Of a stretch of DNA of 64,000 nt, positions 1 through 64,000 are shown piece by piece; positions within the stretch are counted from its first letter, which is position 1, and the number at the start of each line of letters is the position of its first letter. Source of the stretch: a virus (Duplodnaviria; Heunggongvirae; Uroviricota; Caudoviricetes). Location of the stretch: IMG/VR virus record IMGVR_UViG_2799113095_000002; one strand, 5' to 3'. The notes under the pieces are model-generated. The model saw only the letters and a list, made by a program, of their open reading frames with translations. It was not told the origin of the DNA and made no database searches. Position numbers and translations under genes: made by a program.

Positions 1-314
1 AACCACTCCCCGATCTGTGACAGCGGAATCAGCGGCAGGAGGCCCGGCTTGATCCACGACAGCACGTTCGAGAGGGAGTTCTGGAAGTCCTCCAGCCAGC
101 CCACGATCTCCGGTATCGGGTTGGCCGCGATGCCGAGGAGGGTGTCGATGAGCCGTTTGAGTTCGGCCTGGACCTTCTCGTTGAGCTGCGCGATGGCCTT
201 GCCGACATCCTTGACGTTCTTGCCCAACACTGACGCTGGGTCCTGCGCAAGCTGATTGGTGGGGTCGTAGTCGGCCTTGAATCCCTGTGGGACTAGATCG
301 ACCGCGCGGGGCAT
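1..314 (-). CDS. minor tail protein, N-terminal 104 codons only; the gene continues past the window start
   Basis: ATG at 312-314 overlaps the TAA of the upstream gene (TAATG). This frame reads MPRAVDLVPQGFKADYDPTNQLAQD...IAQLNEKVQAELKRLIDTLLGIAANPIPEIVGWLEDFQ with normal composition; the other frames are Arg-rich. Confidence 0.5.
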   Translation of the reverse strand, partial: MPRAVDLVPQGFKADYDPTNQLAQDPASVLGKNVKDVGKAIAQLNEKVQAELKRLIDTLLGIAANPIPEIVGWLEDFQNSLSNVLSWIKPGLLPLIPLSQIGEW

Positions 315-1720
315 TAGACCGGCGTCACCTGGACGTACAGCTGGGCGTTCGCCTTGTTGAACTGGTACGCCCCAGCGAGGCCGTCGTTGTACAGGTTGAC
401 GTACAGAGTGCCTTGTACCCCAGTGTGGTTCGCGGGGACCAGCGCGTACGAGTTGTCCGGGGTGATCGCGATGGTTGGATCGGCAGTGCTGGAGGCGTGG
501 GGCATCATGTGCGCCCAGGAGGCCGTGTTTCCGAATCCGCGGGCAATCAGCTGGCCGGAGGTGGGGTGGCCGAGCCTGATCTCGCAGCCGATGATCAGCG
601 GATCGGAGTCCAGCTCCAGGCCGGTGGCCTTGATGTGCCCAAACACGATTGGCTTCCACGGGAACGGCTGGGCCGGTACCGCGAACGATCCGATGGGAGC
701 GCGGGTGGAGATGCCCTGGTAGTTCGTGAACGCCGCCTCGGGCACCGTGTAGGGCCGGGGGATGATCGCGCCGATGGACATCGGTCGCCACTTGCCGCCG
801 GGCAGAATGTTCGCGTCGAACGCGAGCACCTGGAGATGCGAAGGCGGGGTGGACATGTCCACATCCGGGGACTGCGACAGATTGCCGGCGGGACCCTGCG
901 GGCCGCGCGGTACTGCCAGGTGCGCGATGACCGATGGAGCGTAGGGGCTGCCCGACTGCGACATGTAGGACTCGACGCCGCCGTCCGGGTCCAGAAGCTC
1001 TACACCCCAGGTGATGAGCGGGACCGGCCCCGGCGGGCCTTCGGTGCCCATCATGATGACGCGGTAGTGATCCCCGAACCACACATAGGCGCGGGAGCCG
1101 ATGAGGTTGGTGCCGCCCTGCTGGTTGGTGACCACATTCACCGCTGGGGAGGTGCCGCCGGTCGCGGCACCGGTGATGGGCGGCTGGTTGAGTCCAGCCT
1201 TCGTGCCGGTGAAGGTCACCGCGTAGGGTCCGCCCGCGACACCGGCCACAGCGACATCGCCGGGCGCGATGTTGGCGAGCGCTTCAAGAGCGGCTTGCAC
1301 AGCGGCGGAGGTAGCGCCTCCCGCGATAGAAGCCGTGGGTAGCCCGTCGTAGTTCAGGATGAATGACGTTGGGCCGCCGGTAACGGTGACGGTTTGGACC
1401 TCGTTGACAACGTCGTACTGGTTGATGACCCAGTACTTGCCGATGTCGTCATCGGTGTTCGTCAGGTTGGTGGGCAGGTCTTCGGGGTCGTCAATGGTGG
1501 AAACCTGCAGCCGCAAGGCGAAAGCGTGCTCACCGGCAGGGCCTTGCGGTCCGACGAGCGCCGGGATGACCAGTGTTGCTTGGTCGCCCGCAATCTCCAT
1601 CGTCGCGACATGCCCGTCCGGGGTTTCCCCGTCCCCGACCACGGCATAGATGTGCGTCGTGGTGGTGAGCGACTTGAGGTACTGCATCAGGCCAAGCGGC
1701 TGAATCACGGGTGCTGACAT
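314..1720 (-). CDS. minor tail protein, Gly-rich with short collagen-like GPQGPAG triplets
   Basis: 468-codon ORF. Start MSAPVIQPLG at 1720 follows a GAGGAG RBS and overlaps the upstream stop (ATGA). Position within the tail gene block. Confidence 0.55.
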   Translation of the reverse strand: MSAPVIQPLGLMQYLKSLTTTTHIYAVVGDGETPDGHVATMEIAGDQATLVIPALVGPQGPAGEHAFALRLQVSTIDDPEDLPTNLTNTDDDIGKYWVINQYDVVNEVQTVTVTGGPTSFILNYDGLPTASIAGGATSAAVQAALEALANIAPGDVAVAGVAGGPYAVTFTGTKAGLNQPPITGAATGGTSPAVNVVTNQQGGTNLIGSRAYVWFGDHYRVIMMGTEGPPGPVPLITWGVELLDPDGGVESYMSQSGSPYAPSVIAHLAVPRGPQGPAGNLSQSPDVDMSTPPSHLQVLAFDANILPGGKWRPMSIGAIIPRPYTVPEAAFTNYQGISTRAPIGSFAVPAQPFPWKPIVFGHIKATGLELDSDPLIIGCEIRLGHPTSGQLIARGFGNTASWAHMMPHASSTADPTIAITPDNSYALVPANHTGVQGTLYVNLYNDGLAGAYQFNKANAQLYVQVTPV

Positions 1721-2283
1721 CAGCTCTCCTCGGGTCGGGGTTCGTCGGTGTAGCGGACCTCGGCCTTTGTGTGCCACTGGGACATCACCATTGGGCCTTC
1801 TCCGTCGCGGCGGGCCGCGAGGCCGCGCACGTCCGGCGGCCGGAGCCGGTCTGCGCTGTAATCGCCTGGCTGGAGGTCGCGTTCGGCGTCATCGGGCGCC
1901 TTCACGTCCACCCAGGTGCAGGCGTTCGGGTAGACGCCCTCCAGATTGGTGAACCGGCGCTTTTTGATGAGCGGATCAGCGGAACGCCGGAAGCCGTACA
2001 GGGCAGCGGTCCACGCGATAGCCATCGGCGTGGACTGGGTCACCTGGTCGTCGCTGCCGGCCATGAGAATGTTCAGGTCGTGAGTCCGGCCGTTCTGATC
2101 GACCGGGTACTCCATGACCTCCAACAGCTCCAGGTAGGCGCGCTGAATATCGCGCATCGCCGCGACTCGCTGCGCCTTCTCCAAGTCGAGCCCGGCGTCG
2201 AGACCAATCTGTATGTCCGCCGGGATATCCCATGCCTCGCATTCGTCGGCTTCCGCGCAGACAGCTTGGTCGCGGGCGGACAT
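1720..2283 (-). CDS. hypothetical tail-region protein
   Basis: ORF 1720..2448 trimmed to internal start MSARDQAVCAEADE; the preceding 55 residues are Arg-rich and lie in the overlap with the upstream gene. Weak RBS. Confidence 0.4.
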   Translation of the reverse strand: MSARDQAVCAEADECEAWDIPADIQIGLDAGLDLEKAQRVAAMRDIQRAYLELLEVMEYPVDQNGRTHDLNILMAGSDDQVTQSTPMAIAWTAALYGFRRSADPLIKKRRFTNLEGVYPNACTWVDVKAPDDAERDLQPGDYSADRLRPPDVRGLAARRDGEGPMVMSQWHTKAEVRYTDEPRPEES

Positions 2284-2303
2284 TTGGAGGGTGTGCTGAT
2301 CGG

Positions 2304-4124
2304 TCAAAAGATGGTCCCTTCGCCGAGGAAGTGGGACAGGGTTGTCCAAACGGCCTGCAACGCACGAAGACCCCGCGCTGCGGGGTCTTCTTTGTCGTTG
2401 TCGTCGCCGATCGCGAGGGACACAGTTACCGGGTCTTGGCGGGACCATGTCCGCTTTATCGCGGTGATCTGGTCCGTGAAGATGATTCCGTGCTGCTCGA
2501 ACCCGGCCCGGTCACCGAGCCCAACGTCTACGTCGATGGCGTGGGGTCGTCCATTGACCACCTTGACCGTGAAGCCTTGCCAGGCACGGGTTTTGTAGTG
2601 GCCTACGCGGAGCGTCACGACACCGGAGAGGGTGTAGGCGGTGCCGCCGCCCTTCTCGAAATGCTCCTGCCAGGCCATGTCACCGGCCCATAAAGCTCGA
2701 GTTGGATCGGTGAACCGCATCCACGCCAGCAACGTATTGTCCAGCTGGCCTTGGTACAGGTTGTCCAAGCCTTCTGTGCCTTGAGCTTGGCCGTAGAACG
2801 CGATGGTCTGGGCTAGTTGCGATAGCGCATATCGGATAGCAAACGTCTGGGCTTGGTTGACGATCGCAGGCGACCGCGAGCCCGTCATGATCGTCTTGAC
2901 CGGCCCCTTGTGCTGTCTTCGCTCGGACTCGATGATCCCGCTGAATTGGCCGTCGTACCAGATGGTCTTTGGCTTCTCCGGTGCGACGCCAAAGAGCTTG
3001 CGGAACAGAGGATCTGTCTCGCCGTCCTGGTTCTCGTCCAGGTTGATCAGCGTCTCCGTGATCATGTCGTCCAACGTGGCGCCGATGAGGTTGATGACGC
3101 CGTCTACGGCGGTGCCTGTCGGGCCGGTGACGCCGGACTTGTCCTCGATGGCGAAGACGATGCAGTTCCGGTGGGGGCGGGTGGCCTGGTCTACGAAGTC
3201 CTCGGCGACGGTTCCCCGGGCGATGTCCACGAGTTCGGTGTGCGGGGAGTCTTCGTCCTCTTCCAGCCATGTGTAGGCACGGAATCCGCAGCCCGCGTCC
3301 TTGAGCATGTCGTCCATTGCGGAGTGCCAGTCGGTCCACGCGGAGCCGATGACGGAGAGTCTGGATTGGTCAAGCAGCGGGTTGACGAACGCGACTTGCA
3401 GCGGCCACGACAGCGGATCCAGTCCGGTGAGTCCGCCGTTGAGCCATGAGAACGGGTTGAAGATGTTGGTCGGGATCGACAGCAGCGGGAAGAACAGTCG
3501 CGCCAGGTTGATGAACATGGAGGCGGAGAGGATGGTGCGGGTGTTGCCCGGAAGCACCCACATCTTGGGCAGCTGGACCTCGGGTGGGAAGATCGGATTC
3601 GCTGCGAACAGAAGGTTTTTCGCGTGCTGCCGGTTGCTGATGGCCTCCAGCTCAAGCGTGTGAATGCCGGAGCTGTCGCGCTTGGCGTTGATCCCGGTGA
3701 TCTTCCCGCCCCATCGGGTTCGCCATGTTGGCGCTGTCGGGTTGGGGTCCACGACCAGGTGGAGGTCTTCGTGGATCTTCGTCTGGTGGAGGATGAAGTC
3801 GGTCAGCCAGTTCTCGTACCGGAGAACAACATTGGCTTGGCCGGAGTCGGACCACATCTCCTCCACTGAGGCCATCCGCTCGCCCGCGATCTGGGCGACC
3901 GGCTTCATGTTCTTGTCGAACAGGCGGAGCATCGGGCGCTGCCGGGCGGAGGCCTCGATGATGTCGCGGCGGCCCTTTACGTACCGGAACTGCGACATGG
4001 GGTCGCTGGGGTCTGGCTTCTCCTTCTCAGCGATGACCCGTTTGAACTGGTCGTTCATCCAGCGGGTGAACTCCAGCGGCGCCGTTACCAGTCCGGTATC
4101 GACGCCGTCGAGGAGGCTGCTCAT
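2304..4124 (-). CDS. minor tail protein (606 aa)
   Basis: Long ORF with non-biased composition directly downstream of the post-TMP gene. Size and position match siphophage minor tail or tip proteins. Confidence 0.55.
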   Translation of the reverse strand: MSSLLDGVDTGLVTAPLEFTRWMNDQFKRVIAEKEKPDPSDPMSQFRYVKGRRDIIEASARQRPMLRLFDKNMKPVAQIAGERMASVEEMWSDSGQANVVLRYENWLTDFILHQTKIHEDLHLVVDPNPTAPTWRTRWGGKITGINAKRDSSGIHTLELEAISNRQHAKNLLFAANPIFPPEVQLPKMWVLPGNTRTILSASMFINLARLFFPLLSIPTNIFNPFSWLNGGLTGLDPLSWPLQVAFVNPLLDQSRLSVIGSAWTDWHSAMDDMLKDAGCGFRAYTWLEEDEDSPHTELVDIARGTVAEDFVDQATRPHRNCIVFAIEDKSGVTGPTGTAVDGVINLIGATLDDMITETLINLDENQDGETDPLFRKLFGVAPEKPKTIWYDGQFSGIIESERRQHKGPVKTIMTGSRSPAIVNQAQTFAIRYALSQLAQTIAFYGQAQGTEGLDNLYQGQLDNTLLAWMRFTDPTRALWAGDMAWQEHFEKGGGTAYTLSGVVTLRVGHYKTRAWQGFTVKVVNGRPHAIDVDVGLGDRAGFEQHGIIFTDQITAIKRTWSRQDPVTVSLAIGDDNDKEDPAARGLRALQAVWTTLSHFLGEGTIF

Positions 4125-5114
4125 CTAGCGTGACCTCTTATAGCGTTGTGGCAGCAGGACAGTGATCTTGGCGTTGGGGTCGGAATGCTTGACGCGGATG
4201 TGCGCGACGGTCTTTGGGGCGATGGCCGCCATGAACCGCTTGTCGAACCGCTTCCACACCGGTTCGCCGCTGGCCGCGAGGTCGTGCAGGAAGAAGTCGA
4301 GGATCTTGGACTGGCGGGCGATCTTGTAGAAGATGTTGTCTACCGGGTCATTTGATGCTGTGAGCGTGCGCTGGGTGGGGTCGGTATCCACGAGCACGTA
4401 GCCGTCTTGCGGTGTGATGAGTGGGAGCTCCACCATGCGTCCGGTGTCGCCGTCCTCCACCCATGCCTTGCCGGGCGGAATGATGAACTGTGTGAAGGAC
4501 TTCAACTCGCCCCGGTTGGCGAGGGCTACGGTGCCCTCACCCTTGCCGTCATATTGGGCGGCGTTGGCCGGGGTGTTCTGCCATGTAGACCACAGCGAGG
4601 GCTTGCTGTAGTACGGCTTCTGGGCGAGCCATGTCAGGTTCCAGGTAGCGAAGTTGTTGCCGAATGCTACGGGGTCACGCTTGACCGAGCCGGTTACGGT
4701 TTTAGCGGGTCGGACCCTGATCCAGCGCCAGCCGGAGAACCGGGTGTAGATACCGAGCCACCCGTCGCGTTCTTCGTCTTGGCCTGCCCACCAGCGTGAT
4801 TCGGCCATCCGGTACTGGTACTCGTTGAACGGGATGCCCTTCCCGCCGATCTTCACCCCGAGGTTGATCTCTCGCTTGAGGATGTTGACGCGCTCGACCG
4901 TGGTTCCGAGCTCGTAGGCGCCCTCGCTGAGTAGCAGCTCGAAAGGCCAGTGGTGCTCGCCCTCGATCTCCTCGGCGAGGTGTACGCCCTGCCGGCCAGC
5001 GAGGACACCGCCGTGCAGGTCGTAGCGGTACCCGTCCGGGGTGATGTAGATGACGCGGGTCTCCAACCCCTGCAAGCGGGGTGGCAGCTTCTCCCATACG
5101 TCGTAGGCCGCCAT
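4125..5114 (-). CDS. minor tail protein (distal-tail-protein position)
   Basis: ORF 4125..5510 trimmed to MAAYDVWEKLPPRL; the upstream 132 residues are Arg-rich out-of-frame overlap with the TMP. It is the first gene after the tape measure. Confidence 0.5.
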   Translation of the reverse strand: MAAYDVWEKLPPRLQGLETRVIYITPDGYRYDLHGGVLAGRQGVHLAEEIEGEHHWPFELLLSEGAYELGTTVERVNILKREINLGVKIGGKGIPFNEYQYRMAESRWWAGQDEERDGWLGIYTRFSGWRWIRVRPAKTVTGSVKRDPVAFGNNFATWNLTWLAQKPYYSKPSLWSTWQNTPANAAQYDGKGEGTVALANRGELKSFTQFIIPPGKAWVEDGDTGRMVELPLITPQDGYVLVDTDPTQRTLTASNDPVDNIFYKIARQSKILDFFLHDLAASGEPVWKRFDKRFMAAIAPKTVAHIRVKHSDPNAKITVLLPQRYKRSR

Positions 5115-5134
5115 CTCTGCCTGCCGGATGAACC

Positions 5135-8100
5135 TCACGGTCGCGGCAGTCCTGACGCGTAGGTGCGGGAGCGTGCGTTCTGCTCGGTGTGTATCTCGGA
5201 TTTCAGTGCAGCGGGGTCCATTCCCACGTTCCCGGTGATGTTGATGGACTGATCGACGCTCGGCGGTGCCTGTGTCTGGCTGTTGGGCAAGAAGTCGCTT
5301 ACCTGCGGGAGCACTGACGCGATGGTGTCGCCTGCTGACGAGATGCCTCCGCCGTCGCCGAAGTTCATGCCGCTGAGGCCGCCGTCTTCGCTGCCGAGTG
5401 GGCCTCCGGCGAGGCCTGGGAAATTGCCCCGCTGCGGGCCGCCGAAGGCGTTCTTCGCCAGGCTGCCGAGGTAGTTCGCGCCTCCGGTGAAGAGCTTCCA
5501 GATGCCCCAATCCATTGGGTTGCTGAATATCTCGCCGTCGAAACCGAGGGCGTCCATGGCGCCGGAGAGCATGTCCTTCGCGAAGCTCTGTCCATCGGGT
5601 CCACTCCCCTTACTTCCCTTGTTGGCAGTGAACTTGCCTCGCTGTGCTTCGCCGAGGTCGTCACGGGCATCCCCTGCTTCGCGACGTGCCTTTGCGGCGT
5701 CGTTCTTGGCCTTATCGACCGCGTTCTGGGCCTGCATGACTTCCAGATCAGTTGCAGCCGCTGTGAGTTCCCGCTGCTTGGCTTCGGCTTCCTTGACGCG
5801 CAGATCAGCGTCTTTCACCCTCTGATCGGCGTCGGTGACACGCTCCTGCGCTTCCCGGACCTGCTTCGCATCTGGCCGGTAGTAGCCCGCGGTGCCGTCG
5901 TCGTCATAACCGGGAGTGGCGGGCATCCGCTGGTAGCCGTAGCCGCTGACTCCACCGCCACCACCTCCAAGACGGCTGTACGCGGCAGACGCAGCGCCAC
6001 TCTTGGACTGGATCTCCGTCTTGTATGCCTGCCGGCCACCGGAGTAGGCCGCCTCGGCTGAGGCTGCACCGGGCGCCTGCTGGAGCCAAAAGATGTCCTT
6101 CCAGATGTCCTTGGATGAGCCTCCGCTACTGCGCTTTTCATCAAGGCGGTTGAAGAACTCCCCGATGTTCTTGTTGGGGTCGTCGCGGCCGACGTAGGAG
6201 GTGTCCTGCTGGAACACGCCGTGCCATGCTCCGCCCCCACCAGAGGCTTTCGGGTTCAGGCCGGACTCTTGCATCGCGGTGGACAGCACCGCGACTGCCT
6301 CGTCTTGGCTGTACCCGCGACGTGTTGCCTCCCCGAGGATCGCCGAGGCAACGTCATCTGGGCTGGATTCCGGAGTCAGCTGACCGAGGCCCACGGACTG
6401 CTGCTGTTGCCGCCCCCCACCCGGCATCTGCCCATAGCTGCCGATCTCGTGCAGGGCGGCCACATGGATGTGGTCCCCGTGCTGCTTCATCGTGGATTCG
6501 CCGTAGATGCGGCGTGCAGCTTGGCCTTCGGCGTGTTCGCCGTTGACGTTGTACCAAACCTTCTGCGGGTCATCGAAGATGATCTGTGCGAGCTGGTCAC
6601 GCATAGACCAGAGCGCATCCAGGTTCCGGCGGGACGGATCAACGTCGATGGCCATGCCCTTGGGGTGGTAGCCGCCGTCTACGCCGTGATCGGTCTTGGC
6701 GCTGGTGAGTACCGCGCTCGGGTTTGATTCGCGCAGAGCCCGCAGGATGGACAGGTTTACCGTGCCGCCACCCATCCGGTTGAGCTCATCCTGGGAGACG
6801 TTGTTGAAGCCGCCCTGGTCGAACACGCCGAGCATCTGGCCGGTCTTGGCCCAGATGTCGATGGAGCGCTTCCCGCCCCTTATGGGTATGAATGCCTCAC
6901 CGCCTGTGGATGGTTCGGCCCACTGCACCAGCCCGGCGCCAGCGACTGGTGGCTGGAACATCGCGGTGCGGGGTAGCTTTCCGCCCGCGAACGACGCAAC
7001 CGAATCCCACACGTCGTAGATGCCGCCCCTGGCTCGGGGGGCGGCAGGCGGCGGCAACATCAGGGTGCTCCAGTCGCCCGGCGGTGGTGAGGAGGCGGGG
7101 GCGGGTGCTGTGATGTTCTTCTTGAAGTTGTCCCAATCCTCCTGTGCCTGCTTGGTATCCACGGTGACGGGGACTTCGAGCTTCTTGCCGCCTTGCTTCT
7201 GCCGCCACGCGTCGAGGGTCTTCTGGCCCTCTTCGGTGTTGGCGTTCACCTCGAACTTGCCGTCAGGCAGCTCCTTGACCTGGAGGCCGATCTTGGCGAG
7301 TTTCTCGGTGACCTCAGGGGCGTTCGAGTCGATGTAGACGGTCGTCTTGTCGTCACCGAGGGATACCTTTGCCTTGCCGAGCTTTTCGGTGAACTTGAGT
7401 GCTTCGGCGGTCTGGTTACCGGCCTCATCGAGCTTTTTGTTCAGCTCGTCAGCACCGCTGTTGGCGGCGTCCTTCCACTTCTTTGCCTTCTCGAACAGGC
7501 TGTCCGGTCCCGACTGCCAGGCAAAGAAGTCTTGCGCGCGTTTGAAATTCTGCTGTGCCTTGTCGTCGTTTCCGAGGACCTGGTCCCAGACGCCGCGCAG
7601 CTGCATCCATGTGCCGGCCACGTCGCCTGCGGCGGCTATGATGTCGCCGACCGCTGTCATCATGTCGGCAGCGAAGATGATGACGTGCCGCCCGGCGTCT
7701 ACCGCGCCCTCGGCGATGAGCGAGAAGAACTTCACGATGTCGGATTGGTGCTCGCTCACCCAATCGCCTAGACCCCCAAGGGCTTCGTTCGTGAAGTCGA
7801 AAACCTCGCTGGAGAGGGGCTGCAAAGCGCCAGCGGCCTTGTTCTTGAGGATCTGCCACTGCTGCGCGAAGTCATCGGTGGCGTCCACGTCTTCCTGGAT
7901 CGTGGTGCCGGTATGCGACAGCGCCTCATCGAGCTTCTTGACATCGAAGACTCCACGCCGGATTGCATCCACGAACTGCAACCCACCTCGGCCGCCAAAT
8001 AGCTTGTTACCGAGGTTGATTGCTCCTGCCTCATCGCCTACGTCGATGAGCCGCTGAATCTCGTTGGTCAGAGTGCGCAACGCCTCGGGTCCGCTCTGCC

Positions 8101-9319
8101 CCTTCTTGGCGAGGGTGCCGAGGCCCTTGGTGAGCGGAGCGATGATCTTCTCCGGCTCCATCCCGGCTTCCTCGAAGACGCCCATCATGGCCGTGGCCTT
8201 GCCAAGGTCCATCCCGAGTTGCCGCATGGCCGGGCCGCCCTTTGCAGCCAGCCCAATGAGTTCGTTGACGGGTATCTGTGTGGACTGAGAAGCGTTCTTG
8301 AATGAATTGAGAGCAGCTACTTGCTCTTTCGCGTCCTTGAGCGAGTACGCCTTGAAAACCTTGCCCAGCTGACGTACGTCGATGGGTTCTTCGGCGATGC
8401 GCGATAGGTTGGCGATATTCGTGGTGACCTCAACGAGACCGTCACCGGTTTGCCCAAGCGCCTTGTTGACTTGAGCGGTCATCGAGCCGATTTCCCCAGT
8501 GGTAAGGGGTACTTGGCTCGCGATGTCCATCGTGGCCTGCTTGAGGCCTTCCAACGCCGGGCCAGTCTCACCGGTCTTGAGGCGCAGCCTGTCGAACACC
8601 TCGTCGTACGACTCGCCGAGGTCGTACAGCTGCTTCATGGCGGCGGCAGCCCCGGCGCCCAACGCAGCGAGCCCAGCGCCCGCGACGGCGCCCGCCGCCG
8701 CGCCGAGAGCCACTGCCCCTGTCTCTGCGGTTCCCAGCGCCGCGCCGAGGCCTGTCGCACCACTGCTCAGCCTGCCCAGCATCGCCCCAAGTACGTTGCC
8801 CCCCGCGCCAAGGCGATCAGCGGCAGAGCCCGCTCTGCCTAGCGCACCGCCCAACACATTCACTGCGGCGGCGGATTCGCGGTGTCCGGCCGTGTTGTCC
8901 TGTTGGGCCCGACGTTGGTCCCTGAGCGCGCGCGTCAGATTGTCGGCCGCGAGCACCTGCGCGCGGCGGGCGCGTTCGACCGCTTCTTCGGCGGCCTTGC
9001 GTTGGCCGGCAGAGGCGCTGGACTTCTTGCGTACGTCCTCCAGCCGGGTCTCGGCTACGACAAGGCGCCCCGCAGCGTCGGCTTCGGCCTTCCGCGCAAC
9101 CTGTACCTTTTTGGAGGCCGCCTCCACCTTTTTGAGGCCGGACTCGGCTCGCTTGGTGCCCTCATCGAGACCGGATGCGAGCTGCTGCCCCATGACCTTG
9201 CCCGAGCGGCCGAAACGCTTTTCGGCCTTGTCGGCGATCTTCTCCACGCCCTCGTCCAGATGAGAGGCCTCCGGCCAGAGTGAGACCAGGACGCGGGCCA
9301 GTTCGATGGTTTCGGTCAC
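5135..9319 (-). CDS. tail tape measure protein with peptidase-M15-like and lytic-transglycosylase-like motifs
   Basis: About 1394 codons from a GTG at 9319 (RBS GAGAGGAGA, GTGA overlap with the chaperone stop). Coiled-coil and Ala/Gly-rich. Motifs GGYHPKGMAIDVD plus HGDHIHVAA (about 6450-6680) and AMQESGLNPKA (about 6240-6330). Confidence 0.85.
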   Translation of the reverse strand: MTETIELARVLVSLWPEASHLDEGVEKIADKAEKRFGRSGKVMGQQLASGLDEGTKRAESGLKKVEAASKKVQVARKAEADAAGRLVVAETRLEDVRKKSSASAGQRKAAEEAVERARRAQVLAADNLTRALRDQRRAQQDNTAGHRESAAAVNVLGGALGRAGSAADRLGAGGNVLGAMLGRLSSGATGLGAALGTAETGAVALGAAAGAVAGAGLAALGAGAAAAMKQLYDLGESYDEVFDRLRLKTGETGPALEGLKQATMDIASQVPLTTGEIGSMTAQVNKALGQTGDGLVEVTTNIANLSRIAEEPIDVRQLGKVFKAYSLKDAKEQVAALNSFKNASQSTQIPVNELIGLAAKGGPAMRQLGMDLGKATAMMGVFEEAGMEPEKIIAPLTKGLGTLAKKGQSGPEALRTLTNEIQRLIDVGDEAGAINLGNKLFGGRGGLQFVDAIRRGVFDVKKLDEALSHTGTTIQEDVDATDDFAQQWQILKNKAAGALQPLSSEVFDFTNEALGGLGDWVSEHQSDIVKFFSLIAEGAVDAGRHVIIFAADMMTAVGDIIAAAGDVAGTWMQLRGVWDQVLGNDDKAQQNFKRAQDFFAWQSGPDSLFEKAKKWKDAANSGADELNKKLDEAGNQTAEALKFTEKLGKAKVSLGDDKTTVYIDSNAPEVTEKLAKIGLQVKELPDGKFEVNANTEEGQKTLDAWRQKQGGKKLEVPVTVDTKQAQEDWDNFKKNITAPAPASSPPPGDWSTLMLPPPAAPRARGGIYDVWDSVASFAGGKLPRTAMFQPPVAGAGLVQWAEPSTGGEAFIPIRGGKRSIDIWAKTGQMLGVFDQGGFNNVSQDELNRMGGGTVNLSILRALRESNPSAVLTSAKTDHGVDGGYHPKGMAIDVDPSRRNLDALWSMRDQLAQIIFDDPQKVWYNVNGEHAEGQAARRIYGESTMKQHGDHIHVAALHEIGSYGQMPGGGRQQQQSVGLGQLTPESSPDDVASAILGEATRRGYSQDEAVAVLSTAMQESGLNPKASGGGGAWHGVFQQDTSYVGRDDPNKNIGEFFNRLDEKRSSGGSSKDIWKDIFWLQQAPGAASAEAAYSGGRQAYKTEIQSKSGAASAAYSRLGGGGGGVSGYGYQRMPATPGYDDDGTAGYYRPDAKQVREAQERVTDADQRVKDADLRVKEAEAKQRELTAAATDLEVMQAQNAVDKAKNDAAKARREAGDARDDLGEAQRGKFTANKGSKGSGPDGQSFAKDMLSGAMDALGFDGEIFSNPMDWGIWKLFTGGANYLGSLAKNAFGGPQRGNFPGLAGGPLGSEDGGLSGMNFGDGGGISSAGDTIASVLPQVSDFLPNSQTQAPPSVDQSINITGNVGMDPAALKSEIHTEQNARSRTYASGLPRP

Positions 9320-9768
9320 GGGTCTCCTCTCTTTTCCGGGCCGATCACTCGGCCTTGGGTCGGGGGTGTGCGGGCGTAGTTCTCGGCGCGTAGCCGCTCG
9401 AACTCCTCCAAGGTCATCGCGTCGAACGAATCGATGCGCCTTGGGTTTTGCTTCTGTACGGGCGGCTCTTCGGGTACGCCGGGGCGGGGCATCCGACGCT
9501 GGACTTCGATGAGCCCTTCGTTCTGCTCCATCTGGGTAGCGATGAGGTGGGCTTCCTTCGTCCACCCGCCGACTGCCAGAAACACAGAGCTATTCGCCGG
9601 GGGCGCAAGAACTATCGAGGCGAACTCATCCAGCGAGAGGTCTGTTCCGATGTCCTTGGCGCGGAATCCCAGGGCTAGAAGGTCGCGCTGAACCGCGTGC
9701 CAGTGATCACCGAACACACGGGTCAGCGCACCTATTTTTCCGCTGAGAGATTCGCCTCGGCGAACCAA
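9316..9768 (-). CDS. tail assembly chaperone -1 frameshift extension (T-like); expressed as a fusion with 9732..10124
   Basis: ORF in the -1 frame overlaps the G ORF by 37 nt. Putative slip site GCG GAA AAA TAG (rc of 9732-9742) immediately before the stop. Conserved G/T arrangement upstream of the TMP. Confidence 0.7.
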   Translation of the reverse strand: MVRRGESLSGKIGALTRVFGDHWHAVQRDLLALGFRAKDIGTDLSLDEFASIVLAPPANSSVFLAVGGWTKEAHLIATQMEQNEGLIEVQRRMPRPGVPEEPPVQKQNPRRIDSFDAMTLEEFERLRAENYARTPPTQGRVIGPEKRGDP

Positions 9769-10124
9769 CCATCAAGGAACACGCGGAACTCCTCCGGCGG
9801 CAGTTCAACGACGTTCCGCTGGATGGATTTCGGCACGTCGGCGTGATCCATCCAGATGAAAGGTTGGAAACGGGGCGCGGCGTTGTAGAGCTCCCACCAG
9901 AACACGTTGTCCGGCGGTGCGATAGCTGTGATCTTCGGGAAGAGGATCACAACCCCTGCGGCGCTGGTGTATTCGTACAGCGGCGTCCCATCCGGGTACG
10001 GCGAGACCGTCTTCGGCTTCGGCGGGACAGCCCCCGCCGGAGCGGGGGCGTCCTCACCTGCGGCCGTAGCGGCGGCCTTGCGCGGCGCTGCCTTCTTGGC
10101 GGGCGCCTTGCGTGCGGTGCTCAA
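9732..10124 (-). CDS. tail assembly chaperone (G-like, upstream frame)
   Basis: 130-aa ORF between major tail and TMP ending ...FAEANLSAEK-TAG. It overlaps the -1 frame ORF below at an A-run. Confidence 0.7.
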   Translation of the reverse strand: MSTARKAPAKKAAPRKAAATAAGEDAPAPAGAVPPKPKTVSPYPDGTPLYEYTSAAGVVILFPKITAIAPPDNVFWWELYNAAPRFQPFIWMDHADVPKSIQRNVVELPPEEFRVFLDGWFAEANLSAEK

Positions 10125-10702
10125 ATGGTCACCACGCCGTCGTTCCAGTACTGGTAGCCGTGGTTCCCGTCAGTGTCGGGGAACGGCTTGAGCGTGCACT
10201 CGTAAGCGGCCAGCTCGGAGTGGACCCACTTGAGCGGGCCAACCGAGGTGATACGACCGATCGGGATGACCAGCCGCATCGAGATCAGGTTGTAGAACCC
10301 TTCGATCAGCCACGCTCCGGTGTCGAGGAGCTTCGAGTTCAGCTTCGCCGCGATCTCAGCACCACTCGTGGTGCTGGCCGGGGTCACGGTGACGTTGCCG
10401 CTTCCGTGCACAGCCTTCTGCACGTCAGCGTTCATCACCTGGAGCAGCTTGAACTTCAACTCCAGGCCGTACTTCTCCTGGAGCACGGCGACCAGGTCGC
10501 CGCCCCAGTTGTTCTCTTCCTTGTTGGAGCGGTCCTCGGTGCGCTCAACACCGTCCACGCCAACATGTCCGAGGTTCTTGAACGCTGCGTCAGGCGCACC
10601 GATTGCCGTGGTGGGCAAGGTGGTTCCAACCGCAGCGCGCAGGATGCCGCCGGTAACTCGCGGAGACGGGGCGGCCAGCTCCAGCACATTGTTGAGAGCC
10701 AT
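10121..10702 (-). CDS. major tail protein
   Basis: 193-aa ORF immediately upstream of the chaperone pair (ATGA overlap). Normal composition. Position typical of the major tail subunit. Confidence 0.6.
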   Translation of the reverse strand: MALNNVLELAAPSPRVTGGILRAAVGTTLPTTAIGAPDAAFKNLGHVGVDGVERTEDRSNKEENNWGGDLVAVLQEKYGLELKFKLLQVMNADVQKAVHGSGNVTVTPASTTSGAEIAAKLNSKLLDTGAWLIEGFYNLISMRLVIPIGRITSVGPLKWVHSELAAYECTLKPFPDTDGNHGYQYWNDGVVTI

Positions 10703-10780
10703 GCGGGCTTTCCTCTCGTGATATGCGAAAGGCCGCCCCGGTTGGGACGGCCTCGTTTTCTCCCGCGCGAGGGCGGTGAG

Positions 10781-11218
10781 TTAGGGGGTGATCGGCGAGC
10801 CGAGGGGCTTGCCGGTGACGATCCAGGTCGCTTGGGACCGGTAACGCGCCATGTTCGGTACGTCAGGATCGGGGGTTCGGTGCGTGAGTACGTCGGCGAC
10901 CGCGTGACTGATGAACCAGCCATTTACCGTCTCGCCAGAGGCAGCTCCGAGTAGGGCCGTTGCCGTGATGGAGGTGTCGGCGGCGGCGTCTTCGTCAGCG
11001 TTGTAGCTGTGCAGGATCGTGTGGAGTCGAAACTCCAGCGGGTTGATCTGTCCCCCACCGCCAAACTCAGTGCGCAGGAAAGGTGCTGGCTTCGTGCGGT
11101 TCGGGGGCGTCGGCGGCAACTTGGTCCCCACCGCTACGGTGACTTCCGCGCGGCCACTGAGGTAGATGCCTGCGACCTTTTCCAAGTCGGGGTGAAGCAT
11201 CGGTGGGTACAGGCCCAC
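10781..11218 (-). CDS. head-tail joining or tail terminator protein
   Basis: 145-aa ORF between the connector genes and the major tail gene. Confidence 0.4.
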   Translation of the reverse strand: MGLYPPMLHPDLEKVAGIYLSGRAEVTVAVGTKLPPTPPNRTKPAPFLRTEFGGGGQINPLEFRLHTILHSYNADEDAAADTSITATALLGAASGETVNGWFISHAVADVLTHRTPDPDVPNMARYRSQATWIVTGKPLGSPITP

Positions 11219-11464
11219 TTACTTGCCCCTTATCTGGTTTACGGCCTTCATCAGGGTGGAGTTCTTGGCATCGTCAGCGCGGGCTTCTGCTGTTTCCGGC
11301 TCCACGAATGCCCTCGGGCGCTGCGTGTTCGAGCGCTTTTGCATCGTGACCTTGTATCCGGGACCGCACGCGTCGGCCAGCTCCTCGGCCTTCTTCTTCA
11401 CGTATTCCGCGTGGAGGTGCCGGATGCGCCGGTAGCCGCGCATGTTGTAGATGATCTTCGCCAT
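11219..11464 (-). CDS. head-tail connector region small protein
   Basis: ORF 11219..11545 trimmed to MAKIIYNMRGYRR right after the upstream stop at 11466. Confidence 0.35.
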   Translation of the reverse strand: MAKIIYNMRGYRRIRHLHAEYVKKKAEELADACGPGYKVTMQKRSNTQRPRAFVEPETAEARADDAKNSTLMKAVNQIRGK

Positions 11465-11465
11465 G

Positions 11466-11831
11466 TCAGCCAACCCGCCTGAGCTGGATCTCCCCGCCAA
11501 ACAGCTTGTTGTACTTGGCCCATGGCCCATTTCGCCAGTCACCATCTACGCCCGGCCCGACGACCTCGAACCGGCGGCCCGCGATATCTACTTCGTCCTG
11601 GTTGAAGTACTGCTCAGGCTTTCGCACGAGCATCGTCACCTCTGAGACGTACCGCGCCACGGTGTCGGCGGAGATCGGCTCTTGGGAGTACTTCCGGTAG
11701 AACGCGATTGCTTTCCGCATGACCGGGTCCTCGGATACCTCGCCGACCGCGTTGCCGTGGCTATCGACGGCTGCCGGTACCGCCGGGGTGAATGCGTAGT
11801 ACGGGATGCTGTGGGGTTCAGGGAAGATCAT
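11466..11831 (-). CDS. head-tail adaptor or tail completion protein
   Basis: 121-aa ORF; 4-nt overlap with the upstream gene. Confidence 0.4.
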   Translation of the reverse strand: MIFPEPHSIPYYAFTPAVPAAVDSHGNAVGEVSEDPVMRKAIAFYRKYSQEPISADTVARYVSEVTMLVRKPEQYFNQDEVDIAGRRFEVVGPGVDGDWRNGPWAKYNKLFGGEIQLRRVG

Positions 11832-12385
11832 CCGACGACCTGAATCCGATACCCAGCCAGCCGGTCTACTTGGTGGCTGGTGAGCGCGAGTCCAATCCCG
11901 GCGCCGAACTTGATTTGGAAAGGTCCGCCCTTGACCTCGCTCGCCGCCGACGCGGGCAATTCGATTGCCTTGGCGGCCAACTCCAGGATCACGGCCTTCA
12001 CGTCCATGGGTACGTCCTCATACCCGTGGGTGAATGTGACCTGTGCGGGCCGGTTGGCCGGGTACCCGTACACCGGCCAGTAGTAGCGGCGGGGCCACGT
12101 CACCGTGTTCCGGTTGATGAACCCCGCCGCGTCCCACTCGTATTCAGTTGTTTCGAGCTCCCGGTCCTCCACGATGACCTTTTCCACGTCGGTGACGTGA
12201 AGGGAGGGCAGCATGATGACGCCCATTTGGCCTACGGCGCAGCGGAGATCGACCACCCGCTCGGATGGCGCGATGTGCCATCCGCAGTACTTGCGAACAC
12301 CGGCCTCGGCGCAGCGGAGAAAGAACTCCGGGTCGCCGTCGTTGAACTTGTTGAGGTCGGCGAGTTCGACAAGGTTCCCGGCCAT
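11828..12385 (-). CDS. head-tail connector protein
   Basis: 185-aa ORF in the head-tail block, tightly coupled to its neighbours. Confidence 0.4.
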   Translation of the reverse strand: MAGNLVELADLNKFNDGDPEFFLRCAEAGVRKYCGWHIAPSERVVDLRCAVGQMGVIMLPSLHVTDVEKVIVEDRELETTEYEWDAAGFINRNTVTWPRRYYWPVYGYPANRPAQVTFTHGYEDVPMDVKAVILELAAKAIELPASAASEVKGGPFQIKFGAGIGLALTSHQVDRLAGYRIQVVG

Positions 12386-12694
12386 TTAGGCGCCCGCGTC
12401 TCCGGTGTTGTTGCCGGGCTTGGCCGGTGCCGCTGCCTTGGCGGGGGCGGCCTTCTCAGGCTTGGGCGCGGAGGCGGTGGCAGGAGTGGGCGGGACTGTC
12501 TTCTCGGGTGCTGTCGGCTCAGTCTTCTTTTCGAGCTCGGGCGCGGGGTCCTTGTCGCTTGAGGCGTCAGCCCATTCGGCGATCTTCTCGTCCACCGAGG
12601 CGGTGTCTTCCCCGACCGATACCAGCAGCGCACGGCGTGCCTTGAGCGCGGCGATGGTGTCCTTGGCGAAGTCTCGCTTCTCGTTCTTGGCCAT
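12386..12694 (-). CDS. hypothetical protein, Ala/Pro/Lys-rich low-complexity C-terminus
   Basis: 102-aa ORF directly downstream of the capsid gene. Confidence 0.35.
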   Translation of the reverse strand: MAKNEKRDFAKDTIAALKARRALLVSVGEDTASVDEKIAEWADASSDKDPAPELEKKTEPTAPEKTVPPTPATASAPKPEKAAPAKAAAPAKPGNNTGDAGA

Positions 12695-12773
12695 CAGGTT
12701 TCTCCTCAGATCGGTTGGCCTGGCGGCCCCGCCCTGCCGGGGGTCACCCAGCAGGGCGAGGGCCAGGGAACGG

Positions 12774-14147
12774 TCAGAACGTCGGGGCGGTCAGACCCGA
12801 GATCTCGACCACGGACTGCGCGTAGCGCTCAGCGGTGAAGGCCAGGTAGCCGTACACCTGGAGAGTCACCGTGAGATTCTTGCCGCCGACCTCGTTGAGG
12901 ACGCGAGTACGGATACCCGACTCGAACAGCAGCAGGTCGTTCGCCCGAACCACGTACACCAGGTCCTCGTTGGTACCGGTGCCGTAGGCAGTGCCGATGT
13001 TGGGATCGGTCACCACGGGGAGGCCCTGCAGTTCGCCGACAACCTGCTGCGACGCGACCGCGTCCAGGGTGGCGACGTTGTTCAGGCTGCGACCGGCAGG
13101 CAGAACCAGCGGGCGCAGATCACCGTCCAGCTGACCGGTCAGCCAACCCCAGCGACGCGGGTGCATCACGATGTGCGTCGGGGGCAGGTAGCGGGAGCTG
13201 TGCACCCGCTGAATGCCATCCGCGATAGCCGCGTAGAACGACTGGAGCGTCAGAGCGGTGATCGCGATGGACTGGATGCCAGGGGTGTTGTGGACACCCT
13301 TGACCTGACCGGCCGCATTGCTGCCGGCCAACACCTGGAGGTCAACCTTGGTGCCGTAGTCGGCGATGAGGTCCTGGAACACGACCTCGTCAAAGTTGAT
13401 GGGCGACTGGTCAAGCAGCTGGATAGCGACATCCTGCGAACCGGCGGCAGTCTTCACGTCCGCCCGGATGGAGCTGTCCTGGAGATCCTGCTCGGCCACG
13501 GCGGCGTTGTCGGCCGTCTGCATCCCGACGAGCGTTCCCCGCGTCACCTTGGGGATGTTGATGCTGTCGGTGCCAGCCGGGAGCGGCTGCTGCTGAACCA
13601 GGTTGGCGAAAGCACGCCCGGCGCGGGCGAGTTCGATGTACTGGCTCACCAGGTGGATGGGCGGCACGAAGTACCCGCCGTTGCCGTCCACGCGGTCCAG
13701 GTCGCGGTACTCCTGGCCCTGAACGTCAACGGCGTGGCGCCGGAGCCGTTCGGTGGCCTGGCCGTCCTGGTCCATGTTCAGGGACCGGCGGAGCAGATCC
13801 TTGAAGTACGAGCGGCCATTGCCCTTCTCGTAGGCGGCGGCTTCCTTCACGGACTCCACGCGAGAGATGGCCTTGCGGACCTTCGTCGCGTTCTCGTTGA
13901 GGCGGCCGGAGCGCTCGATTTCCTCGGACAGCTCCTTGATTCGCTCGTCCAGGCCCTCGCACTCGGTCTGCTTCTTGGCGATTTCCGCGCTCTTGACCCG
14001 GAACTCGGTGTCTTCCTCGGTGGTGAGGTCTTCGCGGGCCTCTTCCTTGACGAGGTCGGTGATGGCGGATCGCTCAGCCATCAGCTTCTCCAGCTCGTCG
14101 CCTGCCTTTGCACGCAGCGCGATGAGCCGCTTGAGACGTTCCTCCAT
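12774..14147 (-). CDS. major capsid protein, HK97 fold with N-terminal coiled-coil delta domain
   Basis: ORF 12774..14225 trimmed to MEERLKRLIALRAKAGDELEKL, which has a strong RBS (AAAGGAGGGA, 7-nt spacer). Coiled-coil N-terminus then capsid-like body. Lies next to protease and portal. Confidence 0.8.
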   Translation of the reverse strand: MEERLKRLIALRAKAGDELEKLMAERSAITDLVKEEAREDLTTEEDTEFRVKSAEIAKKQTECEGLDERIKELSEEIERSGRLNENATKVRKAISRVESVKEAAAYEKGNGRSYFKDLLRRSLNMDQDGQATERLRRHAVDVQGQEYRDLDRVDGNGGYFVPPIHLVSQYIELARAGRAFANLVQQQPLPAGTDSINIPKVTRGTLVGMQTADNAAVAEQDLQDSSIRADVKTAAGSQDVAIQLLDQSPINFDEVVFQDLIADYGTKVDLQVLAGSNAAGQVKGVHNTPGIQSIAITALTLQSFYAAIADGIQRVHSSRYLPPTHIVMHPRRWGWLTGQLDGDLRPLVLPAGRSLNNVATLDAVASQQVVGELQGLPVVTDPNIGTAYGTGTNEDLVYVVRANDLLLFESGIRTRVLNEVGGKNLTVTLQVYGYLAFTAERYAQSVVEISGLTAPTF

Positions 14148-14358
14148 GGGAGCGTCCCTCCTTTCGGATTGTCCCCAAATTGGTTGGGGTGGTTCGGATA
14201 TGGATTGGCGGCCCGAGCTGGGCACCAGCGGCCACCGAGCGGGTGGCGGCTGTTCGACCCGCGCACGAAAAAAGGCCCCCCGAGCTGGGAGGCCTTTGAT
14301 GTGGTTGTGGGCGGGTGGAATCTGGAGCGGTGCAGCGGTTTACCGCTACACGCGGGGG

Positions 14359-15267
14359 TTACTTGCTGCTCTGGGCAAGTGCTTCATCGAGGGTGAGGCT
14401 CTTTCCGTCCTCGCTCGCGAAGCCCTGGCGGGTGAGGGCTTCACGCAGCGACATGCCCTTCGGAGCGGGGTCGGCGTGTTGCCGAGTCTCGGCGAGGCGT
14501 CGGTTCGCTTCCGCCGCAACATCTGAAGCGGCAGCAGAACGTCTGAGGTCGTCGGCTGCCATTCCGACCGGGCCACCGATACGGACTGGTCCACCGAGCT
14601 TTTCGAGCGCGGCGCGGGCGCGGCGCAGGATGTCTTGATCGGAGCGCGCTTCCGCGAGCTGGCGGGGGTCGCATTCCGCGAGCATCGCCAAGGCTTCATC
14701 CACGGACTTCAACTCCGCCGAGGTGCTCGGGTTGGCGCCGAAGTTCACGACCGACACGTCTCCCTTGTGCAGAGATACCTCGGTGATGCACCGGTAGGCG
14801 TACTCGTCGTCGGGGAACTCGGGGGTGGACTTCCACACCTGGTTCTTGACGCGGAACGCAAACGACATCTCATCCATGTCCTTGCGGCGCATCTTGGGTG
14901 CGAGTCGCTGCACGTCAGGGTCCAGCGGGTCGAGCAGCGAATCTGTCAGCAGGCCAATACGGTCCACGCCGAGCTGGAGAGTCCCCGACTTGGTGCGCGC
15001 CAGCGGCATTCCCTCGTGGTTAATGAGCAGGTGTACGTCCGGGTCCTCCCGGAGGGTGGCGTTGAACGCGCCCCTGTCTATCTGTTCGATCCAGCCTCCG
15101 TTGGCGGGGCCTCCGTACATCTCGTACGGCTCGAACGTGGACGCGTAGCCGGTCAACCGGAGACCGCCCCCGCCCGAATCGGAGCGGAGATCGAACATCG
15201 GGATGGAGCGGTGCTCCCACACATCCTTACGGTTCTCCCGGTCGGCACGAGTTACCTTGGGCTTCAT
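14359..15267 (-). CDS. HK97-family prohead protease
   Basis: Motifs GYASTF, DRGAF, LINHEG (catalytic His region) typical of the phage prohead protease S78/U35 family. Lies between portal and capsid. Confidence 0.8.
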   Translation of the reverse strand: MKPKVTRADRENRKDVWEHRSIPMFDLRSDSGGGGLRLTGYASTFEPYEMYGGPANGGWIEQIDRGAFNATLREDPDVHLLINHEGMPLARTKSGTLQLGVDRIGLLTDSLLDPLDPDVQRLAPKMRRKDMDEMSFAFRVKNQVWKSTPEFPDDEYAYRCITEVSLHKGDVSVVNFGANPSTSAELKSVDEALAMLAECDPRQLAEARSDQDILRRARAALEKLGGPVRIGGPVGMAADDLRRSAAASDVAAEANRRLAETRQHADPAPKGMSLREALTRQGFASEDGKSLTLDEALAQSSK

Positions 15268-16550
15268 TGGTCCTCCTGTCCTGGGTCGCCTTCGACCTCG
15301 TCGGGTTCGGCGGCAGGGTCTTCTTCGGGGGTCTGTTCGGGTTGGCCGGCAGGGGCGCTGTCCGCTGGCGGGACATACCCGAGGGGCGCGTAGTTCATGG
15401 GCTGGAGCCGGATGTTGCCGTTCTCCACCGGTCCCATGTCTTCCTTGGCGCGCATCTCGTCCACGCTGTAGATGCCAATCTCGCGGCCGATCTTGTACGC
15501 CTCGAACCGGGACTTCATGTCGCCGCGCAGCAGGTCGTCCAGGGTGAACTTGACGTACTGCCCCTTCGGGAGGAGCAGCGAAAGGGACTGCTCGATGCAG
15601 GTCAGCCAGGCACGCAGCGTGAACTTCACGAAGCCGAGGGTCTGTTGCTCAATGCCGGTGCCCCAGCTGGTGGATTTCTCGGTGTCGCCAATCATGTGAG
15701 GCGGGATGCGGAATAGCATCGCGATCTCGCCGCGCTGGTAGCGGCGGGTTTCAAGGAACTGGGATTCGTTGGGGCTGATAGCGATTGGCTTCCACTTCAA
15801 CCCGCCGGTCAGGATGGCAGGGCGGCGACGCCCCGAGTGGGAGGCAATCCAGCGCTGCATCACGCCCTTGGTCTGGTCCGTATCCAACGTCTGGTCGGTT
15901 TCCAGCACTGAGGACGGGTTCGCGGAGTCCTTGAAGTAGTTGAGGCCGTATCGCTCAGCGGCCAAGGCGATTCCGACTGCGGCAGCGGCCCGCTGTACCG
16001 GAGACAACCCGAGCGCGGCGCCCGCTACCGGGTACCGCTTGATGTGAACCACATCGGCGGCGGGAACTTTCGTCCCATCTACCAGGTAGGTCGGTTCCAT
16101 CCAGCCGTTCTTGGCGGCGACGTTCACCGTCATAAAGTCGGGGTGGACGGGCATGATCGCTTTGGGGGTGTCGTCCGGGTTGCGTGCCGTGATGTAACCA
16201 AATCCGTTACCGGTGACCGCGAGTGCTTCCATCGTCATCCAGATCCAGTCGAACAGGGTGGTTTCTGGATAGGGGTTGGTGATGAGCTTTGGCTGCGGAT
16301 CGACGGGTACTGGGATGCCGCCTTGCAGCTGGTATGCGGTGAGGCTGAGTGAGGCGATGGTGTCGGCGAGTAGCGTGACGCAGGCGGTGAACGCCGCGAC
16401 CTGCGTTTCGCGGGCTCCGCGCGGGGTGACGCTGTAGCTGTTGCTCCCCCACGGGTACATCGCGTCGTCTTCGGCGGGTGTCGGAACGAAGGATGAGCCG
16501 CTGAGGACTCGCGCCTCAGGTGCACTGAACGCGCGCGACAGGAAGCTCAC
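15264..16550 (-). CDS. portal protein
   Basis: ORF 15264..16895 trimmed to a GTG at 16550 (GTGA overlap with the upstream stop); the N-terminal 115 residues are Arg-rich and out of frame. About 428 aa, downstream of terminase, with an acidic C-terminus. Confidence 0.8.
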   Translation of the reverse strand: MSFLSRAFSAPEARVLSGSSFVPTPAEDDAMYPWGSNSYSVTPRGARETQVAAFTACVTLLADTIASLSLTAYQLQGGIPVPVDPQPKLITNPYPETTLFDWIWMTMEALAVTGNGFGYITARNPDDTPKAIMPVHPDFMTVNVAAKNGWMEPTYLVDGTKVPAADVVHIKRYPVAGAALGLSPVQRAAAAVGIALAAERYGLNYFKDSANPSSVLETDQTLDTDQTKGVMQRWIASHSGRRRPAILTGGLKWKPIAISPNESQFLETRRYQRGEIAMLFRIPPHMIGDTEKSTSWGTGIEQQTLGFVKFTLRAWLTCIEQSLSLLLPKGQYVKFTLDDLLRGDMKSRFEAYKIGREIGIYSVDEMRAKEDMGPVENGNIRLQPMNYAPLGYVPPADSAPAGQPEQTPEEDPAAEPDEVEGDPGQEDQ

Positions 16551-16717
16551 TGGCCATCGGCCTTCGGTGCGCGGTTGGGCGGGTCGATAGCAAGCCCGAT
16601 GAGAATCAGTGCGAGACCGCCCATTACGAGACCGATCCACGGCGCCAACACCCAGCCCCCGGCGACTAGCACCGCGACCCCGGCCAGCTCGAACCCGGCC
16701 GAAATGAGGGGGCGCAT
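16547..16717 (-). CDS. small membrane protein (two predicted TM helices)
   Basis: ORF 16547..16768 trimmed to M18, which overlaps the terminase stop. Hydrophobic stretch LAGVAVLVAGGWVLAPWIGLVMGGLALILIGLAI. Confidence 0.3.
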   Translation of the reverse strand: MRPLISAGFELAGVAVLVAGGWVLAPWIGLVMGGLALILIGLAIDPPNRAPKADGQ

Positions 16718-18315
16718 CAGTAGAGGTCTTCTTTCTGCCACTCCATGATTTCCTCCTCGGAAGGCCATTCGTGCACGTCAGGCACCTTTTCGGGTCCGGC
16801 GAGCCGGACTGATTCAGCCCATGCAGCCGCCGCGCAGGCGACGAGGGGGCTTGCGTCGATGGGACTGCCTTGCCGGTCGAAAACCCATGCGTCACCGAGC
16901 TTTTTGGCGACTGTCGCGACGGCAGCTGTATCTAGGGCGGGTTGCGAGCGGTGGCGGACAATTCGCTGTACTACCTGGTCGTAGAAGTCGCCGCAGCCCT
17001 TGGTGAGGTCGCCGCCGCCCCATTCCAGGACCGGGATACCGGCCTCGACCATGTCCTCGATGAACCCTGAGGCCGGAGCGCCGCGCGCCTGCACGGCGAC
17101 GGTCTGGAACTTTCCGGGGCGTGCCTTGAACCACGGAATGATCCAGTCGGTACCGCGCTCCGCTGCAACAACTTCCACGTGGAGTAGGTCGTCGGCTCGG
17201 CGGGCGGCGATTGCGACGTAGCCGCGTGATCGTTGCCAATTCACATCAACGGCAGCCCACACAGGCGCCCCCTCAGCTCGCCGCGACAGCTCATCCAAGG
17301 TGGCTTGCCAGTCTTCGGCGGGGATGATGCCGGGGGCTAGCGAATCAACCCACTGGCATAGGTGTTCAGTCTTAAACCCGGCGATGTCAGCGCGTTTCGC
17401 TTCGAGCTTCCCCGCGACGGACGCTTCGTCGTGCCCGTCAAGCCAGCCCATCGCCGGGTTCGCCATCGGCCAGACGGAACGGTCGTACGGGTCAGATTCA
17501 TCCGGCGCGGACCACTCGAACAACCCGAGCTGGGTCTCCTCGGTCTTACCGGCGATTATCGCCTGCAAGCAGCCGTCCCGGACCGACCGCAGCACGATGG
17601 ATTTCTTGTCCCCGGCGTTACTGGCGGTAACGGCTTGGCTGTACTTACGGGCGGTGGTGGTGGGGACAACCGCGTCCCAGGTCTCCCAATTGGTGTGCTC
17701 ACGAAGCTCATCGAGCATTGCGAGGTCAATTGAGAAGGAGCGTCCCGCTTTTCGGTTCTGGGCGACAGCCCGCCAGGACCGTTTCCCGGTTAGGAACATC
17801 GCGTGCTTGCCGTTGGCGGTACGGTGCCGGACAAACTCCAGCCGGAGCTTCGAGGATTCCTTCACGTCATCCACGACGGCGGAGAGCGTGCCCTCCGCGT
17901 ACTCCAGCCCTTGTGCCGCGATGACCACCGTCTTGGCGGCCGGGCACCCGGCAGTCGATATGCCCTTGCTGTCCAGGTACAGCCGCCAGAGGCCAAGCCC
18001 CTTAAGCCACTGGGTCTTCCCGTTCTGCCGCGCGATGAGGATGACGACTGTGCGGAGCCGGAACCCTGTACCGTCCGCGCCTTTCTCCAAAGCGTGGATA
18101 TACAGCCACTTTTGGTACGGCAGGAGCGTCCAGCCGAGGAAATTCTCCAGAAAACCGATGCACTCGAATCCCCAGGAGGTATCCGGGTTCAGACCACAGC
18201 CGCACTCGCAGGCATCCGGGCGGCTGGGGTCGCAGTGCGCGGTGAGGGGCGGCGTGTACAGGCGGGGTTTGGTGTACCCCTTAAGCGTTGGTGCGCTTAC
18301 GACGCCAGTCGTCAA
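16717..18315 (-). CDS. terminase large subunit
   Basis: 532-aa ORF with an ATPase-like N-terminal region (LIARQNGKT) and a nuclease-like C-terminus. Canonical position upstream of portal. Confidence 0.85.
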   Translation of the reverse strand: MTTGVVSAPTLKGYTKPRLYTPPLTAHCDPSRPDACECGCGLNPDTSWGFECIGFLENFLGWTLLPYQKWLYIHALEKGADGTGFRLRTVVILIARQNGKTQWLKGLGLWRLYLDSKGISTAGCPAAKTVVIAAQGLEYAEGTLSAVVDDVKESSKLRLEFVRHRTANGKHAMFLTGKRSWRAVAQNRKAGRSFSIDLAMLDELREHTNWETWDAVVPTTTARKYSQAVTASNAGDKKSIVLRSVRDGCLQAIIAGKTEETQLGLFEWSAPDESDPYDRSVWPMANPAMGWLDGHDEASVAGKLEAKRADIAGFKTEHLCQWVDSLAPGIIPAEDWQATLDELSRRAEGAPVWAAVDVNWQRSRGYVAIAARRADDLLHVEVVAAERGTDWIIPWFKARPGKFQTVAVQARGAPASGFIEDMVEAGIPVLEWGGGDLTKGCGDFYDQVVQRIVRHRSQPALDTAAVATVAKKLGDAWVFDRQGSPIDASPLVACAAAAWAESVRLAGPEKVPDVHEWPSEEEIMEWQKEDLY

Positions 18316-18715
18316 GGTCGCTCACCGGGGCTTCGTCGCCGTCGTCGCCCTCGTCGTCCGGGTCGGGCAGGTTCGGCGGCTCGTTCATCCCTGGCGTCGC
18401 GGCGTCCAGCCCGTAGAGCCGGGTCTGCTGTGCGAGGAGCCTCCGGCAGAACTCGGCTGCTTTCACGTCGCCGTTCAGCGCGTTGCCGAAATGGGCCCGA
18501 AACAGCGCCTCCGAGCGCTCCACGTGCATCGCCAACGCCTGATCCGCTAAGTAATCACGGCGTTTCGCCGCCTTGGCCATCTCCCGCTGAACGATCTTCT
18601 CGACGGCGGTGTGAGTGATGTTGTGCCGCTCACCGATCTGCCGGTACGGGACACCAGCGATGAACAGCTGGAGCACTTGCGCGTCGCGCTTGGCCCGGGT
18701 GATCCGGTCCGTCAC
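18281..18715 (-). CDS. terminase small subunit-like HTH DNA-binding protein
   Basis: ORF 18281..18856 trimmed to a GTG at 18715 (GTGA overlap). HTH PYRQIGERHNITHTAVEKIV. Acidic C-terminus. Directly upstream of TerL. Confidence 0.45.
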   Translation of the reverse strand: MTDRITRAKRDAQVLQLFIAGVPYRQIGERHNITHTAVEKIVQREMAKAAKRRDYLADQALAMHVERSEALFRAHFGNALNGDVKAAEFCRRLLAQQTRLYGLDAATPGMNEPPNLPDPDDEGDDGDEAPVSDLDDWRRKRTNA

Positions 18716-19569
18716 CGGCCCCCGGCCTTCGCGGAGCGGACGCCGGGTGGCGGCGTGGTCGGGGGGTGCCCGGCGTGCCGCTTCTTCGGGGCGAGGGTGA
18801 TCTCGATGTAGCCGGTGTCCTTCTTGCGGGTGTTCCTGCGCACCAGGCCCGGCCACTGCTTCTCCAGCTCCTCGACGCTGAAAGCGACCTTGGCGGGGGT
18901 TCTTTGGAACTCACCGGGCGCCTGGCAGCCGCCAGGGTCCGTGTAGTAGTTCGCTTGGGCGGCAATTCCGTCGTGCCGGACTGTGCCACCGTCGTACCAC
19001 CATGCGCGCAGGCTCGTTTCGTGCTCGTCCTTGTACGGGACGGTGAACTCGTGGACGGGATGGCCGGGCCGGTTGAAGAACCCGATCACGGTGAAGATCA
19101 GAAATCGGAGGCCTTCGCTGACGCGGCCCGGCGACATGTAGAAGGCATTGACGACCGGCGACAGACCCCACACGTACAGGTCCCGCCCAGCGGTCTCGGT
19201 GAACATCCGCCGGAACAGTGAATCCACATCAGCCACGGGGCGAAGGGTTTTCGAGTCCACTGCCTCCACCAGGCCCGTCACGTCGTCGTCCAGGCACACA
19301 ATCGGGGTACCAGGCGCGAACTGGGTGGGTATGTAGGTCCGCTGTGCCGTGATACCGCGCATCGGGGTGGCGTTGAGGCGGACACCCGTCCTGCCGGCCA
19401 CCTCCTGGTAGGCCTCCAGCTGCGGATCGTTGTCGTGGAGGAACACCGTGATCCGGGCCGGGTCCACTCCGGTCGCGTTCAGCCAGGCGAGCGTCTTCCG
19501 CTCCAGCCCTTCGGCGCGCTGGTAGGAGGGGATCACGATCTGGTACTCGCGGGCCGGGGCGCGCCTCAC
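18712..19569 (-). CDS. GT-A fold glycosyltransferase (DxD type)
   Basis: N-terminal YQIVIPSYQR resembles the GT2 VIPTYNR motif; a DxD-like IVCLDDDV follows. GTG start overlaps the oxygenase stop. Confidence 0.55.
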   Translation of the reverse strand: MRRAPAREYQIVIPSYQRAEGLERKTLAWLNATGVDPARITVFLHDNDPQLEAYQEVAGRTGVRLNATPMRGITAQRTYIPTQFAPGTPIVCLDDDVTGLVEAVDSKTLRPVADVDSLFRRMFTETAGRDLYVWGLSPVVNAFYMSPGRVSEGLRFLIFTVIGFFNRPGHPVHEFTVPYKDEHETSLRAWWYDGGTVRHDGIAAQANYYTDPGGCQAPGEFQRTPAKVAFSVEELEKQWPGLVRRNTRKKDTGYIEITLAPKKRHAGHPPTTPPPGVRSAKAGGR

Positions 19570-20405
19570 TAGGGCTGCCTCCGCTCAGCGATGAGCCGCG
19601 CCTGATTCTGCTCCCGAGCGGTGCGCGCCTTTTGGGCGTATTCAGTCTCCAATGCACCCTCCAAGCACGATTTCATGCCCTTGAGGGCGTAATAGACGAC
19701 GCTCAGCCGGTATCCGTCCGGCTTACGGAGCTGCATCGGGGTGACCCCATGCACCAGCTGATGACCCGGGAAGAAGACCGCGGTGCTGTCTCGGCACGGC
19801 AGCACCACCCCGTACTCGGGGATGTGCAGGTGCCCACCGTTCATGCCGCGCCGGAACACTGGCATCGCGCTCCAGGTTGGGAAGTTGAACCCGTCGCGGT
19901 GGTAGGGCAGCGTCGAGCTCCGGTTGATGACACCCGAAGTCCAGAGCTCGGAATCGCCCAGCTTCCAGGTAGATCCGACCTGGAGCATGGTTTCCCGGTC
20001 GCGGGCCTCGATTTTCGCGTCAATTTGGCGGAGCATCCTCGCCAGCGCCCCGGCCCACGCATCCAGCGCTGCCTCGGCTGCCGGGAACTCCTTGGCGACA
20101 CCGGACGCCCGGCACGCGTCGCGGCTGTAGCTTGGCCGCCGGGGCTGGTACCCGAAGTTGGCCGACAGGTTCTTCGCGCCCGACGCACGCCGCAGATCCG
20201 TGTACTTCAATGACAGGCAGGCCCGCCGCAGATCCGGCGCCTCCACCGGCAGCACCGCCATCACGGTCTCACCGGTATCGGCGTCTGTAGCGATGAATGG
20301 CTCGCTGTGGGTCGGCTCGTGCTCCCCGACCCGCGTACCGACGAGGGTTGTCGCCTCCTCCGGGCTCACCACCCGCCGTAAACTCAGCCGCTCCACCGGT
20401 GTCAC
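19569..20405 (-). CDS. 2-oxoglutarate/Fe(II)-dependent dioxygenase
   Basis: HxD (PYHRDGF), distal His (LVHGVTP) and RxS (YRLSVV) 14 residues later form the classical 2OG-oxygenase triad plus 2OG-binding Arg. GTG start at 20405 overlaps the ParB-like stop (GTGA). Confidence 0.6.
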   Translation of the reverse strand: MTPVERLSLRRVVSPEEATTLVGTRVGEHEPTHSEPFIATDADTGETVMAVLPVEAPDLRRACLSLKYTDLRRASGAKNLSANFGYQPRRPSYSRDACRASGVAKEFPAAEAALDAWAGALARMLRQIDAKIEARDRETMLQVGSTWKLGDSELWTSGVINRSSTLPYHRDGFNFPTWSAMPVFRRGMNGGHLHIPEYGVVLPCRDSTAVFFPGHQLVHGVTPMQLRKPDGYRLSVVYYALKGMKSCLEGALETEYAQKARTAREQNQARLIAERRQP

Positions 20406-21097
20406 TCCGCGACCGCTGGCGCTGCGTCCAGCGCGGTCTCTTCCTGCTTGAGCAGGTGCACCAACACGGATGCGTTGCTCTCCAGTGCGTGAGCGTCCGC
20501 CACCCGCTGCAACGTCTCGACCACCCACAGGTACTCGTCGCCGACGAACGTCATCACGACCATCCGCTGGTCGGACTGGTCATAGTTGGTCTTCAAGTCC
20601 TCCAGGGACGTTGCGGTGCCCTGGTTTCCGGCCAACTCGTCCTCCGGCACCGGTTCCAGCTCCTCCAGGGCCGCCGCCAGGTCATCGAGATCGTCTTGCA
20701 CGTAACCGGTGCCATCCAGGGTGTCCAGGGACTCCAGGATTTCCAGCAACGCCTCGTTGTCGTACCCACCCAAGGCTGGGATCTTGTTGTCAGCAACGAC
20801 AATCGCCTTGGCCTGCTGCTCATCCACGTCCACCAGCCAGCAGTCGATATCTGCCCAGCCGAGTTCCCGCGCCGCGAGCAAGGTGTGGTTACCGGCCAAC
20901 ACCTCGTTGGGGCGCCCGGTGTGCGTCCCACGGTTCACCACGATGGGCCGGTACTGGCCATTGGCGGTAAGCGAGGCCGCGATATCCGGGACCGAACCTC
21001 TACGCGGGTTGCCCTTGAAGGTTTTTAGCTGGGACACGGGTAGCCGCGCAGCCGAATTAACTGCGGTACCTGCGGTGTTAACTGTGGGGTCAGTCAT
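20402..21097 (-). CDS. ParB-like nuclease domain (ParB/Srx fold) protein
   Basis: N-terminal KGNPRRGSVPDIAASLTANGQYRPIVVNRGTHTGRPNEVLAGNHTLLAARELGW matches the ParB N-terminal domain pattern. Acidic C-terminal half. Confidence 0.6.
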   Translation of the reverse strand: MTDPTVNTAGTAVNSAARLPVSQLKTFKGNPRRGSVPDIAASLTANGQYRPIVVNRGTHTGRPNEVLAGNHTLLAARELGWADIDCWLVDVDEQQAKAIVVADNKIPALGGYDNEALLEILESLDTLDGTGYVQDDLDDLAAALEELEPVPEDELAGNQGTATSLEDLKTNYDQSDQRMVVMTFVGDEYLWVVETLQRVADAHALESNASVLVHLLKQEETALDAAPAVAE

Positions 21098-21441
21098 GCG
21101 GGCGCGCTCCTAGCTGGTAGCTGCTGGCTAACTTCTTGGCAACATTTTTCGAGGGGGGGCGGAACCCTTGCCGGTCCGAGGGACCTTGGGTTCGGCGGGC
21201 AACTTTTCACCCCGCCCCCGGGTATCTGCGGTGGCCGTGTGGTCCGTTGGGGCCTGGTGACGAGGGGTTCGTCTCTGGGTCGGGGTCGTTCGGGTGTGTG
21301 CTCGTACAGCGATGGTGGTGGGGTGGGCCCGCAGCGGTGTTGGCGCGGTTGGCTAACTCGCCTCGTTCCCCGAGGTTGGGAGGGGTGTTAGCCAACGGTG
21401 TCCGGGTGTTAGCTGGGTGTGGGGCGTTGTTAGCTGGCGGG
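21098..21441. repeat. 344-bp intergenic region with clustered short repeats (TTAGCTGG x3; inverted GTTGGCTAAC / GTTAGCCAAC); candidate parS-like or packaging (cos/pac) site
   Basis: Motif copies at about 21104, 21125, 21349, 21387, 21408 and 21428. It is the only large non-coding gap in the packaging region. Confidence 0.5.
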
Positions 21442-22170
21442 TTACCAGGTTTCGGACGGTTGGCCGATGGCGATGTTGGGTTCGGCGTCGCCTCGGCGGA
21501 TGTTGCAGTTCAGGTGGCTGGGTCGGAAGTTCCTGGGGTCCAGCGCGAGCTCGGGGGCCTCGGATACCGGGATGGCGTGGTCCACGGAGAAACTGTCCGG
21601 GTGGGGTGCTTTGAGGCTGTAGTCGATGGGGCGCTGGTCCAGCCAGCACACGTCGCCGCGCTCCTCGCACTCCTTACGGAAGGTGGCCTTGAGTTCTTGG
21701 TAGTGGCGGCCGCGTGGGCGTCCTTGTGCGTCGAGGCCGGGCACATGCTGGGCGGGGGTGCTGCCGGTGGTGGGGTGTTCCTCGTACCAGCGTTTGATGG
21801 CGCCCTGTAGCTGCCATGGCCGTTCGGCGCGTGCGCGTTCCATGACGGTGTCTTGGCCGGGGTCGATGGTGATGACCTCAGCGCCGTACGAGCGGTACTT
21901 CGTGAGCATCGCGGTGCTCGGGGTGGAGTGGATCAGGAACACGTCGTGCTCACCGACGAGGGTGAGGGCGGTGTCGATGGCTGCCTGTCGGGCCGCCTTG
22001 GTGACTGCCTTCACGTGGTCGGGGTGGTCGTGGCGGTGGGGGCTGTCGTCTTGTGGGGTGAGGGTGCAGGCGAGGGCGTCGTAGTCGATGGTGATGTCAC
22101 CGGGCCGCGAGTTGTCCCGCACCCATGTGGACTTGCCTGCTGCCGGCGGACCAACCACCACGAACAGCAC
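21442..22170 (-). CDS. P-loop nucleotide/polynucleotide kinase-like domain fused to an HNH nuclease domain
   Basis: ORF 21442..22314 trimmed to a GTG at 22170 (TAGTG overlap). Walker A VVVGPPAAGKSTW at the N-terminus. C-terminal VDHAIPVSE...PSHLNCN resembles the HNH motif. Confidence 0.55.
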   Translation of the reverse strand: MLFVVVGPPAAGKSTWVRDNSRPGDITIDYDALACTLTPQDDSPHRHDHPDHVKAVTKAARQAAIDTALTLVGEHDVFLIHSTPSTAMLTKYRSYGAEVITIDPGQDTVMERARAERPWQLQGAIKRWYEEHPTTGSTPAQHVPGLDAQGRPRGRHYQELKATFRKECEERGDVCWLDQRPIDYSLKAPHPDSFSVDHAIPVSEAPELALDPRNFRPSHLNCNIRRGDAEPNIAIGQPSETW

Positions 22171-22394
22171 TAGACCGCCACCAGGTGGCCGCACTCCAGG
22201 CAGCGGGGTGTACCGCAGTAACCGGTGATGCGCATGCGATCGTCGGCTGCCAGCACCACGGCGCCGTGGGCGGGTGCGCCCGGTCCGGCCAGGGTGCCGT
22301 CCAGGCGGAACCATTCGCTACCGCATTTGACGCACTGGTGGTTGGTGGTCGGTGGGGTGCGGTGCTCGCCGAGTTGGATGACGTTGTCTGCCAT
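22170..22394 (-). CDS. small zinc-ribbon protein
   Basis: MADNVIQLGEHRT...CVKCGSEW...CGTPRCLECGH carries two CxxC pairs. ORF 22170..22466 trimmed to M25. Confidence 0.4.
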   Translation of the reverse strand: MADNVIQLGEHRTPPTTNHQCVKCGSEWFRLDGTLAGPGAPAHGAVVLAADDRMRITGYCGTPRCLECGHLVAV

Positions 22395-22636
22395 CAGCGC
22401 AACCACCGGAGCAGGCGCAGGAACGGTCGCTTCCACCGTGGCGCGGTGAGGTAGCGCACCGTCCAATGGGTATCTGCGATGAGCGTGTGGGCGCGGGTGA
22501 GCGGGTCCGGGCGGTCGAGTGGTTCTAAGTCAGGTGTAAGTCCGCCGAACCCATAGACCCCTGAATGTTTCTCGACATGGACGACACCGCCGATAACTAC
22601 ACCCACGAGTCCCTGGTGGGGTGCCAGGTGCGTCAT
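22394..22636 (-). CDS. hypothetical protein
   Basis: ORF 22394..22840 trimmed to MTHLAPHQGLVG; the upstream part is Pro/Arg-rich overlap. Confidence 0.3.
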   Translation of the reverse strand: MTHLAPHQGLVGVVIGGVVHVEKHSGVYGFGGLTPDLEPLDRPDPLTRAHTLIADTHWTVRYLTAPRWKRPFLRLLRWLR

Positions 22637-22968
22637 CAGCTTCCCCAGCCACGCGGGGTGCCAGGGAGGTTCGGCTGGACGTGCTCCCGGTAGTACTCCA
22701 TCTGCGCTTGCCACTTCGTGAAGGCGGCGAGGTACGTCCGGCGGCGTTCGTTGTTCCGTTCCCGCGCCGCGACCCGGAGGCAGTCCAGCGGGTCCGTCTC
22801 GTGGCAGCGCATGCAGCGGACATCGCCGCACGTCCGGCACTTGTAGCCGCCGTGGACGCCGCTGATGTCGATGTAGGCGCTGGTGTCCCAGTCGTGGGCC
22901 TGGTCCGGGAGGTGTTCCTCTTCGTATTCCGGTTTGAGCGGGCGTGCCGGTGCCGGGATCGTGGTCAT
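22636..22968 (-). CDS. Cys-rich zinc-finger-like protein
   Basis: MTTIPAPARPLKPEYEEEHLPDQ...CRTCGDVRCMRCHETDPLDC. Coupled ATGA overlaps on both sides. Confidence 0.4.
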   Translation of the reverse strand: MTTIPAPARPLKPEYEEEHLPDQAHDWDTSAYIDISGVHGGYKCRTCGDVRCMRCHETDPLDCLRVAARERNNERRRTYLAAFTKWQAQMEYYREHVQPNLPGTPRGWGS

Positions 22969-23390
22969 GCGTTCACCGAGGGCTGCTCGGTGGGTGCCGG
23001 GTCGCTGTCCACGGCGCACGGGCACTGCGGGGCCGGTTCACCATCCACCGGTGCCGCGAGCCACGGTGTGGCGGCCTCGGTGCAGCCGTTCGCCTTGTGC
23101 GGCGGGTGGGGGCAGTATCCGCACACTGGATCCGAGTCCGCGGCTTCGGGGCGTTCCGCGTACGCGACGAACTCATGCCACGTGTACGCCTCGATCGGCA
23201 GGTCCAAATGGTCCTCAGCTGCCCGGGGAATGGCCTCCGGCGGAACGGTGCTCGCCCGGTACTCGACTATTTGGAGGCCTTCGGCGGCGGCGGTCCGCTC
23301 GAACGATTCCCGCGCCAGCCACCGCAGCACATCCGCGTCGGTGTCGGGTGGCTGCGGGAACAAGGTCCGCAGCTGTCGCGCGGCGCTCAC
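22965..23390 (-). CDS. hypothetical protein
   Basis: 141-aa ORF with unbiased composition in the coupled gene array. Confidence 0.4.
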   Translation of the reverse strand: MSAARQLRTLFPQPPDTDADVLRWLARESFERTAAAEGLQIVEYRASTVPPEAIPRAAEDHLDLPIEAYTWHEFVAYAERPEAADSDPVCGYCPHPPHKANGCTEAATPWLAAPVDGEPAPQCPCAVDSDPAPTEQPSVNA

Positions 23391-23773
23391 GCTGACGCCG
23401 CCACGTACACACGCCCTATGACGCGCGGCAGCACCTCGACGGGGATGTCCTCACTGCCGGCCACCACGAACGCGTCCGCGTTGCCCCGGTAGTAGCCGCC
23501 GGTACGCGCCGACATGAAGTGGGCGGTGCCTCCCCACACGTGGTGCACGCGCATATCGCCGACGCTGGTACGGGTGGACTCGATTTCAGGCTGGGCGAGG
23601 TGTCCATCCTCGATGAGGGACCGCATCGCGGATAGCGCTTCCTCGTGGCGCTGGGCAAGGTAGATCACCCGGCGCTGGTGACGGAGCTCGGCAGCGACCA
23701 ACTCGAGTACGGCGTATCGCGCAGCCTTGGGATCGGGTGCGTCGATGGTTATGACGCCGGTTGGGGCGGTCAT
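23387..23773 (-). CDS. hypothetical protein
   Basis: 128-aa ORF; 4-nt overlap with its neighbours. Confidence 0.4.
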   Translation of the reverse strand: MTAPTGVITIDAPDPKAARYAVLELVAAELRHQRRVIYLAQRHEEALSAMRSLIEDGHLAQPEIESTRTSVGDMRVHHVWGGTAHFMSARTGGYYRGNADAFVVAGSEDIPVEVLPRVIGRVYVAASA

Positions 23774-24108
23774 GCGGATGGCCCTGCTGCAGTGTTGATC
23801 GAGCCCGAATCATCAATCAGTTCAGCCTCGGTGGCAGGGATGAAGCCGATGACCCCGGATCTGACTGTGCCAACCGGCTGGGGGGCGGTCTTCGCGATGG
23901 AGGCGTTGGACCACATCAGGGCCTCCTCCAGCTTCGTCAACGCGAGGGACTTCTCTCGACCGGGCGGCAGCACCTCATCAAGGCAGTGGGCGATGTGGGC
24001 GCATTGCCCCCGGACGTAGTCGAGCGTGACCACCCGGTCCTCGCCGGAAAGGTGGTAGTTGAAGCGTTGGTCGATGTCTGCACGGCTGCTTGGGGTGGCG
24101 TGACTCAT
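23770..24108 (-). CDS. hypothetical protein
   Basis: ORF 23770..24384 trimmed to MSHATPSSRADIDQ, which has an AGGAGA RBS 8 nt upstream. Confidence 0.4.
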   Translation of the reverse strand: MSHATPSSRADIDQRFNYHLSGEDRVVTLDYVRGQCAHIAHCLDEVLPPGREKSLALTKLEEALMWSNASIAKTAPQPVGTVRSGVIGFIPATEAELIDDSGSINTAAGPSA

Positions 24109-24179
24109 GCTGGGTTCTCCTGTGCTGCTGGGTGTGGGCTGGGTTTCGTCGCTGGGGAGCCAGAGTCGGCGAGTGAGGG

Positions 24180-24680
24180 TCAGACCGGGTTCGGCGCCGG
24201 GTTGTTCTGGAACCACTGCTCGTACTGGGTCTGGGTGAGGAACGGGTAGCGCTGCACCGTGGTCAGATTCACCTCGGTACCGGCGGTCACGGGCGCGATG
24301 ATCGCGAAGTTCCGCCAGGTACGGTCCCCCCGGTTGAACACCACGTTCGAGAAGCTGATGTCGATGAAGAGGTCTGCCGGCCACGCGAGGAGCGCGGTGT
24401 TGGCGAACAGCTTCATCCCGAGAGTGCCGTTGGGGTGGCGGAGGCGGCCTTCATCGAGGCGCCCCTCAAACGTGTCGAGGGCGAAGTCCGTTGGGCGGGG
24501 GTCGTAGTTCGCGGCCCGGAACGCCCAGCCCTGCGGGAGCCGGTACCGGAACAGGACCGTGGCCGTGATGGGGCGGATGTCGGGCTCGTTATCCAGGTCG
24601 GTGTTGCGGTCTGCGACGCCCGCCCACGTGTCGTACATGACCGTGAACGACTGCGGGACAGCGAGACCCGGACCGGTCAC
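24180..24680 (-). CDS. hypothetical protein
   Basis: 166-aa ORF with normal composition. Confidence 0.45.
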   Translation of the reverse strand: MTGPGLAVPQSFTVMYDTWAGVADRNTDLDNEPDIRPITATVLFRYRLPQGWAFRAANYDPRPTDFALDTFEGRLDEGRLRHPNGTLGMKLFANTALLAWPADLFIDISFSNVVFNRGDRTWRNFAIIAPVTAGTEVNLTTVQRYPFLTQTQYEQWFQNNPAPNPV

Positions 24681-24979
24681 TTGGCTTTGTTGCCCTTGCC
24701 GTTGTCGGCGGTGGTCTCGTAAGCGGAGCCGTCGTGGACGGTCTCCAGTACCTCGGGGTCGCCGTTACCTTCGGGTTCGTCGCCCTCGGGGCCGTCTACC
24801 GCTGGGTCGGTGAGTAGCGGGTTGGTTTCGGTGGTGAGGACGGTCAGCTCTCCGCTGGCGTTCGCGCGGGTGGCCGCGATCGACAGCGCGCCGTCCGGCC
24901 CTTCCACGAGGGAGAAGTTCTCCACGTCCTGCGCGTACTCGATCCGGTCGTTGAACCGGATCTCCAAACGTCCTGGCAT
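24677..24979 (-). CDS. hypothetical acidic protein
   Basis: ORF 24677..25090 trimmed to MPGRLEIRFNDRIEY, which has a GAAGGAGCA RBS. Very acidic C-terminus. Confidence 0.4.
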   Translation of the reverse strand: MPGRLEIRFNDRIEYAQDVENFSLVEGPDGALSIAATRANASGELTVLTTETNPLLTDPAVDGPEGDEPEGNGDPEVLETVHDGSAYETTADNGKGNKAK

Positions 24980-25404
24980 GGTGTGCTCCTTCGGTATCCA
25001 GGTGTGATGCTCGGCTGCTAGCTCGAACACCCCGCGTAGCCACGGCGGGCTTGCCGGATTTGGCATTAGCTTAATTCCCTTGTGCTGCAACTATTTTGAG
25101 GTGCGCCGGGCGGTAGTTGTCGCCCGTCGTCGTGACGCGTAGCTGCCAGACGTGTTCCACGCGAGGGCGGATAGCCCGGCCCGGCGCACCAGCTCAATGA
25201 CTTCCCGCCCCGCGCGACGCGCAGCGCGCCCTCCACCCCTACGAGGCTTCCTGGGTGTCCGGCCAATCCTCCGCCCCAGCAAGACGGTAATGACGGGATC
25301 GGCCTGCAATAGCCCGGCGCAACAGCTGTCGCGGCAACGGGCCGCGCGCTTACCGGGCAAGCACATACCGGCTCAACGAGGCGCGCGGGGCGGAAAGGGT
25401 CAGA

Positions 25405-25450
25405 AACGAGAAAAGGCCCCCGGAAGACTCACGGAGGCCTGAACTCTGGG
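25405..25450 (-). terminator. putative intrinsic terminator: GC stem-loop followed by a U-rich tract on the minus strand
   Basis: Minus-strand RNA AGGCCUCCGUGAGUCUUCCGGGGGCCU followed by UUUCUCGUUUCUG, about 100 nt downstream of the membrane-protein gene end. Confidence 0.45.
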
Positions 25451-25547
25451 CATAGCTCTGCCCACCACACCTGTATAACACGTTACGTCCAACAACCCAC
25501 GGAGGCGGAGGGCAACTTTTCGGAAATCCCGAAGAGTTCCCGCCTGG

Positions 25548-26159
25548 CTATCGGCTGCCTTGCTCCTGCGAAGCGGGAGCAGGTCCCGGCTCAGCCTCGG
25601 GTTGGGGCGTCGCCTCGGGCTCAGGTATTGCGTCCGGCAGCTCGGCGGACGCCGCGTGAAGGCGTTTCAACTGGCCGCGCAGCCCCATGACTGCTTCGGT
25701 ATTGCCCTGTAGGAAGAAATCGGACAACCCAGGTACTCGATAGTCCTTCTTAAATGAGAAGTAAGCGAGCGCCCAGCCGCTGCCCACCATGACTATCACC
25801 ATGGCTATCCCGATAATCACCCCGACCGTGTCGCGTTGGCGGGCCATCATGCCGACAAACCAGAAGGCGCCCACGCCAGCTGCGATGAAGAAGCAGCCTA
25901 TGAACCCGTTCAGCAGGTCGGAACGCGGACGGCTATCAGCCATCGCCCGCCCTTTGAGCCGAACCGCCACCGACTGGCGCAGCCACAAGGCGTGCGCGGC
26001 GAGCCCGACAGCGGACAACTTGTCCGCCAGCTCAAGGTCTTTGGATAGAGCCTCCCAGGTGCGATGCCGCGAACCCCTCCAGGCCGCCAATGCCCATCCA
26101 GACAGGAGGGTCACGACCGGCAGCACGACCGCCGTCACTACGGTTGCCTTGTCGTCCAT
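25548..26159 (-). CDS. integral membrane protein (3 predicted TM helices, Pro/Glu-rich C-terminal tail)
   Basis: Hydrophobic segments VVTAVVLPVVTLLSGWALAAW and FIGCFFIAAGVGAFWFVGMM...VIIGIAMVIVMVGSGWALAY. Last gene before the terminator. Confidence 0.5.
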   Translation of the reverse strand: MDDKATVVTAVVLPVVTLLSGWALAAWRGSRHRTWEALSKDLELADKLSAVGLAAHALWLRQSVAVRLKGRAMADSRPRSDLLNGFIGCFFIAAGVGAFWFVGMMARQRDTVGVIIGIAMVIVMVGSGWALAYFSFKKDYRVPGLSDFFLQGNTEAVMGLRGQLKRLHAASAELPDAIPEPEATPQPEAEPGPAPASQEQGSR

Positions 26160-26166
26160 GAAGGCC

Positions 26167-26355
26167 CTACTTCGGTTCTACGGGTGCGCCCTGCACGTTG
26201 AACGCGCACCCGGCGTATCGATCCAACGCCGATAGGTCGCGGCATCGCTGCTTGGCGTCGTCTTCGTCCAGCCAGATCGACTCCACCTCGTAGTGATGGA
26301 TGATGTCCGAGTCTTTCTCCCAGAACACGGCGATTGCTGCGTACATGGTCGTCAC
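26167..26355 (-). CDS. small hypothetical protein (62 aa)
   Basis: MTTMYAAIAVFWEKDSDIIHHYEVESIW...; 7-nt gap to the membrane gene and ATGA overlap with the upstream gene. Confidence 0.4.
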   Translation of the reverse strand: MTTMYAAIAVFWEKDSDIIHHYEVESIWLDEDDAKQRCRDLSALDRYAGCAFNVQGAPVEPK

Positions 26356-26774
26356 GCTGGCTCCCCTCGATCCTTCGGTGCCAGAACCTTAGCCCGGCAG
26401 GTGTGCACCGCCAGCAGCGCCGCCGCGACCGCTGGAACGTCGGCCCCTCGGAGTGGTCGCGGGATGCCGGCCAACGCGATGCGCCCCGCCTTGTCGAGGC
26501 AGACCTCACCATCCGCCCAGGGCTGCTCACTCAACGGGACCCGCACCGCCCAGCCGCCGTACCCGTCCGGTCCGACATTCGGTATCTCCACCAGGAGGAT
26601 TCCCTCGGCCGCGAGGAGATCTGGGAGCACGGACGCTATTCGCCCGGCCACCTCCTCCGGCGTCCGCACTTCAACGAAAGCCTCAGGGTCCCGGATGAAG
26701 CTCGGGTCATGGGTACGGCTCAACAGGTGCGGGATACCCGCGATCACCCGCGCCAACACCGTGCCGACTGCCAT
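26352..26774 (-). CDS. hypothetical protein, first gene of a small leftward operon
   Basis: ORF 26352..27038 trimmed to MAVGTVLARVIAGIPHLL; the upstream part is antisense to the + strand gene. Divergent from 26826..27359. Confidence 0.4.
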   Translation of the reverse strand: MAVGTVLARVIAGIPHLLSRTHDPSFIRDPEAFVEVRTPEEVAGRIASVLPDLLAAEGILLVEIPNVGPDGYGGWAVRVPLSEQPWADGEVCLDKAGRIALAGIPRPLRGADVPAVAAALLAVHTCRAKVLAPKDRGEPA

Positions 26775-26825
26775 AGACCACGTTCTACCCGCCGCCACCG
26801 ACACAACCCACCTATCGTGAGCGGC

Positions 26826-27359
26826 ATGAAACTCTCTGAGAGTGTGGTGGACGCCCTGGACGCCTACGAGGAATTTCTCATCGTCAAGGACGTGCGCACG
26901 AAGATTGACGACATGCTGTTCTGGGCGAGGAAGCGGCGCGCGCAGTACAGCCCTATCTACGCCCTCTCCGAGTATTACGTGTCGTACCAGAACGCGTGGT
27001 ACATCGAGGTGACCCGCGACCGCCAGAGTGAAGCGCACGCGGCTGTGAAGGCCGCTGCCGAGAAATACAAGAAAGCACTTCAGATTGCGTGGATGCCAGG
27101 CGCGGAAACGGTCTTAGGTGGCCTCGGATTGCCGAACGCTGCCGACATAGAAGAGCAGGTCGCCCACCGTCCGGCTCTGTGGAAGTGGCAGTACCGAATC
27201 GGCTACCGGTGGAGCCCCATCCTGCCGCACCAGCACCTACCCGGCCAATCATCCCTACTGTCATCCGAATCCAAGCTCTACCCGCTGAATGTCCCTGATC
27301 CGTCAGCAGCAGTGCACTTTTGGAGGGAAGTCGCGAGAGAGAGCCGCAGGACCAGCTAG
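26826..27359 (+). CDS. hypothetical protein; the only plus-strand gene inside the prophage body
   Basis: ORF 26334..27359 trimmed to MKLSESVVDALDAYEEFLIVKD; the upstream 164 residues are Arg-rich. Lys/Tyr/Trp-containing, unbiased sequence. Convergent with 27356..27781. Confidence 0.45.
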   Translation: MKLSESVVDALDAYEEFLIVKDVRTKIDDMLFWARKRRAQYSPIYALSEYYVSYQNAWYIEVTRDRQSEAHAAVKAAAEKYKKALQIAWMPGAETVLGGLGLPNAADIEEQVAHRPALWKWQYRIGYRWSPILPHQHLPGQSSLLSSESKLYPLNVPDPSAAVHFWREVARESRRTS

Positions 27360-27781
27360 TCCCATGGGTTGTCGTATCGCCAGTCGCCCATGATGTCGCC
27401 GGGGTGTTCCCTGAACCCCCGCCGGGTGATCTGTTGCCATTCCATCGAGATAGGCATGAGCGGGGGCCGGTCGATCAGTAAGTCCAGGTAGCGCGGTACC
27501 TGCTCGAAGACGGGGGCCGCCTCGGTGCCCGAGCGGTGCTCATCCCAGCCCAGCATGTAGTCAGAGGGCCACACATCCACACGGGATGACGCGAGCACCA
27601 CCGTCAGGTAAGTGCCGTGCTCATCGACGGACAGCACTCCCCGTGCCCGCGCCGTCCTCTGGTCACGGATGTTCGGGCCCAACCGCCACCAGCAGTCCAA
27701 CGCTCCCGGCACACGCCGGGCCGATGCCTCACGCGGCGCGGCCTCGATCCGCGCCGGCAGGCGGTCAGGCATCGCCGTCAC
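27356..27781 (-). CDS. hypothetical protein
   Basis: 141-aa ORF from a GTG at 27781 that overlaps the upstream small-ORF stop (GTGA). Confidence 0.4.
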   Translation of the reverse strand: MTAMPDRLPARIEAAPREASARRVPGALDCWWRLGPNIRDQRTARARGVLSVDEHGTYLTVVLASSRVDVWPSDYMLGWDEHRSGTEAAPVFEQVPRYLDLLIDRPPLMPISMEWQQITRRGFREHPGDIMGDWRYDNPWD

Positions 27782-27900
27782 GCCCGCTCGCGCTCTCGCC
27801 GTGCCGCCAGCATCGGGCAGTCATTGCCTCCGCAGCCCAGTTCGCAAGGTCTTCCTCGGTAGCCGCACTTTGGGCATTGTTCCGGAACGTCAATACTCAT
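27781..27900 (-). CDS. small zinc-ribbon peptide (about 40 aa)
   Basis: MSIDVPEQCPKCGYRGRPCELGCGGNDCPM..., found by hand below the track's length threshold. ATGA/GTGA overlaps at both ends. Confidence 0.3.
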
Positions 27901-28202
27901 CCGCGCTGGTCTTCCCACTCGCGCAGGCGATTCCACGCCGTCATCACGAGATGGTTATCCGCGTCTGTAGGTACGCCGTCGAAGATGTGCAGCGCGGTGT
28001 AGCCGGGCGTGAAATAGGTGAGGCCGTGCTGGCTGGAGACCCCGCCGCCGTACGCGTCGCCCTCGATCTCCCACTCAACGACGGGGCCACCGTCCGGCGC
28101 CACAATGACGATGCGCTCGGTGACTGTCGTGTCCGCGATGCGGTGAGCCAGCTGTACCAGACGCCAAGCAACCCAGCGGCGGATACCCAACTCCCGGATC
28201 AT
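27897..28202 (-). CDS. hypothetical protein
   Basis: ORF 27897..28277 trimmed to MIRELGIRRWVAWRL, which overlaps the upstream stop (ATGA). Confidence 0.35.
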   Translation of the reverse strand: MIRELGIRRWVAWRLVQLAHRIADTTVTERIVIVAPDGGPVVEWEIEGDAYGGGVSSQHGLTYFTPGYTALHIFDGVPTDADNHLVMTAWNRLREWEDQRG

Positions 28203-28528
28203 TCGCCCGGCACCTCGGTCCAGCTCGACGCCCAATGCGACATGACCTTCCACGACATAGGGTGCTGTCGCGCGCAATAACGGGCAGTCCCCTCACTGCC
28301 GATGGTCACCTCGTCATCGCCGATCATCTGCGCACCCCATACACGCGTGATTCCCCCGAAGGCTTTGTCTATCTCAGCGGACTGGTGTGCGGTCGCTTCT
28401 CCTACGTTCCCGAATGACTCTTTGCATCCCGTGCAGATGAATTGATCAAGGTACGCAATCCGGTGCTCGCTCAAGACTTCCGACATGAGCTGCTGTGCTT
28501 CGCTTTTCGCAGGACGGCGGTCAGACAC
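28199..28528 (-). CDS. hypothetical protein
   Basis: 109-aa ORF MSDRRPAKSEAQQLMSEV... with normal composition. Confidence 0.45.
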   Translation of the reverse strand: MSDRRPAKSEAQQLMSEVLSEHRIAYLDQFICTGCKESFGNVGEATAHQSAEIDKAFGGITRVWGAQMIGDDEVTIGSEGTARYCARQHPMSWKVMSHWASSWTEVPGE

Positions 28529-28952
28529 CTTGGACCTTCACCCCGATATAGATGGCGCCCGGCGTGAGATCGTCATCCACCAGGGCCATCTCACCAAACA
28601 GGGTTGCCTTGTCCCCCGACTTGGGGTTGTAGGGCGGGACGGACTCACCGTTGAAGAGGACGTGAAGTGTTTTCGCGTCCTCCGGGCACACGTAGATGAA
28701 GCCGTGGACCGGCTGGTTCGTCGCAACCCGTATGTCCCTCAACGTGTCGATGATGCGTGTGACCATGCGTCTCACCGGGTCGCGGCGAGGAATATCAACT
28801 ACCTCCGTCTTTGCGGCGGCAACAGCGGTAGACATCGACCTCATCGCCGCGACGATTTGCGCCAGAGCGAGTTTCAGGTTTCCCGCGTTCAGAGCATCCT
28901 CAGCGCCGTTGACCCAAGAGTCGAAATATTCCAGGGGCTCTGTGTCACTCAT
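28521..28952 (-). CDS. hypothetical protein
   Basis: 143-aa ORF with normal composition. Confidence 0.45.
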   Translation of the reverse strand: MSDTEPLEYFDSWVNGAEDALNAGNLKLALAQIVAAMRSMSTAVAAAKTEVVDIPRRDPVRRMVTRIIDTLRDIRVATNQPVHGFIYVCPEDAKTLHVLFNGESVPPYNPKSGDKATLFGEMALVDDDLTPGAIYIGVKVQGV

Positions 28953-29338
28953 GATTCGACCACAACGATCATCGGCTTGTCAGGCATCATGTCGGCCAAC
29001 TCGGATAACGGGTCGATGTGGGTGTGGTCGTCGTCGGGCAGAGGCGTCACGGCCAGCTCCGCGTCATAGGTGTCCTCCAGACCGGCGAGGTACGCCATAT
29101 ACGCGTTGGCGTCCGGGAGATCGGGTACGGCGATGTCGGCGAGCTGCGGATGCTGTTCCAGCAGCGCTGGTTTGCATTCGCCTGCGGCACGAGGCAACTG
29201 ATGGGTGAACAGGTTGTCGCCGGTCATGAAGTTGAGGAGTTCGTAGATGTCGCCGATATCGCGCGCGAGCATCCGGTCGGTGGTGACGGTCAAGATGGCT
29301 CCGAGGCCGAACATGCGTGAGGTGGGTGTGGTCATCAT
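28949..29338 (-). CDS. hypothetical acidic protein
   Basis: 129-aa ORF; 4-nt overlap downstream. Confidence 0.45.
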   Translation of the reverse strand: MMTTPTSRMFGLGAILTVTTDRMLARDIGDIYELLNFMTGDNLFTHQLPRAAGECKPALLEQHPQLADIAVPDLPDANAYMAYLAGLEDTYDAELAVTPLPDDDHTHIDPLSELADMMPDKPMIVVVES

Positions 29339-29361
29339 TTACTCCAATGTCGATTGGGCAA

Positions 29362-29709
29362 CTAGCGATTTCGCGTGCGCGGCGGCGCTTCGCGTGTGCC
29401 AAACATTCGGCCAACCTGTCGGGAAGTGTTGTCGAAACATCCGGGGCGAGTTTCATACTGGTAGTCGCACTCGACGTCCGTATCGTAGAGATCATCACGC
29501 CCAGCGTGGTAGCGGTACAGCCCGGATACGACACCAAGTTTCTCGCCGGTTTGCGCATCGTAGATGTCATCTCCGACTTGAAGTTTCGATGTTTCACGCA
29601 TCTTCCCGTCCAGCCATTCGCGGCGCGCGTCTATCGCTGCCTGCACTGCCGCGTTCAAGGCATCCAGTTCCGAATGCTCGTCGGCATTCAACGGTCTCTG
29701 GGTCCTCAT
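29362..29709 (-). CDS. hypothetical protein
   Basis: ORF 29362..29757 trimmed to MRTQRPLNADEH (ATGA overlap with the upstream stop). Confidence 0.4.
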   Translation of the reverse strand: MRTQRPLNADEHSELDALNAAVQAAIDARREWLDGKMRETSKLQVGDDIYDAQTGEKLGVVSGLYRYHAGRDDLYDTDVECDYQYETRPGCFDNTSRQVGRMFGTREAPPRTRNR

Positions 29710-30182
29710 CACGCCAGCTCCTCGCTTGTGAAGATCAGAGGTGCGAGCTCGCTCCACGCTTGACCAAGGTCACGACGCAGGAGCTCGATAGACCAATTGG
29801 CCGACCAGTCCCGTATCGGTTTCAAAGCCTCACGGGCAGTGGCGTTCATTGCGTCGGTCATCGTCCGGTAGTACGCGGGACCGCCGTCTTCTTCCACCCA
29901 TGCCCGTTGCGTGGCTTTGATAGCAGGGTCAGACATGGGGTTCTCCAGCGTTCCAGCCCTTGAGGCCTCCAGCGCGGCATTAAGCCGTTTGACAGCAGAC
30001 CTTTTCGCGGCCTCGGTTGGTAGTGACTCGTACCGCTTTAGCCATCTAGCGCCTGCCTCCTCCGCCCCTATGGCATCGGCCAGCTCAGCATCGGTGCGTT
30101 GCTCGGGGTCTGGGAAACATTCAAGTTCACGAGCCCGAGCTACGAGCTTGTCTCGGAATGCACTCGATTCCGTCATCGCCAT
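29709..30182 (-). CDS. hypothetical helical protein
   Basis: 157-aa ORF with an Ala/Glu/Arg-rich helical composition. Confidence 0.45.
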   Translation of the reverse strand: MAMTESSAFRDKLVARARELECFPDPEQRTDAELADAIGAEEAGARWLKRYESLPTEAAKRSAVKRLNAALEASRAGTLENPMSDPAIKATQRAWVEEDGGPAYYRTMTDAMNATAREALKPIRDWSANWSIELLRRDLGQAWSELAPLIFTSEELA

Positions 30183-31030
30183 CTACTTCGACTGACGGCG
30201 ATGTTGTGTGCGTTTCGGATCGCGCCGGAGAGTCGGGCTTCGGACCTGGTACCGCGAGTACGCCAGTGCCGCTGGTACATATCAACCAACCACGTGTTGA
30301 TCCGAACCCAGTCCGGGGTATCCGGCAGAGGCTCGGTCGAGATGAAGTGCTCCAGACTCCAGGTCAGATCCGCGAGCCAGCTCTTCACCTCGGGGAGCGA
30401 GGTCTCGCCGCGCCGAACGCGGAGCAGCGCATCACGATGGGCCTTGACCATCGGCAGGTGCAGCTTCCTCTCCGTGACGAGCTGGATACCCTGCATGCCG
30501 AGGCGCAGGGCGTGATACGCGTACTTGGTGTCGAAACCGTACTGTTCGATGAGTTCGGGCCGGTTGGTGTGCCGGTGATGGGTACCTTCGAGTCCTTCAC
30601 GCTGAGAGTTCAAGTAGCTCAAGAACTTCTGTCCAGCCTGCGTGGTGACGAACATCTCCGAGGCTGCCTGAAGTTCGGCGCCGAGTTGGCTTTTCACCGT
30701 CAGCTCATTGTCGGGTATCCAAAGCATCAGCAGCACTGAGGGATTGCCATTGGCGGCCAGCCGTGTCCACTTCCGCAGGCTGTAGACACACAGATCGAGG
30801 TCGCCGGGGCCGGAGCGGGCGCCGTCCGGTTGGGTGCGGTACATGTACTGCTCGAACTTCTCCAAACCGATTACGGCCTCGGGAGGTTCGATGCAGATGC
30901 CCATTTCGTCGCGGTCGTCGGCGCCGGTCGTGACACCATGCAGGCCGGAGCCGACCTGCCCACGAAGAATCGTGTTCTCGTCCGCGATAGCGCGGTGCCG
31001 CTCCGTGCCGTGGCGTGCTTCTGTACTCAC
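30173..31030 (-). CDS. Pol-beta-superfamily nucleotidyltransferase (GS-x9-DDxDE motif) with a roughly 160-aa C-terminal helical domain
   Basis: LRGQVGSGLHGVTTGADDRDEMGICIEP matches the hG[GS]x9-13 Dh[DE] nucleotidyltransferase signature. GTG start overlaps the upstream small ORF stop. Confidence 0.55.
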   Translation of the reverse strand: MSTEARHGTERHRAIADENTILRGQVGSGLHGVTTGADDRDEMGICIEPPEAVIGLEKFEQYMYRTQPDGARSGPGDLDLCVYSLRKWTRLAANGNPSVLLMLWIPDNELTVKSQLGAELQAASEMFVTTQAGQKFLSYLNSQREGLEGTHHRHTNRPELIEQYGFDTKYAYHALRLGMQGIQLVTERKLHLPMVKAHRDALLRVRRGETSLPEVKSWLADLTWSLEHFISTEPLPDTPDWVRINTWLVDMYQRHWRTRGTRSEARLSGAIRNAHNIAVSRSRWR

Positions 31031-31194
31031 AGTCCACGCTCCAAGTGCTTCTTGAATTGCTTCTTGTCCATGACAATTCCCGTTGTCCAGTCCGGTGTAG
31101 CAATGGTTTTCGCTAGCGCGCAGTCCGTTTCAGTCGTGAACGGGCCAACGTGCTTCCCGTTGAGCCGGTTCACGATATGGAAAGGGCCGCTACT
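31030..31194 (-). CDS. small hypothetical protein (about 54 aa), locally lower GC
   Basis: MSSGPFHIVNRLNGKHVGPFTTETDCALAKT..., found by hand. GTGA overlap with the nucleotidyltransferase start. Confidence 0.3.
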
Positions 31195-31415
31195 CATCGG
31201 GAGGTGGCCGTTCTACCGTCGATGATTTTCTGGATGAGTTGGGGGCTGCACTTCACGGCGGTGGCGAGAGTGGCGTGGGTCCACTTCTCGCGCTCGTTCG
31301 TCCAGAGTTCCCGTACGAGCCGGTCGCGCTGGCTTCGGTGCTGGCTGGCGGAGTCGCGCTCTTCCCCGGCCAGCCGGTGGTGCTCGCGGGCTTGCTGTGC
31401 CCTCGGGTCCATCAA
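31194..31415 (-). CDS. small HTH DNA-binding protein
   Basis: C-terminal WTHATLATAVKCSPQLIQKIIDG looks like a helix-turn-helix. Confidence 0.4.
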   Translation of the reverse strand: MMDPRAQQAREHHRLAGEERDSASQHRSQRDRLVRELWTNEREKWTHATLATAVKCSPQLIQKIIDGRTATSR

Positions 31416-31846
31416 CGTCCCCTGATGTCCACGCGGCGGCGGGATATCTTCTCGATCGCGGTGATGGCTTCCTCTCCGGGGTCTTCGATCTCGAAGATGC
31501 CGTGCTCTGCTGCGTCACGGCCTGACTCGAACAGCGGGACAGGGCTCACATATTCGAATGCGGCCTGTACGTCTTCGGGAGACAGCGCGCCCGTGGCCGC
31601 GCCGATGCGTATCGCAAGTAGTTCCTCGCCGCCGTGGCAGCCGACCCAGCCCGCACAAAGCCGGGCCGCTGCGTCGGCGGCGTCCGTCTGGTGGCACAGG
31701 AACAGGCCGGGCGGCTGCTCCGAGGTGGGGCCGTCGTAGGCGATGAGTTTCTGATACTCGGTGGCATGCCACACGCCGCTGGGTACGTCCTCCCGGTAGG
31801 GGCACGACGCGCAGGGGCGCGGCGCGGGGCCGCCGACCCTGCCCAT
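31412..31846 (-). CDS. Cys/His-containing hypothetical protein co-transcribed downstream of rsr
   Basis: CASCPYR...LFLCHQ...CAGWVGCHGG. ATGA overlap with the rsr stop. Confidence 0.45.
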   Translation of the reverse strand: MGRVGGPAPRPCASCPYREDVPSGVWHATEYQKLIAYDGPTSEQPPGLFLCHQTDAADAAARLCAGWVGCHGGEELLAIRIGAATGALSPEDVQAAFEYVSPVPLFESGRDAAEHGIFEIEDPGEEAITAIEKISRRRVDIRGR

Positions 31847-31848
31847 CG

Positions 31849-33549
31849 TTACAGGTCACCTCGGGCGAAGTCCGAGATGAGCTGCGGTACAGCGCTATCG
31901 AACCCGGACACGTCGAGCTGGCGCGGGTCCGAAGGATCTGCGATGGTCTGCCGACCGCCGGTCATCGCGACCACCATCAGGCTGGTGTCCAGGCTGAGCT
32001 TGTTCCGGTACTCGGTGAGAGCCTGGTGCGGGTGGATACCCCCGTACCAGGTCTCGTTGTCGGTGAGGATCACGATGGCGTCGTAGGGGCGAAGCTGCGC
32101 CTTCGCCCAGATCATGGGGAGCGCGCAGTCGGTAGCGCCCATAGGGAGGCCTGCGGTGTATCGGCACACGTCATCGAGGCGGCGGCGCGGCGTGATGTCC
32201 AACTCCGTGATCCCTGATGAGCGGAAGCTCCCACCGGCCCCGGCGGTGAACCCGATGATGTCGTGGTTGGGCTCCACGTTGGCGGTCACCAGTGCGAGCG
32301 CGGCGGCGGCCTCGCGGCACGTCAGCGGCATACCGGAGATCGCGGCGCTCATGGAGCCGGAGATGTCCAGTGCCAGCAGGGTCCGCTTACCCGAGGGCTC
32401 GACGGCGCCGTAGGCGTTGTAGAACGCGGCGTCGAGCGCGTCAACGATGCGGCGGTTCGGAGTCCAGGTGGACTCACCGCGCGCAGAACGCCCAGAGGCA
32501 TAGGTGCGCTGTGCGACAAGGACATTGATCGGGTGGACGCGGCCCTTTCGTAGCCGGTCTGTGTCCTGGAGCTGCGCGGAGACCCGGCTGCCGAGCTGAC
32601 CGTTCAGCACGCCGAGGCGGGTTAGGCGGGGCAGCTGCCGCATGAGGGCGGTCTGCGGGAGGCCGTGCTCGATCAGCGCCTCCCAGATCGCAGGCTCGGT
32701 GAGGGCCTTGTCGGGGAACGCCTCCCACGGTAGGCCGTTGCCCCGGCGGATGATCGCCAGCCACTCGTTGACGGTGGTGGCACGCTGCGCGGCTTCGTAG
32801 TCCGCGATGATGGCAAGCGGGTGCCCGTCAGCCAGTTCCACATTGGGCAGCTTCGGTAGAGCGGGGTTGCGCTCTCCGGCCTTGAGCTGCTCCGGAGTGA
32901 GGAGCGGCTGCTTCCAGTTGTAGTCGTTGAGCCCCTTGCCGACAGCCCAGTTGAACGCCATGCGGCGTGCGGGGTCGCTGGTGGCGGGGCCGCTGAGCCG
33001 GAGCATGTCGCGGTGGGTCCAGCCGTCACGCTGCCGGTACTTGACCAGCTGGTAGGCGAGCCGGTCCACGGGCTTGTCCAGGTACCAGCTGGAGACGGCG
33101 CGCTTCATCGCCGGTCCCCAGCCCCGGAACTGCTCCATGTACTTGGTGAACAGGTACAGGTGGGTGGCGGTGCGCGCGACTCGGGGCAGTGCGGCGGCGG
33201 CGGCACGGCGGCCTTCCACGTTCTCGGAGGCCGAAGCGATAGCGAGCGCGAACAGGGCCGGGTTCTGCTTGGGGGCGCGTCCGGCCTCGGAGACCTCAAC
33301 GATCTTCTGCACGAGGGTGACGGGATCGGTTGCGGCGAGCCGGATCACGACATCGGCGGCGTCGCGGGTGAGGTCCTCGGCGGAGGTGTAGTAGGTGCCG
33401 CCGGTCGTGCCGAGGGTCAGGAATCGGTGGAGCCGGGTCCAGTCGTCGGCCTGGAAGGTGTAGCCCCCGGCGGCGTTCTTGACCTGGCGCGGGTCCGCCT
33501 TCTGGGCCTGAGGGGTGCGCCGCGTGCTGATCGAGGATAGAACGTCCAC
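31849..33549 (-). CDS. rsr: Ro60/Rsr-like ribonucleoprotein (TROVE domain plus C-terminal vWA domain with MIDAS DxSxS)
   Basis: 566 aa. GTG start with an AGGAG RBS 6 nt upstream. vWA MIDAS LLALDISGSMS...T...D. Size and domain order match bacterial Rsr. A Y-RNA-like array lies immediately upstream. Confidence 0.75.
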   Translation of the reverse strand: MDVLSSISTRRTPQAQKADPRQVKNAAGGYTFQADDWTRLHRFLTLGTTGGTYYTSAEDLTRDAADVVIRLAATDPVTLVQKIVEVSEAGRAPKQNPALFALAIASASENVEGRRAAAAALPRVARTATHLYLFTKYMEQFRGWGPAMKRAVSSWYLDKPVDRLAYQLVKYRQRDGWTHRDMLRLSGPATSDPARRMAFNWAVGKGLNDYNWKQPLLTPEQLKAGERNPALPKLPNVELADGHPLAIIADYEAAQRATTVNEWLAIIRRGNGLPWEAFPDKALTEPAIWEALIEHGLPQTALMRQLPRLTRLGVLNGQLGSRVSAQLQDTDRLRKGRVHPINVLVAQRTYASGRSARGESTWTPNRRIVDALDAAFYNAYGAVEPSGKRTLLALDISGSMSAAISGMPLTCREAAAALALVTANVEPNHDIIGFTAGAGGSFRSSGITELDITPRRRLDDVCRYTAGLPMGATDCALPMIWAKAQLRPYDAIVILTDNETWYGGIHPHQALTEYRNKLSLDTSLMVVAMTGGRQTIADPSDPRQLDVSGFDSAVPQLISDFARGDL

Positions 33550-33573
33550 CGTGAGCTCCTTGCTGGGTTAGGT

Positions 33574-33650
33574 GGCGCGGGCGTGTGAGTGACCGCCGGG
33601 GTTCATCCAGTTTCGAGGTTGGGGTAACCGACCGTCGTCCTGCTCGCGCC
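33574..33650 (-). ncRNA. Y-RNA-like module 1 (minimal: conserved 5-prime and 3-prime boxes only, no tRNA-like domain)
   Basis: On the minus strand it carries the shared boxes GYGAGCAGGACG...GGUCGGUUAYC (5-prime) and CCGGUCA...CACACGCCC (3-prime). Terminal GGCGCG/CGCGCC can pair. Confidence 0.45.
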
Positions 33651-33668
33651 AAAAGGGGGTTCGGGGTG

Positions 33669-33787
33669 ATGTGGGCGTGTATGTGCTGACCGGGATTTCG
33701 CTTTTACACCCGCACCGAGGCGCGAGCGACAGGGGTCGAACCTGCATTACCAATTGAGTGATAACCGACCGAGCGTCCTGCTCACAT
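33669..33787 (-). ncRNA. Y-RNA-like module 2 with tRNA-like D-loop and T-arm elements
   Basis: Minus strand: box GUGAGCAGGACGCUCGGUCGGUUAUC, then CUCAAUUGGUAAUG (D-loop-like), CAGGUUCGACCCCUG (T-arm), and 3-prime box CCGGUCAGCACAUACACGCCCAC. Confidence 0.55.
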
Positions 33788-33821
33788 CGAAAAGCTATGG
33801 AGTTATTGATGATTCGCGTAG

Positions 33822-33966
33822 GTGGTGCGGGCGTGTGATTGCTGACCGGTGTTTTAGGTGCTCTACCAAGCTGAGCTATACGGACGCACTACGCGCCCGC
33901 AGCTGGATTTGAACCAGCGACCACCCGCTCCAGATGCGATAACCGATCCTGCGTCCTGCTCACACC
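33822..33966 (-). ncRNA. Y-RNA-like module 3 (YrlA-type): circularly permuted tRNA-like domain flanked by the conserved terminal boxes
   Basis: Minus-strand order: 5-prime box, T-arm GCUGGUUCAAAUCCAGC, closed acceptor hairpin CGGGCGC-GUAGU-GCGUCCG (7 bp), D-arm UAGCUCAGCUUGGUAGAGCA, 3-prime box CCGGUCAGCAAUCACACGCCC. Confidence 0.6.
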
Positions 33967-33986
33967 ATCTACTACGAAGCCTTGGG

Positions 33987-34122
33987 GATGATGCGGGCGT
34001 GTGTGTGCTGACCGGGGGTAAGCGCTCTACCGACTGAGCTACAACCACTTTCGCGGCTGACGGGACTCGAACCCGCGACCTTTCCATTAGAAGTGGTAAC
34101 CGACCTGCGTCCTGCTCGCATC
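33987..34122 (-). ncRNA. Y-RNA-like module 4 (permuted tRNA-like domain)
   Basis: Minus strand: 5-prime box GCGAGCAGGACGCAGGUCGGUUACC, T-arm GCGGGUUCGAGUCCCGU, acceptor-like hairpin, D-arm GUAGCUCAGUCGGUAGAGCGC, 3-prime box CCGGUCAGCACACACACGCCCGC. Confidence 0.6.
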
Positions 34123-34146
34123 ATCAATGTGAAGTTGTATCCGGGA

Positions 34147-34314
34147 TGGCGTGGGCGTGTGAGGTGCTTACCGGCGTTGATCTTGGATCAATGCATTCGG
34201 CCGCTCTGCCACGTTCCGCCCGATGAAAGCCCGAAGCTCTTTCAAGCAGCCCGGCGGGATTCGAACCCGCGATCTGATGATTTTCAGATAACCGACTCGC
34301 GTCCTGCTCACGCC
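34147..34314 (-). ncRNA. Y-RNA-like module 5 (longest; permuted tRNA-like domain with Ser-type D-arm and extra hairpins)
   Basis: Minus strand: 5-prime box GGCGUGAGCAGGACGCGAGUCGGUUAUC, T-arm GCGGGUUCGAAUCCCGC, extended acceptor hairpin, D-arm GGCAGAGCGGCCGAAUGC, hairpin UUGAUCCAAGAUCAA, 3-prime box CACCUCACACGCCCACGCC. Confidence 0.55.
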
Positions 34315-34334
34315 ATCCATGTTTTTGTTGACTA

Positions 34335-34360
34335 CGCCAAGAACTATACCTCAGTAATGC
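34335..34360 (-). promoter_or_regulatory. candidate promoter (-10 TATAGT on minus strand) for the Y-RNA/rsr transcript
   Basis: AT-richer 150-bp gap between the immunity gene and module 5. The minus strand reads ...GAGGTATAGTTCTTGGCG about 35 nt upstream of module 5. No clear -35. Confidence 0.25.
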
Positions 34361-34472
34361 CTGTTCAGGGCATATTTTTTGAGGAAATGTTGATTCGCTG
34401 GAAGGTGACTCCCGTACCGGGGAAAGTATGCCGTCGAGGCCCTCGACCTGGCTACCGAATATCGGTGCCAGC

Positions 34473-35222
34473 TCAGTGAGGTACTTCGTCTAGGCCGTTC
34501 TCGCGGAGGGTCGCGGTGACCGCCTCCACGACGCGCGTAGCGGGCCAGTCGTCGGGCGCGGAGATCAGGGTGCCCCCGGCCAGCTCGGTCTTTGTGAGAA
34601 GGTCAACGAGATGGTCAATCTCGCCGACTTCCTTGCTGATCCAGGTGCGGTATCCGGCACCGATCTTCCAATTGTTGCGCCGAGCAAGGCGCATTGCCGC
34701 AAGATCAGTGAGGGTGAAAGTGGCGGGCTGCCAGGTTGAAGCCACAGCGGCGCACACCTTGTCGCCAACCTCGCTAGAGACGCCGCCCGGCGCGGTCTCG
34801 GTCAGGTCGATGTGGAGGTTGTGCGCCGGCAGTCTCCCGCCGAGACCGATAGACCCCGCACCGATGAAGACCTTGGCAGTGATGGCAGGACCGACGCCCT
34901 TCAGGACGATCGAGTACCCCTCCCTGGGGAGAGCATCGCCGCTGGCGCCGTCAGGGAGTGCTTCGCGCACCGGGCAGCTCCGAACGATGTCGGCCAATGC
35001 CTCGCTGGGCCCAGCCCAAGTCTCCCAGTGGTGCCCCTTCGGGATGTCCCACTGCGCGATTCCCAGATCCGTTCCTAGCTGCGTCAGCAGCGCATCGGTG
35101 CGCGCCGCGATCCATTCGGGTGATTCGCCGGTCGCGACCCAGAACGCGTTCACGAACGACTCTCTCGCCCAGACGGGAGACGCGTTGGTTGGCCCGTTCA
35201 CAGCATCGAATTCTACGGTCAT
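34473..35222 (-). CDS. putative immunity protein of the polymorphic toxin system
   Basis: 249-aa ORF whose ATG overlaps the toxin stop (ATGA). Assigned by the toxin/immunity gene-order convention only. Confidence 0.45.
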   Translation of the reverse strand: MTVEFDAVNGPTNASPVWARESFVNAFWVATGESPEWIAARTDALLTQLGTDLGIAQWDIPKGHHWETWAGPSEALADIVRSCPVREALPDGASGDALPREGYSIVLKGVGPAITAKVFIGAGSIGLGGRLPAHNLHIDLTETAPGGVSSEVGDKVCAAVASTWQPATFTLTDLAAMRLARRNNWKIGAGYRTWISKEVGEIDHLVDLLTKTELAGGTLISAPDDWPATRVVEAVTATLRENGLDEVPH

Positions 35223-37102
35223 GGCTTCTCCGGGGTGTAGATCACGTCAACGTCGAGACCGCGGCCCTCTAGCAGATTCCGAATTATCGCTGCGCTCTGT
35301 GGGTTAGCGACGTGCCACTCAAGGCCAGTCTCAGGGGGCAGGACGCGTATCTGTCGCTGAGCCTCTCTGACGAGCTCGTTCTGGATGTTCTCAGTCCACG
35401 GCGCATCTGGACTCTTGATCAGGGGCGTGTAGTTGTGCTTTGCGTCTAGGAACACCTGCTGATTGCCCCGTTCGATGGGTCCGCTGTCGAATCTGACCAC
35501 CTCGCCGGTCTCGGGGTTGGTCATGACGTACTCGGGGATGCGTCCGTCAGGTGTTCGTTCGATACCCGTGATCTGCTCCTGGAAGCCCATCCAGGGCTTG
35601 TCGGGACCACGGTTGACATGCTCCCAACCTGGCGTGGGGTCACCCTTGGTCCAGGTTGCCTCTGGGGTGTGGGGCGGCCACCCACCCGGATGGTGCGGAT
35701 CGCCCGACGTGTAGTGCTGCCCCACGCTGGGGTCGAACTGATCGGGTGTCGGTAGTTGGTGCTGGGTTGGGGGTGGGGAGTGGTCGGCGACCGTGGGCGG
35801 TGGATGGTCTACAACCGGCGCGGGGTGGGTTGCGTCACTCGGGTCTGCGGTGTGCGCTGCGGGTGCTGGTGTGTCATGGAGTGCGCCGGGGCTCGGAAGG
35901 TCCGGGTGCGCGCCCAGGCGTGCAGCGGCGGCTTCTTCGAGTCCAGCGCGTGGCAACAGGCCTTCGGGACCGCCTGCCATTAGCGCCCCGCCATCGACCA
36001 GTTTTTCCCCGAAGTATTGGCCGGGGTTTTCGATGTTGTGCTTGATGCCTTCGGCGATATCGGCGCCCGGCGGGGTGGTCATGTGGTGCTTAAAGGACTC
36101 CCATTCTCGCCTACCGGCCTCTTCATTGGCCTCCCAAAAACCCTTGTCCCCCAACCCAAGACGGTCCCGCAGATCCGTGAACGGCGCAACCAACTTATCG
36201 ACGCCCTTGTCAATGCCCTCGGAAATATCCGTCTTGAAACGCTCGGCAGCCGATGGTTTGTGCTCCTCCGGTGGCTTGTCGTTGCGATTCAGGTAGGTGA
36301 CGCTTTCGCCCAGGCCACCCACCTTGGTCTTGTCGATAGTGTCCTTAGCGAACGGGCCGTACTGCGGGGCATTCGGATCGGCAGCAGCGGTGGCAGCGGT
36401 CGGGGTTGTCGCGGGATTCTTGATGTGCTCCAGCTTGTCGCCGAGCGTCCCGGCACCAGGATCGATGGAGGCCGGATCGGTGGCCTTGGGGTACCAGTCC
36501 TTGTAGAAGTTCGCGGGCTGGGCGCTCGGGTCGCCGGGCTTCGGGGTCGCGGCGTCGCGCAGGGCCTTGCGCCCGTCCACAAGCGCCGTTTTGGGGTTGA
36601 TGCAGCCGGTGATCGTTTGGGCGGTGGCGTCGGCCTGGGTTTTGAGGGTTTGACAGCCCTTCTCCCACTTGGCGACATACTCTTCGATCTGCCGTTGGAT
36701 GTCGGCGACGTGGGCGCGGTTTCGGGCTATCGAGTCATCGCTTTCACCCTCGGCGGGGTGGTAGTCCATCTTGTAGTCCTGAGCGATGGAGACGCCCTGG
36801 TCCTTGTGCGCCAGCACGCTCTCGATGAGGCGTTGGCCGTTGACCAGGGGATCGACCACCTCGTATTGGATGGTGGCGGCAACGAGTTTTCCGCCGTCTT
36901 CGGCGGTGTCGTGGGTGTTATCCGAGCCGTGGCAATCAGTGGATGCAGTGTCATAGGCGGCGTTCGAGGTGCGCCCGGTCCATTCGGTGCCATCGGGAGC
37001 CCCGACCCACCGTTTGTATTCGTCGTAGATTTCCTTGAACTGCCGGGTCTGTGGAAGCCAGGTATCCACCACCGCCATATAGTCATTGGCCTTCTTGGCC
37101 AT
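35219..37102 (-). CDS. polymorphic toxin: N-terminal WXG100-type (T7SS/ESX) secretion domain, long Pro/Thr/His-rich linker, C-terminal PD-(D/E)xK nuclease-like toxin domain
   Basis: ORF 35219..37231 trimmed to MAKKANDYMAVVDTWLPQ (or the GTG 21 nt upstream, which has an AGGGGG RBS). WxG motif KRWVGAPDGTEWTG. C-terminal EYVMTNPETGEVVRFDSGPIERGNQQVFLDAKHNY carries D...D-A-K. Confidence 0.6.
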   Translation of the reverse strand: MAKKANDYMAVVDTWLPQTRQFKEIYDEYKRWVGAPDGTEWTGRTSNAAYDTASTDCHGSDNTHDTAEDGGKLVAATIQYEVVDPLVNGQRLIESVLAHKDQGVSIAQDYKMDYHPAEGESDDSIARNRAHVADIQRQIEEYVAKWEKGCQTLKTQADATAQTITGCINPKTALVDGRKALRDAATPKPGDPSAQPANFYKDWYPKATDPASIDPGAGTLGDKLEHIKNPATTPTAATAAADPNAPQYGPFAKDTIDKTKVGGLGESVTYLNRNDKPPEEHKPSAAERFKTDISEGIDKGVDKLVAPFTDLRDRLGLGDKGFWEANEEAGRREWESFKHHMTTPPGADIAEGIKHNIENPGQYFGEKLVDGGALMAGGPEGLLPRAGLEEAAAARLGAHPDLPSPGALHDTPAPAAHTADPSDATHPAPVVDHPPPTVADHSPPPTQHQLPTPDQFDPSVGQHYTSGDPHHPGGWPPHTPEATWTKGDPTPGWEHVNRGPDKPWMGFQEQITGIERTPDGRIPEYVMTNPETGEVVRFDSGPIERGNQQVFLDAKHNYTPLIKSPDAPWTENIQNELVREAQRQIRVLPPETGLEWHVANPQSAAIIRNLLEGRGLDVDVIYTPEKP

Positions 37103-37136
37103 GAACTCATCCAGTGGCGTCACCACGCGCGTGCCC

Positions 37137-37457
37137 CTATGCCCGCTTCGGTGGCTGATAGATGCTGGGCAGATTGCCGTACCCGGCCGCCAGTGAACTC
37201 TCCGTGATCTTGAAAGCTTGCTGGGCCTCATCAGCGAAATCAGCGATCGTATTCAACCGCGCTGCCCCGATCCGCTTCACATCCGCGATGGCCTTGGACA
37301 CTCCATACAGCGCCGCCAAACCTGGATCAGCACCAGCCGGTGGCGAGACACTGGCCGCCGTGCTCTGCGTCAGCTGACCGGCGAGCGTCCTCAGATGCGG
37401 ACCGAGCTTCCCCAAGGCCGCAAGATCAAACTTGAGAACGTTCTCATCGCCCGACAT
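37137..37457 (-). CDS. small helical protein upstream of the toxin (possible secretion partner or chaperone)
   Basis: ORF 37137..37496 trimmed to MSGDENVLKFDLAALGKL, which has a GAAGGGGG RBS. About 106 aa. 35 nt upstream of the toxin start. Confidence 0.4.
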   Translation of the reverse strand: MSGDENVLKFDLAALGKLGPHLRTLAGQLTQSTAASVSPPAGADPGLAALYGVSKAIADVKRIGAARLNTIADFADEAQQAFKITESSLAAGYGNLPSIYQPPKRA

Positions 37458-37551
37458 GACACCCCCTTCGGCAACCAACTGTGTGATTGCCAGCACACTA
37501 CAGGAGCAGTAGTGGGTTCCGCAGGGGGAGTTGCCAGGGGTGCGGTGTTCG

Positions 37552-38073
37552 CTAGTCGAACAAGGCCAGCTGGCCTACGGGTTCCTCATCGAACTGGAAC
37601 GCCCGACGAACAAGCACCTTCTCCAGGTCGAGTATGCGCCAGTGCTCGGCGCGGGCGGTGTCGTCCTCGGCGGCGGTGGGGTGGTAGCGCTTGCATGGCT
37701 CCGAGTGCTCGTGGCGTGCCTCGTGCTGCCAAGGGCAGTGGCACCAGCCATACTGCGTGAGGTTGAGCGCGTGGCTGTCTTTGCGGCATCGCTCGATCTC
37801 GGCGCGGAGGTCCGCCGGCAGGGCGAGGCCGTACGCGGTGATCCGGGTGACCTTGATCGACAGGATGGGCGTTCCGAACGCCGGGCAGTGGACCTTTCCG
37901 CCGTTGGTGCTGAACCCGCCCCGGAGCCATTCGGGGCCGCCTTCAACGTGGCGCAGCGTGCCGCCCCAGTGGCTCTGGGCTAGGTAGTCTGCGCCTGCCT
38001 TGCTGAGGAGTGCGTCGAGGATCATCCAGCCGCCCATCGCGAACAGGAGCCAGCGTTCTTCTTCGGTCAGCAC
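37552..38073 (-). CDS. Cys/His-rich hypothetical protein
   Basis: 173-aa ORF; contains ...CPAFG...WCHCPWQHEARHEH... Confidence 0.4.
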   Translation of the reverse strand: MLTEEERWLLFAMGGWMILDALLSKAGADYLAQSHWGGTLRHVEGGPEWLRGGFSTNGGKVHCPAFGTPILSIKVTRITAYGLALPADLRAEIERCRKDSHALNLTQYGWCHCPWQHEARHEHSEPCKRYHPTAAEDDTARAEHWRILDLEKVLVRRAFQFDEEPVGQLALFD

Positions 38074-38435
38074 GGCGGGTCGTTCTCGCGGTGGTATCGG
38101 GCCCAGGCCAGTTTCCGCCGGGATTCGAGGTGGTGTTTCTCGGCGGCGCGGCGGGCCGCGCGTAGGTCGTGGCCTCGGTATAGCTCCGAGGGCACGATGA
38201 TGACACCGGGTTCGGTTGGGTGGTCGTATTCTGCGATCCAGTGTCGTTCAACAACATTCCGGGGCTCGTACCTACCGTCAATCAGATTGCCCAACATATG
38301 AACTGTGTACTCCCTGAAGTGCAGCCGGAGGCGGTACCTCCCCTCGCTGGCATCGCGGTGGGGCGCGAACCAGCTGACCCCCTTGTCCCAGCGGTCGTAT
38401 TGGCCGCGTTGCCAATCCAGGCTTCCGTCGATCAT
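38067..38435 (-). CDS. hypothetical protein
   Basis: ORF 38067..38534 trimmed to MIDGSLDWQRGQYDRW (ATGA overlap with the upstream stop). Confidence 0.35.
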   Translation of the reverse strand: MIDGSLDWQRGQYDRWDKGVSWFAPHRDASEGRYRLRLHFREYTVHMLGNLIDGRYEPRNVVERHWIAEYDHPTEPGVIIVPSELYRGHDLRAARRAAEKHHLESRRKLAWARYHRENDPPC

Positions 38436-39196
38436 CACGGAACCCTCACGGGCTGCATACCGGGGATTGCCATGCGGATGAGCCTGCCTGGGCTCGCCTC
38501 GAATCCGTTGAGCGTGAACGTAAGCATCTGCCACTCATCCCAACGGGCCATCTGGAGCCAGCCTTTCGCCGGTACAAGCTCCAGGGGCACGCGCTGCACA
38601 TAGGGGCCGACATGGAGTAGGGCTTCCACGGGGATAACGATCCGCCGTTCGTGCACCGATCCTGATCTCCGCTCGGTGATCCGGACGCAAGCGAGGTCTC
38701 TCCACTGGTCGTACACACTGGATATCTCTACCTCGATGGTGGGGACCACCGGCTCAGCCTCGGGCACTTCTTCCGTCACGCTCCAGCGGACCATTGGCAC
38801 CGCCGCCATCAGCGCCAGTCGATGTATCGGGCGCTCAATCAGAGCGGCGATTTCCTCTTGAGTGGGTTCCGGTGGGACCACGTCAACATCGGGAACCACG
38901 TCAACTTGGAACATCGTGGGCGCTGATGTCTGGTACATCCCGATCCCCTGTTGGTTTCGGCGCTGACCGTAGGACGGGTTGCCCGTGTTCCGGTAGGCCG
39001 TCTTCTGCTCGGGTGTTCCGTATGGTCCGGGGCAGCCGCCCAATGCGAGGCCGTGCCATTCGCGGCCGCACACCGCGCACTTGTCCTGGTTGACGTTGTA
39101 GTCGTATCCGCTTCGCTGGCTGTAGCCGGACAGCTGCTCATCAACCAGATCGCCGATAGCGTCGATCACGTCTTGCTCTGGGTTGCGGGTGTTCAA
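38435..39196 (-). CDS. hypothetical protein
   Basis: ORF 38435..39418 trimmed to a TTG at 39196, which has an AAGGAGA RBS 6 nt upstream and a TTGA overlap with the upstream stop. Contains CAVCGREWHGLALGGCPGPYG. Confidence 0.45.
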   Translation of the reverse strand: MNTRNPEQDVIDAIGDLVDEQLSGYSQRSGYDYNVNQDKCAVCGREWHGLALGGCPGPYGTPEQKTAYRNTGNPSYGQRRNQQGIGMYQTSAPTMFQVDVVPDVDVVPPEPTQEEIAALIERPIHRLALMAAVPMVRWSVTEEVPEAEPVVPTIEVEISSVYDQWRDLACVRITERRSGSVHERRIVIPVEALLHVGPYVQRVPLELVPAKGWLQMARWDEWQMLTFTLNGFEASPGRLIRMAIPGMQPVRVP

Positions 39197-39615
39197 CGGG
39201 ATCTCCTTGCGCGGCGGCGCTTTTTGTATTCGAGTACGTCTCCCCACCGGAAGCGGGGGCCGTCTGGGGTGTCGATGGCTCGGACACCGTCGAGGCCTTG
39301 CTTGGCGCGGCTGTTCCACATACGCACGGCGGCGGGTGAGACATAGGCGTGAGCGGCCACTTCGGACGTGGTAAGTAGGTCGTCCTCGGCGGGCGGGGCA
39401 AGCTGAGGCACCACCCACAGCTGGTTGCCTTGGCTGTCGTCCTGCCAGTAGCGGTCGAGGTCGGCGACCGCCTCAAGCGCGCGGTGGTCGGGTGGTAGAT
39501 GCTCGGCGAGCACCTCAGTGAGTTGTTCGGCGAGGCGCCGATACGAGAGGGCGACGCGCCGGGTCAGCTCTACCGGTGAGTCCCCCCGGTACCGGTGGAC
39601 GTTCGGGTTGGTCAA
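39193..39615 (-). CDS. MerR/excisionase-like HTH DNA-binding protein
   Basis: LTTSEVAAHAYVSPAAVRMWNSR...GLDGVRAID...RFRWGDVLEY resembles the Xis/MerR-type winged helix. Basic C-terminal tail. Confidence 0.5.
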   Translation of the reverse strand: MTNPNVHRYRGDSPVELTRRVALSYRRLAEQLTEVLAEHLPPDHRALEAVADLDRYWQDDSQGNQLWVVPQLAPPAEDDLLTTSEVAAHAYVSPAAVRMWNSRAKQGLDGVRAIDTPDGPRFRWGDVLEYKKRRRARRSR

Positions 39616-39809
39616 CGGGATTCCGCCACCTTCGGCTCAACGAGCGCGGATTCCAGTGCTGGAGTGGCCGGTACAGCTTGCCCCTCGATGTCGTAGGGCA
39701 TTCCGAAGTTGAGCTCCAACACGCCTTCAATCATCTTGGCACTCTTGAGTTTTGCTGTCACCCAGCGTCCCGTCTCCGGGTCATGGAAGCTGAGGCTTTC
39801 GATGCTCAC
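39612..39809 (-). CDS. small hypothetical protein
   Basis: 65-aa ORF coupled (ATGA) to both neighbours. Confidence 0.35.
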   Translation of the reverse strand: MSIESLSFHDPETGRWVTAKLKSAKMIEGVLELNFGMPYDIEGQAVPATPALESALVEPKVAESR

Positions 39810-40807
39810 TTCTTGGGGCCTTTCACTGTTTGGCGTTCCTTCGGGGTTTGGTGTGGGATTAGGCCGTTGTTGAGGACACTCTGGATGCTTTCCGCGACGA
39901 CGCGGCCCGCGCCGGGCAGATCGACAGCCGGGTCGCTCTCTGCCTTCTTGACGAGGGCAGATATCTCATCAAGCCTCGAATATGCCTCGGCGAGAAGGAA
40001 TTTCAACAAGTCTGTCTCCTCTTGTTCTTTGATCAGGTCAATTACTAGTCCTTGGAGCCACTGGTACTCGCGCTCAGGCCAGCGGGCACCGCATGTGGTG
40101 CAGTCGTATTCGGCGGTGCCGTCCCAGCGGCCAACGGTGTAGGCGCCGCATTGCTCGCCTTTGTGATTGACCGCCGGGCACGGCATAGGGTCTGAGTGCC
40201 GGAGCGCGGCGCGGCCAAGTTCCTGGTAGACGAGCCTGGATGCGTGAACGATCTGCGTCGCGATGTCCACGCCGTCGAAGGATTGGAGTTCCCGTGGTTG
40301 TCCGTTCTGGGGGTGCCAGCCTTCATCGCCGTCAGGTATTCGGCCCCACACGAGCATGTCCTGCTCTTTTTGGGCCAGCAGCACATCGAGATTGGGCTCC
40401 AGGATTTTCACGGCGTGCACGACGGTCGCCTTGTCGTGGGCGGGGAATCCTCTCCGGCCGTGCCGCTGCCGGCCGTTGATGTTCATCGCGGTTTCGACCA
40501 TCTCGGCGGCGCGGTCGGCGAGGTCAACGATGTGGGCCTGGAGGGCTTCGCGGTGCTCGTTGATGACGAGGGCGTGTTCGTGGGTGCCGGATACCTTGGC
40601 GCCTCCGGCGATGAACCTCTCCCCCATCCCGTGGTGGAGCCGTTCCCAGTCGGCGGGCATGCCTTTCACCGCGTAGCGGAGTTTTGTGAGGCACCCGTCG
40701 CAGACCACGCCGTCTGCGATTTGCGCGCCGACATGCTCGTCATCGAGGAGTTCGCGGCGGGTGCAGCGGGCCTCGAAAGCGCAGCGGTACGGGTCGCGTT
40801 GTGTCAC
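39806..40807 (-). CDS. Cys-rich hypothetical protein (333 aa)
   Basis: Several CxxC pairs (CDGC, CTTCG). Confidence 0.45.
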   Translation of the reverse strand: MTQRDPYRCAFEARCTRRELLDDEHVGAQIADGVVCDGCLTKLRYAVKGMPADWERLHHGMGERFIAGGAKVSGTHEHALVINEHREALQAHIVDLADRAAEMVETAMNINGRQRHGRRGFPAHDKATVVHAVKILEPNLDVLLAQKEQDMLVWGRIPDGDEGWHPQNGQPRELQSFDGVDIATQIVHASRLVYQELGRAALRHSDPMPCPAVNHKGEQCGAYTVGRWDGTAEYDCTTCGARWPEREYQWLQGLVIDLIKEQEETDLLKFLLAEAYSRLDEISALVKKAESDPAVDLPGAGRVVAESIQSVLNNGLIPHQTPKERQTVKGPKK

Positions 40808-41184
40808 TCGGGGTCTCCGTTCGCAAGTTCAAGGAGGACATCGGCATGGCAGGGTTGGTCGAGCGGGCAGTAGCAGCACAGGTCGTGTCCGCGTAGCAGC
40901 GGGACTAGGTCCTCTACGCGCTTCATCGAGCCGAGAAGCCAGCGACGGTAAAGCCGCACCGCGTAGGCGGCTGCCCATTCACGTGTCCCGGTGCCCTGGA
41001 AAAACGTTCCGGGACCCTCGACGGTCCAGACCCGTTCGCGGCGTCGGCTGAATAGGCCGGGCTCTGTTCCGGCGGATATGACCTTGAACGGGTTGCCCCA
41101 GCGTCCGGGCCGGGTGACGCAGATGGCGCCCTCTGGTTTGCGCCAGCCCTTGACTCGTTTCCGCTGGATACGTTGTGGGCTCAT
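40804..41184 (-). CDS. DUF4326-like protein
   Basis: VTRPGRWGNPF...LCCYCPLDQPCHADVLLELAN matches the DUF4326 pattern (RxxWGNPF, CxCxP..CH.DVL) recalled from Pfam. Confidence 0.5.
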   Translation of the reverse strand: MSPQRIQRKRVKGWRKPEGAICVTRPGRWGNPFKVISAGTEPGLFSRRRERVWTVEGPGTFFQGTGTREWAAAYAVRLYRRWLLGSMKRVEDLVPLLRGHDLCCYCPLDQPCHADVLLELANGDPE

Positions 41185-41423
41185 TTACTCACCCCGAGGT
41201 AGTCGGCGAGCACCTTATGCACGAGCGCGAGCGCCCCGTCGCGGTGGTAGTGATCGACCCTCCCCGATGCCGGTTCCGCTCGGTCGCTGCTAGTCACGGA
41301 GTATTCGTAGCCTCGGGTGTCCGTGTAATCGCTCCACTCAACGCAATTGACTTCCACGTGACCGACTAGTAGCCCGTTTACCGTGAGATCGACTGAAAGG
41401 CTCACGTGGCCTCCTGTTCCCAT
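41181..41423 (-). CDS. small hypothetical protein
   Basis: 80-aa ORF. Confidence 0.35.
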   Translation of the reverse strand: MGTGGHVSLSVDLTVNGLLVGHVEVNCVEWSDYTDTRGYEYSVTSSDRAEPASGRVDHYHRDGALALVHKVLADYLGVSK

Positions 41424-41842
41424 GAATTAGCACAGGTGATGCAGGTGCGAAGGAGATACCGGCGCACCGGGTATCCGCCCCAGCCCCAGCCGGTGTCGCA
41501 GAATCTTTCGAGTTCGGGCACCTCGATGAGGTGGACTGTTTCCGTCGCGCAGGCGGGGCAGGTGTCAAACGAGTTGAACACCATCGGGATTCGATATGGA
41601 CGCGTCTTTCTTATGAACCATCCGCTGTCACCCTCACGAGCACCAGGGGGCCAAACTCCAACATCGACCCAAGCGGGCCTCTCTGTGGTGATGCCTGGTA
41701 GCTCTATCCGATCTCCGGGGTGGAGGGTGTCGATCAGGACGAGAGTCGGTAGTTCATCCTTCTGATAGAAGAGGTTGAAAGATATAGGCCACCGTTTCCC
41801 GTTGCGTTCCAGCCAGATTGAATCCGGGGTGTGGGCGATCAT
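41402..41842 (-). CDS. hypothetical protein
   Basis: 146-aa ORF containing CPACATE...CITCAN. Confidence 0.4.
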   Translation of the reverse strand: MIAHTPDSIWLERNGKRWPISFNLFYQKDELPTLVLIDTLHPGDRIELPGITTERPAWVDVGVWPPGAREGDSGWFIRKTRPYRIPMVFNSFDTCPACATETVHLIEVPELERFCDTGWGWGGYPVRRYLLRTCITCANSWEQEAT

Positions 41843-42741
41843 TTCTCACCCCACTGCATTTTGCAGTTGGTGCATTCGCGGCCGATGGCGGCGCCTTCGG
41901 GCAGGTCTATGGTGTGGAGGTAGTGGGCATCCACCCAGCCACAGCGAGGGCAGCTGCAAGTGGCTTTGAACTCACGTACCGGGATTGGGCTGGCGTAGCC
42001 GAGTAGGAACTCGGGTGGTGCTGGTTGCTCCGGGATGGCCTCGGCACCCTCGATAACGAAACGTGTACCGGTCCAGAGGTATCCGCACCGCCCAGTCTCG
42101 TCGTAGAACAAGGTGTTCTTGTCTTTCAAGGTCAGTCCAGCAGGAAGCTCACCTACGTGCTGGACGGCTGGTCCCATCTTCAAAGTGGCCGCGATACTTT
42201 GGACTCGGTACAGGCCAGCGAGGATGGCCGCCAGTTCGGGGCGGTCATCCAAGTGCGGGGCGCCTTCCTGCTGTTCCGCGAGCTGCCGTTCCCATGGTGT
42301 TTGGGGGCGAATCGTGTCAGATTTGGCGAGCCCGTTCGGGCCTCGGGCGAGAGCCTCCTGGAGACTCTTGGCGTACAAATTGGTAACGAGGGCAGGCTGA
42401 ATCGTTGACGGATGCCCACGGCACGCTTCTGAACCACACGCACATGCGGGTGCCTGTTCCCAGCACCGGCCATCCCGCGTGATTCCAGCCCGGAGCGGAG
42501 ATGTCGAAGCCTGCCCTTGACCGATCGTGACGGCGCCGTCGATGGTGTGGGCGGCAAGGGAGCCGTTCACGGCAGTGATGGTGATGTTGGTGCCGGATAT
42601 CTGTGTGGAGTTGTCGCCAGCCACCTGAACCCGGCTCGGGCCAGAATGGTCGCGCCTCCGGCTCCAGACGAGGAGCCATGCAACGTTGCACAACACGACC
42701 AGCGCCAAGGCGATGAGTGCGACCAATACCATTGCGGTCAC
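41839..42741 (-). CDS. membrane-anchored protein (N-terminal TM helix)
   Basis: MTAMVLVALIALALVVLCNVAWLLVW followed by a roughly 270-aa domain with several Cys. Confidence 0.45.
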   Translation of the reverse strand: MTAMVLVALIALALVVLCNVAWLLVWSRRRDHSGPSRVQVAGDNSTQISGTNITITAVNGSLAAHTIDGAVTIGQGQASTSPLRAGITRDGRCWEQAPACACGSEACRGHPSTIQPALVTNLYAKSLQEALARGPNGLAKSDTIRPQTPWERQLAEQQEGAPHLDDRPELAAILAGLYRVQSIAATLKMGPAVQHVGELPAGLTLKDKNTLFYDETGRCGYLWTGTRFVIEGAEAIPEQPAPPEFLLGYASPIPVREFKATCSCPRCGWVDAHYLHTIDLPEGAAIGRECTNCKMQWGEK

Positions 42742-42971
42742 GTCTTTCTCCTGCTCTCTATCGCTAGGATGTCGTAGACGCAGCCGAGTGCGTCAGGCTG
42801 GGAATCGAACGCGGCCATGGGTTTCAGCTGGCCGGGCCGCCATACCCACCAACGTGGCGTCGGAATGACACCGGGTAGTGGGGGCAGCTCAGGCCACGGC
42901 GGGCGCTCACCCTTCAAGGATTTCCGTATCCGCCAGCGTTCTAGTTGTTCTGGTGTCCAGTCACGCCCCAT
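42738..42971 (-). CDS. small hypothetical protein
   Basis: 77-aa Trp/Pro-rich ORF. Confidence 0.3.
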   Translation of the reverse strand: MGRDWTPEQLERWRIRKSLKGERPPWPELPPLPGVIPTPRWWVWRPGQLKPMAAFDSQPDALGCVYDILAIESRRKT

Positions 42972-43371
42972 CGGGGAACACCTCCTCGTACGGGCGTACC
43001 GAACGCAAGATGTCCCGGTGGTTCCTTATCGGCGCTTCACATGTTTCGCAGCGCAGGGATTCACCTCGGCCGGAGAGAATCGCGTGGAGGCCGCGTGAAG
43101 CTACGTCCATGCAGATCTTGATGACCATCTGGGTAGCGCATTCATGGCACATGAAGATCACCCAGTTGCCGAACTCGTTGACGCCGTCGTCCTTGCATTC
43201 ATCGGTCGCGTGGGCCTCAATCACGTAGACGGCGGCGTTCGGGCATGGTCCGTCATAGTGTGCGGCGCACTGGCATCCGGTTCGATGGCCTTGGAACTGC
43301 CCGTTCAGATCTGGTAGCTCTGAGGCAATGAGCGCCTGAATCCGAGCCTCCGACAACCGTTCCACCATCAT
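42961..43371 (-). CDS. Cys-rich hypothetical protein
   Basis: ORF 42961..43740 trimmed to MMVERLSEARIQ (ATGA overlap with the upstream stop). Multiple Cys/His (CQCAAHYDGPC, CHEC, CETCE). Confidence 0.4.
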   Translation of the reverse strand: MMVERLSEARIQALIASELPDLNGQFQGHRTGCQCAAHYDGPCPNAAVYVIEAHATDECKDDGVNEFGNWVIFMCHECATQMVIKICMDVASRGLHAILSGRGESLRCETCEAPIRNHRDILRSVRPYEEVFPDGA

Positions 43372-43601
43372 TGCGCCCCGGCGTACGGCGGATAGGTTAT
43401 GGGCATCGAGGAGAGGACGGTCACGTACTTGCGCATCCGGTCGGCGATGACCGGGCCGCCGTCCTCGGCGGTCTCCTCGTAGTCGGCCGCATCGGAGAGG
43501 CACAAGCGCGCCAGTCGCAACCCGAGGTCGATCCCTTCCTGGAAGGCGGTTTGTATGGCCTCCGGCGTGGCGCTGGCGCCTTCGTGGTTCGGCTGGGTCA
43601 T
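43368..43601 (-). CDS. small acidic hypothetical protein
   Basis: 77-aa ORF. Confidence 0.35.
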   Translation of the reverse strand: MTQPNHEGASATPEAIQTAFQEGIDLGLRLARLCLSDAADYEETAEDGGPVIADRMRKYVTVLSSMPITYPPYAGAQ

Positions 43602-44212
43602 CGGTCGCTCCTGACCGGTTCACCGCAACCGGCGGCCCCGAACTCATCCCACGGGATGAAGCGTTCGACCTCGACCTGACCGTCAGTGGAGGCGACGATC
43701 CTGTCCAGATCGTCGTAGGTTTCCGCTGACCATGTGTCAACCGTTCGACGGCACCAGAATCCCCATAGGCGTCTCCGGCGCCCGGTGATGATCAGGGTCC
43801 AGCAGGGGGTGCGCCCGGTGTTCCATAGGCGCACGCGCGGTGGCCTCTGCCCGTCCGCTTCGAGCTCGCCGACTTCCTGGAGGGTCTTGTCGAGGATGAC
43901 CCGGTGCCTCCACTTGGCCGGGCGGAACGCGACGGAACCGGCGCGGCGGCGGCGTTCACCGGTGGGTGTCATTTCGGTGTAGCTGCCCCGCAGGACGATA
44001 GAAACGAACCACCACGGGTGATCGTGTAGGGCGCGGTCTTCGTCGTCGCGTAGGAACTTGTGGAGGTAGACGTTCAGCCAGCGGTTCCTCGGGATCACGT
44101 ACCAGCGCAGCAGGTACGTGGGTTCGCCTTCGGCGCCGATGGGCTGGTGGGGTTCCAGCCGGAGCCACTTCCGCAGCCATCGGTGGTTGTTCGGTCCTGT
44201 GGTGGTGCTCAT
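43598..44212 (-). CDS. hypothetical protein (204 aa, Trp/Arg-rich)
   Basis: ORF 43598..44566 trimmed to MSTTTGPNNHRW; the upstream part is Pro/Arg-rich out of frame. Confidence 0.45.
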   Translation of the reverse strand: MSTTTGPNNHRWLRKWLRLEPHQPIGAEGEPTYLLRWYVIPRNRWLNVYLHKFLRDDEDRALHDHPWWFVSIVLRGSYTEMTPTGERRRRAGSVAFRPAKWRHRVILDKTLQEVGELEADGQRPPRVRLWNTGRTPCWTLIITGRRRRLWGFWCRRTVDTWSAETYDDLDRIVASTDGQVEVERFIPWDEFGAAGCGEPVRSDR

Positions 44213-44384
44213 CGGTTCTCCTTGGCTGCTGGTTGGTTGGGTCGTTGCTTCTGGTGGAGTGGCATCACGCCGTCGCGGCGGATGCGGTACGAGCGCTGGC
44301 AGGTGGGGCAGTAGGCGCGGCCTTCGCGCGGTCGGGTGAGCGGGACCTTGCCGCTGCCGGCGCAGACCTCGTCGCGGACGTTCA
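44212..44384 (-). CDS. small zinc-ribbon peptide (about 57 aa)
   Basis: VNVRDEVCAGSGKVPLTRPREGRAYCPTCQRSY..., found by hand. GTGA overlap with the DnaJ-gene stop and ATGA overlap with the next start. Confidence 0.3.
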
Positions 44385-45026
44385 CCGCTGGTCCTGGAGG
44401 CGCCCGAAGGCGCGGAGCACGGCAGCGGCGGCCTCAACGGAGTCCCACGCGGAGCGATCCCCGCTGTTGCGGTCCGGGTGGGCTCTAGCTCGTGCGGCTC
44501 GGTAGACCTTGTCGAGCGGCGAATTTTTGTCGCCAGCGGCAAGCCGGAGGTGGAGTTCAGCGTCATCGGCGGATTGGCCTCCGGGGGCTGGAGCTCCTGC
44601 GGAAGGGAGTTGCTTCCACCCGGCGTACTGCTGCCCGGTTTGGGTGACGCCGTAACGGTCCACCTTGCGGAGCGCTTCGAGCGCGAGGGCGATGGCGCGG
44701 AGGTTGTCCTGCCAGTTGGTGAAGGTGTCGCAGGGGAACGACAGTGGCCCTGTGCGGGATTCGACGTTCAGGATGACGCCGGGGTGCTCGGGTTTGGCTG
44801 TGGCGCGGGGCATCCCGTCCACGCGGAAGTCTTGCTCACGCATCGCGATCTGGAGGACGGCTGGCGCGTTCCGCTGGCCGTTCCCGAGGTGCCAGAGTTC
44901 CCGGTCGAGCAGGTTGAGGGTTTCGCTCCACTGCGCGGAGAAGTTGGAACGGCGCCGTTCCTCGGTGAGCTGGTGCGGCCAGGCGGTGATCGGGCGCAGG
45001 GTCATGTTCGTGGGGTAGCTCGTCAT
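44382..45026 (-). CDS. DnaJ (J-domain) containing protein
   Basis: C-terminal KVYRAARARAHPDRNSGDRSAWDSVEAAAAVL has the HPD motif of J-domains. ORF 44382..45056 trimmed to M11 (ATGA overlap). Confidence 0.5.
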   Translation of the reverse strand: MTSYPTNMTLRPITAWPHQLTEERRRSNFSAQWSETLNLLDRELWHLGNGQRNAPAVLQIAMREQDFRVDGMPRATAKPEHPGVILNVESRTGPLSFPCDTFTNWQDNLRAIALALEALRKVDRYGVTQTGQQYAGWKQLPSAGAPAPGGQSADDAELHLRLAAGDKNSPLDKVYRAARARAHPDRNSGDRSAWDSVEAAAAVLRAFGRLQDQR

Positions 45027-45961
45027 GCGGACTCCTTGGGTGCTTCGGGGTTGCATTGGCAGCGGCGGAGGCTGTTGTCGTCGGTGTCGATCCAGCCGCG
45101 CCCGTCGCAGTCAGTGCAGGCGGCGATGCGGGCGCGGCGTTCGGCTTTCTCGCGGGCGGGGCGTTCGGCGTCCCAGGCCTCGCGGCGTTCGCGGTGCCGC
45201 TGGCATGCGCGGCACGGTTCGTCGGTGCCGCCGGGGTGCTTGGGGCAGTAATCGGGGGGCGGCGCGGAGCGCTCCCCAACCCAGGTACCTACGGAAGGTG
45301 AGATAACACCCTGACCCTCACCCTGACCCGACCCTGAGGCGAACCCTTCTCCAAAGGGTTTCGGGAAGGGTTCCATTTCCCCAGGTGGCGGAAACCCTTC
45401 CGGAAACCCTTCACCAAAGCCTTCTGTAAAGGGTTCAGGAAAGGGTTCCGATAACCCTCGGGTAAGGGTTCCCAAGTGCGCCAACGCTTCCGCGTGTGCC
45501 CGCTTCAAGTTGTCGCGGAGCTTCACCGCTTTCGGGCTTTCACCCGCGATCGACGGCAGAGGTACCCGCTCCAGCTCTTCGGCGAGGACGTAGGCGAGTT
45601 TCGGTGACTCCACGTGGGCCGCCGAGCGGAGCGCGGACAGCATCACGTTGGGCTGCTTGCCAACCTCGTCTCGGCGCATGAACGACCGCACCAAGGTTTC
45701 CCCGGTGTCCTCGTCGGTGAACACGTACCGGCTGCGTTCCAGCCGCGCCAGGGCCTCCTCCACGGCCGTCTCCGGGGGGATGCGTCCGCCGTGGCGGAGG
45801 GCCTTCCGCCAGCGCCGCATGCTGATCGGCTGCACCCCGGCGTAGTTCATGGCCGGTTGCGCGATCAGCACACAGAACAGGAGCTTGTCGAACACCTCCT
45901 GCGCGCAGAAGTCCTCATCGGTCCACATCGAGAACCACATACGCCCGTACTCGCGAGGCAC
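45023..45961 (-). CDS. replication-initiator-like protein with embedded iteron-like DNA repeats and a C-terminal Cys-rich zinc finger
   Basis: N-terminal MPREYGRMWFSMWTDEDFCAQEVFDKLLFCVL resembles phage replisome-organizer N-termini. Central low-complexity EPFPEPFTEGFGEGFPEGF repeat. C-terminal CPKH...CRAC...CTDCDGRG...CQC. Confidence 0.4.
   Translation of the reverse strand: MPREYGRMWFSMWTDEDFCAQEVFDKLLFCVLIAQPAMNYAGVQPISMRRWRKALRHGGRIPPETAVEEALARLERSRYVFTDEDTGETLVRSFMRRDEVGKQPNVMLSALRSAAHVESPKLAYVLAEELERVPLPSIAGESPKAVKLRDNLKRAHAEALAHLGTLTRGLSEPFPEPFTEGFGEGFPEGFPPPGEMEPFPKPFGEGFASGSGQGEGQGVISPSVGTWVGERSAPPPDYCPKHPGGTDEPCRACQRHRERREAWDAERPAREKAERRARIAACTDCDGRGWIDTDDNSLRRCQCNPEAPKESA
45300..45440. 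repeat. cluster of about 9 short AAGGGTTYC / GAACCCTT motifs in alternating orientation inside the coding sequence (candidate origin iterons)
   Basis: Examples: gaacccttc, aagggtttc, gaagggttcc, ggaaacccttcc, ggaaacccttc, aaagggttc, aaagggttcc, gtaagggttcc within about 140 bp. Confidence 0.4.
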
Positions 45962-45989
45962 TACCGCTCCCCTTCCATCTTGTCGTTGT

Positions 45990-46697
45990 TCACCAGCCGA
46001 ACTCCGTGGGGACGTACACCTGTGTCTGAGACCGGATGAATCCCGAATCCAACGGGGGCTGGTCTGATTCCGTCACCCGGATGAGGAGCCGCCACCCACG
46101 CCAATCCGCAGTCGTCGCGGTGTGAACGTTCCACCAATTCCACGAAAGCCACTGCTCCAGCGGAGAATCCAGATACGCGCCTCGCTCGGAATATGGCGCG
46201 CTCTCAACCTTTTGTGACAGTTCGCGATACAGGCCCGAGTCCTCGCCATGTTCCAGGTCAACGGCCCACGGTTTGCGCATGAACCTTGTTGGGCAGTGGT
46301 TTCCGACATGGATCGTGTGGAAGCGGGGCCGGTAACCCTTCGCCTCTTGGGCGCATTGAGCCTCCATGGACGGCGGGCCAGCGTTGAACGGTGATCCAAC
46401 CTGCTCCGTTACGGTGTGGAGACGTGGGACGCCATCGGTGTGCCAGCCCGGTATCGCCGGGATGAAGCCCGGCAGTAGCAGCGAGACCTTCGTGTCCACA
46501 AATACGTGCTTGTGGTCACCGACAATTGGCGCCTTTTCCAGGCAGCGCTTGACCGCAGGGCCGCCGAACAGCACTGCGTTCTGGAGGCTCGCGCGCTCCA
46601 GGTTCGGTGTGGCCGGCAGGCATCCCCGCTCCTGCGCGTCGAGCTCGACTCGCGCGCCGTGCTTGGGCGGCTCTACGTTGAACGTGTAGGCGGTCAC
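45990..46697 (-). CDS. hypothetical protein (possible cupin/dioxygenase-like HxD...H)
   Basis: 235-aa ORF; PGWHTDG and FHTIHVGNH about 45 aa apart. Weak signal. Confidence 0.35.
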   Translation of the reverse strand: MTAYTFNVEPPKHGARVELDAQERGCLPATPNLERASLQNAVLFGGPAVKRCLEKAPIVGDHKHVFVDTKVSLLLPGFIPAIPGWHTDGVPRLHTVTEQVGSPFNAGPPSMEAQCAQEAKGYRPRFHTIHVGNHCPTRFMRKPWAVDLEHGEDSGLYRELSQKVESAPYSERGAYLDSPLEQWLSWNWWNVHTATTADWRGWRLLIRVTESDQPPLDSGFIRSQTQVYVPTEFGW

Positions 46698-46990
46698 AGT
46701 TCACCTCCCGCGTCTCGGCGCTGCCGCCTTCGCCGTAGGAGATCCATGGATTCCCTACTCATGTAGCCGATTTGAGTGGCGCCGAGCTTGATAGCTTCCT
46801 GGCGTTTGGATTCGGTTACGTCGTAGTGCGCGGTCACTTTGCCCTCGTGTTGGAACCACGAGCGCCGCAACCCAAGCCGGGCCGCGAAGGCGTGCAGCTC
46901 CTTGTCTGTGTCTGCCATCAGGTGCGACCAGTTGGCTTGGAGGCGGCCGACTCTGGCGGGTCTGCACATGTCATCTATGTAGACGGTCAC
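46694..46990 (-). CDS. DUF4031-like protein
   Basis: VTVYIDDM...WSHLMADT..ELHAFAARLGLRRSWFQ...HYDV matches the DUF4031 pattern as recalled. Start taken as the GTG that overlaps the upstream stop. Confidence 0.45.
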   Translation of the reverse strand: MTVYIDDMCRPARVGRLQANWSHLMADTDKELHAFAARLGLRRSWFQHEGKVTAHYDVTESKRQEAIKLGATQIGYMSRESMDLLRRRRQRRDAGGEL

Positions 46991-47409
46991 TGGACTACCT
47001 GCCACGGCTTGTCGTCGCGGACGTGCCACCCGAGCCCCGGCAGCTCAGGCCCACTTTCGACTTCCACCTGCTTGTCGCTCGGCGGCTGAACCACGAGCCA
47101 TGTCAACCGCTGCTCAGCGTCCGAGTAGTAGCGGCGGGCGAGCCGCCCATCCCCATGGGTAGCGACGGTCCCCTCGGCGTACCCAAGGCGCGTGGAATTG
47201 ATCCGCTGCAGGAGCGCGATCGCAAGAGCTTGAGCCGCTTTCGTATCGATCTTCTTCGTCTGGCCAGCGCCGTAGTCCGGCTTGAAGTTGACAGCTAGCC
47301 ATGAGTCATCCACTGTCTCGCGCAGCAGCCGAACCAAGTTGGCTAGCTCGCCCTCGGATACGGTCACGCGACCATCCAGCCTTCTAGGCGTTGGAGGGGT
47401 GTCGGTCAT
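46987..47409 (-). CDS. hypothetical protein
   Basis: ORF 46987..47655 trimmed to MTDTPPTPRRLDG (ATGA overlap). Confidence 0.4.
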   Translation of the reverse strand: MTDTPPTPRRLDGRVTVSEGELANLVRLLRETVDDSWLAVNFKPDYGAGQTKKIDTKAAQALAIALLQRINSTRLGYAEGTVATHGDGRLARRYYSDAEQRLTWLVVQPPSDKQVEVESGPELPGLGWHVRDDKPWQVVQ

Positions 47410-47891
47410 GGTGTGTTCTCCGCTCTCTTGATGATCGCCATGCCCGCAGCCCGGTATGCGAGGGCCTGTACTACGTGCTGTGGCAATGGTTCTGGTGTCT
47501 TGTTGATCGAGACTTTGCGCTTCACTTCGACGCGCCCGAGCGGGTATATAGCGGTCGGTTCGTGAATCCACCACAGGCCGCAGCCGTAAACGGGCGGATG
47601 CTCGATGAGTTCGGCGGGCACGACGTACACGAACCGGTGGCACACCCGGCGCCACGGTTGGACCTTCTCCCAGGTCTCCCTTGCTGCGTCGGCCTTGGAG
47701 ACCTTGATCTCAATCGCGGTGCGCTCCAGGCTGTCGAACATCAGCGCGTCTATCCGACGCGTGTAGGGCTGGCCGTGCCCATCGGGTAGCTCAGCCCAGG
47801 TTGGATGGTCGTCGTGTATCACCACTTCGGGTACCAGAGCGGCGTCGCGGTGGTGTTTACGCAGCGCGGCGAGCACATCGGCGGCGTTCAC
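47406..47891 (-). CDS. PD-(D/E)xK nuclease-like protein
   Basis: RIDALMFDSLERTAIEIKVSKAD gives a D...E-x-K arrangement. 161 aa. Confidence 0.4.
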   Translation of the reverse strand: MNAADVLAALRKHHRDAALVPEVVIHDDHPTWAELPDGHGQPYTRRIDALMFDSLERTAIEIKVSKADAARETWEKVQPWRRVCHRFVYVVPAELIEHPPVYGCGLWWIHEPTAIYPLGRVEVKRKVSINKTPEPLPQHVVQALAYRAAGMAIIKRAENTP

Positions 47892-48529
47892 GACGCGCCA
47901 CCCCGTTCAAGGAACTCGATGCCTTCTGCGAGGGTGTCGAGCCCTACCGGCGCCATGTTCCAGGCGTCCACACCGACATGAAGCTGGCGCTGATGCACGT
48001 AAGGCAGATAGCTTGCGGTGCTGTGGGTATGGCCGTGGAGAAGCCACGCGCCTTCATCACGGAGCCGGTACTGGTTGTAGCGCTCGGCAGTGGTGTGGTC
48101 CCCCTGGTAGGGCAGGTGCGACATGAGCACCGTTCGGCCCCCGATACGGCGCCGCGCGAACGGCTGCACCGACTGGAATACCTGGAGGTAGTCGCGCTGC
48201 CATTTGTGGGAGTCGCGGTACATCGGGTGGCATCGGTCGTGATTGCCGGGCACTAGGTGCTTCTCCCCCGGCCTCCGGTACAGCCAAGCAAGGGACTTCA
48301 TCTGGGCGGCGTTCGTCCCAGAGCTGTTGTCCCCCAAGTCCCATACCTGGTCCCCGGGGTGAACGACGGCATCCCACTTCTCCGCCAAAGTCCGGTCATG
48401 CCACTCGATAGCCACAAGCTGCCGATCCGCAGGATTGGCCGGCAGGGCGATACCGGCCCGCTCCGCCCGGATCACAGCGACGAGCGCGTGCCCGATATGC
48501 AGGTCCGAAACGAACCAGACGGTCGTCAT
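47888..48529 (-). CDS. calcineurin-like metallophosphoesterase
   Basis: Motifs VSDLHIGH, GDQVWDLGDN, GNHD, GHTH. ORF 47888..48562 trimmed to MTTVWFVSDLH. Confidence 0.7.
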   Translation of the reverse strand: MTTVWFVSDLHIGHALVAVIRAERAGIALPANPADRQLVAIEWHDRTLAEKWDAVVHPGDQVWDLGDNSSGTNAAQMKSLAWLYRRPGEKHLVPGNHDRCHPMYRDSHKWQRDYLQVFQSVQPFARRRIGGRTVLMSHLPYQGDHTTAERYNQYRLRDEGAWLLHGHTHSTASYLPYVHQRQLHVGVDAWNMAPVGLDTLAEGIEFLERGGAS

Positions 48530-49494
48530 TGGGCTACCGCCTTCTCGGGGTACTGGTCCCACGTGCGCCCGTCCAGCTCACGCCCGGCGCGCTTCTTGCC
48601 GACACGTTGCATCTGTGCTCGTGGATCATCTACATACGGCGGCTTGGACAGCTTGCGGCAAGGATCATTTCGGCAGATGTCAGCCTCCCGTCCGTCGTAC
48701 CAGTCACAGACGCATGCACGGAGCGGGGGATGTTGGTTGGGTGCCCACTCGCCCCACTGTTTGAACAGGAATGGCACACCGGCCGCGACGCACTGGTCGC
48801 GCAACGATCGCGCCCAGTCGGGGTGCATCGGCCTTGCGCCGGGGCCGGATTCGCCGCCCACGATCACCCAACTCAGTGGCGGAAGGTCGAACTTCTCGCC
48901 ATCGTCCTCCACGAACCGGGAGAGGTCGATCGGTCCGAGCAGTGGCTCAGCACTGATGAACCGGACGGCGGCGGGGGTGTCGAGCAGTGCTGGGATGCGG
49001 AGGTCGGCGCGCTTCTGGTCCTCGGCGCTCACTCCCAACCAGACGTTGGGCAGCGGCCAGTAGTCGCCCATCACATCGCCCGGTAACTCCAGCGCTTGGC
49101 ACTTGAATACCAACTCGCGGAATGCTTCTGAGTTCAGCAGCGACCGCATGCGCCCATGCCGCTTGGTCAGGAGTTGAAATGTGTGCCGCTCGGCGCACGC
49201 CATGACAGAGAACACGCGAGCTATGTACTCGTCAGACACCTTTTCGTGGAACAGATCTGACATCGAGTTGACGAACACCTTGCGCGGCTTGGTCCAGCGC
49301 AGCGGCAACGCGAGCTTGTCGGGGCGCAACTGAACATCGAACCCGTGCTCGAAGTAATGCCCCTCGGTCCCTCGCCAGCGCTCGGCAAACGTCTCCGCAT
49401 AGCAGTGGTCACAACCTGGAGATACCTTGTCGCAACCCGTAATTGGGTTCCAGGTCGAGTCGGCCCACTCTATGCCTGTCTTGTCACCCATCAC
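48526..49494 (-). CDS. phage Gp37/Gp68 family protein (DUF5131)
   Basis: N-terminal TGIEWADSTWNPITGCDKVSPGCDHCYAETFAERW matches the Gp37Gp68 family signature. Confidence 0.6.
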   Translation of the reverse strand: MMGDKTGIEWADSTWNPITGCDKVSPGCDHCYAETFAERWRGTEGHYFEHGFDVQLRPDKLALPLRWTKPRKVFVNSMSDLFHEKVSDEYIARVFSVMACAERHTFQLLTKRHGRMRSLLNSEAFRELVFKCQALELPGDVMGDYWPLPNVWLGVSAEDQKRADLRIPALLDTPAAVRFISAEPLLGPIDLSRFVEDDGEKFDLPPLSWVIVGGESGPGARPMHPDWARSLRDQCVAAGVPFLFKQWGEWAPNQHPPLRACVCDWYDGREADICRNDPCRKLSKPPYVDDPRAQMQRVGKKRAGRELDGRTWDQYPEKAVAQ

Positions 49495-49820
49495 TTACCC
49501 GCCTTCACCGGAATGGGATGCTGATCCTCGAACGATGTCCCGTAGCCGCATACGGTGCAGCTACCTCCGTAACTAACTGTCACGACACCGGTTTCAGCCC
49601 CATATATCTCGTAGTCCTCACGGAACGTGCGGCCCAGCGGAGCCGCTTTGATCTCTGCGATTGCAGCCTCTACGCGGCCGCGAAGGCTGTCGTATTCCTC
49701 CTGTGACACCTGTCCGTACGCGTCTTCGATGAGCTTCCGCTGCTCGGCAATGCGTTCGTCATCAGCATCGGCGCGCCGGGTCTGGCAGGCGTAGCAGGTA
49801 GTCCAGTTGTTGGCGCTCAC
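49491..49820 (-). CDS. small Cys-containing hypothetical protein
   Basis: ORF 49491..50021 trimmed to a GTG at 49820 (GTGA overlap). CYAC...CTVCGYG. Confidence 0.35.
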   Translation of the reverse strand: MSANNWTTCYACQTRRADADDERIAEQRKLIEDAYGQVSQEEYDSLRGRVEAAIAEIKAAPLGRTFREDYEIYGAETGVVTVSYGGSCTVCGYGTSFEDQHPIPVKAGK

Positions 49821-50272
49821 CGGGCTGCCGCCTCGGCCACAGAGCTGAGCAGCGTCGCAACCGCGCGCGTCAGGTTGCTGCCACCTATGCCGTAGCCGCG
49901 CTCCAGTCGCCCGGCGGCTGCCGCGTACATCGAGGCGTCGGTATCGCGTGGCCCTTTGTGTGCAACCCGTGGGACCTGAACGACCACATGCCCTTCCTCG
50001 GCCAACATCTCTCGAATGCATGCGACCACGCTTCCGGCATCACCGCCCAGTTCCAGTTCCTCAGCGGCGGCGCCGGTCAACACTTCCCAGATTCCCTCTG
50101 GTGGTGCGACGTTCGGCGTATCCGGCTCCGTCTCGAACTCGCGGCCTTCGTTCCGGTGCCCGAGCGGGCAGTGGAACGGGTGCCCGCTGAGCCACAGCGG
50201 CACACCGAAGTAGGTGTCGCAGTGGTCGCAGATCACCGCTTCCAGAACGAGTTTCACTTTCAGTGTCGTCAT
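49817..50272 (-). CDS. hypothetical protein with N-terminal Cys/His cluster
   Basis: MTTLKVKLVLEAVICDHCDTYFGVPLWLSGHPFHCPLGH.... ORF 49817..50311 trimmed to M14. Confidence 0.4.
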   Translation of the reverse strand: MTTLKVKLVLEAVICDHCDTYFGVPLWLSGHPFHCPLGHRNEGREFETEPDTPNVAPPEGIWEVLTGAAAEELELGGDAGSVVACIREMLAEEGHVVVQVPRVAHKGPRDTDASMYAAAAGRLERGYGIGGSNLTRAVATLLSSVAEAAAR

Positions 50273-50466
50273 GCGCATTCTCCTGCGTGCTGGCACCAGC
50301 AGTTGGGGCATATGTCCCGTATGTCGGTGGGGGTTACTGGGTTTGGGCAGTTGGTGTGTACGAGGGTGTCGTCGTCGTAGCGGACTTCATCGCCAGGGCG
50401 GATCGGGTCGTCTCCGTATTCGCACCAGCCCCCGAACTCCGCACGGAATGGGCGGCTGCTGCTCAT
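50269..50466 (-). CDS. small Cys-rich protein
   Basis: 65-aa ORF containing CPNPVTPTDIRDICPNCWCQHAGEC. Confidence 0.35.
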   Translation of the reverse strand: MSSSRPFRAEFGGWCEYGDDPIRPGDEVRYDDDTLVHTNCPNPVTPTDIRDICPNCWCQHAGECA

Positions 50467-50750
50467 CGCCGGAGTCCGATGTTGTCTCCGGCGTCACCGA
50501 GGCCTAGGAGGTACTGGAGGCCGGGGTTGTCGTAGAGGTTGAATGTCATGGTCACGCGGTTCATCAGGTGGACGTTGTGCCCGCGTAGAGCGCGGTGGCG
50601 GACCGCGAACCGCTCGGCTTGCTTGAGACCGTCTCGGCAGGCGGGGAACTCCCACGTGGCTTTCACTTCATGGCCGTAGTCCTCGTCCTTGGTGGTGGGG
50701 CAGTCCTGGCACTCGGCGACCCATTTCCGCGCTTCCGGCTCGGGGTTCAT
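50463..50750 (-). CDS. small hypothetical protein
   Basis: ORF 50463..50849 trimmed to MNPEPEARKWVAECQDCPT (ATGA overlap). Confidence 0.35.
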   Translation of the reverse strand: MNPEPEARKWVAECQDCPTTKDEDYGHEVKATWEFPACRDGLKQAERFAVRHRALRGHNVHLMNRVTMTFNLYDNPGLQYLLGLGDAGDNIGLRR

Positions 50751-50935
50751 GGCTGTTCCCCGTACCCGGCGATGTGATCGGCGGCGGCCTGCGTCAGCGC
50801 TTCCAGTAGGTCCACGGTCTCGCCGAGCTGCTTGTCGGTGGTGCCCCACTGCATCCAGCCGAGCGGTGCGATCTGGAACTTGCGGGTCACACCATCGGTG
50901 GTGGTGATTTGTCCGCGTATCAGCTGGACCTTCAC
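50747..50935 (-). CDS. small hypothetical protein
   Basis: ORF trimmed to a GTG at 50935 that overlaps the upstream stop (GTGA). Confidence 0.3.
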   Translation of the reverse strand: MKVQLIRGQITTTDGVTRKFQIAPLGWMQWGTTDKQLGETVDLLEALTQAAADHIAGYGEQP

Positions 50936-51291
50936 GGGTACATCCCCAGCACCCGGTACGTGCGCGTCACGTGGCGGGAGACGCCATCCCAGTGCAGATG
51001 ACCCATGGCGCACGCCTGGCACACCCAAAGCGTTTCCGGGGCGGTCAGCTGGTCCATGCTGCGAGGGCACAGCTCGCAGGTCACCTTGATGACCGCACCC
51101 ACCGTTGGCCGCTGCTCCGCCGTCTGCCCGGCTCCCGGTTCATCGGCAGGGGTGACGGTGGCGCGCAGACCCGTTATCCACGCGAGCAGTTGCTGGCCCT
51201 CCGCGTTCTCGATGGTGTCTGCGGCGCGGCGGACAGCTTTCGCCGCGTACCGGGCTCCCACCTCAAGAAGTTCTGCGAGATTGCTTGCCAT
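50932..51291 (-). CDS. hypothetical protein
   Basis: 119-aa ORF containing CELCPRS...CQACAMGH. Confidence 0.4.
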   Translation of the reverse strand: MASNLAELLEVGARYAAKAVRRAADTIENAEGQQLLAWITGLRATVTPADEPGAGQTAEQRPTVGAVIKVTCELCPRSMDQLTAPETLWVCQACAMGHLHWDGVSRHVTRTYRVLGMYP

Positions 51292-51571
51292 GCTTGGTAT
51301 CTCCTAGTAGTCGGCGCTGGCGTCGGTTCAGCCCAAACGGTGACTGCTGCTCCCGTCTCCGGGTCGTGGGCTGCCGGCGGGGAATCGGACGGAACGTGGC
51401 CTTGGTCTGGTCGGTGGCCGGGTCGTACACCGCCGAGACGGGCGCGTAGTAGGCGCCGTGTAGGTCGGGGCCGAATGGGTGGGTGTCGGCCAGGATGTGT
51501 GCGGCGATGTCGCCCCGGTAGTTGGCGACGTTGCGGGTGGCGCCGGGGAACAGGTCTGCGAACTCAGTCAT
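51263..51571 (-). CDS. hypothetical protein with basic C-terminus
   Basis: 102-aa ORF. Confidence 0.35.
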   Translation of the reverse strand: MTEFADLFPGATRNVANYRGDIAAHILADTHPFGPDLHGAYYAPVSAVYDPATDQTKATFRPIPRRQPTTRRREQQSPFGLNRRQRRLLGDTKHGKQSRRTS

Positions 51572-51948
51572 CAGGAGGCCGCCTTCCGGCTGCCCCAGAG
51601 ATGCTGGATTTCATCGACGCTGGCGCGATGTTGGTAGGCGTCCCCGGGGCAAGCCTCCACCAACACTTCCTTGCCCCAGCGCTTCTCACACTTAGTGCCC
51701 CAGCGTCGGACCTTCTCCACTTCGGCGGACTCGGGGGCCAGCGAGTCCAGGAACCGGTGCTGGTCGAGTAGAAACTTCTGGCAGAAGTCCTTAGCCCTCG
51801 GGACCTGGTTGATGGTGATCGGTCCGCCGGTCATGAACCCGAGGAGCGCTTGCACTTCGCTGACCTTGCATAGCGCGCCTTCGGGTAGCCCGGCGGCGAC
51901 GGTCAGTACGGCAGCGAGCGGGAACCGTTGCTTGCGTGCGCGGCTCAT
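51571..51948 (-). CDS. hypothetical protein
   Basis: 125-aa ORF. Confidence 0.4.
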   Translation of the reverse strand: MSRARKQRFPLAAVLTVAAGLPEGALCKVSEVQALLGFMTGGPITINQVPRAKDFCQKFLLDQHRFLDSLAPESAEVEKVRRWGTKCEKRWGKEVLVEACPGDAYQHRASVDEIQHLWGSRKAAS

Positions 51949-52157
51949 TCGGTCCTCCAGGTGGGGTCGCCGATGAATGGGGCTTTTGCCTCTACGGGCG
52001 GCCCGGCGATGTATGCGGATTCAGCTAGCAGCTCGAACACGGCGAGGGAAGCGTTGAGCTGTGCCTCCGCGATGAGCGGAGCTGACTGTGCCTTGGGGAG
52101 GCCCTGCGCCTCTTCGTAGAGACGCAGGGCTTCCTCATGGTGTTCGGTAGCGGACAC
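51945..52157 (-). CDS. small helical hypothetical protein
   Basis: 70-aa ORF. Confidence 0.35.
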   Translation of the reverse strand: MSATEHHEEALRLYEEAQGLPKAQSAPLIAEAQLNASLAVFELLAESAYIAGPPVEAKAPFIGDPTWRTE

Positions 52158-52159
52158 GT

Positions 52160-53014
52160 CTACCGGCTGTACTCGTTGCTGAACGGCTGAACCGGCTCAG
52201 GTGCGGGGCCATACGCGACGGGCAAACTGTCGGTGATCTTCTCGACCTCTGCGTCGAACGCCGCATCAACGACTTCCTGTGCCCGGTCGAGCTTGTATCC
52301 GAACGCGACGCCTTGCGGCCCGAGTCGGTACATGAAGTTCGCCAACAGCTCGTAACGCGCGCCGCGCTCGTAGATCGGGAGCCTCAGCGTGAGTACCTGC
52401 GGGATCTCGATAGTCCCGGCGGTTCCGCCGCCCGCATCCGAGGTCTCCTCGACGTACTCGAACTGAACCTCGCCATTGGCGATATCCCGAGCCGACTTGA
52501 ACGAGAGGGACCGCTTGGCCTGAAACTTCCGAACGATCTCCACCAGGTCGGCCGCCGGGGGGTTGTAGATCTCGGAGAGCCCATCCTGGAGGTGGTCAGC
52601 GAACCTAGCCTGAGGCAGGAACTCACCGTCGAGCTGGGACCAGTGCTGCCACTCACGGGAATGCTTCAAATGCAGCGCTATCCGGTGATCACCCCAACCC
52701 TCGTAATTGAGGATCGCGGTCACCCGGTTGCTTGCGCGGTCGGCGAACCCGAGCGCGTCAAGCTGCTGGACCTTACCCAGAAGCAGGTTCAAGCTATCCG
52801 CATCGAGAACCGCAGTAGTCCCGCGCTGGCGGCGCGGATTCGGCAGGTACTTCTCCAGCGAATGAAACTGCTGGGTCTCGTCATTTCGGACCGTGTACGT
52901 GAAAACGTCCGCTGTATCAGGAGATACGGCGTCCACGCGGTCAGCGGCCAGCCGGGCAATATCGGCTGCCGCATCGACCTCCGTACGGGAACTGGTGTCG
53001 GTGAATGATGCCAT
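52160..53014 (-). CDS. hypothetical protein (284 aa)
   Basis: Long unbiased ORF; no motif recognised. Confidence 0.45.
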   Translation of the reverse strand: MASFTDTSSRTEVDAAADIARLAADRVDAVSPDTADVFTYTVRNDETQQFHSLEKYLPNPRRQRGTTAVLDADSLNLLLGKVQQLDALGFADRASNRVTAILNYEGWGDHRIALHLKHSREWQHWSQLDGEFLPQARFADHLQDGLSEIYNPPAADLVEIVRKFQAKRSLSFKSARDIANGEVQFEYVEETSDAGGGTAGTIEIPQVLTLRLPIYERGARYELLANFMYRLGPQGVAFGYKLDRAQEVVDAAFDAEVEKITDSLPVAYGPAPEPVQPFSNEYSR

Positions 53015-53389
53015 TTACTGGGCTTCCTTTCTGGTGTTGTCCTCGGCGGGTACCGGGGTGGGTACGGCTTGGATGGAGTTGAAATCGAGTTGGTTCGGGT
53101 CCGATCGGGTGGGGTTGCCGTCTTTGTCCACGAACCACAGTGAGCGCGTCCGGTCCGGCTTCGGGAGCTTGGGCGTCACATCGTCGTCAATGATCAGCAT
53201 CGGCGTCTTCTTCTCCTGCGACACAACCAAAGTCAGCGTGAGGGAGCCCTTCTTGCCGGTGGCTTTCACCGCCGCTAGAAGATCGTGGAGACCCTTGGAC
53301 AACTCGTCATGGACACGGCCCTTGTTGAGTTCCTGAAGGAACGCGGCGAACGGGCGAACAACCTTCTCGTCCTCGTCTGGATCAGCCAT
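53015..53389 (-). CDS. hypothetical protein
   Basis: 124-aa ORF. Confidence 0.4.
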   Translation of the reverse strand: MADPDEDEKVVRPFAAFLQELNKGRVHDELSKGLHDLLAAVKATGKKGSLTLTLVVSQEKKTPMLIIDDDVTPKLPKPDRTRSLWFVDKDGNPTRSDPNQLDFNSIQAVPTPVPAEDNTRKEAQ

Positions 53390-53726
53390 GGGTCACCGCC
53401 GTTCCGTCCGCCGTGCCCTTCTCTGAATCCTTCACTGGCGGAACCCATCCGGCATTCATGAAACGGACCATGGTTTCCCTGAACTCCGCCGTGTTCTCAC
53501 CGAACGCTGCACCGACCTGTGCCTTAGCAGCGACGTTGGACAACAGGTAGGCAGCCCGCTTGGGGAGCTTCCCCTCTTCGGCCAGGGCCTCAATTTTCCC
53601 GGCCGCGCTCTCCGCGATCTTGAGGACTGTAGTGATCATCGGTTCGGTGGCGACATCGAACTTGGCTGCTCTGGCATATGTTTCGGATAGGGGCGGTAGC
53701 CCCGGAGGTAATTCATTTCCGTACAT
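53382..53726 (-). CDS. hypothetical protein
   Basis: 114-aa ORF. Confidence 0.4.
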   Translation of the reverse strand: MYGNELPPGLPPLSETYARAAKFDVATEPMITTVLKIAESAAGKIEALAEEGKLPKRAAYLLSNVAAKAQVGAAFGENTAEFRETMVRFMNAGWVPPVKDSEKGTADGTAVTHG

Positions 53727-53753
53727 CGGACTGTTCTCCTTCTGGGTTGGGTG

Positions 53754-54641
53754 TTATTTGGTTGGGGCGGGGATCGTGGCGAGAGCGCTAGTACCGGGCC
53801 AGCAGCCCCACGGGGACATGCCTTTATCGAGTGCCTTGGTGATGCAGTTCTGAACAATCACGTTGGGGTCGTTGGATACAGACGAGGCGAGGATGCGGTT
53901 CGCTTCCGCCTGTTCGGTGGCCGTCTTCTTCGCCTGCTCGGCCTTGGCGGTGTTCGCGCGTTCCGCGTTCAGCTCATTGATACGAGCTTCGGTGCCGTCG
54001 TCGTAGTCGATGGTGGGCACGGCTACGTCGAGGATGTCCACCTGCTCACCGACAAGCTTCCGCAGCTTCTCGGAGGTCTCCTTGGCGAATGTCTCCAGCG
54101 GTAAGCCGTTGGCCCACTTGGTCGCCAGTGGGTCCAGCTTGGAAAACACGTCATTGAGCGCGACCTGCAAGTTCCTGGTGATGAGGTTGGTTCGGACGTT
54201 GTCGAATGATCGGTACTGGACGTACAGCTCATCGGCGGCATCCTGTTTGATCTGCCAGCGCACGGACACATCCGCATCGGCGGTGGATGAGTTACCGAGT
54301 CTGACCTTGATCCGGTGGTCCCCTTCGTACTTGTCGATCTGGACGGCGGCGTCCATCTCATCGACCGTTGCCCAAGGCCTCTTCCAGTGCAGCCCGTTGG
54401 AAAGTGTTTCCCCGGAGGGCTTTCCGAACACGGTTTCGATGCCGACTTTTCGGGTTCCGACGACAGTGAAGCAGCCCAGCAAAAGGACGACGACAGCGAC
54501 TACGAGGGCAATACCTCCGGCGACGAGCGAAACGTAGGGGCCTTCGGCATCCCGGTCGATTCGATGGGCGACGAAGCCGCCGCCACATAGGGCCACGGCG
54601 ATGAGGCCGAAGATCAGGAACGTGACAAATTCCCAGGACAT
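53754..54641 (-). CDS. SPFH/band-7 (prohibitin-like) domain membrane protein
   Basis: N-terminal TM helix, then GIETVFGKPSG...VDEMDAAVQID...VRW typical of the SPFH domain. Coiled-coil Ala/Glu-rich C-terminal part. Confidence 0.55.
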   Translation of the reverse strand: MSWEFVTFLIFGLIAVALCGGGFVAHRIDRDAEGPYVSLVAGGIALVVAVVVLLLGCFTVVGTRKVGIETVFGKPSGETLSNGLHWKRPWATVDEMDAAVQIDKYEGDHRIKVRLGNSSTADADVSVRWQIKQDAADELYVQYRSFDNVRTNLITRNLQVALNDVFSKLDPLATKWANGLPLETFAKETSEKLRKLVGEQVDILDVAVPTIDYDDGTEARINELNAERANTAKAEQAKKTATEQAEANRILASSVSNDPNVIVQNCITKALDKGMSPWGCWPGTSALATIPAPTK

Positions 54642-54645
54642 GTGC

Positions 54646-55740
54646 TTACTTCTCCTTCTCGGTATTGGTTAGGACGGCGATGATTTCGGCGGCCAGGTCG
54701 TCGGACAGCGAGTCGATGTCCGTGACTTCTTGGGATACGCACTGGGACACGAACTCCAGTGCTTCCTTCATGCCCTGCTTGGTGCGGAGCTGGTACTTCT
54801 CCGCCGTGAGCAGGTCACGGACTTTCTGGATGGTGGCGCTGTCGGCTTTGCCGCTGCCGGGCGGCGGGGTGTTGTCGTCACCGCCGTCCGGCGCGGTGGC
54901 CTCTTGCGCGTCGGTTGCTGTTGGGGCTGGCTCCGGCTCGGGGGCAGGGGCGGGCTCAACGTTGGTGTCCGGTTGGGTGGGGTCTGGCCCCTGTTCCGCC
55001 GTCTCTGCCTGCCGGCGTTCCTCGATGGCGGCTTGCAGACCGGCGAGGCCCTTCTGTTGCGCAGGTGGCCGGGTGACCCGCTGCACGGAAACCGTCTCCG
55101 AGAGTTGTAGCTCTTCAACGGAATGGCTCATACCGAGGAGCACGTCCTGGAAGAGGATGCGGCAGACCTCCGCTTGCGCCTTCGCACGCAGCATCTCAGT
55201 GGGCTGCTTCTTGTAGAGGTCGTTGCTGGTGAAACCTGCGGTGGTGGCGCGGTCGATGGTCCACTCGGATGCGGCGGGCCTACCATCTCGACGCCCGGCC
55301 CACACGACGCGCTCCGGTGATGCCGCGACCTCCCAGACACCATCGCCGTCTGGACCGCCAGTTCCGTTGTTGTCGATCCATCGCCGTACCTGCGCGACCA
55401 TGGTCTTGCTGTAGACACCGGGCGAGCCGTGGACAGTGAACACGTTCTGCGCCGCCTGCATCGCGGACATACCGAGCTCGGCGCCGTACATAATGGCTGC
55501 GGCCAAGTCCTGTGCAGCCTTGTCCCCGAGCGGTTCCCGTTGATTCCTTGGGATATGTGACTGCTGGAAATGCTGAGGCACCATCGATGTTTTCGACAGC
55601 GACTTCGCCATGTTGTAAGCGGTCTGGAGTGCTCGGGCTTCGGCCTCCATACGCTTGATTGCAGGTGTGGTCGGCTCATCCATGAACACCTCCGGCACTG
55701 GCGGTGCTTCCACTTGGACGATGTCGGCGGTTTCGGACAT
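54646..55740 (-). CDS. RecT-like single-strand annealing protein (putative)
   Basis: ORF 54646..55851 trimmed to MSETADIVQV, which has an AGAAGGAGAG RBS. Lies immediately downstream of a YqaJ/RecE-type exonuclease. Acidic, Pro-rich C-terminal tail. Confidence 0.45.
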   Translation of the reverse strand: MSETADIVQVEAPPVPEVFMDEPTTPAIKRMEAEARALQTAYNMAKSLSKTSMVPQHFQQSHIPRNQREPLGDKAAQDLAAAIMYGAELGMSAMQAAQNVFTVHGSPGVYSKTMVAQVRRWIDNNGTGGPDGDGVWEVAASPERVVWAGRRDGRPAASEWTIDRATTAGFTSNDLYKKQPTEMLRAKAQAEVCRILFQDVLLGMSHSVEELQLSETVSVQRVTRPPAQQKGLAGLQAAIEERRQAETAEQGPDPTQPDTNVEPAPAPEPEPAPTATDAQEATAPDGGDDNTPPPGSGKADSATIQKVRDLLTAEKYQLRTKQGMKEALEFVSQCVSQEVTDIDSLSDDLAAEIIAVLTNTEKEK

Positions 55741-55762
55741 GCTGGCTCTCCTTCTGGTTGTT

Positions 55763-56656
55763 TCACTGGACCGCGTACAGGGAAACCGATCCGCCCCTGC
55801 CTGGTTGTCTGCGGGCGACACGGACACCGCCCGCTGTCGCGTACTGGGCATCGCCCATGAGGTCGAGAATCTTTGTCTTGGCTCCGCGTTCGCGGTTGGT
55901 GGCCTCCTTCGCTTCGGCTACTGCGGTGAGATAGTCAGTGCCGTCTTCGGGGGTGATCTGGACTGTGATTCCGCGCGCGATGTCGGGGTGCTGCTCGCGC
56001 ACAAATTCATAGGTGGCGACCGAGTTGTCGAGCGGTGGCGGCTCCGTCTCATCGAGTGAGTCCCAGAACTCCTTGCACGCCTTGATGATCGCGGCGGCTG
56101 CGGCCATGTTGTACGGGATGACGTACGTGTGGTGTTGGAACCGCGGACCCATGACGACGAGGTGCGCAGGTTCTTTCGTCAGCCCCGAAAACACCTGCTG
56201 GGTAAGAACTTGCGTGAAATAGTCTGGTGGAGCTTCATCGGTGAAGTCGTCGCCCCACTCCTCCAATGAGCGCGCGATCTTGAACTCCACGTCGCGGCGG
56301 CGGCGGCCTCGGCGTCCGCGTCGGTCGAGCGTGACCAGGTACGGGAAACCGAACTTCTCCGGGTCACCGACGTACTGGACCTCGCCGGGTGACAGCTGCC
56401 AGCCGGGGTTGTCGTACCGCCACAGTTCGGCGAGGGCGAGCTCGAACGCGTGCCCTACACGGAATATGTCCTTCTCTGGTTCCGGCGCGGCGAGGCCCTT
56501 CATCCTGTGCCACAGGCAGTATGGCGAGTCCCACCGGGAGAGGCCCATGATCGCGGCGACCTTGGAAGGGCTGATGAGCATTGAGTGCTCCGGCGAGCCA
56601 GGGGCGATGAATCCCGGTTCGCCGGGCCGGTAGATACCCGGCTTGATATCGGTCAT
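55763..56656 (-). CDS. YqaJ/lambda-exonuclease-like recombination exonuclease (RecE-like)
   Basis: ORF 55763..56794 trimmed to MTDIKPGIYRPGEP (ATGA overlap). Has a YqaJ-like N-terminal region (SPSKVAAIMGLSRWDSPYCLWHRMKG). Confidence 0.6.
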   Translation of the reverse strand: MTDIKPGIYRPGEPGFIAPGSPEHSMLISPSKVAAIMGLSRWDSPYCLWHRMKGLAAPEPEKDIFRVGHAFELALAELWRYDNPGWQLSPGEVQYVGDPEKFGFPYLVTLDRRGRRGRRRRDVEFKIARSLEEWGDDFTDEAPPDYFTQVLTQQVFSGLTKEPAHLVVMGPRFQHHTYVIPYNMAAAAAIIKACKEFWDSLDETEPPPLDNSVATYEFVREQHPDIARGITVQITPEDGTDYLTAVAEAKEATNRERGAKTKILDLMGDAQYATAGGVRVARRQPGRGGSVSLYAVQ

Positions 56657-57021
56657 CGCGCGTTCTTCCCTGCTGGTAGGTAGTTGTCGTGAAGCCAGAG
56701 GTCCGGCTGGCGGTTGGGGCGGTTGCGCACCGGCACCGCCGCTGGAGGTATGTGGGGGTGTCCGGGGATGGAGAGGCCAACGGATTGCGCCCATTCGGGG
56801 CTAACGGTGACTTCCCGGTGGTCGGCGGAGCAGAGGTCAATGATGTTGGCGGGATGCCATTTGCCGCCCTGTGAGCGGTTGATGCGGTGGTGTTTCTCAG
56901 TGGCCTTTTCCTTGCCGCACCACTCGCACCAGCCCATCGAGCGCCCGGCGACGTGGGCGCGGGTGAGGGGTTCATCCCAGTTGGTGATGAACTCTTCGTC
57001 CCAGATCGACGGCGCTGTCAC
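56653..57021 (-). CDS. HNH endonuclease
   Basis: CEWCGKEKATEKHHRINRSQGG...NIIDLCSADHRE carries the HNH motif with a Cys pair. Confidence 0.65.
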   Translation of the reverse strand: MTAPSIWDEEFITNWDEPLTRAHVAGRSMGWCEWCGKEKATEKHHRINRSQGGKWHPANIIDLCSADHREVTVSPEWAQSVGLSIPGHPHIPPAAVPVRNRPNRQPDLWLHDNYLPAGKNAR

Positions 57022-57221
57022 TGAACCGGCCTGAGGACGATGGACGATTTGGCCGGCAAGACATCTACGTGTAGAACGTCGTTGCTATCGAGAGGCGTGG
57101 CGCACTCCCATTGATCGAGGCCGTCCGCGTCTTTCCCGACATAGGCGAGTTCGCAAATGATCTTCCGGCCATTGGCTTTAGTGATGTAGACGCCTTGCGG
57201 GCGCTCTGGTTGCTCGCTCAT
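57018..57221 (-). CDS. small hypothetical protein
   Basis: 67-aa ORF. Confidence 0.35.
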   Translation of the reverse strand: MSEQPERPQGVYITKANGRKIICELAYVGKDADGLDQWECATPLDSNDVLHVDVLPAKSSIVLRPVQ

Positions 57222-57433
57222 ACGTCGTCCGGTTCGGGTTCGGTGTGGGCGGGTTTGGCTGTGAAGTTCCGCGCGAATTTCCTGCCAGCTGCGGCGGCGA
57301 CAGCCTTTGTGGTGTATGGGCCGTAGTTGAAGTGTTCATTCCCCTTGGGGCTGGTCCACTTCCACGCGAACCCTTCGTTGTCCTTCCGGGGGAACGCTTC
57401 GACGGTGCCAGGCACCGGCTTGGCTTTGGTCAC
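57218..57433 (-). CDS. small hypothetical protein
   Basis: 71-aa ORF. Confidence 0.35.
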   Translation of the reverse strand: MTKAKPVPGTVEAFPRKDNEGFAWKWTSPKGNEHFNYGPYTTKAVAAAAGRKFARNFTAKPAHTEPEPDDV

Positions 57434-58221
57434 GCTGCGCCTTCCTTCCTCGTCGCGGCCTTGATCCGTTGCAGCTGCCGTTCAACGGATTCCGGCTTCA
57501 CGTCGAGCCTCTGCGCGAGCTGATAGGTATCGGTGACGCCCATGTCTTGGAGTTCTTCCAGCCGCTCTGTGGCGGTGCTGAAATTGCTGCCGTAGATCGG
57601 CTGCACGGCGGGGTCATCGATGGTGTCTTCGTCCCACTGGAGAGGTAGCGGCCAACCCTTTTGGGTTGCTCGCTGGCGGGCGACACGGCTCGGGCCTTCG
57701 GTCATTTGCAGCTTGTTGAACAGGTCGGCTATCGCTTGCGCACGTTGCGCCGTGACGTTCTTGGCTCTTCCGGAGTACAAGCCGCTGAGGGCGGTTGGGT
57801 CTGAGAGCCCCAGACTGGCCGTGATCTGCGGGCCGCCGTACCCGATCCGGGCGAGGGCGCGGAGGCGACGCACTGAACCCGTCGAATCCACGAGTGCTGA
57901 TGCGCTTGCGAGATCGACAGCGGACGCGGGTACAGCGAGGCCCATGATTAGTTCGTGGGTGCGGCGGTCGATCCAGCGGCGTTCGGCAGCAGCTAATCGC
58001 ATGATGGTGCTGCGCGATAGCCCGGTGAGGCTCCGTATCTGCCGCGTCCCGATACCGGCGGCTTGAAGTTGTGCAAGCCGTTCGCGGGCTTCGTCTACGG
58101 AGTGCCTTCCGTTGTCGAAACGTCCGTAAGCCCGCAGGCGGTAGACATGCCGTTTCCGGTGGGTGTCACAGAGGCCATGACCTACAACCGGCCTTTTGCA
58201 GAGTCGGCACTGCGCCCTCAC
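57430..58221 (-). CDS. DNA-binding protein with N-terminal Cys4/His zinc ribbon and HTH
   Basis: GTG start. CRLCKRPVVGHGLCDTHRKRH, then HTH-like IRSLTGLSRSTIMRLAAAERR. Confidence 0.45.
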   Translation of the reverse strand: MRAQCRLCKRPVVGHGLCDTHRKRHVYRLRAYGRFDNGRHSVDEARERLAQLQAAGIGTRQIRSLTGLSRSTIMRLAAAERRWIDRRTHELIMGLAVPASAVDLASASALVDSTGSVRRLRALARIGYGGPQITASLGLSDPTALSGLYSGRAKNVTAQRAQAIADLFNKLQMTEGPSRVARQRATQKGWPLPLQWDEDTIDDPAVQPIYGSNFSTATERLEELQDMGVTDTYQLAQRLDVKPESVERQLQRIKAATRKEGAA

Positions 58222-58354
58222 GGATTACCCTTCCGCCCCGAGAAGAAGTAGTGCGAGAGCATCGCCGCGACGATGGCGGGTACCAGCCATCCGCCCTGCG
58301 CTGTCACTGCGCCGACGCCCGCGAACACGAAAGAGGCTGCCAGTGAAGCCCAGC
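58222..58354 (-). CDS. small single-TM peptide (about 44 aa)
   Basis: MRQGWASLAASFVFAGVGAVTAQGGWLVPAIVAAMLSHYFF..., found by hand. GTGA overlap with the downstream start. Confidence 0.25.
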
Positions 58355-58360
58355 CCTGCC

Positions 58361-58702
58361 TCATGATTCGACCGCCAGAGGGTTGTACGCGTTGCCTCGT
58401 GCGAACCGGCGGCGACGCTTCTGTGCGTAGTTGAGGCGCGACTGGCGGGCGATGGCCGCAGTGTTTCCGCGCCGGGCGCGGCGGGCGTGGCGGTTCTTCT
58501 TCCGCCGTCGCTCTACCTCCTCTACGGGAACGGACCCCGCGTACACGTTGGAGCCTTGGAGTGCGAGGAGTACTGACTTCTCAAACTTGCCTGGCTCCAG
58601 TGGCTTTGGTGTGGGCTCCAGCTGGTATATGCCGGTCTCTGGCTTCTTGGCTGCTTCGGTGCGCGCGTTCTGGTCGCGGAGCAGCTTGTACATATCAGGC
58701 AT
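58361..58702 (-). CDS. hypothetical basic protein
   Basis: 113-aa ORF with an Arg/Lys-rich C-terminal half. Confidence 0.4.
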   Translation of the reverse strand: MPDMYKLLRDQNARTEAAKKPETGIYQLEPTPKPLEPGKFEKSVLLALQGSNVYAGSVPVEEVERRRKKNRHARRARRGNTAAIARQSRLNYAQKRRRRFARGNAYNPLAVES

Positions 58703-59267
58703 GGGGATCGGCTCCTATTCCCTTCTTGTCGCGCTCGTACGCGCGGCGGAAGCAATCTCGGGTGGCCCGCGTGTCGCCGAGCGCCGTGTGTTCGGCGGTG
58801 TTGGTGACACCCAGCAGCTCGCAGCACCTCGCAAGGCCGGGTGGGTCGGCGGGGTCGATCTGGAAAAGACCTGCGGTGTAGGCAGATAGGTCCGAGAGCC
58901 GATACCGCCAAGGCTCTTTCGTCCGGGTCTGCGCACGCCAGACGTGCTCGTAACCGGCTATCAGCATGTCCGCGTCAAATCGCGGGTTAGCACCGCCGAG
59001 GGTCTTCCCGTCCAGCAGTTCGAACAAGTCCTGGTAGCAGTTCAGCGTCGCGGTATCGGTGAGCTGATCGCGGTAGAGGGCACGCTCGTAGTACCGGTTG
59101 ATACGCATCGACTCTGGGTCCGCGTAGCCCAATGCCTCCGCCGAAATGAATGGGACGAAATGGATTTCGCGGCCCGTCTTCAAGTGGATCGCCGCGACCT
59201 CCACCGGCAGGTGCCGGTTGCGGTCCAATCCGGTTGTCTCAACGTCAACAACCCATAGCTCGCTCAT
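58695..59267 (-). CDS. DnaQ-like DEDDh 3-prime to 5-prime exonuclease
   Basis: ORF 58695..59450 trimmed to MSELWVVDVETTGLD (Exo I motif). HTALGDTRA (Exo III) near the C-terminus. Confidence 0.65.
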   Translation of the reverse strand: MSELWVVDVETTGLDRNRHLPVEVAAIHLKTGREIHFVPFISAEALGYADPESMRINRYYERALYRDQLTDTATLNCYQDLFELLDGKTLGGANPRFDADMLIAGYEHVWRAQTRTKEPWRYRLSDLSAYTAGLFQIDPADPPGLARCCELLGVTNTAEHTALGDTRATRDCFRRAYERDKKGIGADPHA

Positions 59268-59563
59268 ATGGTCCTCCAGCGGGCCGACTTCACGTAGAGG
59301 TCGAGAAGCGGCTGCTGCCAAGGGCAGTAAGCCTCCACGGACAGCCGGACAATGCGGCCCGCGTCGGGGTAGCTGAACCCTCGCTCGTGGAGTGCATTCC
59401 CGATGCGGTTGATGCCGTTGAAAGTTGGATCGCCGCTGATCGCGATGCACAGCGCGCCACCGACATCATTCGCGGCATCGTTCACCGGGTCGGCAGCCGC
59501 CGGGGCGGCGCAGGAGACCACCACCGCGAACGCGACGAAAGTCGCCAAGACTATGCGTATCAT
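59264..59563 (-). CDS. secreted small protein (signal peptide), DUF732-like
   Basis: ORF 59264..59689 trimmed to MIRIVLATFVAFAVVVSCAAPAAADP, which reads as a signal peptide. Two Cys. About 99 aa. Size and pattern recall mycobacterial DUF732. Confidence 0.4.
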   Translation of the reverse strand: MIRIVLATFVAFAVVVSCAAPAAADPVNDAANDVGGALCIAISGDPTFNGINRIGNALHERGFSYPDAGRIVRLSVEAYCPWQQPLLDLYVKSARWRTI

Positions 59564-59700
59564 GCGGCAGCGCTCCAGATCTCGGCTGGTGTGCCGTGCC
59601 TTGCGGACAGTTCGTCCCAGATCGGATTCAGGCTTGGCGGCGCCGGTTCGGGTGCCGGTTGGATACCGAACAAGACACGCCGCAACCATCGGTGCTTCAT
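59562..59700 (-). CDS. small hypothetical peptide (about 46 aa)
   Basis: MKHRWLRRVLFGIQPAPEP..., found by hand. GGGAGA RBS and ATGA overlap with the downstream start. Confidence 0.25.
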
Positions 59701-59724
59701 GTTGTCTCCCTGTGCTGGTTGGTT

Positions 59725-60081
59725 TTACGTGAGGGTGAGCTGCTGGGAACCGCCCAGCCGGTAGTGCATTTCGCCGATACCGGCGGCGGTGACGTGGATG
59801 ATCTGTGGGCGCTCCTTGGTCACACCGGTAGGTGTTTCGTACTCGCCGCCGGGCCGCAGAGCGATGTACCCGAGGGTCACGCTCTCCGGGTATGCGTGCC
59901 AGCGTTGATCGCGGCCCCGCGTGATCCAGTCCTCGTTAGCCATTGCCTCGAACAACTGGTCGCGCCCGATGTTGATGGCAGGGTCTACGGACAGCAGGCG
60001 TGCGGCCTCGGATACGGGGTAGTCCCCCGTGAGATCCGTGAGATGCGCTGGCAGCTCAGGGCGTTGAAGGATGCGCGCCAT
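59725..60081 (-). CDS. hypothetical protein
   Basis: ORF 59725..60267 trimmed to MARILQRPELPAHLTDL. Confidence 0.4.
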   Translation of the reverse strand: MARILQRPELPAHLTDLTGDYPVSEAARLLSVDPAINIGRDQLFEAMANEDWITRGRDQRWHAYPESVTLGYIALRPGGEYETPTGVTKERPQIIHVTAAGIGEMHYRLGGSQQLTLT

Positions 60082-60085
60082 GGTG

Positions 60086-60190
60086 ATCACCTGCTGGCGA
60101 GGACGTTCGTCATCAGGACGGAGCCGAAGAACACGCCGAAGGCGAGGGCCCAGAGGACAGGCACCAGGGTCTCCCGGAGCCAGGGCACCA
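60086..60190 (-). CDS. possible small TM peptide (about 39 aa)
   Basis: MFRETVVPWLRETLVPVLWALAFGVFFGSVLMTNVLASR lies in the 124-nt gap. TGATG overlap with the ParB-like stop. Confidence 0.2.
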
Positions 60191-60205
60191 CGGTCTCGCG
60201 GAACA

Positions 60206-61066
60206 TCACGCGAGCACCTGCTGTGTGGTGCCGATAACCTTGGGGAAGTTCGTTCCGTTCCACCCACCCTTGGGCTGCTGGAGCTTCGCGATGTGGCTGC
60301 CGGTCATCCAGCGGTTGAACGCGACAATGAAATAGCCGATGGCTTCGCGGTCAGAAATCTTGAAGCCCTCGCCGCGCACGCGGTCTAAACGGTTACGCAG
60401 GGCGAGGATTGGCGAGCCTGCCTCTAGCCCAGCACCGTCGAGTACTCGCTGGAAGAACACGCTGGTTGTCTCAACCCCATGCCAGTACGCGATGCCTGCG
60501 AACACCGCACGCACCAGGCCGGGCCGGGCCTTCACGCGATTGAAGGCGCCACCCCTGCGGATGAGCTCGAACAACTCGGGATGCTCGGTGGCCCACTGCA
60601 CAACATCCGTGGTCGTGATAGCGCCGGAGGCCTTATCGGTGTACAGCCAGCCGCGCTGCCACACCATGAACGTCTTGACAGCGGAAGCATCCGAGTTCGT
60701 GGAGTTGATACCGGCGAGGTTCAGCTGATCGGATGCGCTCCGCCGGAGGCCCTGGTCCATGGTGCTCTGCGATTCCGCCGGCAGGCCCCGAACCACAAGC
60801 ATTTCCACGGGCACGCCGCACAGGGAGATCGCGTGGAGGCGGTGCTGCCCGTCGAGAAGTGAGCCGTCCAGGCTGAACTTGATCGCCTCGCCGTTGAACT
60901 GCCAGCGGCCCGCCTCCATGTCGGCGGCTAGCTGGAGAATCTTCTTCTCGCTGAGGGGCCGGTTACGGACGTTGAACTTGAGGTACTCGTCGGCGAGCTT
61001 GCCGTCGATCCTCTCGACATCGGACGTGACCATTTGGTTCCTCCGAAGTGGGATAGCATTCGACAC
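60206..61066 (-). CDS. ParB-like nuclease domain protein (second copy of the ParB/Srx fold in the window)
   Basis: NVRNRPLSEKKILQLAADMEAGRWQFNGEAIKFSLDGSLLDGQHRLHAI matches the ParB N-terminal domain, including the DGQHR core. Confidence 0.55.
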   Translation of the reverse strand: MSNAIPLRRNQMVTSDVERIDGKLADEYLKFNVRNRPLSEKKILQLAADMEAGRWQFNGEAIKFSLDGSLLDGQHRLHAISLCGVPVEMLVVRGLPAESQSTMDQGLRRSASDQLNLAGINSTNSDASAVKTFMVWQRGWLYTDKASGAITTTDVVQWATEHPELFELIRRGGAFNRVKARPGLVRAVFAGIAYWHGVETTSVFFQRVLDGAGLEAGSPILALRNRLDRVRGEGFKISDREAIGYFIVAFNRWMTGSHIAKLQQPKGGWNGTNFPKVIGTTQQVLA

Positions 61067-61087
61067 TGAGGTGCTCCTTCTGCTGGT

Positions 61088-61969
61088 TTACGAGGGCAAC
61101 TTCTCGATGACGCGTTGCAGCGCGTCTCGCGCGCGGATCAGATCGCTTGCGTAGATGGCGATTTGGTCCGCGTTCTTGTCGAAGCGGTCGTCGGCTGCCA
61201 GTGCCTCTACCCGCTTCACCGCCTTCGTCATGGCCGTGGTGGCTTCGGCGAAGGAGTCTGTGATCGGCTTCCGGCGGGGGATGGGCACGGGAACCGGGAC
61301 GGGGGCGGCGGGTGTGGGGAGCACGCAGGACTGGTGCTCGTCGCGCCAGTCCTGGAGGGCCAAGCGGTCTTCGTCTGCCGCCCCGGAGTAGAGGGCCATG
61401 GTGGATCCGCACACGCACTTGGCGAAGCTCTCCACGGTCTCGGAGGTGGCGGCAGCGGGGGGAGCGCTCACCTCCGAGACCGTGGGAGCGCCCGTGGCCG
61501 CCTGCGCGGGGGGAGGCGCAGCATTGGCAGCCGCCGGGGGCTCATTCGGGAGGTCTGGGACAACCGTCAGCGTGGGCCGTACCGGCTGGGTCGGCTGGTA
61601 GGTCTTGCCGTTGGTGCCGGTGACGGGTCCTACTGAGTCATTTGACTCAGTAGGGGGTGCAGGGAGTTCGCGTTGCACGGTGCTCTGGCTGACCCCGGTT
61701 GCCGCCGCGATAGCGCGGGTGGAGAGCCCGGAGTCGCGGAGGGACAGCACTACCTCGGCGCGGGTCTCGCGGGGCAGCTTGAACCAGGTGGAGGCGAACT
61801 CGCGCTCGCAGTACACGTCCCAGGACGGGTATCCGAGGACAGCCCATGCCCGCTGGGTGTATGCCTTAGCTATGAGGTCCCAGACGCGATCGACGGAGCT
61901 GCGGATGCTCTCGGTGAGTGCCCGCGCATCAGTCGGCGACATCGCGGTCACGGAGACGGCGGACATCAT
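61088..61969 (-). CDS. HTH DNA-binding protein with Pro/Ala-rich linker
   Basis: HTH SLRDSGLSTRAIAAATGVSQSTVQREL; 293 aa. Confidence 0.5.
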   Translation of the reverse strand: MMSAVSVTAMSPTDARALTESIRSSVDRVWDLIAKAYTQRAWAVLGYPSWDVYCEREFASTWFKLPRETRAEVVLSLRDSGLSTRAIAAATGVSQSTVQRELPAPPTESNDSVGPVTGTNGKTYQPTQPVRPTLTVVPDLPNEPPAAANAAPPPAQAATGAPTVSEVSAPPAAATSETVESFAKCVCGSTMALYSGAADEDRLALQDWRDEHQSCVLPTPAAPVPVPVPIPRRKPITDSFAEATTAMTKAVKRVEALAADDRFDKNADQIAIYASDLIRARDALQRVIEKLPS

Positions 61970-62220
61970 GCGGCCTTGGAGGCGGAGTCGGGCAGAAGAG
62001 AGGTGAGGGAGATGCCCAGAAACCGGGCGATGCCGTCGAGGTCGGCGAGGGTGAAGCTCAATTCCCCTGTGAGTCGGCGACTTACGTACTGCCGGGTGCG
62101 CCGGAGGGGAACGGCGGCGTCAGTGGCGGTGAAGCGGCGGCGGGCGAGCTCGGCTCGGATGGTCGCACCAACCATTTCGTCCAACGTCAGAACGTTACTC
62201 ACAGCGTAACGATAACTCAC
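61966..62220 (-). CDS. Cro-like small DNA-binding protein, divergent from the repressor
   Basis: 84-aa ORF (GTG at 62220, or ATG about 62175). Helix-turn-helix-like RRTRQYVSRRLTGELSFTLADLDGIARFLGIS. Leftward, opposite the repressor. Confidence 0.45.
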   Translation of the reverse strand: MSYRYAVSNVLTLDEMVGATIRAELARRRFTATDAAVPLRRTRQYVSRRLTGELSFTLADLDGIARFLGISLTSLLPDSASKAA

Positions 62221-62290
62221 AGCAAGTAACGGCGCTACCGTTTGGAGATACGGCGCGCCGGTTTAAGTGAGGTGTGAGTTACTTTTCCGG
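62190..62290. promoter_or_regulatory. divergent promoter/operator region with four copies of GTGAGTNAY in both orientations
   Basis: gttactcac (62193), ataactcac (62211), gtgagttac (62273) and a partial gtgaggtgt. Putative leaderless repressor promoter: -10 TATCAT 7 nt upstream of ATG 62346, with TTTCAC as -35 at 17-bp spacing. Confidence 0.4.
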
Positions 62291-62336
62291 TCGTTTAGTT
62301 AGCTTTAACTTTCACCACGACCGCTAGACGGTTATC

Positions 62337-62645
62337 ATGAGCGCTATGAGTACGTTGTATTCGGTTCCGAACGAGACCCTGTCCCAGACGGTGGCCCGCC
62401 GAATCCGGGGGCTGCTCGGGGAGAAGCGCATCTCTCAGGCCAAGTTCGCCAAGATGCTGGAGACGAACACCGCGAGCATGTCGCGGCGGCTCTCAGGCGA
62501 GTACCCCATCGACCTGGCTGAGGTTGAAAAGTATGCAGCCGCACTGGGGGTGTCCCCAATGCGGCTGTTGACTGGTCGGCCTGACGGCAGTGGCCCCGAT
62601 GGACCGGATGTGCGCCCGAAGGGATTCGAACCCCTAACCTTCTGA
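62337..62645 (+). CDS. XRE-family HTH immunity repressor whose 3-prime end is fused to host tRNA-Arg sequence (integration-truncated form)
   Basis: HTH TLSQTVARRIRGLLGEKRISQAKFAKMLETNTASMSRRL. The last 11 codons (RPKGFEPLTF, stop) are encoded by the 3-prime half of the tRNA-Arg gene on the opposite strand. Confidence 0.7.
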   Translation: MSAMSTLYSVPNETLSQTVARRIRGLLGEKRISQAKFAKMLETNTASMSRRLSGEYPIDLAEVEKYAAALGVSPMRLLTGRPDGSGPDGPDVRPKGFEPLTF

Positions 62646-62683
62646 TCCGTAGTCAGATGCTCTATCCGTTGAGCTACGGGCGC
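62611..62683 (-). tRNA. tRNA-Arg (anticodon ACG)
   Basis: Minus strand reads GCGCCCGUAGCUCAACGGAUAGAGCAUCUGACUACGGAUCAGAAGGUUAGGGGUUCGAAUCCCUUCGGGCGCA, a cloverleaf with anticodon loop CUACGGA. No encoded CCA. Confidence 0.8.
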
Positions 62684-62731
62684 TTACTATTCAATTGTTG
62701 CAGGTCAACAGGTTTGGCCTGCAGACCGACG

Positions 62732-62820
62732 CGGAGGCGAGAGGATTTGAACCTCCGGTCCCCCGTAAAGGGGACAACTCATTAGCAGTGAGTCCCATTC
62801 GGCCGCTCTGGCACGCCTCC
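62732..62820 (-). tRNA. tRNA-Ser (anticodon GCU), long variable arm
   Basis: Minus strand reads GGAGGCGUGCCAGAGCGGCCGAAUGGGACUCACUGCUAAUGAGU...GGUUCAAAUCCUCUCGCCUCCG; 89 nt. Confidence 0.8.
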
Positions 62821-62956
62821 TGAACTTCCTGAGCGGGACTCCGAACCCATAAAAATGGATCCCGAACCGCCGAGGGCACAGAGTACAGGGCCGCGCGCCC
62901 CAAAGGCAAAGCCGTTGGTCGTCATCGGGCCCCACGTGCCCCGATAGTCTGGTGAC

Positions 62957-64000
62957 GTGCCCGCACGACTTCGCCCCGAGCTGACCGAACTACCGGCCTA
63001 CACACCGGGCCGAAACGTCCCCGGCGCCATCAAGCTCGCCAGTAATGAGACCGTGCAGGAACCACTGCCGAGCGTGCGGGCCGCCCTCGCCGAGGCGGGA
63101 TCGCTAATCAATCGGTACCCCGATAACGGCTACGCCGAGCTGCGCTCGCACCTGGCCAAGCACGTCGACATGCCACCCGAGCACATCGCGGTGGGGTGCG
63201 GGTCGGTGAGCCTATGCCAGCAGCTGGTCCAGATCACCGCAACGGTGGGCGACGAGGTGCTGTTCGGCTGGCGGTCCTTTGAGACCTATCCGTTGGTGGT
63301 GCGGGTCGCGGGGGCGACTCCGGTGCAGGTACCGCTGGTCGACCACACCTATGACCTCGCCGCCATGGCGGCCGCCGTGACCGACGTCACCCGGCTGATC
63401 TTCGTCTGCAACCCCAACAACCCGACCGGCACCGTGGTGCGGCCCGCCGAACTGCGGCGGTTCGTCGAGTCGGTGCCGCCGCATATCCTGATCGCGATCG
63501 ACGAGGCATACGTCGAGTACGTACGCGAGGACTTCACCGACAGCCTCGCACTGGTGCGTGAGCACCCCAATGTCGTTGTCTTACGCACCTTCTCGAAGGC
63601 ATACGGCCTGGCAGGGCTGCGAGTCGGCTACGCGGTCGGCGATCCCGATGTAATCACCACACTGGGCAAGGTGTACGTACCGTTCAGTGCGTCGAGCCTC
63701 GCGCAAGCTGCCGCGGTGGCTTCCCTCGGCGCCGCCGAGGAGCTGCTCGCGCGCACCAATGACGTTGTCACCGAACGCGCCCGGGTGACCAGCGCACTGC
63801 GGGAAGCCGGCTATCAGGTGCCGCCGTCGCAGGCTAACTTCGTGTGGTTGCCGCTGGGCGAGCGCTCCACCGAATTCGCCCAGGCCTCCGCGGAGGCTCG
63901 AATCATCGTGCGCCCCTTTGGCACTGACGGAGTCCGGGTGACCATCGGAGCACCGATGGAGAACGACGCGTTCCTGAAGTTCGCGCGCACCTGGCGCTAG
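62957..64000 (+). CDS. PLP-dependent class I/II aminotransferase (histidinol-phosphate/aromatic aminotransferase family); host gene
   Basis: 347 aa from a GTG. Typical aminotransferase sequence including the FSKAYGLAGLRVGY PLP-lysine region. Resembles the mycobacterial HisC2/Pat type. Confidence 0.8.
   Translation: MPARLRPELTELPAYTPGRNVPGAIKLASNETVQEPLPSVRAALAEAGSLINRYPDNGYAELRSHLAKHVDMPPEHIAVGCGSVSLCQQLVQITATVGDEVLFGWRSFETYPLVVRVAGATPVQVPLVDHTYDLAAMAAAVTDVTRLIFVCNPNNPTGTVVRPAELRRFVESVPPHILIAIDEAYVEYVREDFTDSLALVREHPNVVVLRTFSKAYGLAGLRVGYAVGDPDVITTLGKVYVPFSASSLAQAAAVASLGAAEELLARTNDVVTERARVTSALREAGYQVPPSQANFVWLPLGERSTEFAQASAEARIIVRPFGTDGVRVTIGAPMENDAFLKFARTWR

Follow-up and report, generated by a model that had tools for sequence, protein, structure and literature searches.

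A ParB-like protein, TET/JBP-family dioxygenase and TAGT glycosyltransferase cassette of a Mycobacteroides prophage and its predicted role in thymine hypermodification

Organization of the locus

The DNA analysed in this study (the window, 64,000 nucleotides or 64 kb) is part of a prophage of Mycobacteroides of the abscessus-chelonae group, whose left end is cut. [quoted passage not shown] The oxygenase ORF as called mechanically reaches 20528; a plausible start is the GTG at 20405, since this codon overlaps the ParB stop as GTGA and the homologues start at the equivalent position of the alignment. As read from the sequence, the junction between the glycosyltransferase and small terminase genes is likewise GTGA, and that between the oxygenase and glycosyltransferase genes is TAGTG, a 1-base overlap. 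These overlapping start and stop codons at three junctions indicate that the four genes, from ParB to the small terminase, are translationally coupled. Coding is supported by the GC3 of the cassette genes (0.75–0.86) and by their homologues, which number 636 (oxygenase), about 100 (glycosyltransferase) and 993 (ParB-like protein). Thus, the three coupled genes proposed in an earlier note on this DNA were confirmed by the ORFs, their overlaps, GC3 and homologues.

The cassette heads the packaging operon. The small-terminase-like HTH protein (18281–18715, minus strand) comprises 144 aa from the GTG at 18715, which overlaps the glycosyltransferase stop; it matched HTH_23 and DUF5681, both weakly, as well as PHROG 645, and its gene lies upstream of the large terminase gene, in the position of Typha gp8 and Cooper gp3. 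The large terminase subunit (16717–18315, minus strand, 532 aa) matched PHROG 9 'terminase large subunit' with an E-value of 4.5e-68 and carries the NCBI name 'terminase large subunit [Mycobacteroides]'. The small-terminase-like protein is context and lies outside the chemistry.

Upstream of the cassette (21442–22314, minus strand), the protein that the earlier note had taken for a packaging HNH protein does contain an HNH domain, but it is a fusion of a P-loop kinase (Pfam AAA_33) and an HNH endonuclease (Pfam HNH). Its gene is 82% identical in nucleotides to the 'polynucleotide kinase' of M. abscessus prophages. BLASTP gave no match of the fusion protein to the 5-hmU DNA kinase of Wooper or the P-loop kinase of Indlovu, and on sequence comparison the fusion is unrelated to the 5hmU DNA kinases. 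The intergenic region upstream of the ParB gene (21098–21441) holds a cluster of five GCTAAC/GTTAGC sites, three of them direct at an exact spacing of 21 bp and two inverted. Of the 11 GCTAAC sites of the 64 kb, 5 fall in the 345 bp upstream of the ParB gene, where about 0.08 would be expected. In Cooper, Indlovu and Wooper, gene 1, at the physical end of the genome, encodes the ParB protein. The array is a candidate for a cos/terminase recognition region or a parS-like loading site.

Family assignment of the three proteins

The oxygenase is a member of the TET/JBP (5mYOX) family, not a prolyl hydroxylase (P4H). Tet_JBP (PF12851) was the sole Pfam family that it matched, with an E-value of 1e-5 and 25.3 bits against a curated gathering cut-off of 34.9. 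The same family was matched by 32 of the 43 oxygenase homologues (E<=1e-3), and a protein 98% identical to the oxygenase (P0001) carries a precomputed PF12851 match. Among PDB sequences, the best match of the oxygenase profile was the Naegleria Tet-like dioxygenase, and in this search the H and R residues aligned with the NgTET1 motifs. The Foldseek ranking of the AF2 model (pLDDT 89.6) against the PDB was headed by TET-family structures at all ranks from 1 to 26 (NgTET1, CMD1, CcTet and TET2; E 2e-11 to 4e-9, TMq 0.53–0.64), followed by PiuC-like, FTO and AlkB structures (E>=5e-8, TMq<=0.5). Structure prediction therefore placed the enzyme in the TET/JBP clade among those considered in the earlier note, rather than in AlkB or P4H.

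The HxD...H...RxS motif recognized earlier is present, and the iron triad H169/D171/H219 (H169-R-D171) and the 2OG-binding residues R233 and S235 (R233-x-S235) are invariant in 43 sequences. The spacing from HxD to H is 48 residues, which we take to be the spacing of JBP1 as well. C247 is also invariant and, according to the alignment and the AF2 model, is followed by a helix (247–275) with conserved A251, E253, R261, R264 and E265. Since RxS is invariant in a family that matches TET, and is presumably present in TET2 too, it is not diagnostic of P4H.

This bears on the proposal that the oxygenase hydroxylates Pro or Lys residues of collagen-like virion proteins, which the glycosyltransferase would then O-glycosylate. 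RxS is common in protein hydroxylases, the minor tail protein contains GPQGPAG, GTEGPPG and GPQGPAG, and mammalian GREB1, a TAGT relative, is a protein O-GlcNAc transferase that glycosylates a protein (PMC7968844). However, the triplets that had suggested a collagen-like tail protein, although real, form only three isolated runs of 2–3 G-X-Y repeats. No P4H-type Pfam family was matched by the oxygenase or its 43 homologues, the top structural matches were all DNA-base oxygenases, and P4H/PiuC-like folds ranked below all TET structures in Foldseek (TM about 0.37). In addition, the oxygenase is partnered by a protein of the ParB fold, and relatives keep the operon together with DNA-modification genes. 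A prolyl/lysyl hydroxylase identity was rejected because no P4H family was matched, TET folds came first and the tail protein has only 2–3 triplets per site; modification of virion proteins is accordingly extremely improbable. The TET/JBP-family oxygenase is instead predicted to be a thymine-to-5hmU DNA dioxygenase of the ParB-associated clade.

The family of the transferase was resolved by profile: it matched Pfam TAGT (PF20691) with 30.2 bits, above the cut-off of 27.5, and 32 of its 38 homologues matched TAGT as well, at a best E-value of 3e-14. It further matched PHROG 842 'beta-glucosyl-HMC-alpha-glucosyltransferase' (E 2e-10) and is named 'GREB1-related protein' in NCBI/UniRef. The motifs are R77...D94-D95-D96...D181-E182-H183, of which the second contains the DxD recognized earlier; in the alignment of homologues, R77, D95 and D96 are invariant and D94 is at least 90% conserved, and the third motif, D181-E182-H183 here, reads EDY or DDY in the homologues. 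R...DDD...EDY/F is the pattern of phage GT-A DNA glycosyltransferases and JGT (bioRxiv 10.1101/2023.12.21.572611), and the present motifs fit it in the alignment of homologues. The enzyme sits in a distinct subfamily of about 100 sequences and is predicted to glycosylate 5hmU in DNA.

The ParB-like protein consists of a ParB/Srx nucleotide-binding domain (residues ~15–147), an acidic disordered linker (~148–164) and a small three-helix C-terminal domain (~165–220); an HTH DNA-binding domain is absent from the AF2 model of its 231 residues (pLDDT 85.9). Both terminal domains are conserved and the linker is variable in an alignment of 49 homologues. The protein matched PHROG 723 'ParB-like partition protein' with an E-value of 8e-53, and fell below the cut-offs of Pfam ParB_N (E 1e-4) and TIGR00180 (25.9 bits against 58). 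Its closest PDB folds were pNOB8 ParB-N, M. xanthus ParB, Noc and C. crescentus ParB. Opposite 'AGERRWRA' of Noc/ParB, the alignment shows 'AGNHTLLA', with A-G-N-H-T in place of the GERR of segregation ParBs, and Pfam scans of the window ORFs found no ParA-like protein. A segregation ParB (ParABS) was rejected on these three grounds, namely the missing HTH, GERR box and ParA partner.

The label of ParB-like nuclease in the earlier note was borne out as to the fold, the best PDB folds being ParB N-domains, but by analogy with a published system (PMC13229309), an activator of the adjacent dioxygenase is more likely than a nuclease. This assignment draws on the domain architecture, on the adjacency of the two genes, which is conserved, and on the ParB176/5mYOX176 pair known from the literature. 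A different possibility is that the protein is a nuclease, packaging or partition factor, for instance one that works together with the terminase and HNH protein at cos, while the oxygenase and glycosyltransferase act without it. Homologues are labelled 'ParB-like nuclease domain' in phage records, the gene adjoins the HNH and terminase genes with the repeat array just upstream, and in related phages the same ParB N-domain accompanies modification modules of unrelated types. Against this, the gene is translationally coupled to that of the oxygenase, and in IMG/VR a ParB gene lies upstream of every close TET homologue (E<1e-100) with enough flank. Moreover, the C-terminal domain is family-specific and missing from the Typha and prophiGD43A-5 ParBs, and related 5mYOXs are experimentally ParB-dependent (PMC13229309). 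We consider a non-activator role unlikely.

Relatives and known systems

The architecture of the cassette resembles the published description of clade C1 of the 5mYOXs (e.g. 5mYOX176/ParB176; PMC13229309), which favours the activator reading. In both, the TET/JBP oxygenase lies directly downstream of a short ParB with an NBD and a CTD and no DNA-binding domain, the cassette is near the terminase, and a C5-methyltransferase (C5-MT) gene does not adjoin (here in the 64-kb window). The present oxygenase also has a helical C-terminal extension past its last conserved Cys, C247, a residue that may correspond to C280 of 5mYOX176. The present cassette differs from the ParB-dependent subclass stressed in PMC13229309 in that its tailoring enzyme is a TAGT glycosyltransferase, not a kinase, AADT or GATase.

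Contiguous ParB, TET and glycosyltransferase genes in this order were found in 29 of the 74 IMG/VR loci retrieved with the glycosyltransferase profile. Among cultured phages, Indlovu (Acadian type) and Lilmac1015 have the order ParB-TET-GT-deacetylase. The B5-type mycobacteriophages (Acadian, Indlovu and Baee) and Arthrobacter phage Lilmac1015 resemble the present locus in having ParB-TET-GT ahead of the terminase at the end of the genome, with identities of 46% (oxygenase), 39% (ParB) and 32–34% (glycosyltransferase). Unlike the present cassette, these phages add a PIG-L-type deacetylase and Indlovu also Ploopntkinase3, and unlike them, the present cassette resides in a temperate Mycobacteroides prophage with a glycosyltransferase of a distinct subfamily. 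The oxygenase is also 47% identical to gp2 of Gordonia phage Wooper, a 'Tet-like J-binding protein' followed by aGPT-Pplase2/AADT and a 5-hmU DNA kinase.

In trypanosomatids, base J is made by JBP1/JBP2 and JGT, that is, a TET/JBP dioxygenase converts T to 5hmU and a TAGT/GT-A enzyme then O-glycosylates it, which is the chemistry predicted here. In contrast to that pathway, the proteins here are separate and small, without J-binding or SWI2/SNF2 domains, and they come with an accessory ParB in a viral context and with a presumed anti-restriction role rather than transcriptional control. The phage cytosine clusters of C5-MT, TET and glycosyltransferase (Burke et al. 2021; Pyle et al. 2024) share the use of a TET-made hydroxymethyl group as the handle for a GT-A DNA glycosyltransferase with the R...DDD...EDY/F motifs; they need an adjoining GpC-specific C5-methyltransferase and act on cytosine, whereas no C5-methyltransferase gene was found in the present window and its oxygenase is of the ParB-associated group.

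The earlier note supposed that no such system had obviously been described for a prophage of this type. This does not hold, as the type is already known and opens no new category: mycobacteriophages were predicted in 2013 to carry it, and a biochemical demonstration of its first step followed in 2025–26. According to PMC4111573, which cites Iyer et al. 2013, TAGT glycosylation of JBP-generated 5hmU was predicted for mycobacteriophages such as Acadian, with GlcNAc-5hmU as an example, and the ParB-dependent T-dioxygenases of phages were characterized in 2025–26. For glycosylation following ParB-dependent thymine oxidation, the literature examined contained a prediction and no demonstration.

Predicted chemistry and its significance

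DNA base hydroxylation followed by glycosylation, as the earlier note suggested, is supported by the TET/JBP oxygenase, the TAGT enzyme and the ParB-TET-GT order kept in many phage contigs. We propose, with a probability of roughly 0.7, that the cassette serves as a thymine hypermodification module that acts after replication and is expressed together with the packaging genes, T being converted to 5hmU by a ParB-activated step and then to glycosyl-5hmU. [quoted passage not shown] The TAGT enzyme would then attach a sugar, donated by a nucleotide-sugar, to the hydroxyl so formed, yielding a base-J-like glycosyl-5hmU. Modification would take place after replication, around the time of packaging, and the modified DNA would then be packaged; the benefit is probably protection from restriction by the host and from other defences that target nucleic acids.

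Thymine as the substrate is suggested by the lack of a C5-MT in the 64 kb, by the 5hmU-specific enzymes of Wooper, and by the ParB-associated 5mYOXs of O'Toole et al. A C5-cytosine methyltransferase domain was absent from about 50 ORFs, and PCQxFS from every frame, of the 64 kb, beyond which the left end of the prophage lies. O'Toole et al. (PNAS 2026, PMC13229309) reported that ParB-associated clade C1 5mYOXs formed 5hmU from T only on co-expression with their own ParB, and that the commonest neighbours are glycosyltransferases, ParBs and terminases, C5-MTs occurring in only 6%. Other data from the same work count against a thymine module: many ParB-dependent homologues gave little 5hmU in E. 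coli (PMC13229309; preprint Table S2), and the ParB-dependent subclass was tied mainly to kinase, AADT or GATase, glycosyltransferases belonging mainly with the ParB-independent clade.

The substrate could also be cytosine, if a C5-MT elsewhere in the prophage or host made 5mC, the oxygenase converted it to 5hmC as the phage clade A/B TETs do, and the glycosyltransferase acted on 5hmC. Experiments have established phage pathways in which TET and GT-A enzymes act on 5mC (PMC8256090; bioRxiv 10.1101/2023.12.21.572611), 5mYOX97 and 5mYOX176 can also oxidise 5mC in vitro according to PMC13229309, and the left end of the prophage lies outside the window. We regard this route as quite unlikely nevertheless: in addition to the missing C5-MT domain and PCQxFS motif, a C5-MT directly adjoins the cytosine-type phage TETs and not the ParB-associated ones (O'Toole et al., PMC13229309), and the close Wooper orthologue is coupled to 5hmU-specific enzymes.

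Two further observations weigh against the thymine module, namely the score of the oxygenase below the Pfam curated cut-off and the existence of TAGT relatives with other acceptors. The T6-type relative is a glucosyl-HMC glucosyltransferase, adding the second glucose rather than the first (PMC13390438), and Cooper-type phages have ParB-TET without any glycosyltransferase. The pathway might thus end at 5hmU, the glycosyltransferase having another acceptor, either another modification that receives a second sugar or a cell-envelope or host molecule. Yet the start codon of the glycosyltransferase gene shares a base with the stop codon of the oxygenase gene, relatives of the glycosyltransferase are as a rule encoded next to a TET (within a few kb in >50 of 74 IMG/VR loci), and the window has no other DNA glycosyltransferase that could supply a first sugar. 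This ending is very unlikely, and glycosyl-5hmU remains the preferred product.

A more specific extension is speculative and on balance doubtful. In it, prophages of the pathogen M. abscessus would make a bacterial-virus counterpart of base J (glycosyl-5hmU) in a spatially programmed manner, ParB loading at the GCTAAC array beside the end of the genome and switching on the dioxygenase along DNA that is being packaged. The same ParB N-domain would then be an exchangeable delivery platform for three chemistries at the locus, namely a methyltransferase fusion, a 7-deazaguanine pathway and TET plus glycosyltransferase.

If the thymine module is real, virions from these widespread Mycobacteroides prophages carry glycosylated 5hmU, and DNA modified in this way could withstand restriction enzymes and, probably, other defences directed at DNA. 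This would be relevant to phage therapy, the engineering of M. abscessus phages, and the sequencing and cloning of phage DNA, and it would offer a natural, genetically tractable ParB/5mYOX/GT trio for the glycosylation step after ParB-dependent thymine oxidation. The exact cassette proteins were found on about 40 contigs, from M. abscessus subspecies, M. chelonae, M. saopaulense and M. salmoniphilum.

Organization of the cassette and its coupling to the packaging genes

The cassette at 18712-21097 consists, in the direction of transcription, of a ParB-like gene (20402-21097, 231 aa), a 2OG/Fe(II) oxygenase gene (19569-20405) and a glycosyltransferase (GT) gene (18712-19569). It follows a P-loop kinase (AAA_33)-HNH fusion encoded as a single protein (21442-22314, 290 aa) and a 345-bp intergenic region (21098-21441), and it precedes a small-terminase-like HTH protein (18281-18715), the large terminase (16717-18315) and the portal (15264-16895), all genes lying on the minus strand. 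The ParB stop/oxygenase start and GT stop/small terminase start junctions are both GTGA, and the oxygenase stop/GT start junction is TAGTG; therefore, translation is coupled among the three genes and between them and the packaging genes. Since the GC3 of the cassette ORFs is 0.75-0.86 and their homologue families are large, they are real genes. These data confirm the order, coupling and coding of the cassette described by the earlier note from the sequence alone, and its three ORFs stand with two corrections: the oxygenase starts at 20405, the ORF maximum of 20528 being too long, and the upstream gene called "HNH" encodes the kinase-HNH fusion. As the cassette is coupled to the terminase genes, modification may occur at about the time of packaging.

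The kinase-HNH protein was rejected as a 5hmU DNA kinase, as it has no similarity to gp4 of Gordonia phage Wooper or gp5 of mycobacteriophage Indlovu, and it was therefore left out of the pathway. In related prophages, this fusion carries the label "polynucleotide kinase".

The intergenic region upstream of the ParB-like gene holds 5 of the 11 GCTAAC/GTTAGC sites in the whole 64 kb. Minus-strand copies at 21387, 21408 and 21429 show an exact 21-bp spacing, inverted copies occur at 21127 and 21352, and a 17-nt inverted repeat is formed by 21348-21364 and 21380-21396. This array could be a cos/terminase recognition site or a parS-like/ParB loading site, both being candidate roles suggested by the sequence.

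Family and fold of the oxygenase and the glycosyltransferase

Among the TET/JBP, AlkB and P4H clades, between which the earlier note had left the choice to a later check, the oxygenase falls in TET/JBP by Pfam, profile search and Foldseek. Tet_JBP (PF12851) was the sole Pfam family matched, at an E of 1e-5, under the curated cut-off, and 32 of the 43 aligned homologues likewise matched this family and no other. The best solved sequence for the oxygenase-family profile was the Naegleria Tet-like dioxygenase, with an alignment spanning the distal His and the Arg. When the AlphaFold model (pLDDT 89.6) was compared with the PDB by Foldseek, ranks 1-26 were all TET-family structures (E 2e-11 to 4e-9), including NgTET1, Chlamydomonas CMD1, Coprinopsis CcTet and human TET2, whereas PiuC/P4H-like, FTO and AlkB proteins ranked after them, with E values of at least 5e-8 and lower TM-scores.

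The motifs H169-x-D171, H219 and R233-x-S235 are invariant in the family alignment. In TET2, R1896 and S1898 bind 2OG. The RxS signature, previously read as a sign of a protein hydroxylase, is no such argument, since it is invariant within a TET-matching family. Hydroxylation and O-glycosylation of virion proteins, the alternative proposed on that basis, is also at odds with the family, the fold and the context, and the collagen-like virion substrate is rejected because its runs are of trivial length; we consider this the last of four rival explanations, and a very improbable one.

The transferase can be placed by sequence in the TET-associated glycosyltransferase family, in agreement with its first description as a GT. 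It scored 30.2 bits against Pfam TAGT ("TET-Associated Glycosyltransferase", PF20691), exceeding the gathering score of 27.5, and the same family was matched by 32 of 38 GT homologues. A match was also obtained to the PHROG of the T-even beta-glucosyl-HMC-alpha-glucosyltransferase. Residues R77, D94-D95-D96 and D181-E182-H183 (homologues have EDY or DDY at the last motif) agree with the R...DDD...EDY/F motifs that phage GT-A DNA glycosyltransferases share with the base-J glucosyltransferase of trypanosomes (Pyle et al., bioRxiv 10.1101/2023.12.21.572611). The GT sequence profile found nothing meaningful among PDB sequences (best, a ribosomal protein at E 0.01). The identical protein is named "GREB1-related protein [Mycobacteroides]" in NCBI and UniRef.

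The TET/JBP family, the TAGT family and the conserved operon favour, at the sequence level, base hydroxylation followed by glycosylation. From its family membership and the operon logic, the GT would glycosylate 5hmU to give a base-J-like nucleotide; a different acceptor for this enzyme is improbable and ranks third among the rivals.

The ParB-like protein and the probable substrate

The ParB-like protein matched Pfam ParB_N weakly and the PHROG ParB families strongly (E 8e-53). In its model (pLDDT 85.9), an N-terminal ParB/Srx domain and an extra helix are joined by an acidic linker of low confidence to a C-terminal domain of three helices, and no HTH DNA-binding domain was seen in the 231 aa modelled. 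The best folds were the ParB N-domains of pNOB8 ParB, M. xanthus ParB, Noc and C. crescentus ParB, and its "AGNHTLLA" aligns with the "AGERRWRA" box of Noc/ParB. The same NBD and CTD, with no DNA-binding domain, are found in the ParBs associated with 5mYOX dioxygenases (O'Toole et al., PNAS 2026, PMC13229309), which activate their cognate TET/JBP-type thymine dioxygenase: 5mYOX176 produced ~1% 5hmU alone and ~35% with ParB176, the activation being needed on double-stranded DNA. ParB-dependent enzymes also carry a C-terminal extension past the last conserved Cys (PMC13229309). In the present oxygenase, a conserved helix (247-275) comes after the invariant C247, as judged from the AlphaFold model and an alignment that does not include 5mYOX176.

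By homology with this published system, the ParB-like protein may activate the dioxygenase on duplex DNA, and the dioxygenase would turn T into 5hmU after replication. A role of the ParB-like protein unrelated to the oxygenase is unlikely, although it is the foremost of the four rivals; among the IMG/VR loci, wherever the flank of a close oxygenase homologue was long enough, a ParB lay upstream.

Regarding the base, Pfam scans of about 50 ORFs of the window revealed no C5-cytosine methyltransferase, the PCQxFS motif is absent from every frame, and a search of the window by motif and Pfam turned up neither a DNA MTase nor a ThyA-like hydroxymethylase. Gp2 of Wooper shares 47% identity with the oxygenase; in this phage, ParB is followed by the Tet-like protein, aGPT-Pplase2 (amino-acid:DNA transferase), the 5-hmU DNA kinase and the terminase, so that the Wooper Tet-like enzyme must supply 5hmU. 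Neighbouring C5-MTs are missing from ParB-associated 5mYOXs, and the commonest 5mYOX neighbours in mined contigs are GTs (31%), ParBs (27%) and terminases (19%), with C5-MTs at only 6% (O'Toole et al., PMC13229309). Based on the window, the Wooper orthologue and these neighbour data, thymine is the most probable substrate. A cytosine route would use a methyltransferase encoded outside the window, where the left end of the prophage lies; considering the missing C5-MT domain and motif, we hold this second rival to be rather improbable.

Distribution of the module and its prophage context

A GT profile scan of IMG/VR yielded 74 loci, on whose ORFs HMMs from our own alignments were run. ParB, TET and GT were contiguous in this order on one strand in 29 loci, the order was ParB, GT, TET in 5, and a distant TET stood directly upstream of GT without ParB in about 18; five of the 74 were near-identical copies of the window prophage. 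A search of genome contigs with the GT profile gave one locus, in an Actinomycetospora MAG. In the contigs with the ParB-GT-TET order (L043, L044, L047, L048, L067, L076), the oxygenases stop at about profile position 245 and lack the C-terminal helix of the ParB-TET-GT enzymes. Giant-virus GVMAG contigs of IMG/VR (L024, L035, L038, L045, L065, L069, L074) carry TAGT relatives with 25-33% identity, most with no TET detectable within the flank.

The three-gene module occurs widely in both viral metagenomes and cultured actinophages. The Acadian-type Indlovu has ParB, TET (as "queuine tRNA-ribosyltransferase"), GT, PIG-L deacetylase, Ploopntkinase3 and terminase; Arthrobacter phage Lilmac1015 has ParB, oxidoreductase, GT and deacetylase; and Cooper has ParB and TET followed by terminase, without GT. 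Unlike Acadian-type cassettes, the present one has no deacetylase, which suggests a simpler product. According to PMC4111573, TAGT glycosylation of JBP-generated 5hmU in phages, and GlcNAc-5hmU in Mycobacteriophage Acadian, were predicted by Iyer/Aravind et al. (2013). The TAGT family was defined in that 2013 work (NAR). The cassette is genuine and well formed, is predicted to act in DNA hypermodification and is of an already described kind, and the suggested novelty does not hold, as the TET/JBP-TAGT operon logic goes back to 2013 (PMC4111573) and ParB-dependent T-dioxygenases to 2025-26 (PMC13229309). As far as the literature consulted shows, glycosylation after a ParB-dependent T-dioxygenase was not found demonstrated; this step and the clinically relevant host group constitute the remaining interest.

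The label "queuine tRNA-ribosyltransferase" is still common for mycobacteriophage TET/JBP oxygenases (Cooper, Indlovu, Julie1, KayaCho etc.) and for PHROG 6059, and is a propagated mis-annotation in these oxygenases. Genuine TGT/DpdA cassettes are present in other phages, such as Typha, whose gp3 bears the same label and was rejected as a mis-annotated TET (hhalign probability 0.1); with its QueD, QueE and FolE neighbours, it belongs to a genuine 7-deazaguanine cassette.

By exact-sequence look-up, the GT, ParB and terminase are NCBI "MULTISPECIES" Mycobacteroides proteins, carried by M. abscessus (three subspecies), M. chelonae, M. saopaulense and M. salmoniphilum in about 40 contigs. The structural genes show 77% nucleotide identity to the M. 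abscessus prophages prophiT37-1 and prophiGD43A-5 and about 76% to cluster-Y-type phages (Typha, Bipper). At 62610-62820 (minus strand), tRNA-Arg(ACG) and tRNA-Ser(GCT) adjoin a host class I/II aminotransferase gene and mark the prophage end.

The slot before the terminase is occupied in prophiGD43A-5 (L083, 3718-5316) by a ParB_N-N6/N4 methyltransferase fusion and in Typha (L084, 202-4286) by ParB with the DpdA-like TGT, QueD, QueE and FolE. Their ParB N-domains are 59-64% identical to that of the window (20402-21097), and the C-terminal domain is not shared. The shared N-domain, the differing C-terminal domain and the different modules in one slot suggest a putative common ParB platform with an exchangeable effector.

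The prophage also carries an RNA quality-control or repair set (30173-33567, minus strand). Its members are the Ro60/TROVE-vWA protein at 31849-33567, the DUF6283 protein at 31412-31855 and the RlaP RNA-repair nucleotidyltransferase at 30173-31129; across the whole window, none of the Y-RNA families scored up to the Rfam threshold. Further cargo on the minus strand includes a protein of 677 aa that carries a Tox-REase-5 nuclease-toxin domain at its C terminus (35219-37252) and a DUF5131 (phage Gp37/Gp68) protein (48526-49494).

Follow-up and report, generated by a model that had tools for sequence, protein, structure and literature searches.

A candidate cos region with putative terminase-recognition boxes in a Cluster Y-related prophage of Mycobacteroides abscessus

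In phage lambda (cosQ-cosN-cosB), in SPP1 (pacL/pacC/pacR) and at the pac site of P1, a cleavage core is flanked by short repeats that are recognised by the small terminase subunit, and in SPP1 and P1 such recognition repeats lie on both sides of the cut. When lambda is compared with phage 21 (cosB/Nu1), the specificity repeats vary together with the small subunit and the cut site is kept. Lambda cosB also uses IHF, and at P1 pac Dam methylation of the hexamer repeats gates cleavage. Among phages with an HNH-assisted cos, HK97 has a small terminase subunit, TerS, with a binding site at +15..+29 relative to the cut for which an A-tract is required, and its HNH protein gp74 stimulates cos cleavage (PMC11331095). 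For the element described here, the nearest large terminase (TerL) among phage isolates is that of the Cluster Y mycobacteriophages Bipper, Cracklewink, Typha, Hilltopfarm, and Nadezda, with about 65% identity. In Cluster Y, the last gene codes for an HNH endonuclease and gene 1 for a ParB-like protein, which is followed by a 7-deazaguanine cassette and by the genes for a TerS-like protein, TerL, and portal. No statement on the cohesive-end type or the overhang length of Cluster Y was found in the literature or in the record features.

The window, i.e., the whole stretch of 64,000 nucleotides that was analysed, contains a similar arrangement of genes, all of which are on the minus strand around a gap without recognisable genes:

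21442..22314, minus strand: fusion of a P-loop kinase (AAA_33/PNK-like) with an HNH endonuclease (Pfam domains AAA_33, residues 50-112, and HNH, residues 240-276)
21098-21441: gap of 344 bp between the kinase-HNH fusion gene and the ParB-like gene
20402..21097, minus strand: ParB-like protein, consisting of ParB N-domain, linker, and two-helix C-terminal domain
19569..20396, minus strand: TET/JBP-family dioxygenase (5mYOX), 46% identical to Tonitrus gp3
18712..19569, minus strand: TET-associated glycosyltransferase (TAGT; PF20691 with a score of 30.2 bits, the cut-off being 27.5)
18281..18715, minus strand: TerS-like protein of 144 aa, directly upstream of TerL, overlapping both TAGT and TerL
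16717..18315, minus strand: large terminase TerL, 65% identical to Cluster Y TerL

The order is therefore HNH, gap, ParB-like, modification cassette, TerS-like, TerL, portal, S78 protease, and HK97-type capsid, the head genes being assigned to PF04860 (portal), PF04586 (protease), and PF05065 (capsid). TerL is 71% identical to the TerL of prophiGD43A-5 and of prophiT37-1, and an identical copy of the 144-aa TerS-like protein is encoded in Mycobacteroides abscessus subsp. massiliense. Since the identical genes reside on chromosomal contigs of up to 1.06 Mb, the element is an integrated prophage of M. abscessus, of the HK97-like kind and with relatives among the Cluster Y mycobacteriophages. The kinase-HNH gene, which PHROG assigns to an HNH family, is the last gene before the putative cos region; in other assemblies a later start is called for it, resulting in proteins of 239-242 aa. 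The earlier note on this DNA had described the gene by its HNH part only, and the kinase fusion was absent from it.

The gap is bordered by the ATG of the ParB_N-like ORF (21097..20402, minus strand) and by the stop codon of the AAA_33+HNH ORF (22314..21442, minus strand), which confirms that a non-coding stretch of 344 bp separates the two genes, as had been proposed from the sequence. It had also been called the only sizeable gap of the packaging region, and indeed no other intergenic gap of comparable size exists between the HNH and the portal genes. Two small ORFs inside the gap (21395..21207 on the minus strand and 21239..21391 on the plus strand) were rejected as coding regions because 1-nt indels occur inside them in close relatives. 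The GC content of the gap is 66.6%. A DNA similarity search with the gap against phage records produced no match, and only part of the kinase gene matched phage records at the DNA level (81%); a search of the gap against Rfam gave only a chance miRNA-like match with an E value of 0.4. With its location between an HNH gene and the first terminase and head genes, the gap occupies the place expected for an HNH-assisted, HK97-like cos.

Within this gap, five copies of the hexamer GTTAGC (here called boxes A to E), an inverted repeat, a core of 67 nt, and an A-tract can be distinguished. In the following list, positions with a sign are counted from the predicted genome end, which is marked by a slash:

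21426..21437, minus strand: box A, gene-direction sequence CCAGCTAACAAC, GTTAGC on the plus strand at 21429-21434, position -265
21405..21416, minus strand: box B, gene-direction sequence CCAGCTAACACC, GTTAGC on the plus strand at 21408-21413, position -244
21384..21395, minus strand: box C, gene-direction sequence TTGGCTAACACC, GTTAGC on the plus strand at 21387-21392, position -223
21349..21360, minus strand: box D, gene-direction sequence CGAGTTAGCCAA, GTTAGC on the minus strand at 21357..21352, position -188
21348..21396: boxes C and D paired as an inverted repeat, with 17-nt arms that are 88% complementary and a 15-nt spacer
21153..21219, minus strand: 67-nt putative cos core, from GGGGGCGGGG to CCCCCCC
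21168..21169, minus strand: predicted end of the virion top strand, 21169/21168, ...CGGACCGGCA / AGGGTTCCGCCCCCCC, from the alignment with Cluster Y
21145..21150, minus strand: GAAAAA tract, position +19..+24, in surroundings of 66% GC
21124..21135, minus strand: box E, gene-direction sequence GAAGTTAGCCAG, GTTAGC on the minus strand at 21132..21127, position +37
21025..21032, plus strand: third copy of TTAGCTGG, in the ParB-like coding sequence and outside the gap coordinates

GTTAGC thus starts at 21127 (minus), 21352 (minus), 21387 (plus), 21408 (plus), and 21429 (plus), and the unit common to the repeats of the gap is GTTAGC(Y)(R)(R), a 9-mer (GTTAGCYRR) of which no copy exists elsewhere in the 64-kb window. 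The three copies on the plus strand are spaced by exactly 21 bp, from A to B as well as from B to C, a distance that corresponds to two helical turns. Box A begins 4 bp past the HNH stop codon. Read in the direction of transcription, the boxes at -265, -244, and -223 appear as GCTAAC and those at -188 and +37 as GTTAGC, so that box D is oriented opposite to boxes A-C and box E is oriented as box D, being followed by degenerate copies at 21111-21125. The inverted repeat of boxes C and D, box C being its left arm, has an inner stem CCTCG/CGAGG.

The repeats listed in the earlier note are present. The inverted pair GTTGGCTAAC (21348-21357) and GTTAGCCAAC (21387-21396) is present as part of the repeat with 17-nt arms, and the further motif CTGGCTAAC is found at 21124-21132. 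Of the three TTAGCTGG copies attributed to the gap, two are situated there (21409 and 21430) and the third lies inside the ParB-like gene, a point that had not been made before; three copies of TTAGCTGG in the window compare with an expectation of 0.73.

Of the 11 copies of GTTAGC in the 64-kb window, five are concentrated in 308 bp (21127-21434), although this contrast between the gap and the rest of the window is in part due to coding bias, because TTA and TAG are avoided in genes of high GC content. When the dinucleotide composition of the gap itself is taken as a basis, 0.14 copies are expected against the five observed (Poisson 4e-7), and in a control that considered any hexamer, 5 of 2000 simulated gaps equalled the over-representation seen. 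Conservation singles out the same positions. In close relatives retrieved from IMG/VR and Logan, with ParB proteins that are 93-100% identical, the gap is 87-98% identical to that of the window (seven distinct related sequences). Among these seven relatives, none of the 30 hexamer positions varies, whereas 77% of the other gap positions are invariant (Fisher p = 5e-4), and box A is invariant over its whole length (12/12 positions). The 67-nt core has 88% invariant positions, and the least conserved part of the gap is the 126-bp spacer at 21220-21345, with 71%. One relative (L031) carries an extra ORF of 101 aa between the HNH gene and the array, so that the gene upstream of the array is a different one, and its homology with the window resumes at box A; therefore the first box marks the start of the element, which moves together with the downstream side.

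Cluster Y phages are the closest phages in the collection with records that start at a conserved position outside a gene. In Cracklewink, Bipper, and Typha, 382-403 bp separate the HNH gene from the right record end and 201-234 bp separate the left record end from the ParB-like gene, and the terminal bases ...CCGCCCGGTA / RGGGTC, which are not a gene start, are common to these three phages from two genera. The records of Tonitrus and CloverMinnie start at gene 1, which is the convention for records of permuted genomes. Because of this difference between shared breakpoints outside genes and a start at gene 1, the natural reading is that the Cluster Y record ends would represent physical ends, and we infer the genome end of the window from them. 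An nhmmer profile made from the three joined Cluster Y record ends was used to scan both strands of the 64-kb window (a search space of 128 kb). Its top match is at 21219..21144 on the minus strand; taken alone, an E value of 0.26 makes it a weak match, yet its position is in the syntenic gap of 344 bp and its orientation is the correct one. Alignment with MAFFT joins the 67-nt core, which the earlier note had not described between the boxes, to the junction of right and left Cluster Y record ends without a gap, the window reading GGGGGCGGGG...CGGACCGGCA / AGGGTTCCGCCCCCCC and Bipper GGGGGGTGGG...GCCGCCCGGTA / AGGGTCTTACCCCCCC. On the basis of this alignment, the virion top strand is predicted to end between 21169 and 21168.

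With a profile combining these sequences, the core is also recovered a short distance upstream of the ParB homologue in prophiGD43A-5 (E 4e-5) and of that in the IMG/VR contig L039 (E 1.5e-3). In prophiGD43A-5, an M. abscessus prophage, the ParB gene appears to have been annotated too long, and the 5' end of this annotation encloses the core. Only the analyses by profile and core are informative in this respect, since the pairwise alignment of the whole gap with the Cracklewink junction did not score above shuffles. Nested inverted repeats are contained in the core, and their symmetry centres disagree (about -9 vs about -18); folded as a single strand, the core is no better than its shuffles (z = -0.02). 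A second tract, GAAAAG, occurs at about -40, and the tract downstream of the predicted end is kept in Cluster Y as GAAAAG at +20. Assembled contigs were searched for ends at the predicted cut, and none was found; additional matches of the pattern scan were unrelated hairpins.

The arrangement of boxes around the core also has its counterpart. In Cluster Y, a box GACCTGG is repeated at -195, -151, -108, and -64, i.e., with a phasing of 43-44 bp, and inverted copies are present at -27 and +37, the latter (CCTGGTC) matching the position of box E exactly. Box D (-188), too, has an equivalent by position in Cluster Y, a single GAGTTAGCTGG at -177/-178. Taken together, the layouts in the window and in Cluster Y consist of a conserved cut core and lineage-specific phased boxes on both sides of it. 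Of the two roles that the earlier note had offered for the repeats, recognition by a small terminase subunit around a cos site is thus the one that gains ground: Cluster Y record ends are situated between the same genes, their junction finds its best match of the window in this gap, the boxes follow the same layout, and a TerS-like gene precedes TerL. The gap probably holds cos, a prediction made from sequence comparison, and we are inclined to favour the explanation as a whole, i.e., a cos region with terminase-recognition boxes in an integrated M. abscessus prophage, with somewhat less confidence. That the boxes themselves are TerS sites is given an even chance.

Among the explanations that compete with terminase recognition, control of the late operon is an unlikely one. 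Boxes would serve as operator or activator sites and the inverted repeat as terminator hairpin for the late operon starting with the ParB-like gene, cos being located elsewhere or consisting of the core only. A long co-directional operon does begin after the gap, boxes C and D form an inverted repeat capable of a hairpin right past the HNH gene, and the TerS-like protein has an HTH of the LuxR/sigma-r4 type. However, consensus scans of both strands between 20900 and 21700, which capture mycobacterial promoters poorly, detected neither a sigma-70-like promoter nor an intrinsic terminator, and the RNA fold of the hairpin is unexceptional, with a z-score of only -1.6. Furthermore, the layout around the end-homologous core, including the copy at +37, is mirrored in phages that have their record ends there.

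If the boxes are recognised by the terminase, the TerS-like HTH protein of 144 aa is most likely the protein that binds them and is our preferred candidate. Its predicted structure begins with an N-terminal HTH, continues with a long hairpin of helices and a stretch that is acidic and disordered, and closes with a C-terminal helix, and the modelled combination of HTH, helical hairpin, and acidic tail is the general plan of a small terminase. The HTH of the model superposes on DNA-binding domains of the NarL/GerE type at 1.1-1.2 A, and a weak HTH_23/LuxR-type match is found in the sequence; comparison with TerS families and structures gave no significant match. In PHROG, the family of this protein carries the label 'RNase E'. 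The predicted recognition helix reads THTAVEK in the window vs SVGMADK in Cluster Y, and the TerS-like proteins of L039 and prophiGD43A-5 have other sequences again. Both the TerS-like protein and the C-terminal half of the ParB-like protein change between lineages and are the same within each lineage; since the ParB half differs as well, this covariation gives no decision between TerS and ParB as the protein that binds the boxes.

The boxes might also be bound by a factor that the host supplies or that is conserved in the phages (for example a protein associated with the nucleoid, a bending protein, TerL, or the HNH protein), and would then be accessory, architectural cos sites and not specificity sites of TerS. 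This possibility has its basis in an element (A)GTTAGCTG, which occurs once in Cluster Y (at -177/-178) and once in L039, where a single AGTTAGCTG follows the HNH stop; as the element is found in both despite their differing TerS recognition helices, a conserved or host factor could bind it. The use of IHF at lambda cosB provides a precedent. In contrast, five phased copies in the window and a separate multi-copy box in Cluster Y fit lineage-specific recognition, and we know of no mycobacterial factor that has been linked to GTTAGC. We think that this reading, too, has little chance of being correct.

As the boxes adjoin a gene with a ParB_N fold, the ParB-like protein deserves consideration, and the earlier note had suggested a centromere-like site bound by it. 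Boxes would in that case be parS-like sites, either of a centromere or for the loading of a spreading ParB clamp. The ParB C-terminal half and the boxes both differ between the lineage of the window and Cluster Y, and ParB-like proteins are encoded by gene 1 in many actinobacteriophages. The model of the ParB-like protein (pLDDT 84) contains an N-domain of the ParB/Noc/KorB type, short helices, a linker of low confidence, and a C-terminal domain of two helices. An HTH could not be made out: Pfam finds only ParB_N, none is recognisable in the model, residues 134-174 form only three short helices with low confidence at 150-180, and the low-rmsd matches obtained with Foldseek cover about 135-145 residues. 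The protein thus probably has no such domain, although it may have a cryptic DNA-binding surface. Partition by ParB and parS is known from extrachromosomal replicons with a partner ParA, a ParB that carries an HTH between its N-domain and its dimerisation domain, and palindromic parS-type sites of about 16 bp, whereas the boxes are short (6-9 bp), non-palindromic, and of mixed orientation, no ParA gene adjoins the ParB-like gene (its neighbours are TET/JBP and TAGT), and the element is chromosomally integrated. Moreover, Tonitrus and CloverMinnie keep the ParB-TET pair and lack the upstream repeat array. These observations do not support the centromere proposal, and ParB-binding sites of either kind appear a shade less likely than the two preceding alternatives.

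What the ParB-like protein does instead is suggested by its neighbourhood. According to a 2026 paper, ParB homologues encoded beside phage TET/JBP enzymes activate thymine oxidation on dsDNA, and members of this class, which are devoid of an obvious DNA-binding domain, have this activating effect on phage T-dioxygenases throughout the genome in E. coli, where DNA sites of the phage are absent (PMC13229309). In the window, the ParB-like gene is likewise located directly upstream of a TET/JBP gene, with a glycosyltransferase gene following as hypermodification gene downstream, and the protein is predicted to have the same N-domain, linker, and C-terminal domain without a recognisable DNA-binding domain; this comparison with the 5mYOX-associated ParB activators, whose genes adjoin TET/JBP genes of the clade-C1 type, is by gene order and model and concerns the flanking gene only, not the repeats. 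The dioxygenase itself has a weak Pfam Tet_JBP match, and its homologue in the Rhodococcus phage Tonitrus is labelled 'Tet-like J-binding protein'. A C5-methyltransferase was not found among the genes adjacent to the ParB-like and TET genes. Because Tonitrus keeps ParB and TET without the array, the ParB-like gene is best read as part of the modification cassette, and because its product fits a class without obvious DNA-binding domain, a centromere role is unlikely. The probable function of the ParB-like protein is activation of the dioxygenase encoded next to it, not binding of the boxes.

By analogy with the gating of P1 pac by methylation, one might imagine that modification of the thymines of the boxes (GTTAGC/GCTAAC) by the ParB-activated dioxygenase and TAGT gates binding of the terminase or cleavage at cos, an idea that we regard as a long shot. 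In line with it, Cluster Y has a guanine-modifying cassette in the same position and a G-rich box, GACCTGG. Finally, the 21-bp phasing of the three direct repeats, together with the inverted copy and the A/T tracts close by, could recall the iterons of a replication origin. This is the least probable explanation, as the region is part of the late/packaging module between HNH and terminase genes and homologous to the Cluster Y genome-end junction, no initiator or helicase gene is adjacent, and DNA of 66.6% GC offers no AT-rich unwinding element.

Returning to the reading as a cos region with terminase-recognition boxes, the following course of events can be proposed. Boxes would dock the DNA-recognition subunit of the phage, most likely the 144-aa TerS-like HTH protein, which would bind the phased boxes as well as the A-tract/+37 site and recruit TerL. 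Phased binding on one face of the helix and on both sides of the cut would promote assembly of the terminase on the concatemer, and TerL together with the HNH endonuclease would nick the core near 21169/21168. Packaging would then run toward the ParB-like gene and finish at the next cos, and the ParB-like gene would adjoin cos only because the modification cassette occupies the left end of the genome. A counter-point to such a scheme is that all boxes except box E are on the upstream side of the cut, which would be packaged last, whereas lambda cosB and the TerS site of HK97 are found downstream.

These predictions provide a testable position for the genome end (21169/21168) and candidate boxes for prophages of a family widespread in M. 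abscessus, a pathogen against which phages are being engineered for therapy. Once the cos region is defined, engineered DNA could be packaged and correct linear maps of these prophages could be drawn. Besides, an annotation that suggests itself is corrected: gene 1 of many actinobacteriophages, coding for a ParB-like protein, is better read as belonging to a DNA-modification cassette than as coding for a partition or packaging protein.

In comparison with known systems, Cluster Y is the closest. It shares with the window the gene order around the site, proteins with identities of 65% (TerL), 55% (TerS-like), and 59-69% (ParB N-domain), a core of the same length of 67 nt with a common G-run, CCGGYA/RGGGTY, C7 run, and GAAAA, and a phased array of boxes upstream combined with an inverted box at +37. 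It differs in the box and its phasing (GACCTGG with 43-44 bp there, GTTAGC with 21 bp in the window), in the size of the gap (about 600 bp vs 344 bp), and in the cassette after the ParB-like gene, which consists of 7-deazaguanine genes in Cluster Y and of TET and TAGT in the window; in addition, the element of the window is an integrated prophage in M. abscessus. With lambda, SPP1, and P1 there is no sequence relationship, and the similarity is one of design: the predicted core is likewise flanked by several short repeats, most of them being placed in the window on the side that would be packaged last. If the boxes are indeed recognised by the TerS-like protein, a conserved cut core with swapped boxes would mean that the modular logic of lambda and phage 21 is now encountered in an actinobacteriophage lineage. 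HK97 resembles the window in that an HNH gene is located beside cos and the terminase genes in the circular map, that portal, protease, and capsid belong to HK97-type families, and that an A-tract is situated about 20 bp downstream of the cut (predicted in the window, and to be compared with the TerS site at +15..+29 in HK97; PMC11331095). In contrast, HK97 has a single TerS site of 15 bp and lacks a repeat array, comparison of the TerS-like protein of the window with HK97 TerS showed no sequence similarity, and HNH is fused to a P-loop kinase in the window. A cos region with small-subunit repeats is thus a known kind of site, and what is new is the prophage family, which has not been described at this level.

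Next to the probable cos site at 21098-21441, the window carries a DNA-modification cassette and a fused endonuclease, and other genes of the integrated prophage lie further away. All of these features are on the minus strand:

18712-21097, minus, cassette of ParB-like protein, TET/JBP dioxygenase and TAGT glycosyltransferase, placed between cos and the terminase genes
21442-22314, minus, fusion of an HNH endonuclease with a polynucleotide-kinase-like P-loop domain (AAA_33), adjoining cos
23770-24384, minus, ORF with Acb2/Tad1 hairpin domain (E 4e-16)
31849-33549, minus, prophage-encoded Ro60-like protein with TROVE and Ro60 vWA domains
35219-37231, minus, 670-aa protein with a Tox-REase-5 domain at its C-terminus
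62610-62820, minus, pair of neighbouring tRNA genes, tRNA-Arg(acg) and tRNA-Ser(gct), close to the window's right edge

The homologue of the kinase-HNH fusion in the M. abscessus prophage prophiGD43A-5 (11560-12312) is annotated only as 'polynucleotide kinase' and ends in an HNH-type HRDCNLKRG motif. In the same prophage the cos-like core lies within the annotated 5' end (5' part, 11389-11519) of gene 79, a 532-aa 'ParB-like nuclease domain protein'. Similarity to ParB sets in about 180 nt downstream of the annotated start, which seems to be placed too far upstream. Two PHROG labels also look wrong, i.e., 'RNase E' for phrog_645, to which the TerS-like HTH protein (18281-18715) is assigned, and 'queuine tRNA-ribosyltransferase' for phrog_6059, to which the TET/JBP protein (19569-20396) is assigned. 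The former label has been carried over into Cluster Y annotations.

In one relative (L031), box A is separated from the HNH gene by an extra 101-aa ORF (3363-3668), which is inserted at the point where the repeat array starts on its upstream side. A contig of 75,812 bp from JGI metagenome 3300083030, approximately one phage genome in length, encodes an identical ParB gene far from its ends and may be a complete copy of the window phage opened at an arbitrary point. Outside the gap, five of six GTTAGC copies are located within 56.8-63.8 kb of the window. The tRNA pair possibly marks the prophage attachment site.

The Acb2/Tad1 fold is that of anti-CBASS and anti-Thoeris nucleotide sponges. A Ro60-like protein is likewise encoded by prophiGD43A-5. 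Polymorphic toxins of prophages are known from M. abscessus (PMC8092301), and the Tox-REase-5 protein is probably one of them.

In Cluster Y mycobacteriophages (Bipper, Cracklewink and Typha; left and right record ends compared), GACCTGG occurs four times upstream of the right end at intervals of 43-44 bp, with inverted copies at -27 and +37 from the end. These boxes are apparently undescribed in the literature open to search. The cassette of the window predicts thymine hypermodification (base-J-like) in an M. abscessus prophage genome. In Cluster Y phages the slot held here by TET/JBP and TAGT is occupied by a 7-deazaguanine cassette, which also lies behind a ParB-like gene homologous to that of the window.

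What the first reader, a model, noticed from the sequence alone, without database searches (positions are those of the whole stretch)
31849..34360. Ro60/Rsr gene preceded by five tandem, diverged Y-RNA-like modules
Upstream of a TROVE+vWA gene (31849..33549), the 740-bp non-coding stretch 33574..34314 holds five units of 77-168 nt on the same strand. The units share a 5-prime box (GUGAGCAGGACG...GGUCGGUUAUC) and a 3-prime box (CCGGUCAGCA..CACACGCCC) that can pair. Each unit has a different, tRNA-like interior. This is the Rsr/Y-RNA (YrlA-type) arrangement, here on a prophage and amplified into an array with one minimal unit and one elaborate unit. In this window it is the clearest candidate for an RNA-based accessory system.
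Basis: partly seen in the sequence, partly recalled or inferred. Interest (0 to 1): 0.9.

Follow-up and report, generated by a model that had tools for sequence, protein, structure and literature searches.

The report
Prophage Ro60 gene with five Y RNAs
A mycobacterial prophage carries a Ro60/Rsr RNA-binding protein gene preceded by five tandem Y-RNA genes, three of which mimic different tRNAs; the system is a known kind, here in an expanded and diversified form that turns out to be common in actinobacterial phages.

Summary
ORF 31849..33549 (-) is a full-length Ro60/Rsr protein with TROVE and vWA domains. The gene-free stretch upstream holds exactly five same-strand RNA modules: U1 34318..34144, U2 34125..33987, U3 33972..33818, U4 33788..33668, U5 33651..33573.

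All five share the stem and box architecture of M. smegmatis YrlA and YrlB, which were shown experimentally to bind Rsr. A covariance model built only from other loci finds these five sites in the window, at 141 to 48 bits. The next hit scores 20 bits.

U1, U2 and U3 carry circularly permuted tRNA-like domains. When computationally un-permuted, ARAGORN reads them as Leu(CAA)-like class II, Arg(UCU)-like and Gln(CUG)-like. U4 is YrlB-like, with a T arm only. U5 is a minimal module that ends 10 nt before the rsr ribosome-binding site.

So this is the known Rsr/Y-RNA system, not a new kind. Tandem arrays are also the rule rather than the exception. I found 1-4 units in 80 actinobacterial genome loci and up to 7 in prophage contigs.

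Two things look undescribed. The arrays reach 5-7 heterogeneous units, with local cassette replacement between near-identical phages. The hairpin before the T arm has an anticodon-loop signature with a hypervariable triplet. Function and expression were not tested.

The parts
31849..33549 (-). rsr: Ro60/Rsr ortholog, 566 aa, TROVE ring plus vWA domain with MIDAS motif DISGS
   Evidence: Pfam TROVE 6.8e-50 and vWA_Ro60 3.5e-56. PDB sequence matches to 2NVO, 9NEN and 1YVP at E<=4e-93. 67% identical to M. smegmatis Rsr P0020.
34144..34318 (-). U1: Y RNA module, 175 nt. 10-bp closing stem and conserved boxes. The interior is a permuted class II tRNA mimic: long variable-arm hairpin, T arm, long acceptor-like hairpin, Ser/Leu-type D arm, and an extra anticodon-like hairpin with loop UCCAAGA.
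   Evidence: Model R1 scores 69.4 bits, E 3e-14. MFE z-score -3.81. ARAGORN calls the un-permuted construct tRNA-Leu(CAA)-like with a long variable arm.
33987..34125 (-). U2: YrlA-type Y RNA, 139 nt. 9-bp closing stem, hairpin with loop CUUCUAA, T arm, 7-bp acceptor-like hairpin, D arm.
   Evidence: R1 scores 141.3 bits, E 8e-31. Rfam YrlA 33.4 bits. 75% identical to M. smegmatis YrlA. MFE recovers all arms, z -2.25. Un-permuted construct reads as tRNA-Arg(UCU)-like.
33818..33972 (-). U3: YrlA-type Y RNA, about 150 nt. Hairpin with loop AUCUGGA, T arm, acceptor-like hairpin, D arm.
   Evidence: R1 scores 101.9 bits, E 1e-21. Rfam YrlA 37.9 bits over the full model. Un-permuted construct reads as tRNA-Gln(CUG)-like. 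This position is replaced in relatives L003 and L004.
33668..33788 (-). U4: YrlB-like Y RNA, 121 nt. Boxes, a hairpin, a T arm (GCAGGUUCGACCCCUGU) and one further GC-rich hairpin. No D arm.
   Evidence: R1 scores 64.0 bits, E 5e-13 with the D arm skipped. MFE keeps the closing stem and T arm, but z is only -0.47.
33573..33651 (-). U5: minimal Y module, 79 nt. Closing stem, boxes and helix 2 with a 23-nt interior. It ends 10 nt before the rsr Shine-Dalgarno sequence.
   Evidence: R1 scores 48.4 bits, E 2e-9 with the whole tRNA-like part skipped. Equivalent 75-85 nt units lie 18-45 nt before the rsr start in at least 35 other loci.
33557..33562 (-). AAGGAG ribosome-binding site of rsr, 6 nt before the GTG at 33549
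   Evidence: Read from the sequence.
34343..34348 (-). TATAGT, a -10-like hexamer 24 nt upstream of U1 and a candidate promoter of the array (inferred only)
   Evidence: Read from the sequence. The sigma-70 consensus scan found no full promoter.
34357..34373 (.). Perfect hairpin ATGCC..GGCAT between the upstream gene and the array. It is terminator-like on the + strand (followed by T6) and preceded by A6 on the - strand.
31412..31846 (-). DUF6283 gene directly after rsr, with a 2-nt gap
   Evidence: Pfam 6.3e-38. It follows rsr only in this phage lineage among 160 loci.
30173..31030 (-). RlaP-family (PF10127) nucleotidyltransferase, an RNA-repair-associated 3'-end NMP adder
   Evidence: Pfam 2.3e-35. 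phrog_388 3e-64. Near rsr in 9 of 160 loci. Biochemistry in PMC12776372.

Best explanation
This is a prophage-borne Rsr (Ro60) / Y-RNA locus of the actinobacterial YrlA/YrlB type, with five Y RNA genes in tandem directly upstream of rsr on the same strand.

Shown here:
- Each unit is closed by its own 6-10 bp terminal stem.
- Inside that stem lie an A.C mismatch, a GC/GC pair, a conserved internal loop (5' AGGACG.. / 3' ..CACAC) and a 6-bp helix (GGUCGG/CCGGUC).
- This invariant module is the same one found in M. smegmatis YrlA and YrlB, which co-immunoprecipitate with Rsr.
- The variable interior is a permuted tRNA mimic in U1-U3, a T-arm-only domain in U4, and absent in U5.

Inferred:
- The five units and rsr, and probably DUF6283 and onward, are transcribed as one precursor from a promoter just upstream of U1.
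- The short single-stranded spacers (14-29 nt) are cut by host RNases and trimmed back to the terminal stems.
- Each mature RNA binds the outer face of the Rsr ring through the conserved module.
- The tRNA-like domains then act as in other bacteria. They gate the Rsr cavity and tether Rsr to tRNA- or RNA-binding partners such as PNPase. [quoted passage not shown]
- Together with the nearby RlaP nucleotidyltransferase, the locus most likely serves degradation or repair of structured or damaged RNA, tRNA especially, during infection or stress.
- U5 lies next to the rsr ribosome-binding site. It may also act in cis as an Rsr-binding leader giving feedback on rsr translation.
For: Protein identity.

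Five units. Covariance model R1 was built from 16 units of other loci, including M. smegmatis YrlA and none of the window lineage. It finds exactly these five sites at 141, 102, 69, 64 and 48 bits. The next hit, 20 bits, is a true tRNA.

Homology to validated RNAs: the Northern probe sequences for M. smegmatis YrlA and YrlB in PMC4201824 map onto locus L168. That locus shows the same boxes and closing stems.

Covariation of the module: on 83 distinct units, 86.8% of cells are paired against 75% in shuffles and 30-40% when slid. There are 228 double-change cells against 71. Pair 8-71 reads AU 33, GC 28, CG 14, UA 6. In M. abscessus prophages GUGAGC/GCCCAC becomes GUGAAC/GUUCAC. Frequent U-G and G-U pairs in helix 2 make the structure specific to the rsr-sense strand.

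tRNA-like domain: RNAalifold recovers the T arm, a 7-bp acceptor-like hairpin with 5-13 double changes per pair, and the D arm. On the 16-sequence alignment 94.4% of cells are paired and 18 pairs have compensatory changes.

Context and conservation: the five-unit array is conserved in five related prophage contigs whose Rsr is 93-98% identical. No terminator-like site lies on the - strand between U1 and the DUF6283 gene. Array GC is 58% against 64% for the window.
Against: There are no expression data for this element. Co-transcription, processing and Rsr binding are all inferred.

Rfam YrlA scores (37.9 and 33.4 bits) are below the gathering score of 69.

Thermodynamic z-scores of U4 (-0.47) and U5 (-1.39) are unremarkable.

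No consensus sigma-70 promoter was found.

None of the roughly 37 window ORFs I scanned against Pfam or PHROGs is an RNA ligase (RtcB or Rnl). This was not an exhaustive screen. A complete repair pathway is therefore not encoded near rsr.

The 3' partners used for the covariation count were selected by requiring at least 5 bp plus the GC pair. That inflates the percent paired, though not the diversity of pair types.
Confidence: 0.85

Rival explanations
1. The array is only a long structured 5' leader of the rsr mRNA, with cis-regulatory Rsr-binding sites or attenuators, and does not yield stable trans-acting small RNAs.
For: The units lie directly upstream of rsr on the same strand with no terminators between them. 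U5 ends 10 nt before the ribosome-binding site. A minimal unit at that position is conserved in at least 35 loci.
Against: The homologous M. smegmatis units are discrete RNAs that co-immunoprecipitate with Rsr (PMC4201824). Each unit has its own independently covarying closing stem, as expected for separately excised RNAs. The tRNA-like domains are conserved for tertiary-fold features that a leader does not need.
Confidence: 0.07
2. The units are decayed or rearranged tRNA genes from a phage tRNA cluster, with no functional link to Rsr.
For: T-arm and D-arm sequences are tRNA-like. The Rfam tRNA model gives weak hits in the region, 25.3 and 15.3 bits. Mycobacteriophages often carry tRNA clusters.
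Against: ARAGORN finds no tRNA in the native sequence. The T arm precedes the D arm, so the order is permuted. All five units, including two without a tRNA-like core, keep the same non-tRNA module found in Rsr-bound M. smegmatis RNAs. These arrays are always upstream of rsr and co-oriented with it, in 160 loci.
Confidence: 0.03
3. The repeats work at the DNA level, as iterons, protein-binding sites or recombination sites, and not as RNA.
For: Five direct repeats of two boxes at spacings of 94 to 192 bp.
Against: Compensatory changes keep intramolecular pairing between each unit's own ends. The many G-U pairs would be A.C mismatches on the other strand. The interior arms covary as RNA helices.
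Confidence: 0.02

Closest known systems
Mycobacterium smegmatis Rsr with YrlA and YrlB (Chen et al. 2014, RNA 20:1715, PMC4201824)
   Same: Rsr is 67% identical. The Y RNAs lie directly upstream of rsr on the same strand. The closing stem, 5' box, 3' box and helix 2 are the same. U2 is 75% identical to YrlA, with the same CUUCUAA hairpin loop and a 7-bp acceptor-like stem. U4 resembles YrlB in having a T arm and no D arm.
   Different: There are five units instead of two. One unit is a class II tRNA-like unit (U1) and one is minimal (U5). The locus is on a prophage and is followed by DUF6283 and RlaP genes that the M. smegmatis locus lacks.
Salmonella Typhimurium rsr-yrlBA-rtcBA RNA repair operon (YrlA structure PDB 6CU1; bioRxiv 10.1101/312249; PMC7790460)
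   Same: Two-module Y RNA: an Rsr-binding stem plus a circularly permuted tRNA-like domain with T arm, closed acceptor stem and D arm. It is associated with RNA repair enzymes.
   Different: In Salmonella the Y RNAs lie 3' of rsr and the operon is controlled by RtcR and sigma-54. Salmonella YrlA lacks the anticodon-like hairpin. Here the array is 5' of rsr, RtcB and RtcA are absent, and the Rfam model built on that lineage scores only 33-38 bits.
Deinococcus radiodurans Rsr/Yrn1/PNPase complex (RYPER)
   Same: The Y RNA tethers Rsr to an exoribonuclease. Several small RNAs are encoded upstream of rsr (PMC4201824).
   Different: It is a different Y RNA lineage. Both strands of the Ro-binding helix resemble metazoan Y RNAs, and there is no full D arm.
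Thermus phage phiLo Ro60 with Yrl1 and Yrl2 (NAR 2025, PMC12135203)
   Same: A phage-encoded Ro60 with adjacent Y-like RNAs that it binds. It can assemble with host PNPase.
   Different: Two RNAs, not five. It is a distant protein that did not appear among the sequence matches to solved structures.
M. abscessus cluster MabK prophages prophiT37-1 and prophiGD43A-5 ('Ro-like RNA binding protein', PMC8092301)
   Same: These are the closest annotated phage records, at 77% nucleotide identity over rsr. They have a 1.4-kb unannotated gap upstream of Ro holding 6-7 units of the same type.
   Different: Their box variant is GUGAAC/GUUCAC. Different neighbours: a BrnT-like toxin gene lies upstream. The Y RNAs are not annotated in the records.

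Membership tests
Ro60/Rsr protein family | TROVE (HEAT-repeat ring) domain followed by a vWA domain | tested here: met
   Pfam TROVE residues 23-347 at 6.8e-50 and vWA_Ro60 residues 389-562 at 3.5e-56. Full-length matches to 2NVO and 1YVP.
Ro60/Rsr protein family | MIDAS motif (DxSxS) in the vWA domain | tested here: met
   LALDISGSM in the translation. The aligned column is invariant in 14 homologs.
Ro60/Rsr protein family | Binds Y RNA on the outer ring surface | not testable with these tools
   Needs EMSA or RIP.
YrlA-type bacterial Y RNA (Rfam RF02553; Chen et al. 2014) | Encoded within 4 kb of rsr on the same strand | tested here: met
   All five units lie 24-770 nt upstream of rsr on the - strand.
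YrlA-type bacterial Y RNA (Rfam RF02553; Chen et al. 2014) | Score at or above the Rfam gathering threshold (69 bits) | tested here: not met
   U3 scores 37.9 bits and U2 33.4 bits. U1, U4 and U5 give no hit. This is a curation cut-off, not a biological feature. The validated M. smegmatis YrlA scores 45.1 bits and also fails.
YrlA-type bacterial Y RNA (Rfam RF02553; Chen et al. 2014) | Conserved T arm and D arm separated by an acceptor-like hairpin (permuted tRNA-like domain) | tested here: met
   Met for U1, U2 and U3. Not met for U4 (T arm only) or U5 (none), which are therefore YrlB-like and minimal Y RNAs, not YrlA.
YrlA-type bacterial Y RNA (Rfam RF02553; Chen et al. 2014) | GNCGAAN0-1G motif near the 5' end (proposed Rsr contact) | tested here: inconclusive
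   The best matches in the 5' box are GACGCAGG and GACGACGG, at 7 of 8 positions. M. smegmatis has GUCGAUCG. The invariant positions in 83 units are GC.GGA.G and UCGGUUA.
YrlA-type bacterial Y RNA (Rfam RF02553; Chen et al. 2014) | Sequence and structure homology to an experimentally Rsr-bound Y RNA | tested here: met
   The same module as M. smegmatis YrlA and YrlB. Model R1, which includes M. smegmatis YrlA, scores the units at 48-141 bits.
YrlA-type bacterial Y RNA (Rfam RF02553; Chen et al. 2014) | Expressed as a stable small RNA bound by Rsr | not testable with these tools
   No transcript data for this element.
Canonical tRNA genes | Cloverleaf in native 5'-3' order detectable by tRNA finders | tested here: not met
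   ARAGORN and Rfam tRNA at gathering threshold find only tRNA-Arg and tRNA-Ser at 62.6-62.8 kb. Cloverleaves appear only after manual un-permutation.
CRISPR-like repeat-spacer array (considered because of repeated boxes with variable inserts) | One direct repeat of constant length separated by unrelated spacers of similar size | tested here: not met
   There are two different boxes that pair with each other around each insert. Inserts are 23-120 nt and are structured, tRNA-like sequences.

The most novel reading that the evidence does not exclude
The array is a battery of Rsr-anchored, circularly permuted mimics of particular tRNAs. In this window these are Leu(CAA)-like class II, Arg(UCU)-like and Gln(CUG)-like. 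Their anticodon-like loops keep U33, R37 and A38 but change the triplet freely, and whole cassettes are swapped between near-identical phages.

The phage would use them as decoys or damage sensors for tRNA-targeting nucleases, such as VapC/MazF-type toxins or anticodon-nuclease defence systems. The signal would feed into Rsr-directed decay or RlaP-assisted repair. The rsr-proximal minimal unit would additionally autoregulate rsr translation.
Probability: 0.12. Interest if true: 0.8.

Novelty: new variant of a known kind. Interest (0 to 1): 0.45.

Why it matters

Loci like this one offer natural variation that could be used to address that question. They carry five to seven different tRNA-like modules on one invariant Rsr-binding scaffold. 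They also show an anticodon-loop signature and cassette replacement between near-identical phages.

The units are unannotated in public phage records. Rfam's threshold misses the whole actinobacterial branch, including a validated member. The analysis therefore also exposes an annotation gap.

Otherwise the locus is an ordinary member of a known system.

Tried and rejected
Rfam at gathering threshold gave no hit in the region. The sub-threshold hits needed the M. smegmatis control to be interpretable.

An nhmmer scan with the 5' and 3' boxes under-counted units. It first suggested that chromosomal loci have only 1-2 units and that arrays of 4 or more are phage-specific. Covariance model R1 corrected this to 1-4 in genome loci.

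RNAduplex-based pairing of unit ends mis-assigned some last units into the rsr coding region. It was replaced by an anchored search.

The MFE fold of U1 does not recover its T arm, so comparative and ARAGORN evidence was used instead.

An automated 'longest stem' search for the pre-T hairpin picked alternative pairings such as ACUUCU/AGAGGU, which are not conserved in M. smegmatis. The model-based alignment was used instead.

Supplementary tables of Chen et al. 2014 and three reviews (PMC10870794, PMC6047535, PMC6542706) are not held. I could not check whether 5-7-unit arrays or the anticodon-like hairpin are already listed there.

The sigma-70 promoter scan found nothing.

CRISPR-like, tRNA-pseudogene and DNA-iteron readings were considered and rejected (see rival explanations and membership test).
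Full report
**What is in the sequence.** The 566-aa ORF at 31849..33549 on the minus strand is a complete Ro60/Rsr protein.
- Pfam gives TROVE at 6.8e-50 and the Ro60-type vWA domain at 3.5e-56.
- Sequence matches to solved structures are D. radiodurans Rsr 2NVO (6e-98), RO60 9NEN (1e-95) and Xenopus Ro60 1YVP (4e-93), all over the full length.
- The MIDAS motif DISGS is present.
- The protein is 67% identical to M. smegmatis Rsr and 75-77% identical to TROVE proteins of M. abscessus prophages.

**The upstream stretch.** It has no ORF with the third-position GC bias of real genes in this window, and gene callers left it empty in four public assemblies. Its GC content is 58% against 64% for the window.

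The box pattern AGCAGGACG-N3-6-TCGGTTAYC occurs five times, only there and only on the rsr strand, with zero matches expected by chance. The repeat finder reports five copies of each box.

**Anatomy of a unit.** From outside to inside each unit has:
- a terminal stem of 6-10 bp whose sequence differs in every unit (GGAUGGCGUG/CACGCCAUCC, GAUGAUGCG/CGCAUCAUC, and so on);
- an A.C mismatch;
- a GC/GC pair;
- a conserved internal loop (5' AGGACG.., 3' ..CACAC);
- a 6-bp helix, GGUCGG/CCGGUC;
- a variable interior.

With the stems included, the units are:

| Unit | Coordinates (- strand) | Length |
|---|---|---|
| U1 | 34318..34144 | 175 nt |
| U2 | 34125..33987 | 139 nt |
| U3 | 33972..33818 | 155 nt |
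| U4 | 33788..33668 | 121 nt |
| U5 | 33651..33573 | 79 nt |

Spacers between units are 14-29 nt. U5 ends 10 nt before the AAGGAG site of rsr.

The MFE fold of every unit closes through the terminal stem and the GC pair. Z-scores are -3.8, -2.3, -2.0, -0.5 and -1.4 for U1 to U5.

**Link to experimentally known Y RNAs.** Chen et al. 2014 (PMC4201824) showed that M. smegmatis Rsr immunoprecipitates YrlA (about 147 nt) and YrlB, both encoded just upstream of rsr. I fetched that locus (L168).

The published probe sequences map to two tandem units with the same terminal stem, boxes and helix as the window units. U2 is 75% identical to YrlA, including the hairpin CCA-CUUCUAA-UGG.

Rfam's YrlA model gives only 37.9 bits for U3 and 33.4 bits for U2, below its gathering score of 69. 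The validated M. smegmatis YrlA scores 45.1 bits and also fails. The cut-off therefore excludes the actinobacterial branch and does not argue against membership.

**Independent model.** I aligned 16 YrlA-type units from other loci, none from the window lineage. On the hand-drawn structure 94.4% of cells are paired, against 82% in shuffles and 34-44% when slid. Eighteen pairs have compensatory changes.

The covariance model built from this alignment (R1) finds exactly five hits in the 64-kb window. All five are the array units: 141.3, 101.9, 69.4, 64.0 and 48.4 bits, with E-values from 8e-31 to 2e-9. The next hit is 20 bits on the T arm of the genuine tRNA-Arg.

**Covariation of the Rsr-binding module.** I used 83 distinct units from about 60 loci, reduced to their ends.
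- The proposed pairs are 86.8% paired, against 75% shuffled and 30-40% slid.
- There are 228 double-change cells against 71 in shuffles. Individual pairs show, for example, AU 33, GC 28, CG 14, UA 6.
- Caveat: the 3' partner was chosen by requiring at least 5 bp plus the GC pair. Percent paired is therefore inflated, though the variety of pair types is not.
- In the M. abscessus prophages GUGAGC/GCCCAC is replaced by GUGAAC/GUUCAC, a compensatory change that also closes the A.C mismatch.
- The near-invariant U-G and frequent G-U pairs in the inner helix make the fold specific to the rsr-sense strand.

**The interiors.** RNAalifold on 26 YrlA-like units, including U2 and U3, recovers a T arm (GCGGGUUCGAxUCCCGY), a 7-bp acceptor-like hairpin with heavy covariation, and an invariant D arm, GCUC...GAGC. 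The T arm precedes the D arm, which is the circularly permuted tRNA-like domain described for YrlA (bioRxiv 10.1101/312249).

I made un-permuted constructs by hand. I opened the acceptor-like loop and excised the Rsr module. ARAGORN at default thresholds called them as follows:
- U2: tRNA-Arg(UCU)-like.
- U3: tRNA-Gln(CUG)-like.
- M. smegmatis YrlA: tRNA-Arg(UCU)-like.
- U1: tRNA-Leu(CAA)-like, class II, with a long variable arm.

The excision points were my choice, so this illustrates tRNA-likeness and is not an unbiased test.

In U2 and U3 the Rsr module emerges from the 5' strand of the anticodon-like stem. In U1 it sits between a complete anticodon-like arm and the variable arm. U4 keeps a T arm and one GC-rich hairpin, like YrlB. 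U5 has only 23 nt inside.

**An anticodon-loop signature.** Chen et al. modelled the hairpin before the T arm as a variable arm. In 125 R1 hits from 100 loci, 59 of 101 distinct hairpins have 7-nt loops. Among those 59:

| Loop position | Residue | Count |
|---|---|---|
| 32 | pyrimidine | 52/59 |
| 33 | U | 52/59 |
| 34-36 | 29 different triplets | - |
| 37 | purine | 52/59 |
| 38 | A | 50/59 |

Several '8-nt' loops are the same motif in a shifted register. The alignment is fitted to a model that carries this signature, so the numbers lean towards it. Even so, constant flanks around a free triplet is what an anticodon loop looks like. I found no mention of this in the papers held.

- The same five-unit array is present in five IMG/VR prophage contigs with Rsr 93-98% identical.
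- With R1, the 80 genome loci (one per species) have 1-4 units upstream of rsr. L014, L018, L027, L067 and L085 have four, and M. smegmatis-type loci have two.
- Viral contigs reach 7 units (L097, L099, L100), 6 (prophiT37-1 and eight MabK-like contigs) and 5 (L101, L113, L175).
- In every case checked the array is co-oriented with rsr and directly upstream of it.

Tandem Y RNA arrays are thus the norm in Actinobacteria. Five or more units were seen only on phage or prophage contigs in this sample.

A 75-85 nt minimal unit ending 18-45 nt before the rsr start recurs in at least 35 loci.

Within the window lineage U3 is only 74% and 86% identical to the position-3 units of L003 and L004. The flanking units are 97-99% identical. 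That points to local replacement of one tRNA-like cassette.

**Context.** The window is a siphovirus-type prophage with nearly all genes on the minus strand.
- Structural genes: portal, prohead protease, capsid, tape measure and a Gp37-like tail protein.
- The closest annotated records are M. abscessus cluster MabK prophages prophiT37-1 and prophiGD43A-5, where the gene is called 'Ro-like RNA binding protein' and the upstream 1.4 kb is unannotated.
- Downstream of rsr lie a DUF6283 gene and, 800 bp on, an RlaP-family nucleotidyltransferase. RlaP adds one or two NMPs to damaged RNA 3' ends and helps restore repaired tRNA (PMC12776372). It is read as an RNA-repair component in phages (PMC7824862).
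- RlaP lies within 3.5 kb of rsr in 9 of 160 loci. DUF6283 does so only in this lineage.
- Upstream lies a polymorphic-toxin cassette like those expressed from M. abscessus prophages in lysogens.
- No RNA ligase appeared among the roughly 37 ORFs scanned.

**Mechanism.**
- Shown: a Ro60/Rsr gene; five co-oriented RNA modules homologous to Rsr-bound Y RNAs; covariation-supported stems; permuted tRNA-like cores in three of them.
- Inferred from the family's established behaviour (PMC4201824; 10.1101/312249; PMC12135203): one precursor transcript from upstream of U1, where a -10-like TATAGT lies at 34348..34343 and no minus-strand terminator follows before the end of the DUF6283 gene. Cleavage in the spacers and trimming to the terminal stems follow. 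Each RNA then binds Rsr through the invariant module. [quoted passage not shown] The net role would be decay or repair of structured or damaged RNA, plausibly with RlaP.
- More speculative: U5 as an autoregulatory leader, and the units as tRNA-specific decoys or sensors.

**Verdict.** It is a member of a known system, in an expanded and diversified form that is widespread but unannotated. No expression or binding data exist for this element.

Noticed in passing
window 18712-20528 (-): Adjacent genes with a TET-associated glycosyltransferase domain (TAGT, 5e-7) and a weak Tet_JBP 2OG-Fe dioxygenase domain (1.4e-5, below the Pfam cut-off). This is a likely phage DNA base hypermodification pair.
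   Followed up: no
window 34473-38073 (-): A polymorphic-toxin cassette lies just upstream of the Y RNA array. It has a 670-aa protein with a weak Tox-REase-5 C-terminus, a 249-aa possible immunity protein and a 173-aa phrog_12222 protein. About 1 kb is 85-88% identical to PT-Imm cassettes of M. abscessus prophages. In one Logan contig (L292) the toxin gene is replaced by small genes while the 249-aa gene stays.
   Followed up: partly
L168 3239-3303 (M. smegmatis CP009495): Rfam YrlA (RF02553, gathering score 69 bits) gives only 45.1 bits for the experimentally validated M. smegmatis YrlA. Actinobacterial Y RNAs are therefore systematically missed by standard annotation.
   Followed up: yes
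L026, L028, L030, L037, L042, L048 (Promicromonospora and related), about 530-2060 in locus coordinates, - strand: A second pair of Y-like units (41-109 bits with R1) lies on the opposite strand 1.5-2.8 kb upstream of rsr, in addition to or instead of the rsr-proximal units.
   Followed up: no
L003 3586-3733 and L004 3582-3732 versus window 33818-33972: The position-3 unit is 74% and 86% identical to U3, while neighbouring units are 97-99% identical. In L003 the T arm, acceptor-like hairpin and D arm are of a different tRNA-like type, with D arm GGUGUAACGGCAGCAC and hairpin loop GUCGAAA.
   Followed up: partly
L097, L099, L100 2426-3473; L001 7740-8614 (-): M. abscessus MabK-type prophage contigs carry 6-7 Y-like units in the unannotated 1.4-kb gap upstream of the 'Ro-like RNA binding protein'. 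In prophiT37-1 the gap is bounded by a divergently transcribed BrnT-like toxin gene.
   Followed up: partly
window 34357-34373: A perfect hairpin ATGCCTGTTCAGGGCAT is followed by T6 on the + strand and nested in a longer inverted repeat, CCTCA...TGAGG. On the + strand it looks like an intrinsic terminator facing the array, although no + strand gene is evident. On the - strand it could end the upstream gene or act as an operator before the candidate -10.
   Followed up: no
window 62610-62820 (-): tRNA-Arg(ACG) and tRNA-Ser(GCU) lie next to HTH-type regulator genes at 61088-62220. MabK prophages integrate at the 3' end of a tRNA gene with attP inside the repressor gene (PMC8092301), so this is probably the prophage-host junction.
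   Followed up: no
window 21442-22314 (-), 47888-49494 (-), 53754-54641 (-): Other accessory genes: an AAA_33 (kinase-like) plus HNH protein with weak matches, a calcineurin-like phosphoesterase next to a DUF5131 protein, and an SPFH/Band 7 protein.
   Followed up: no
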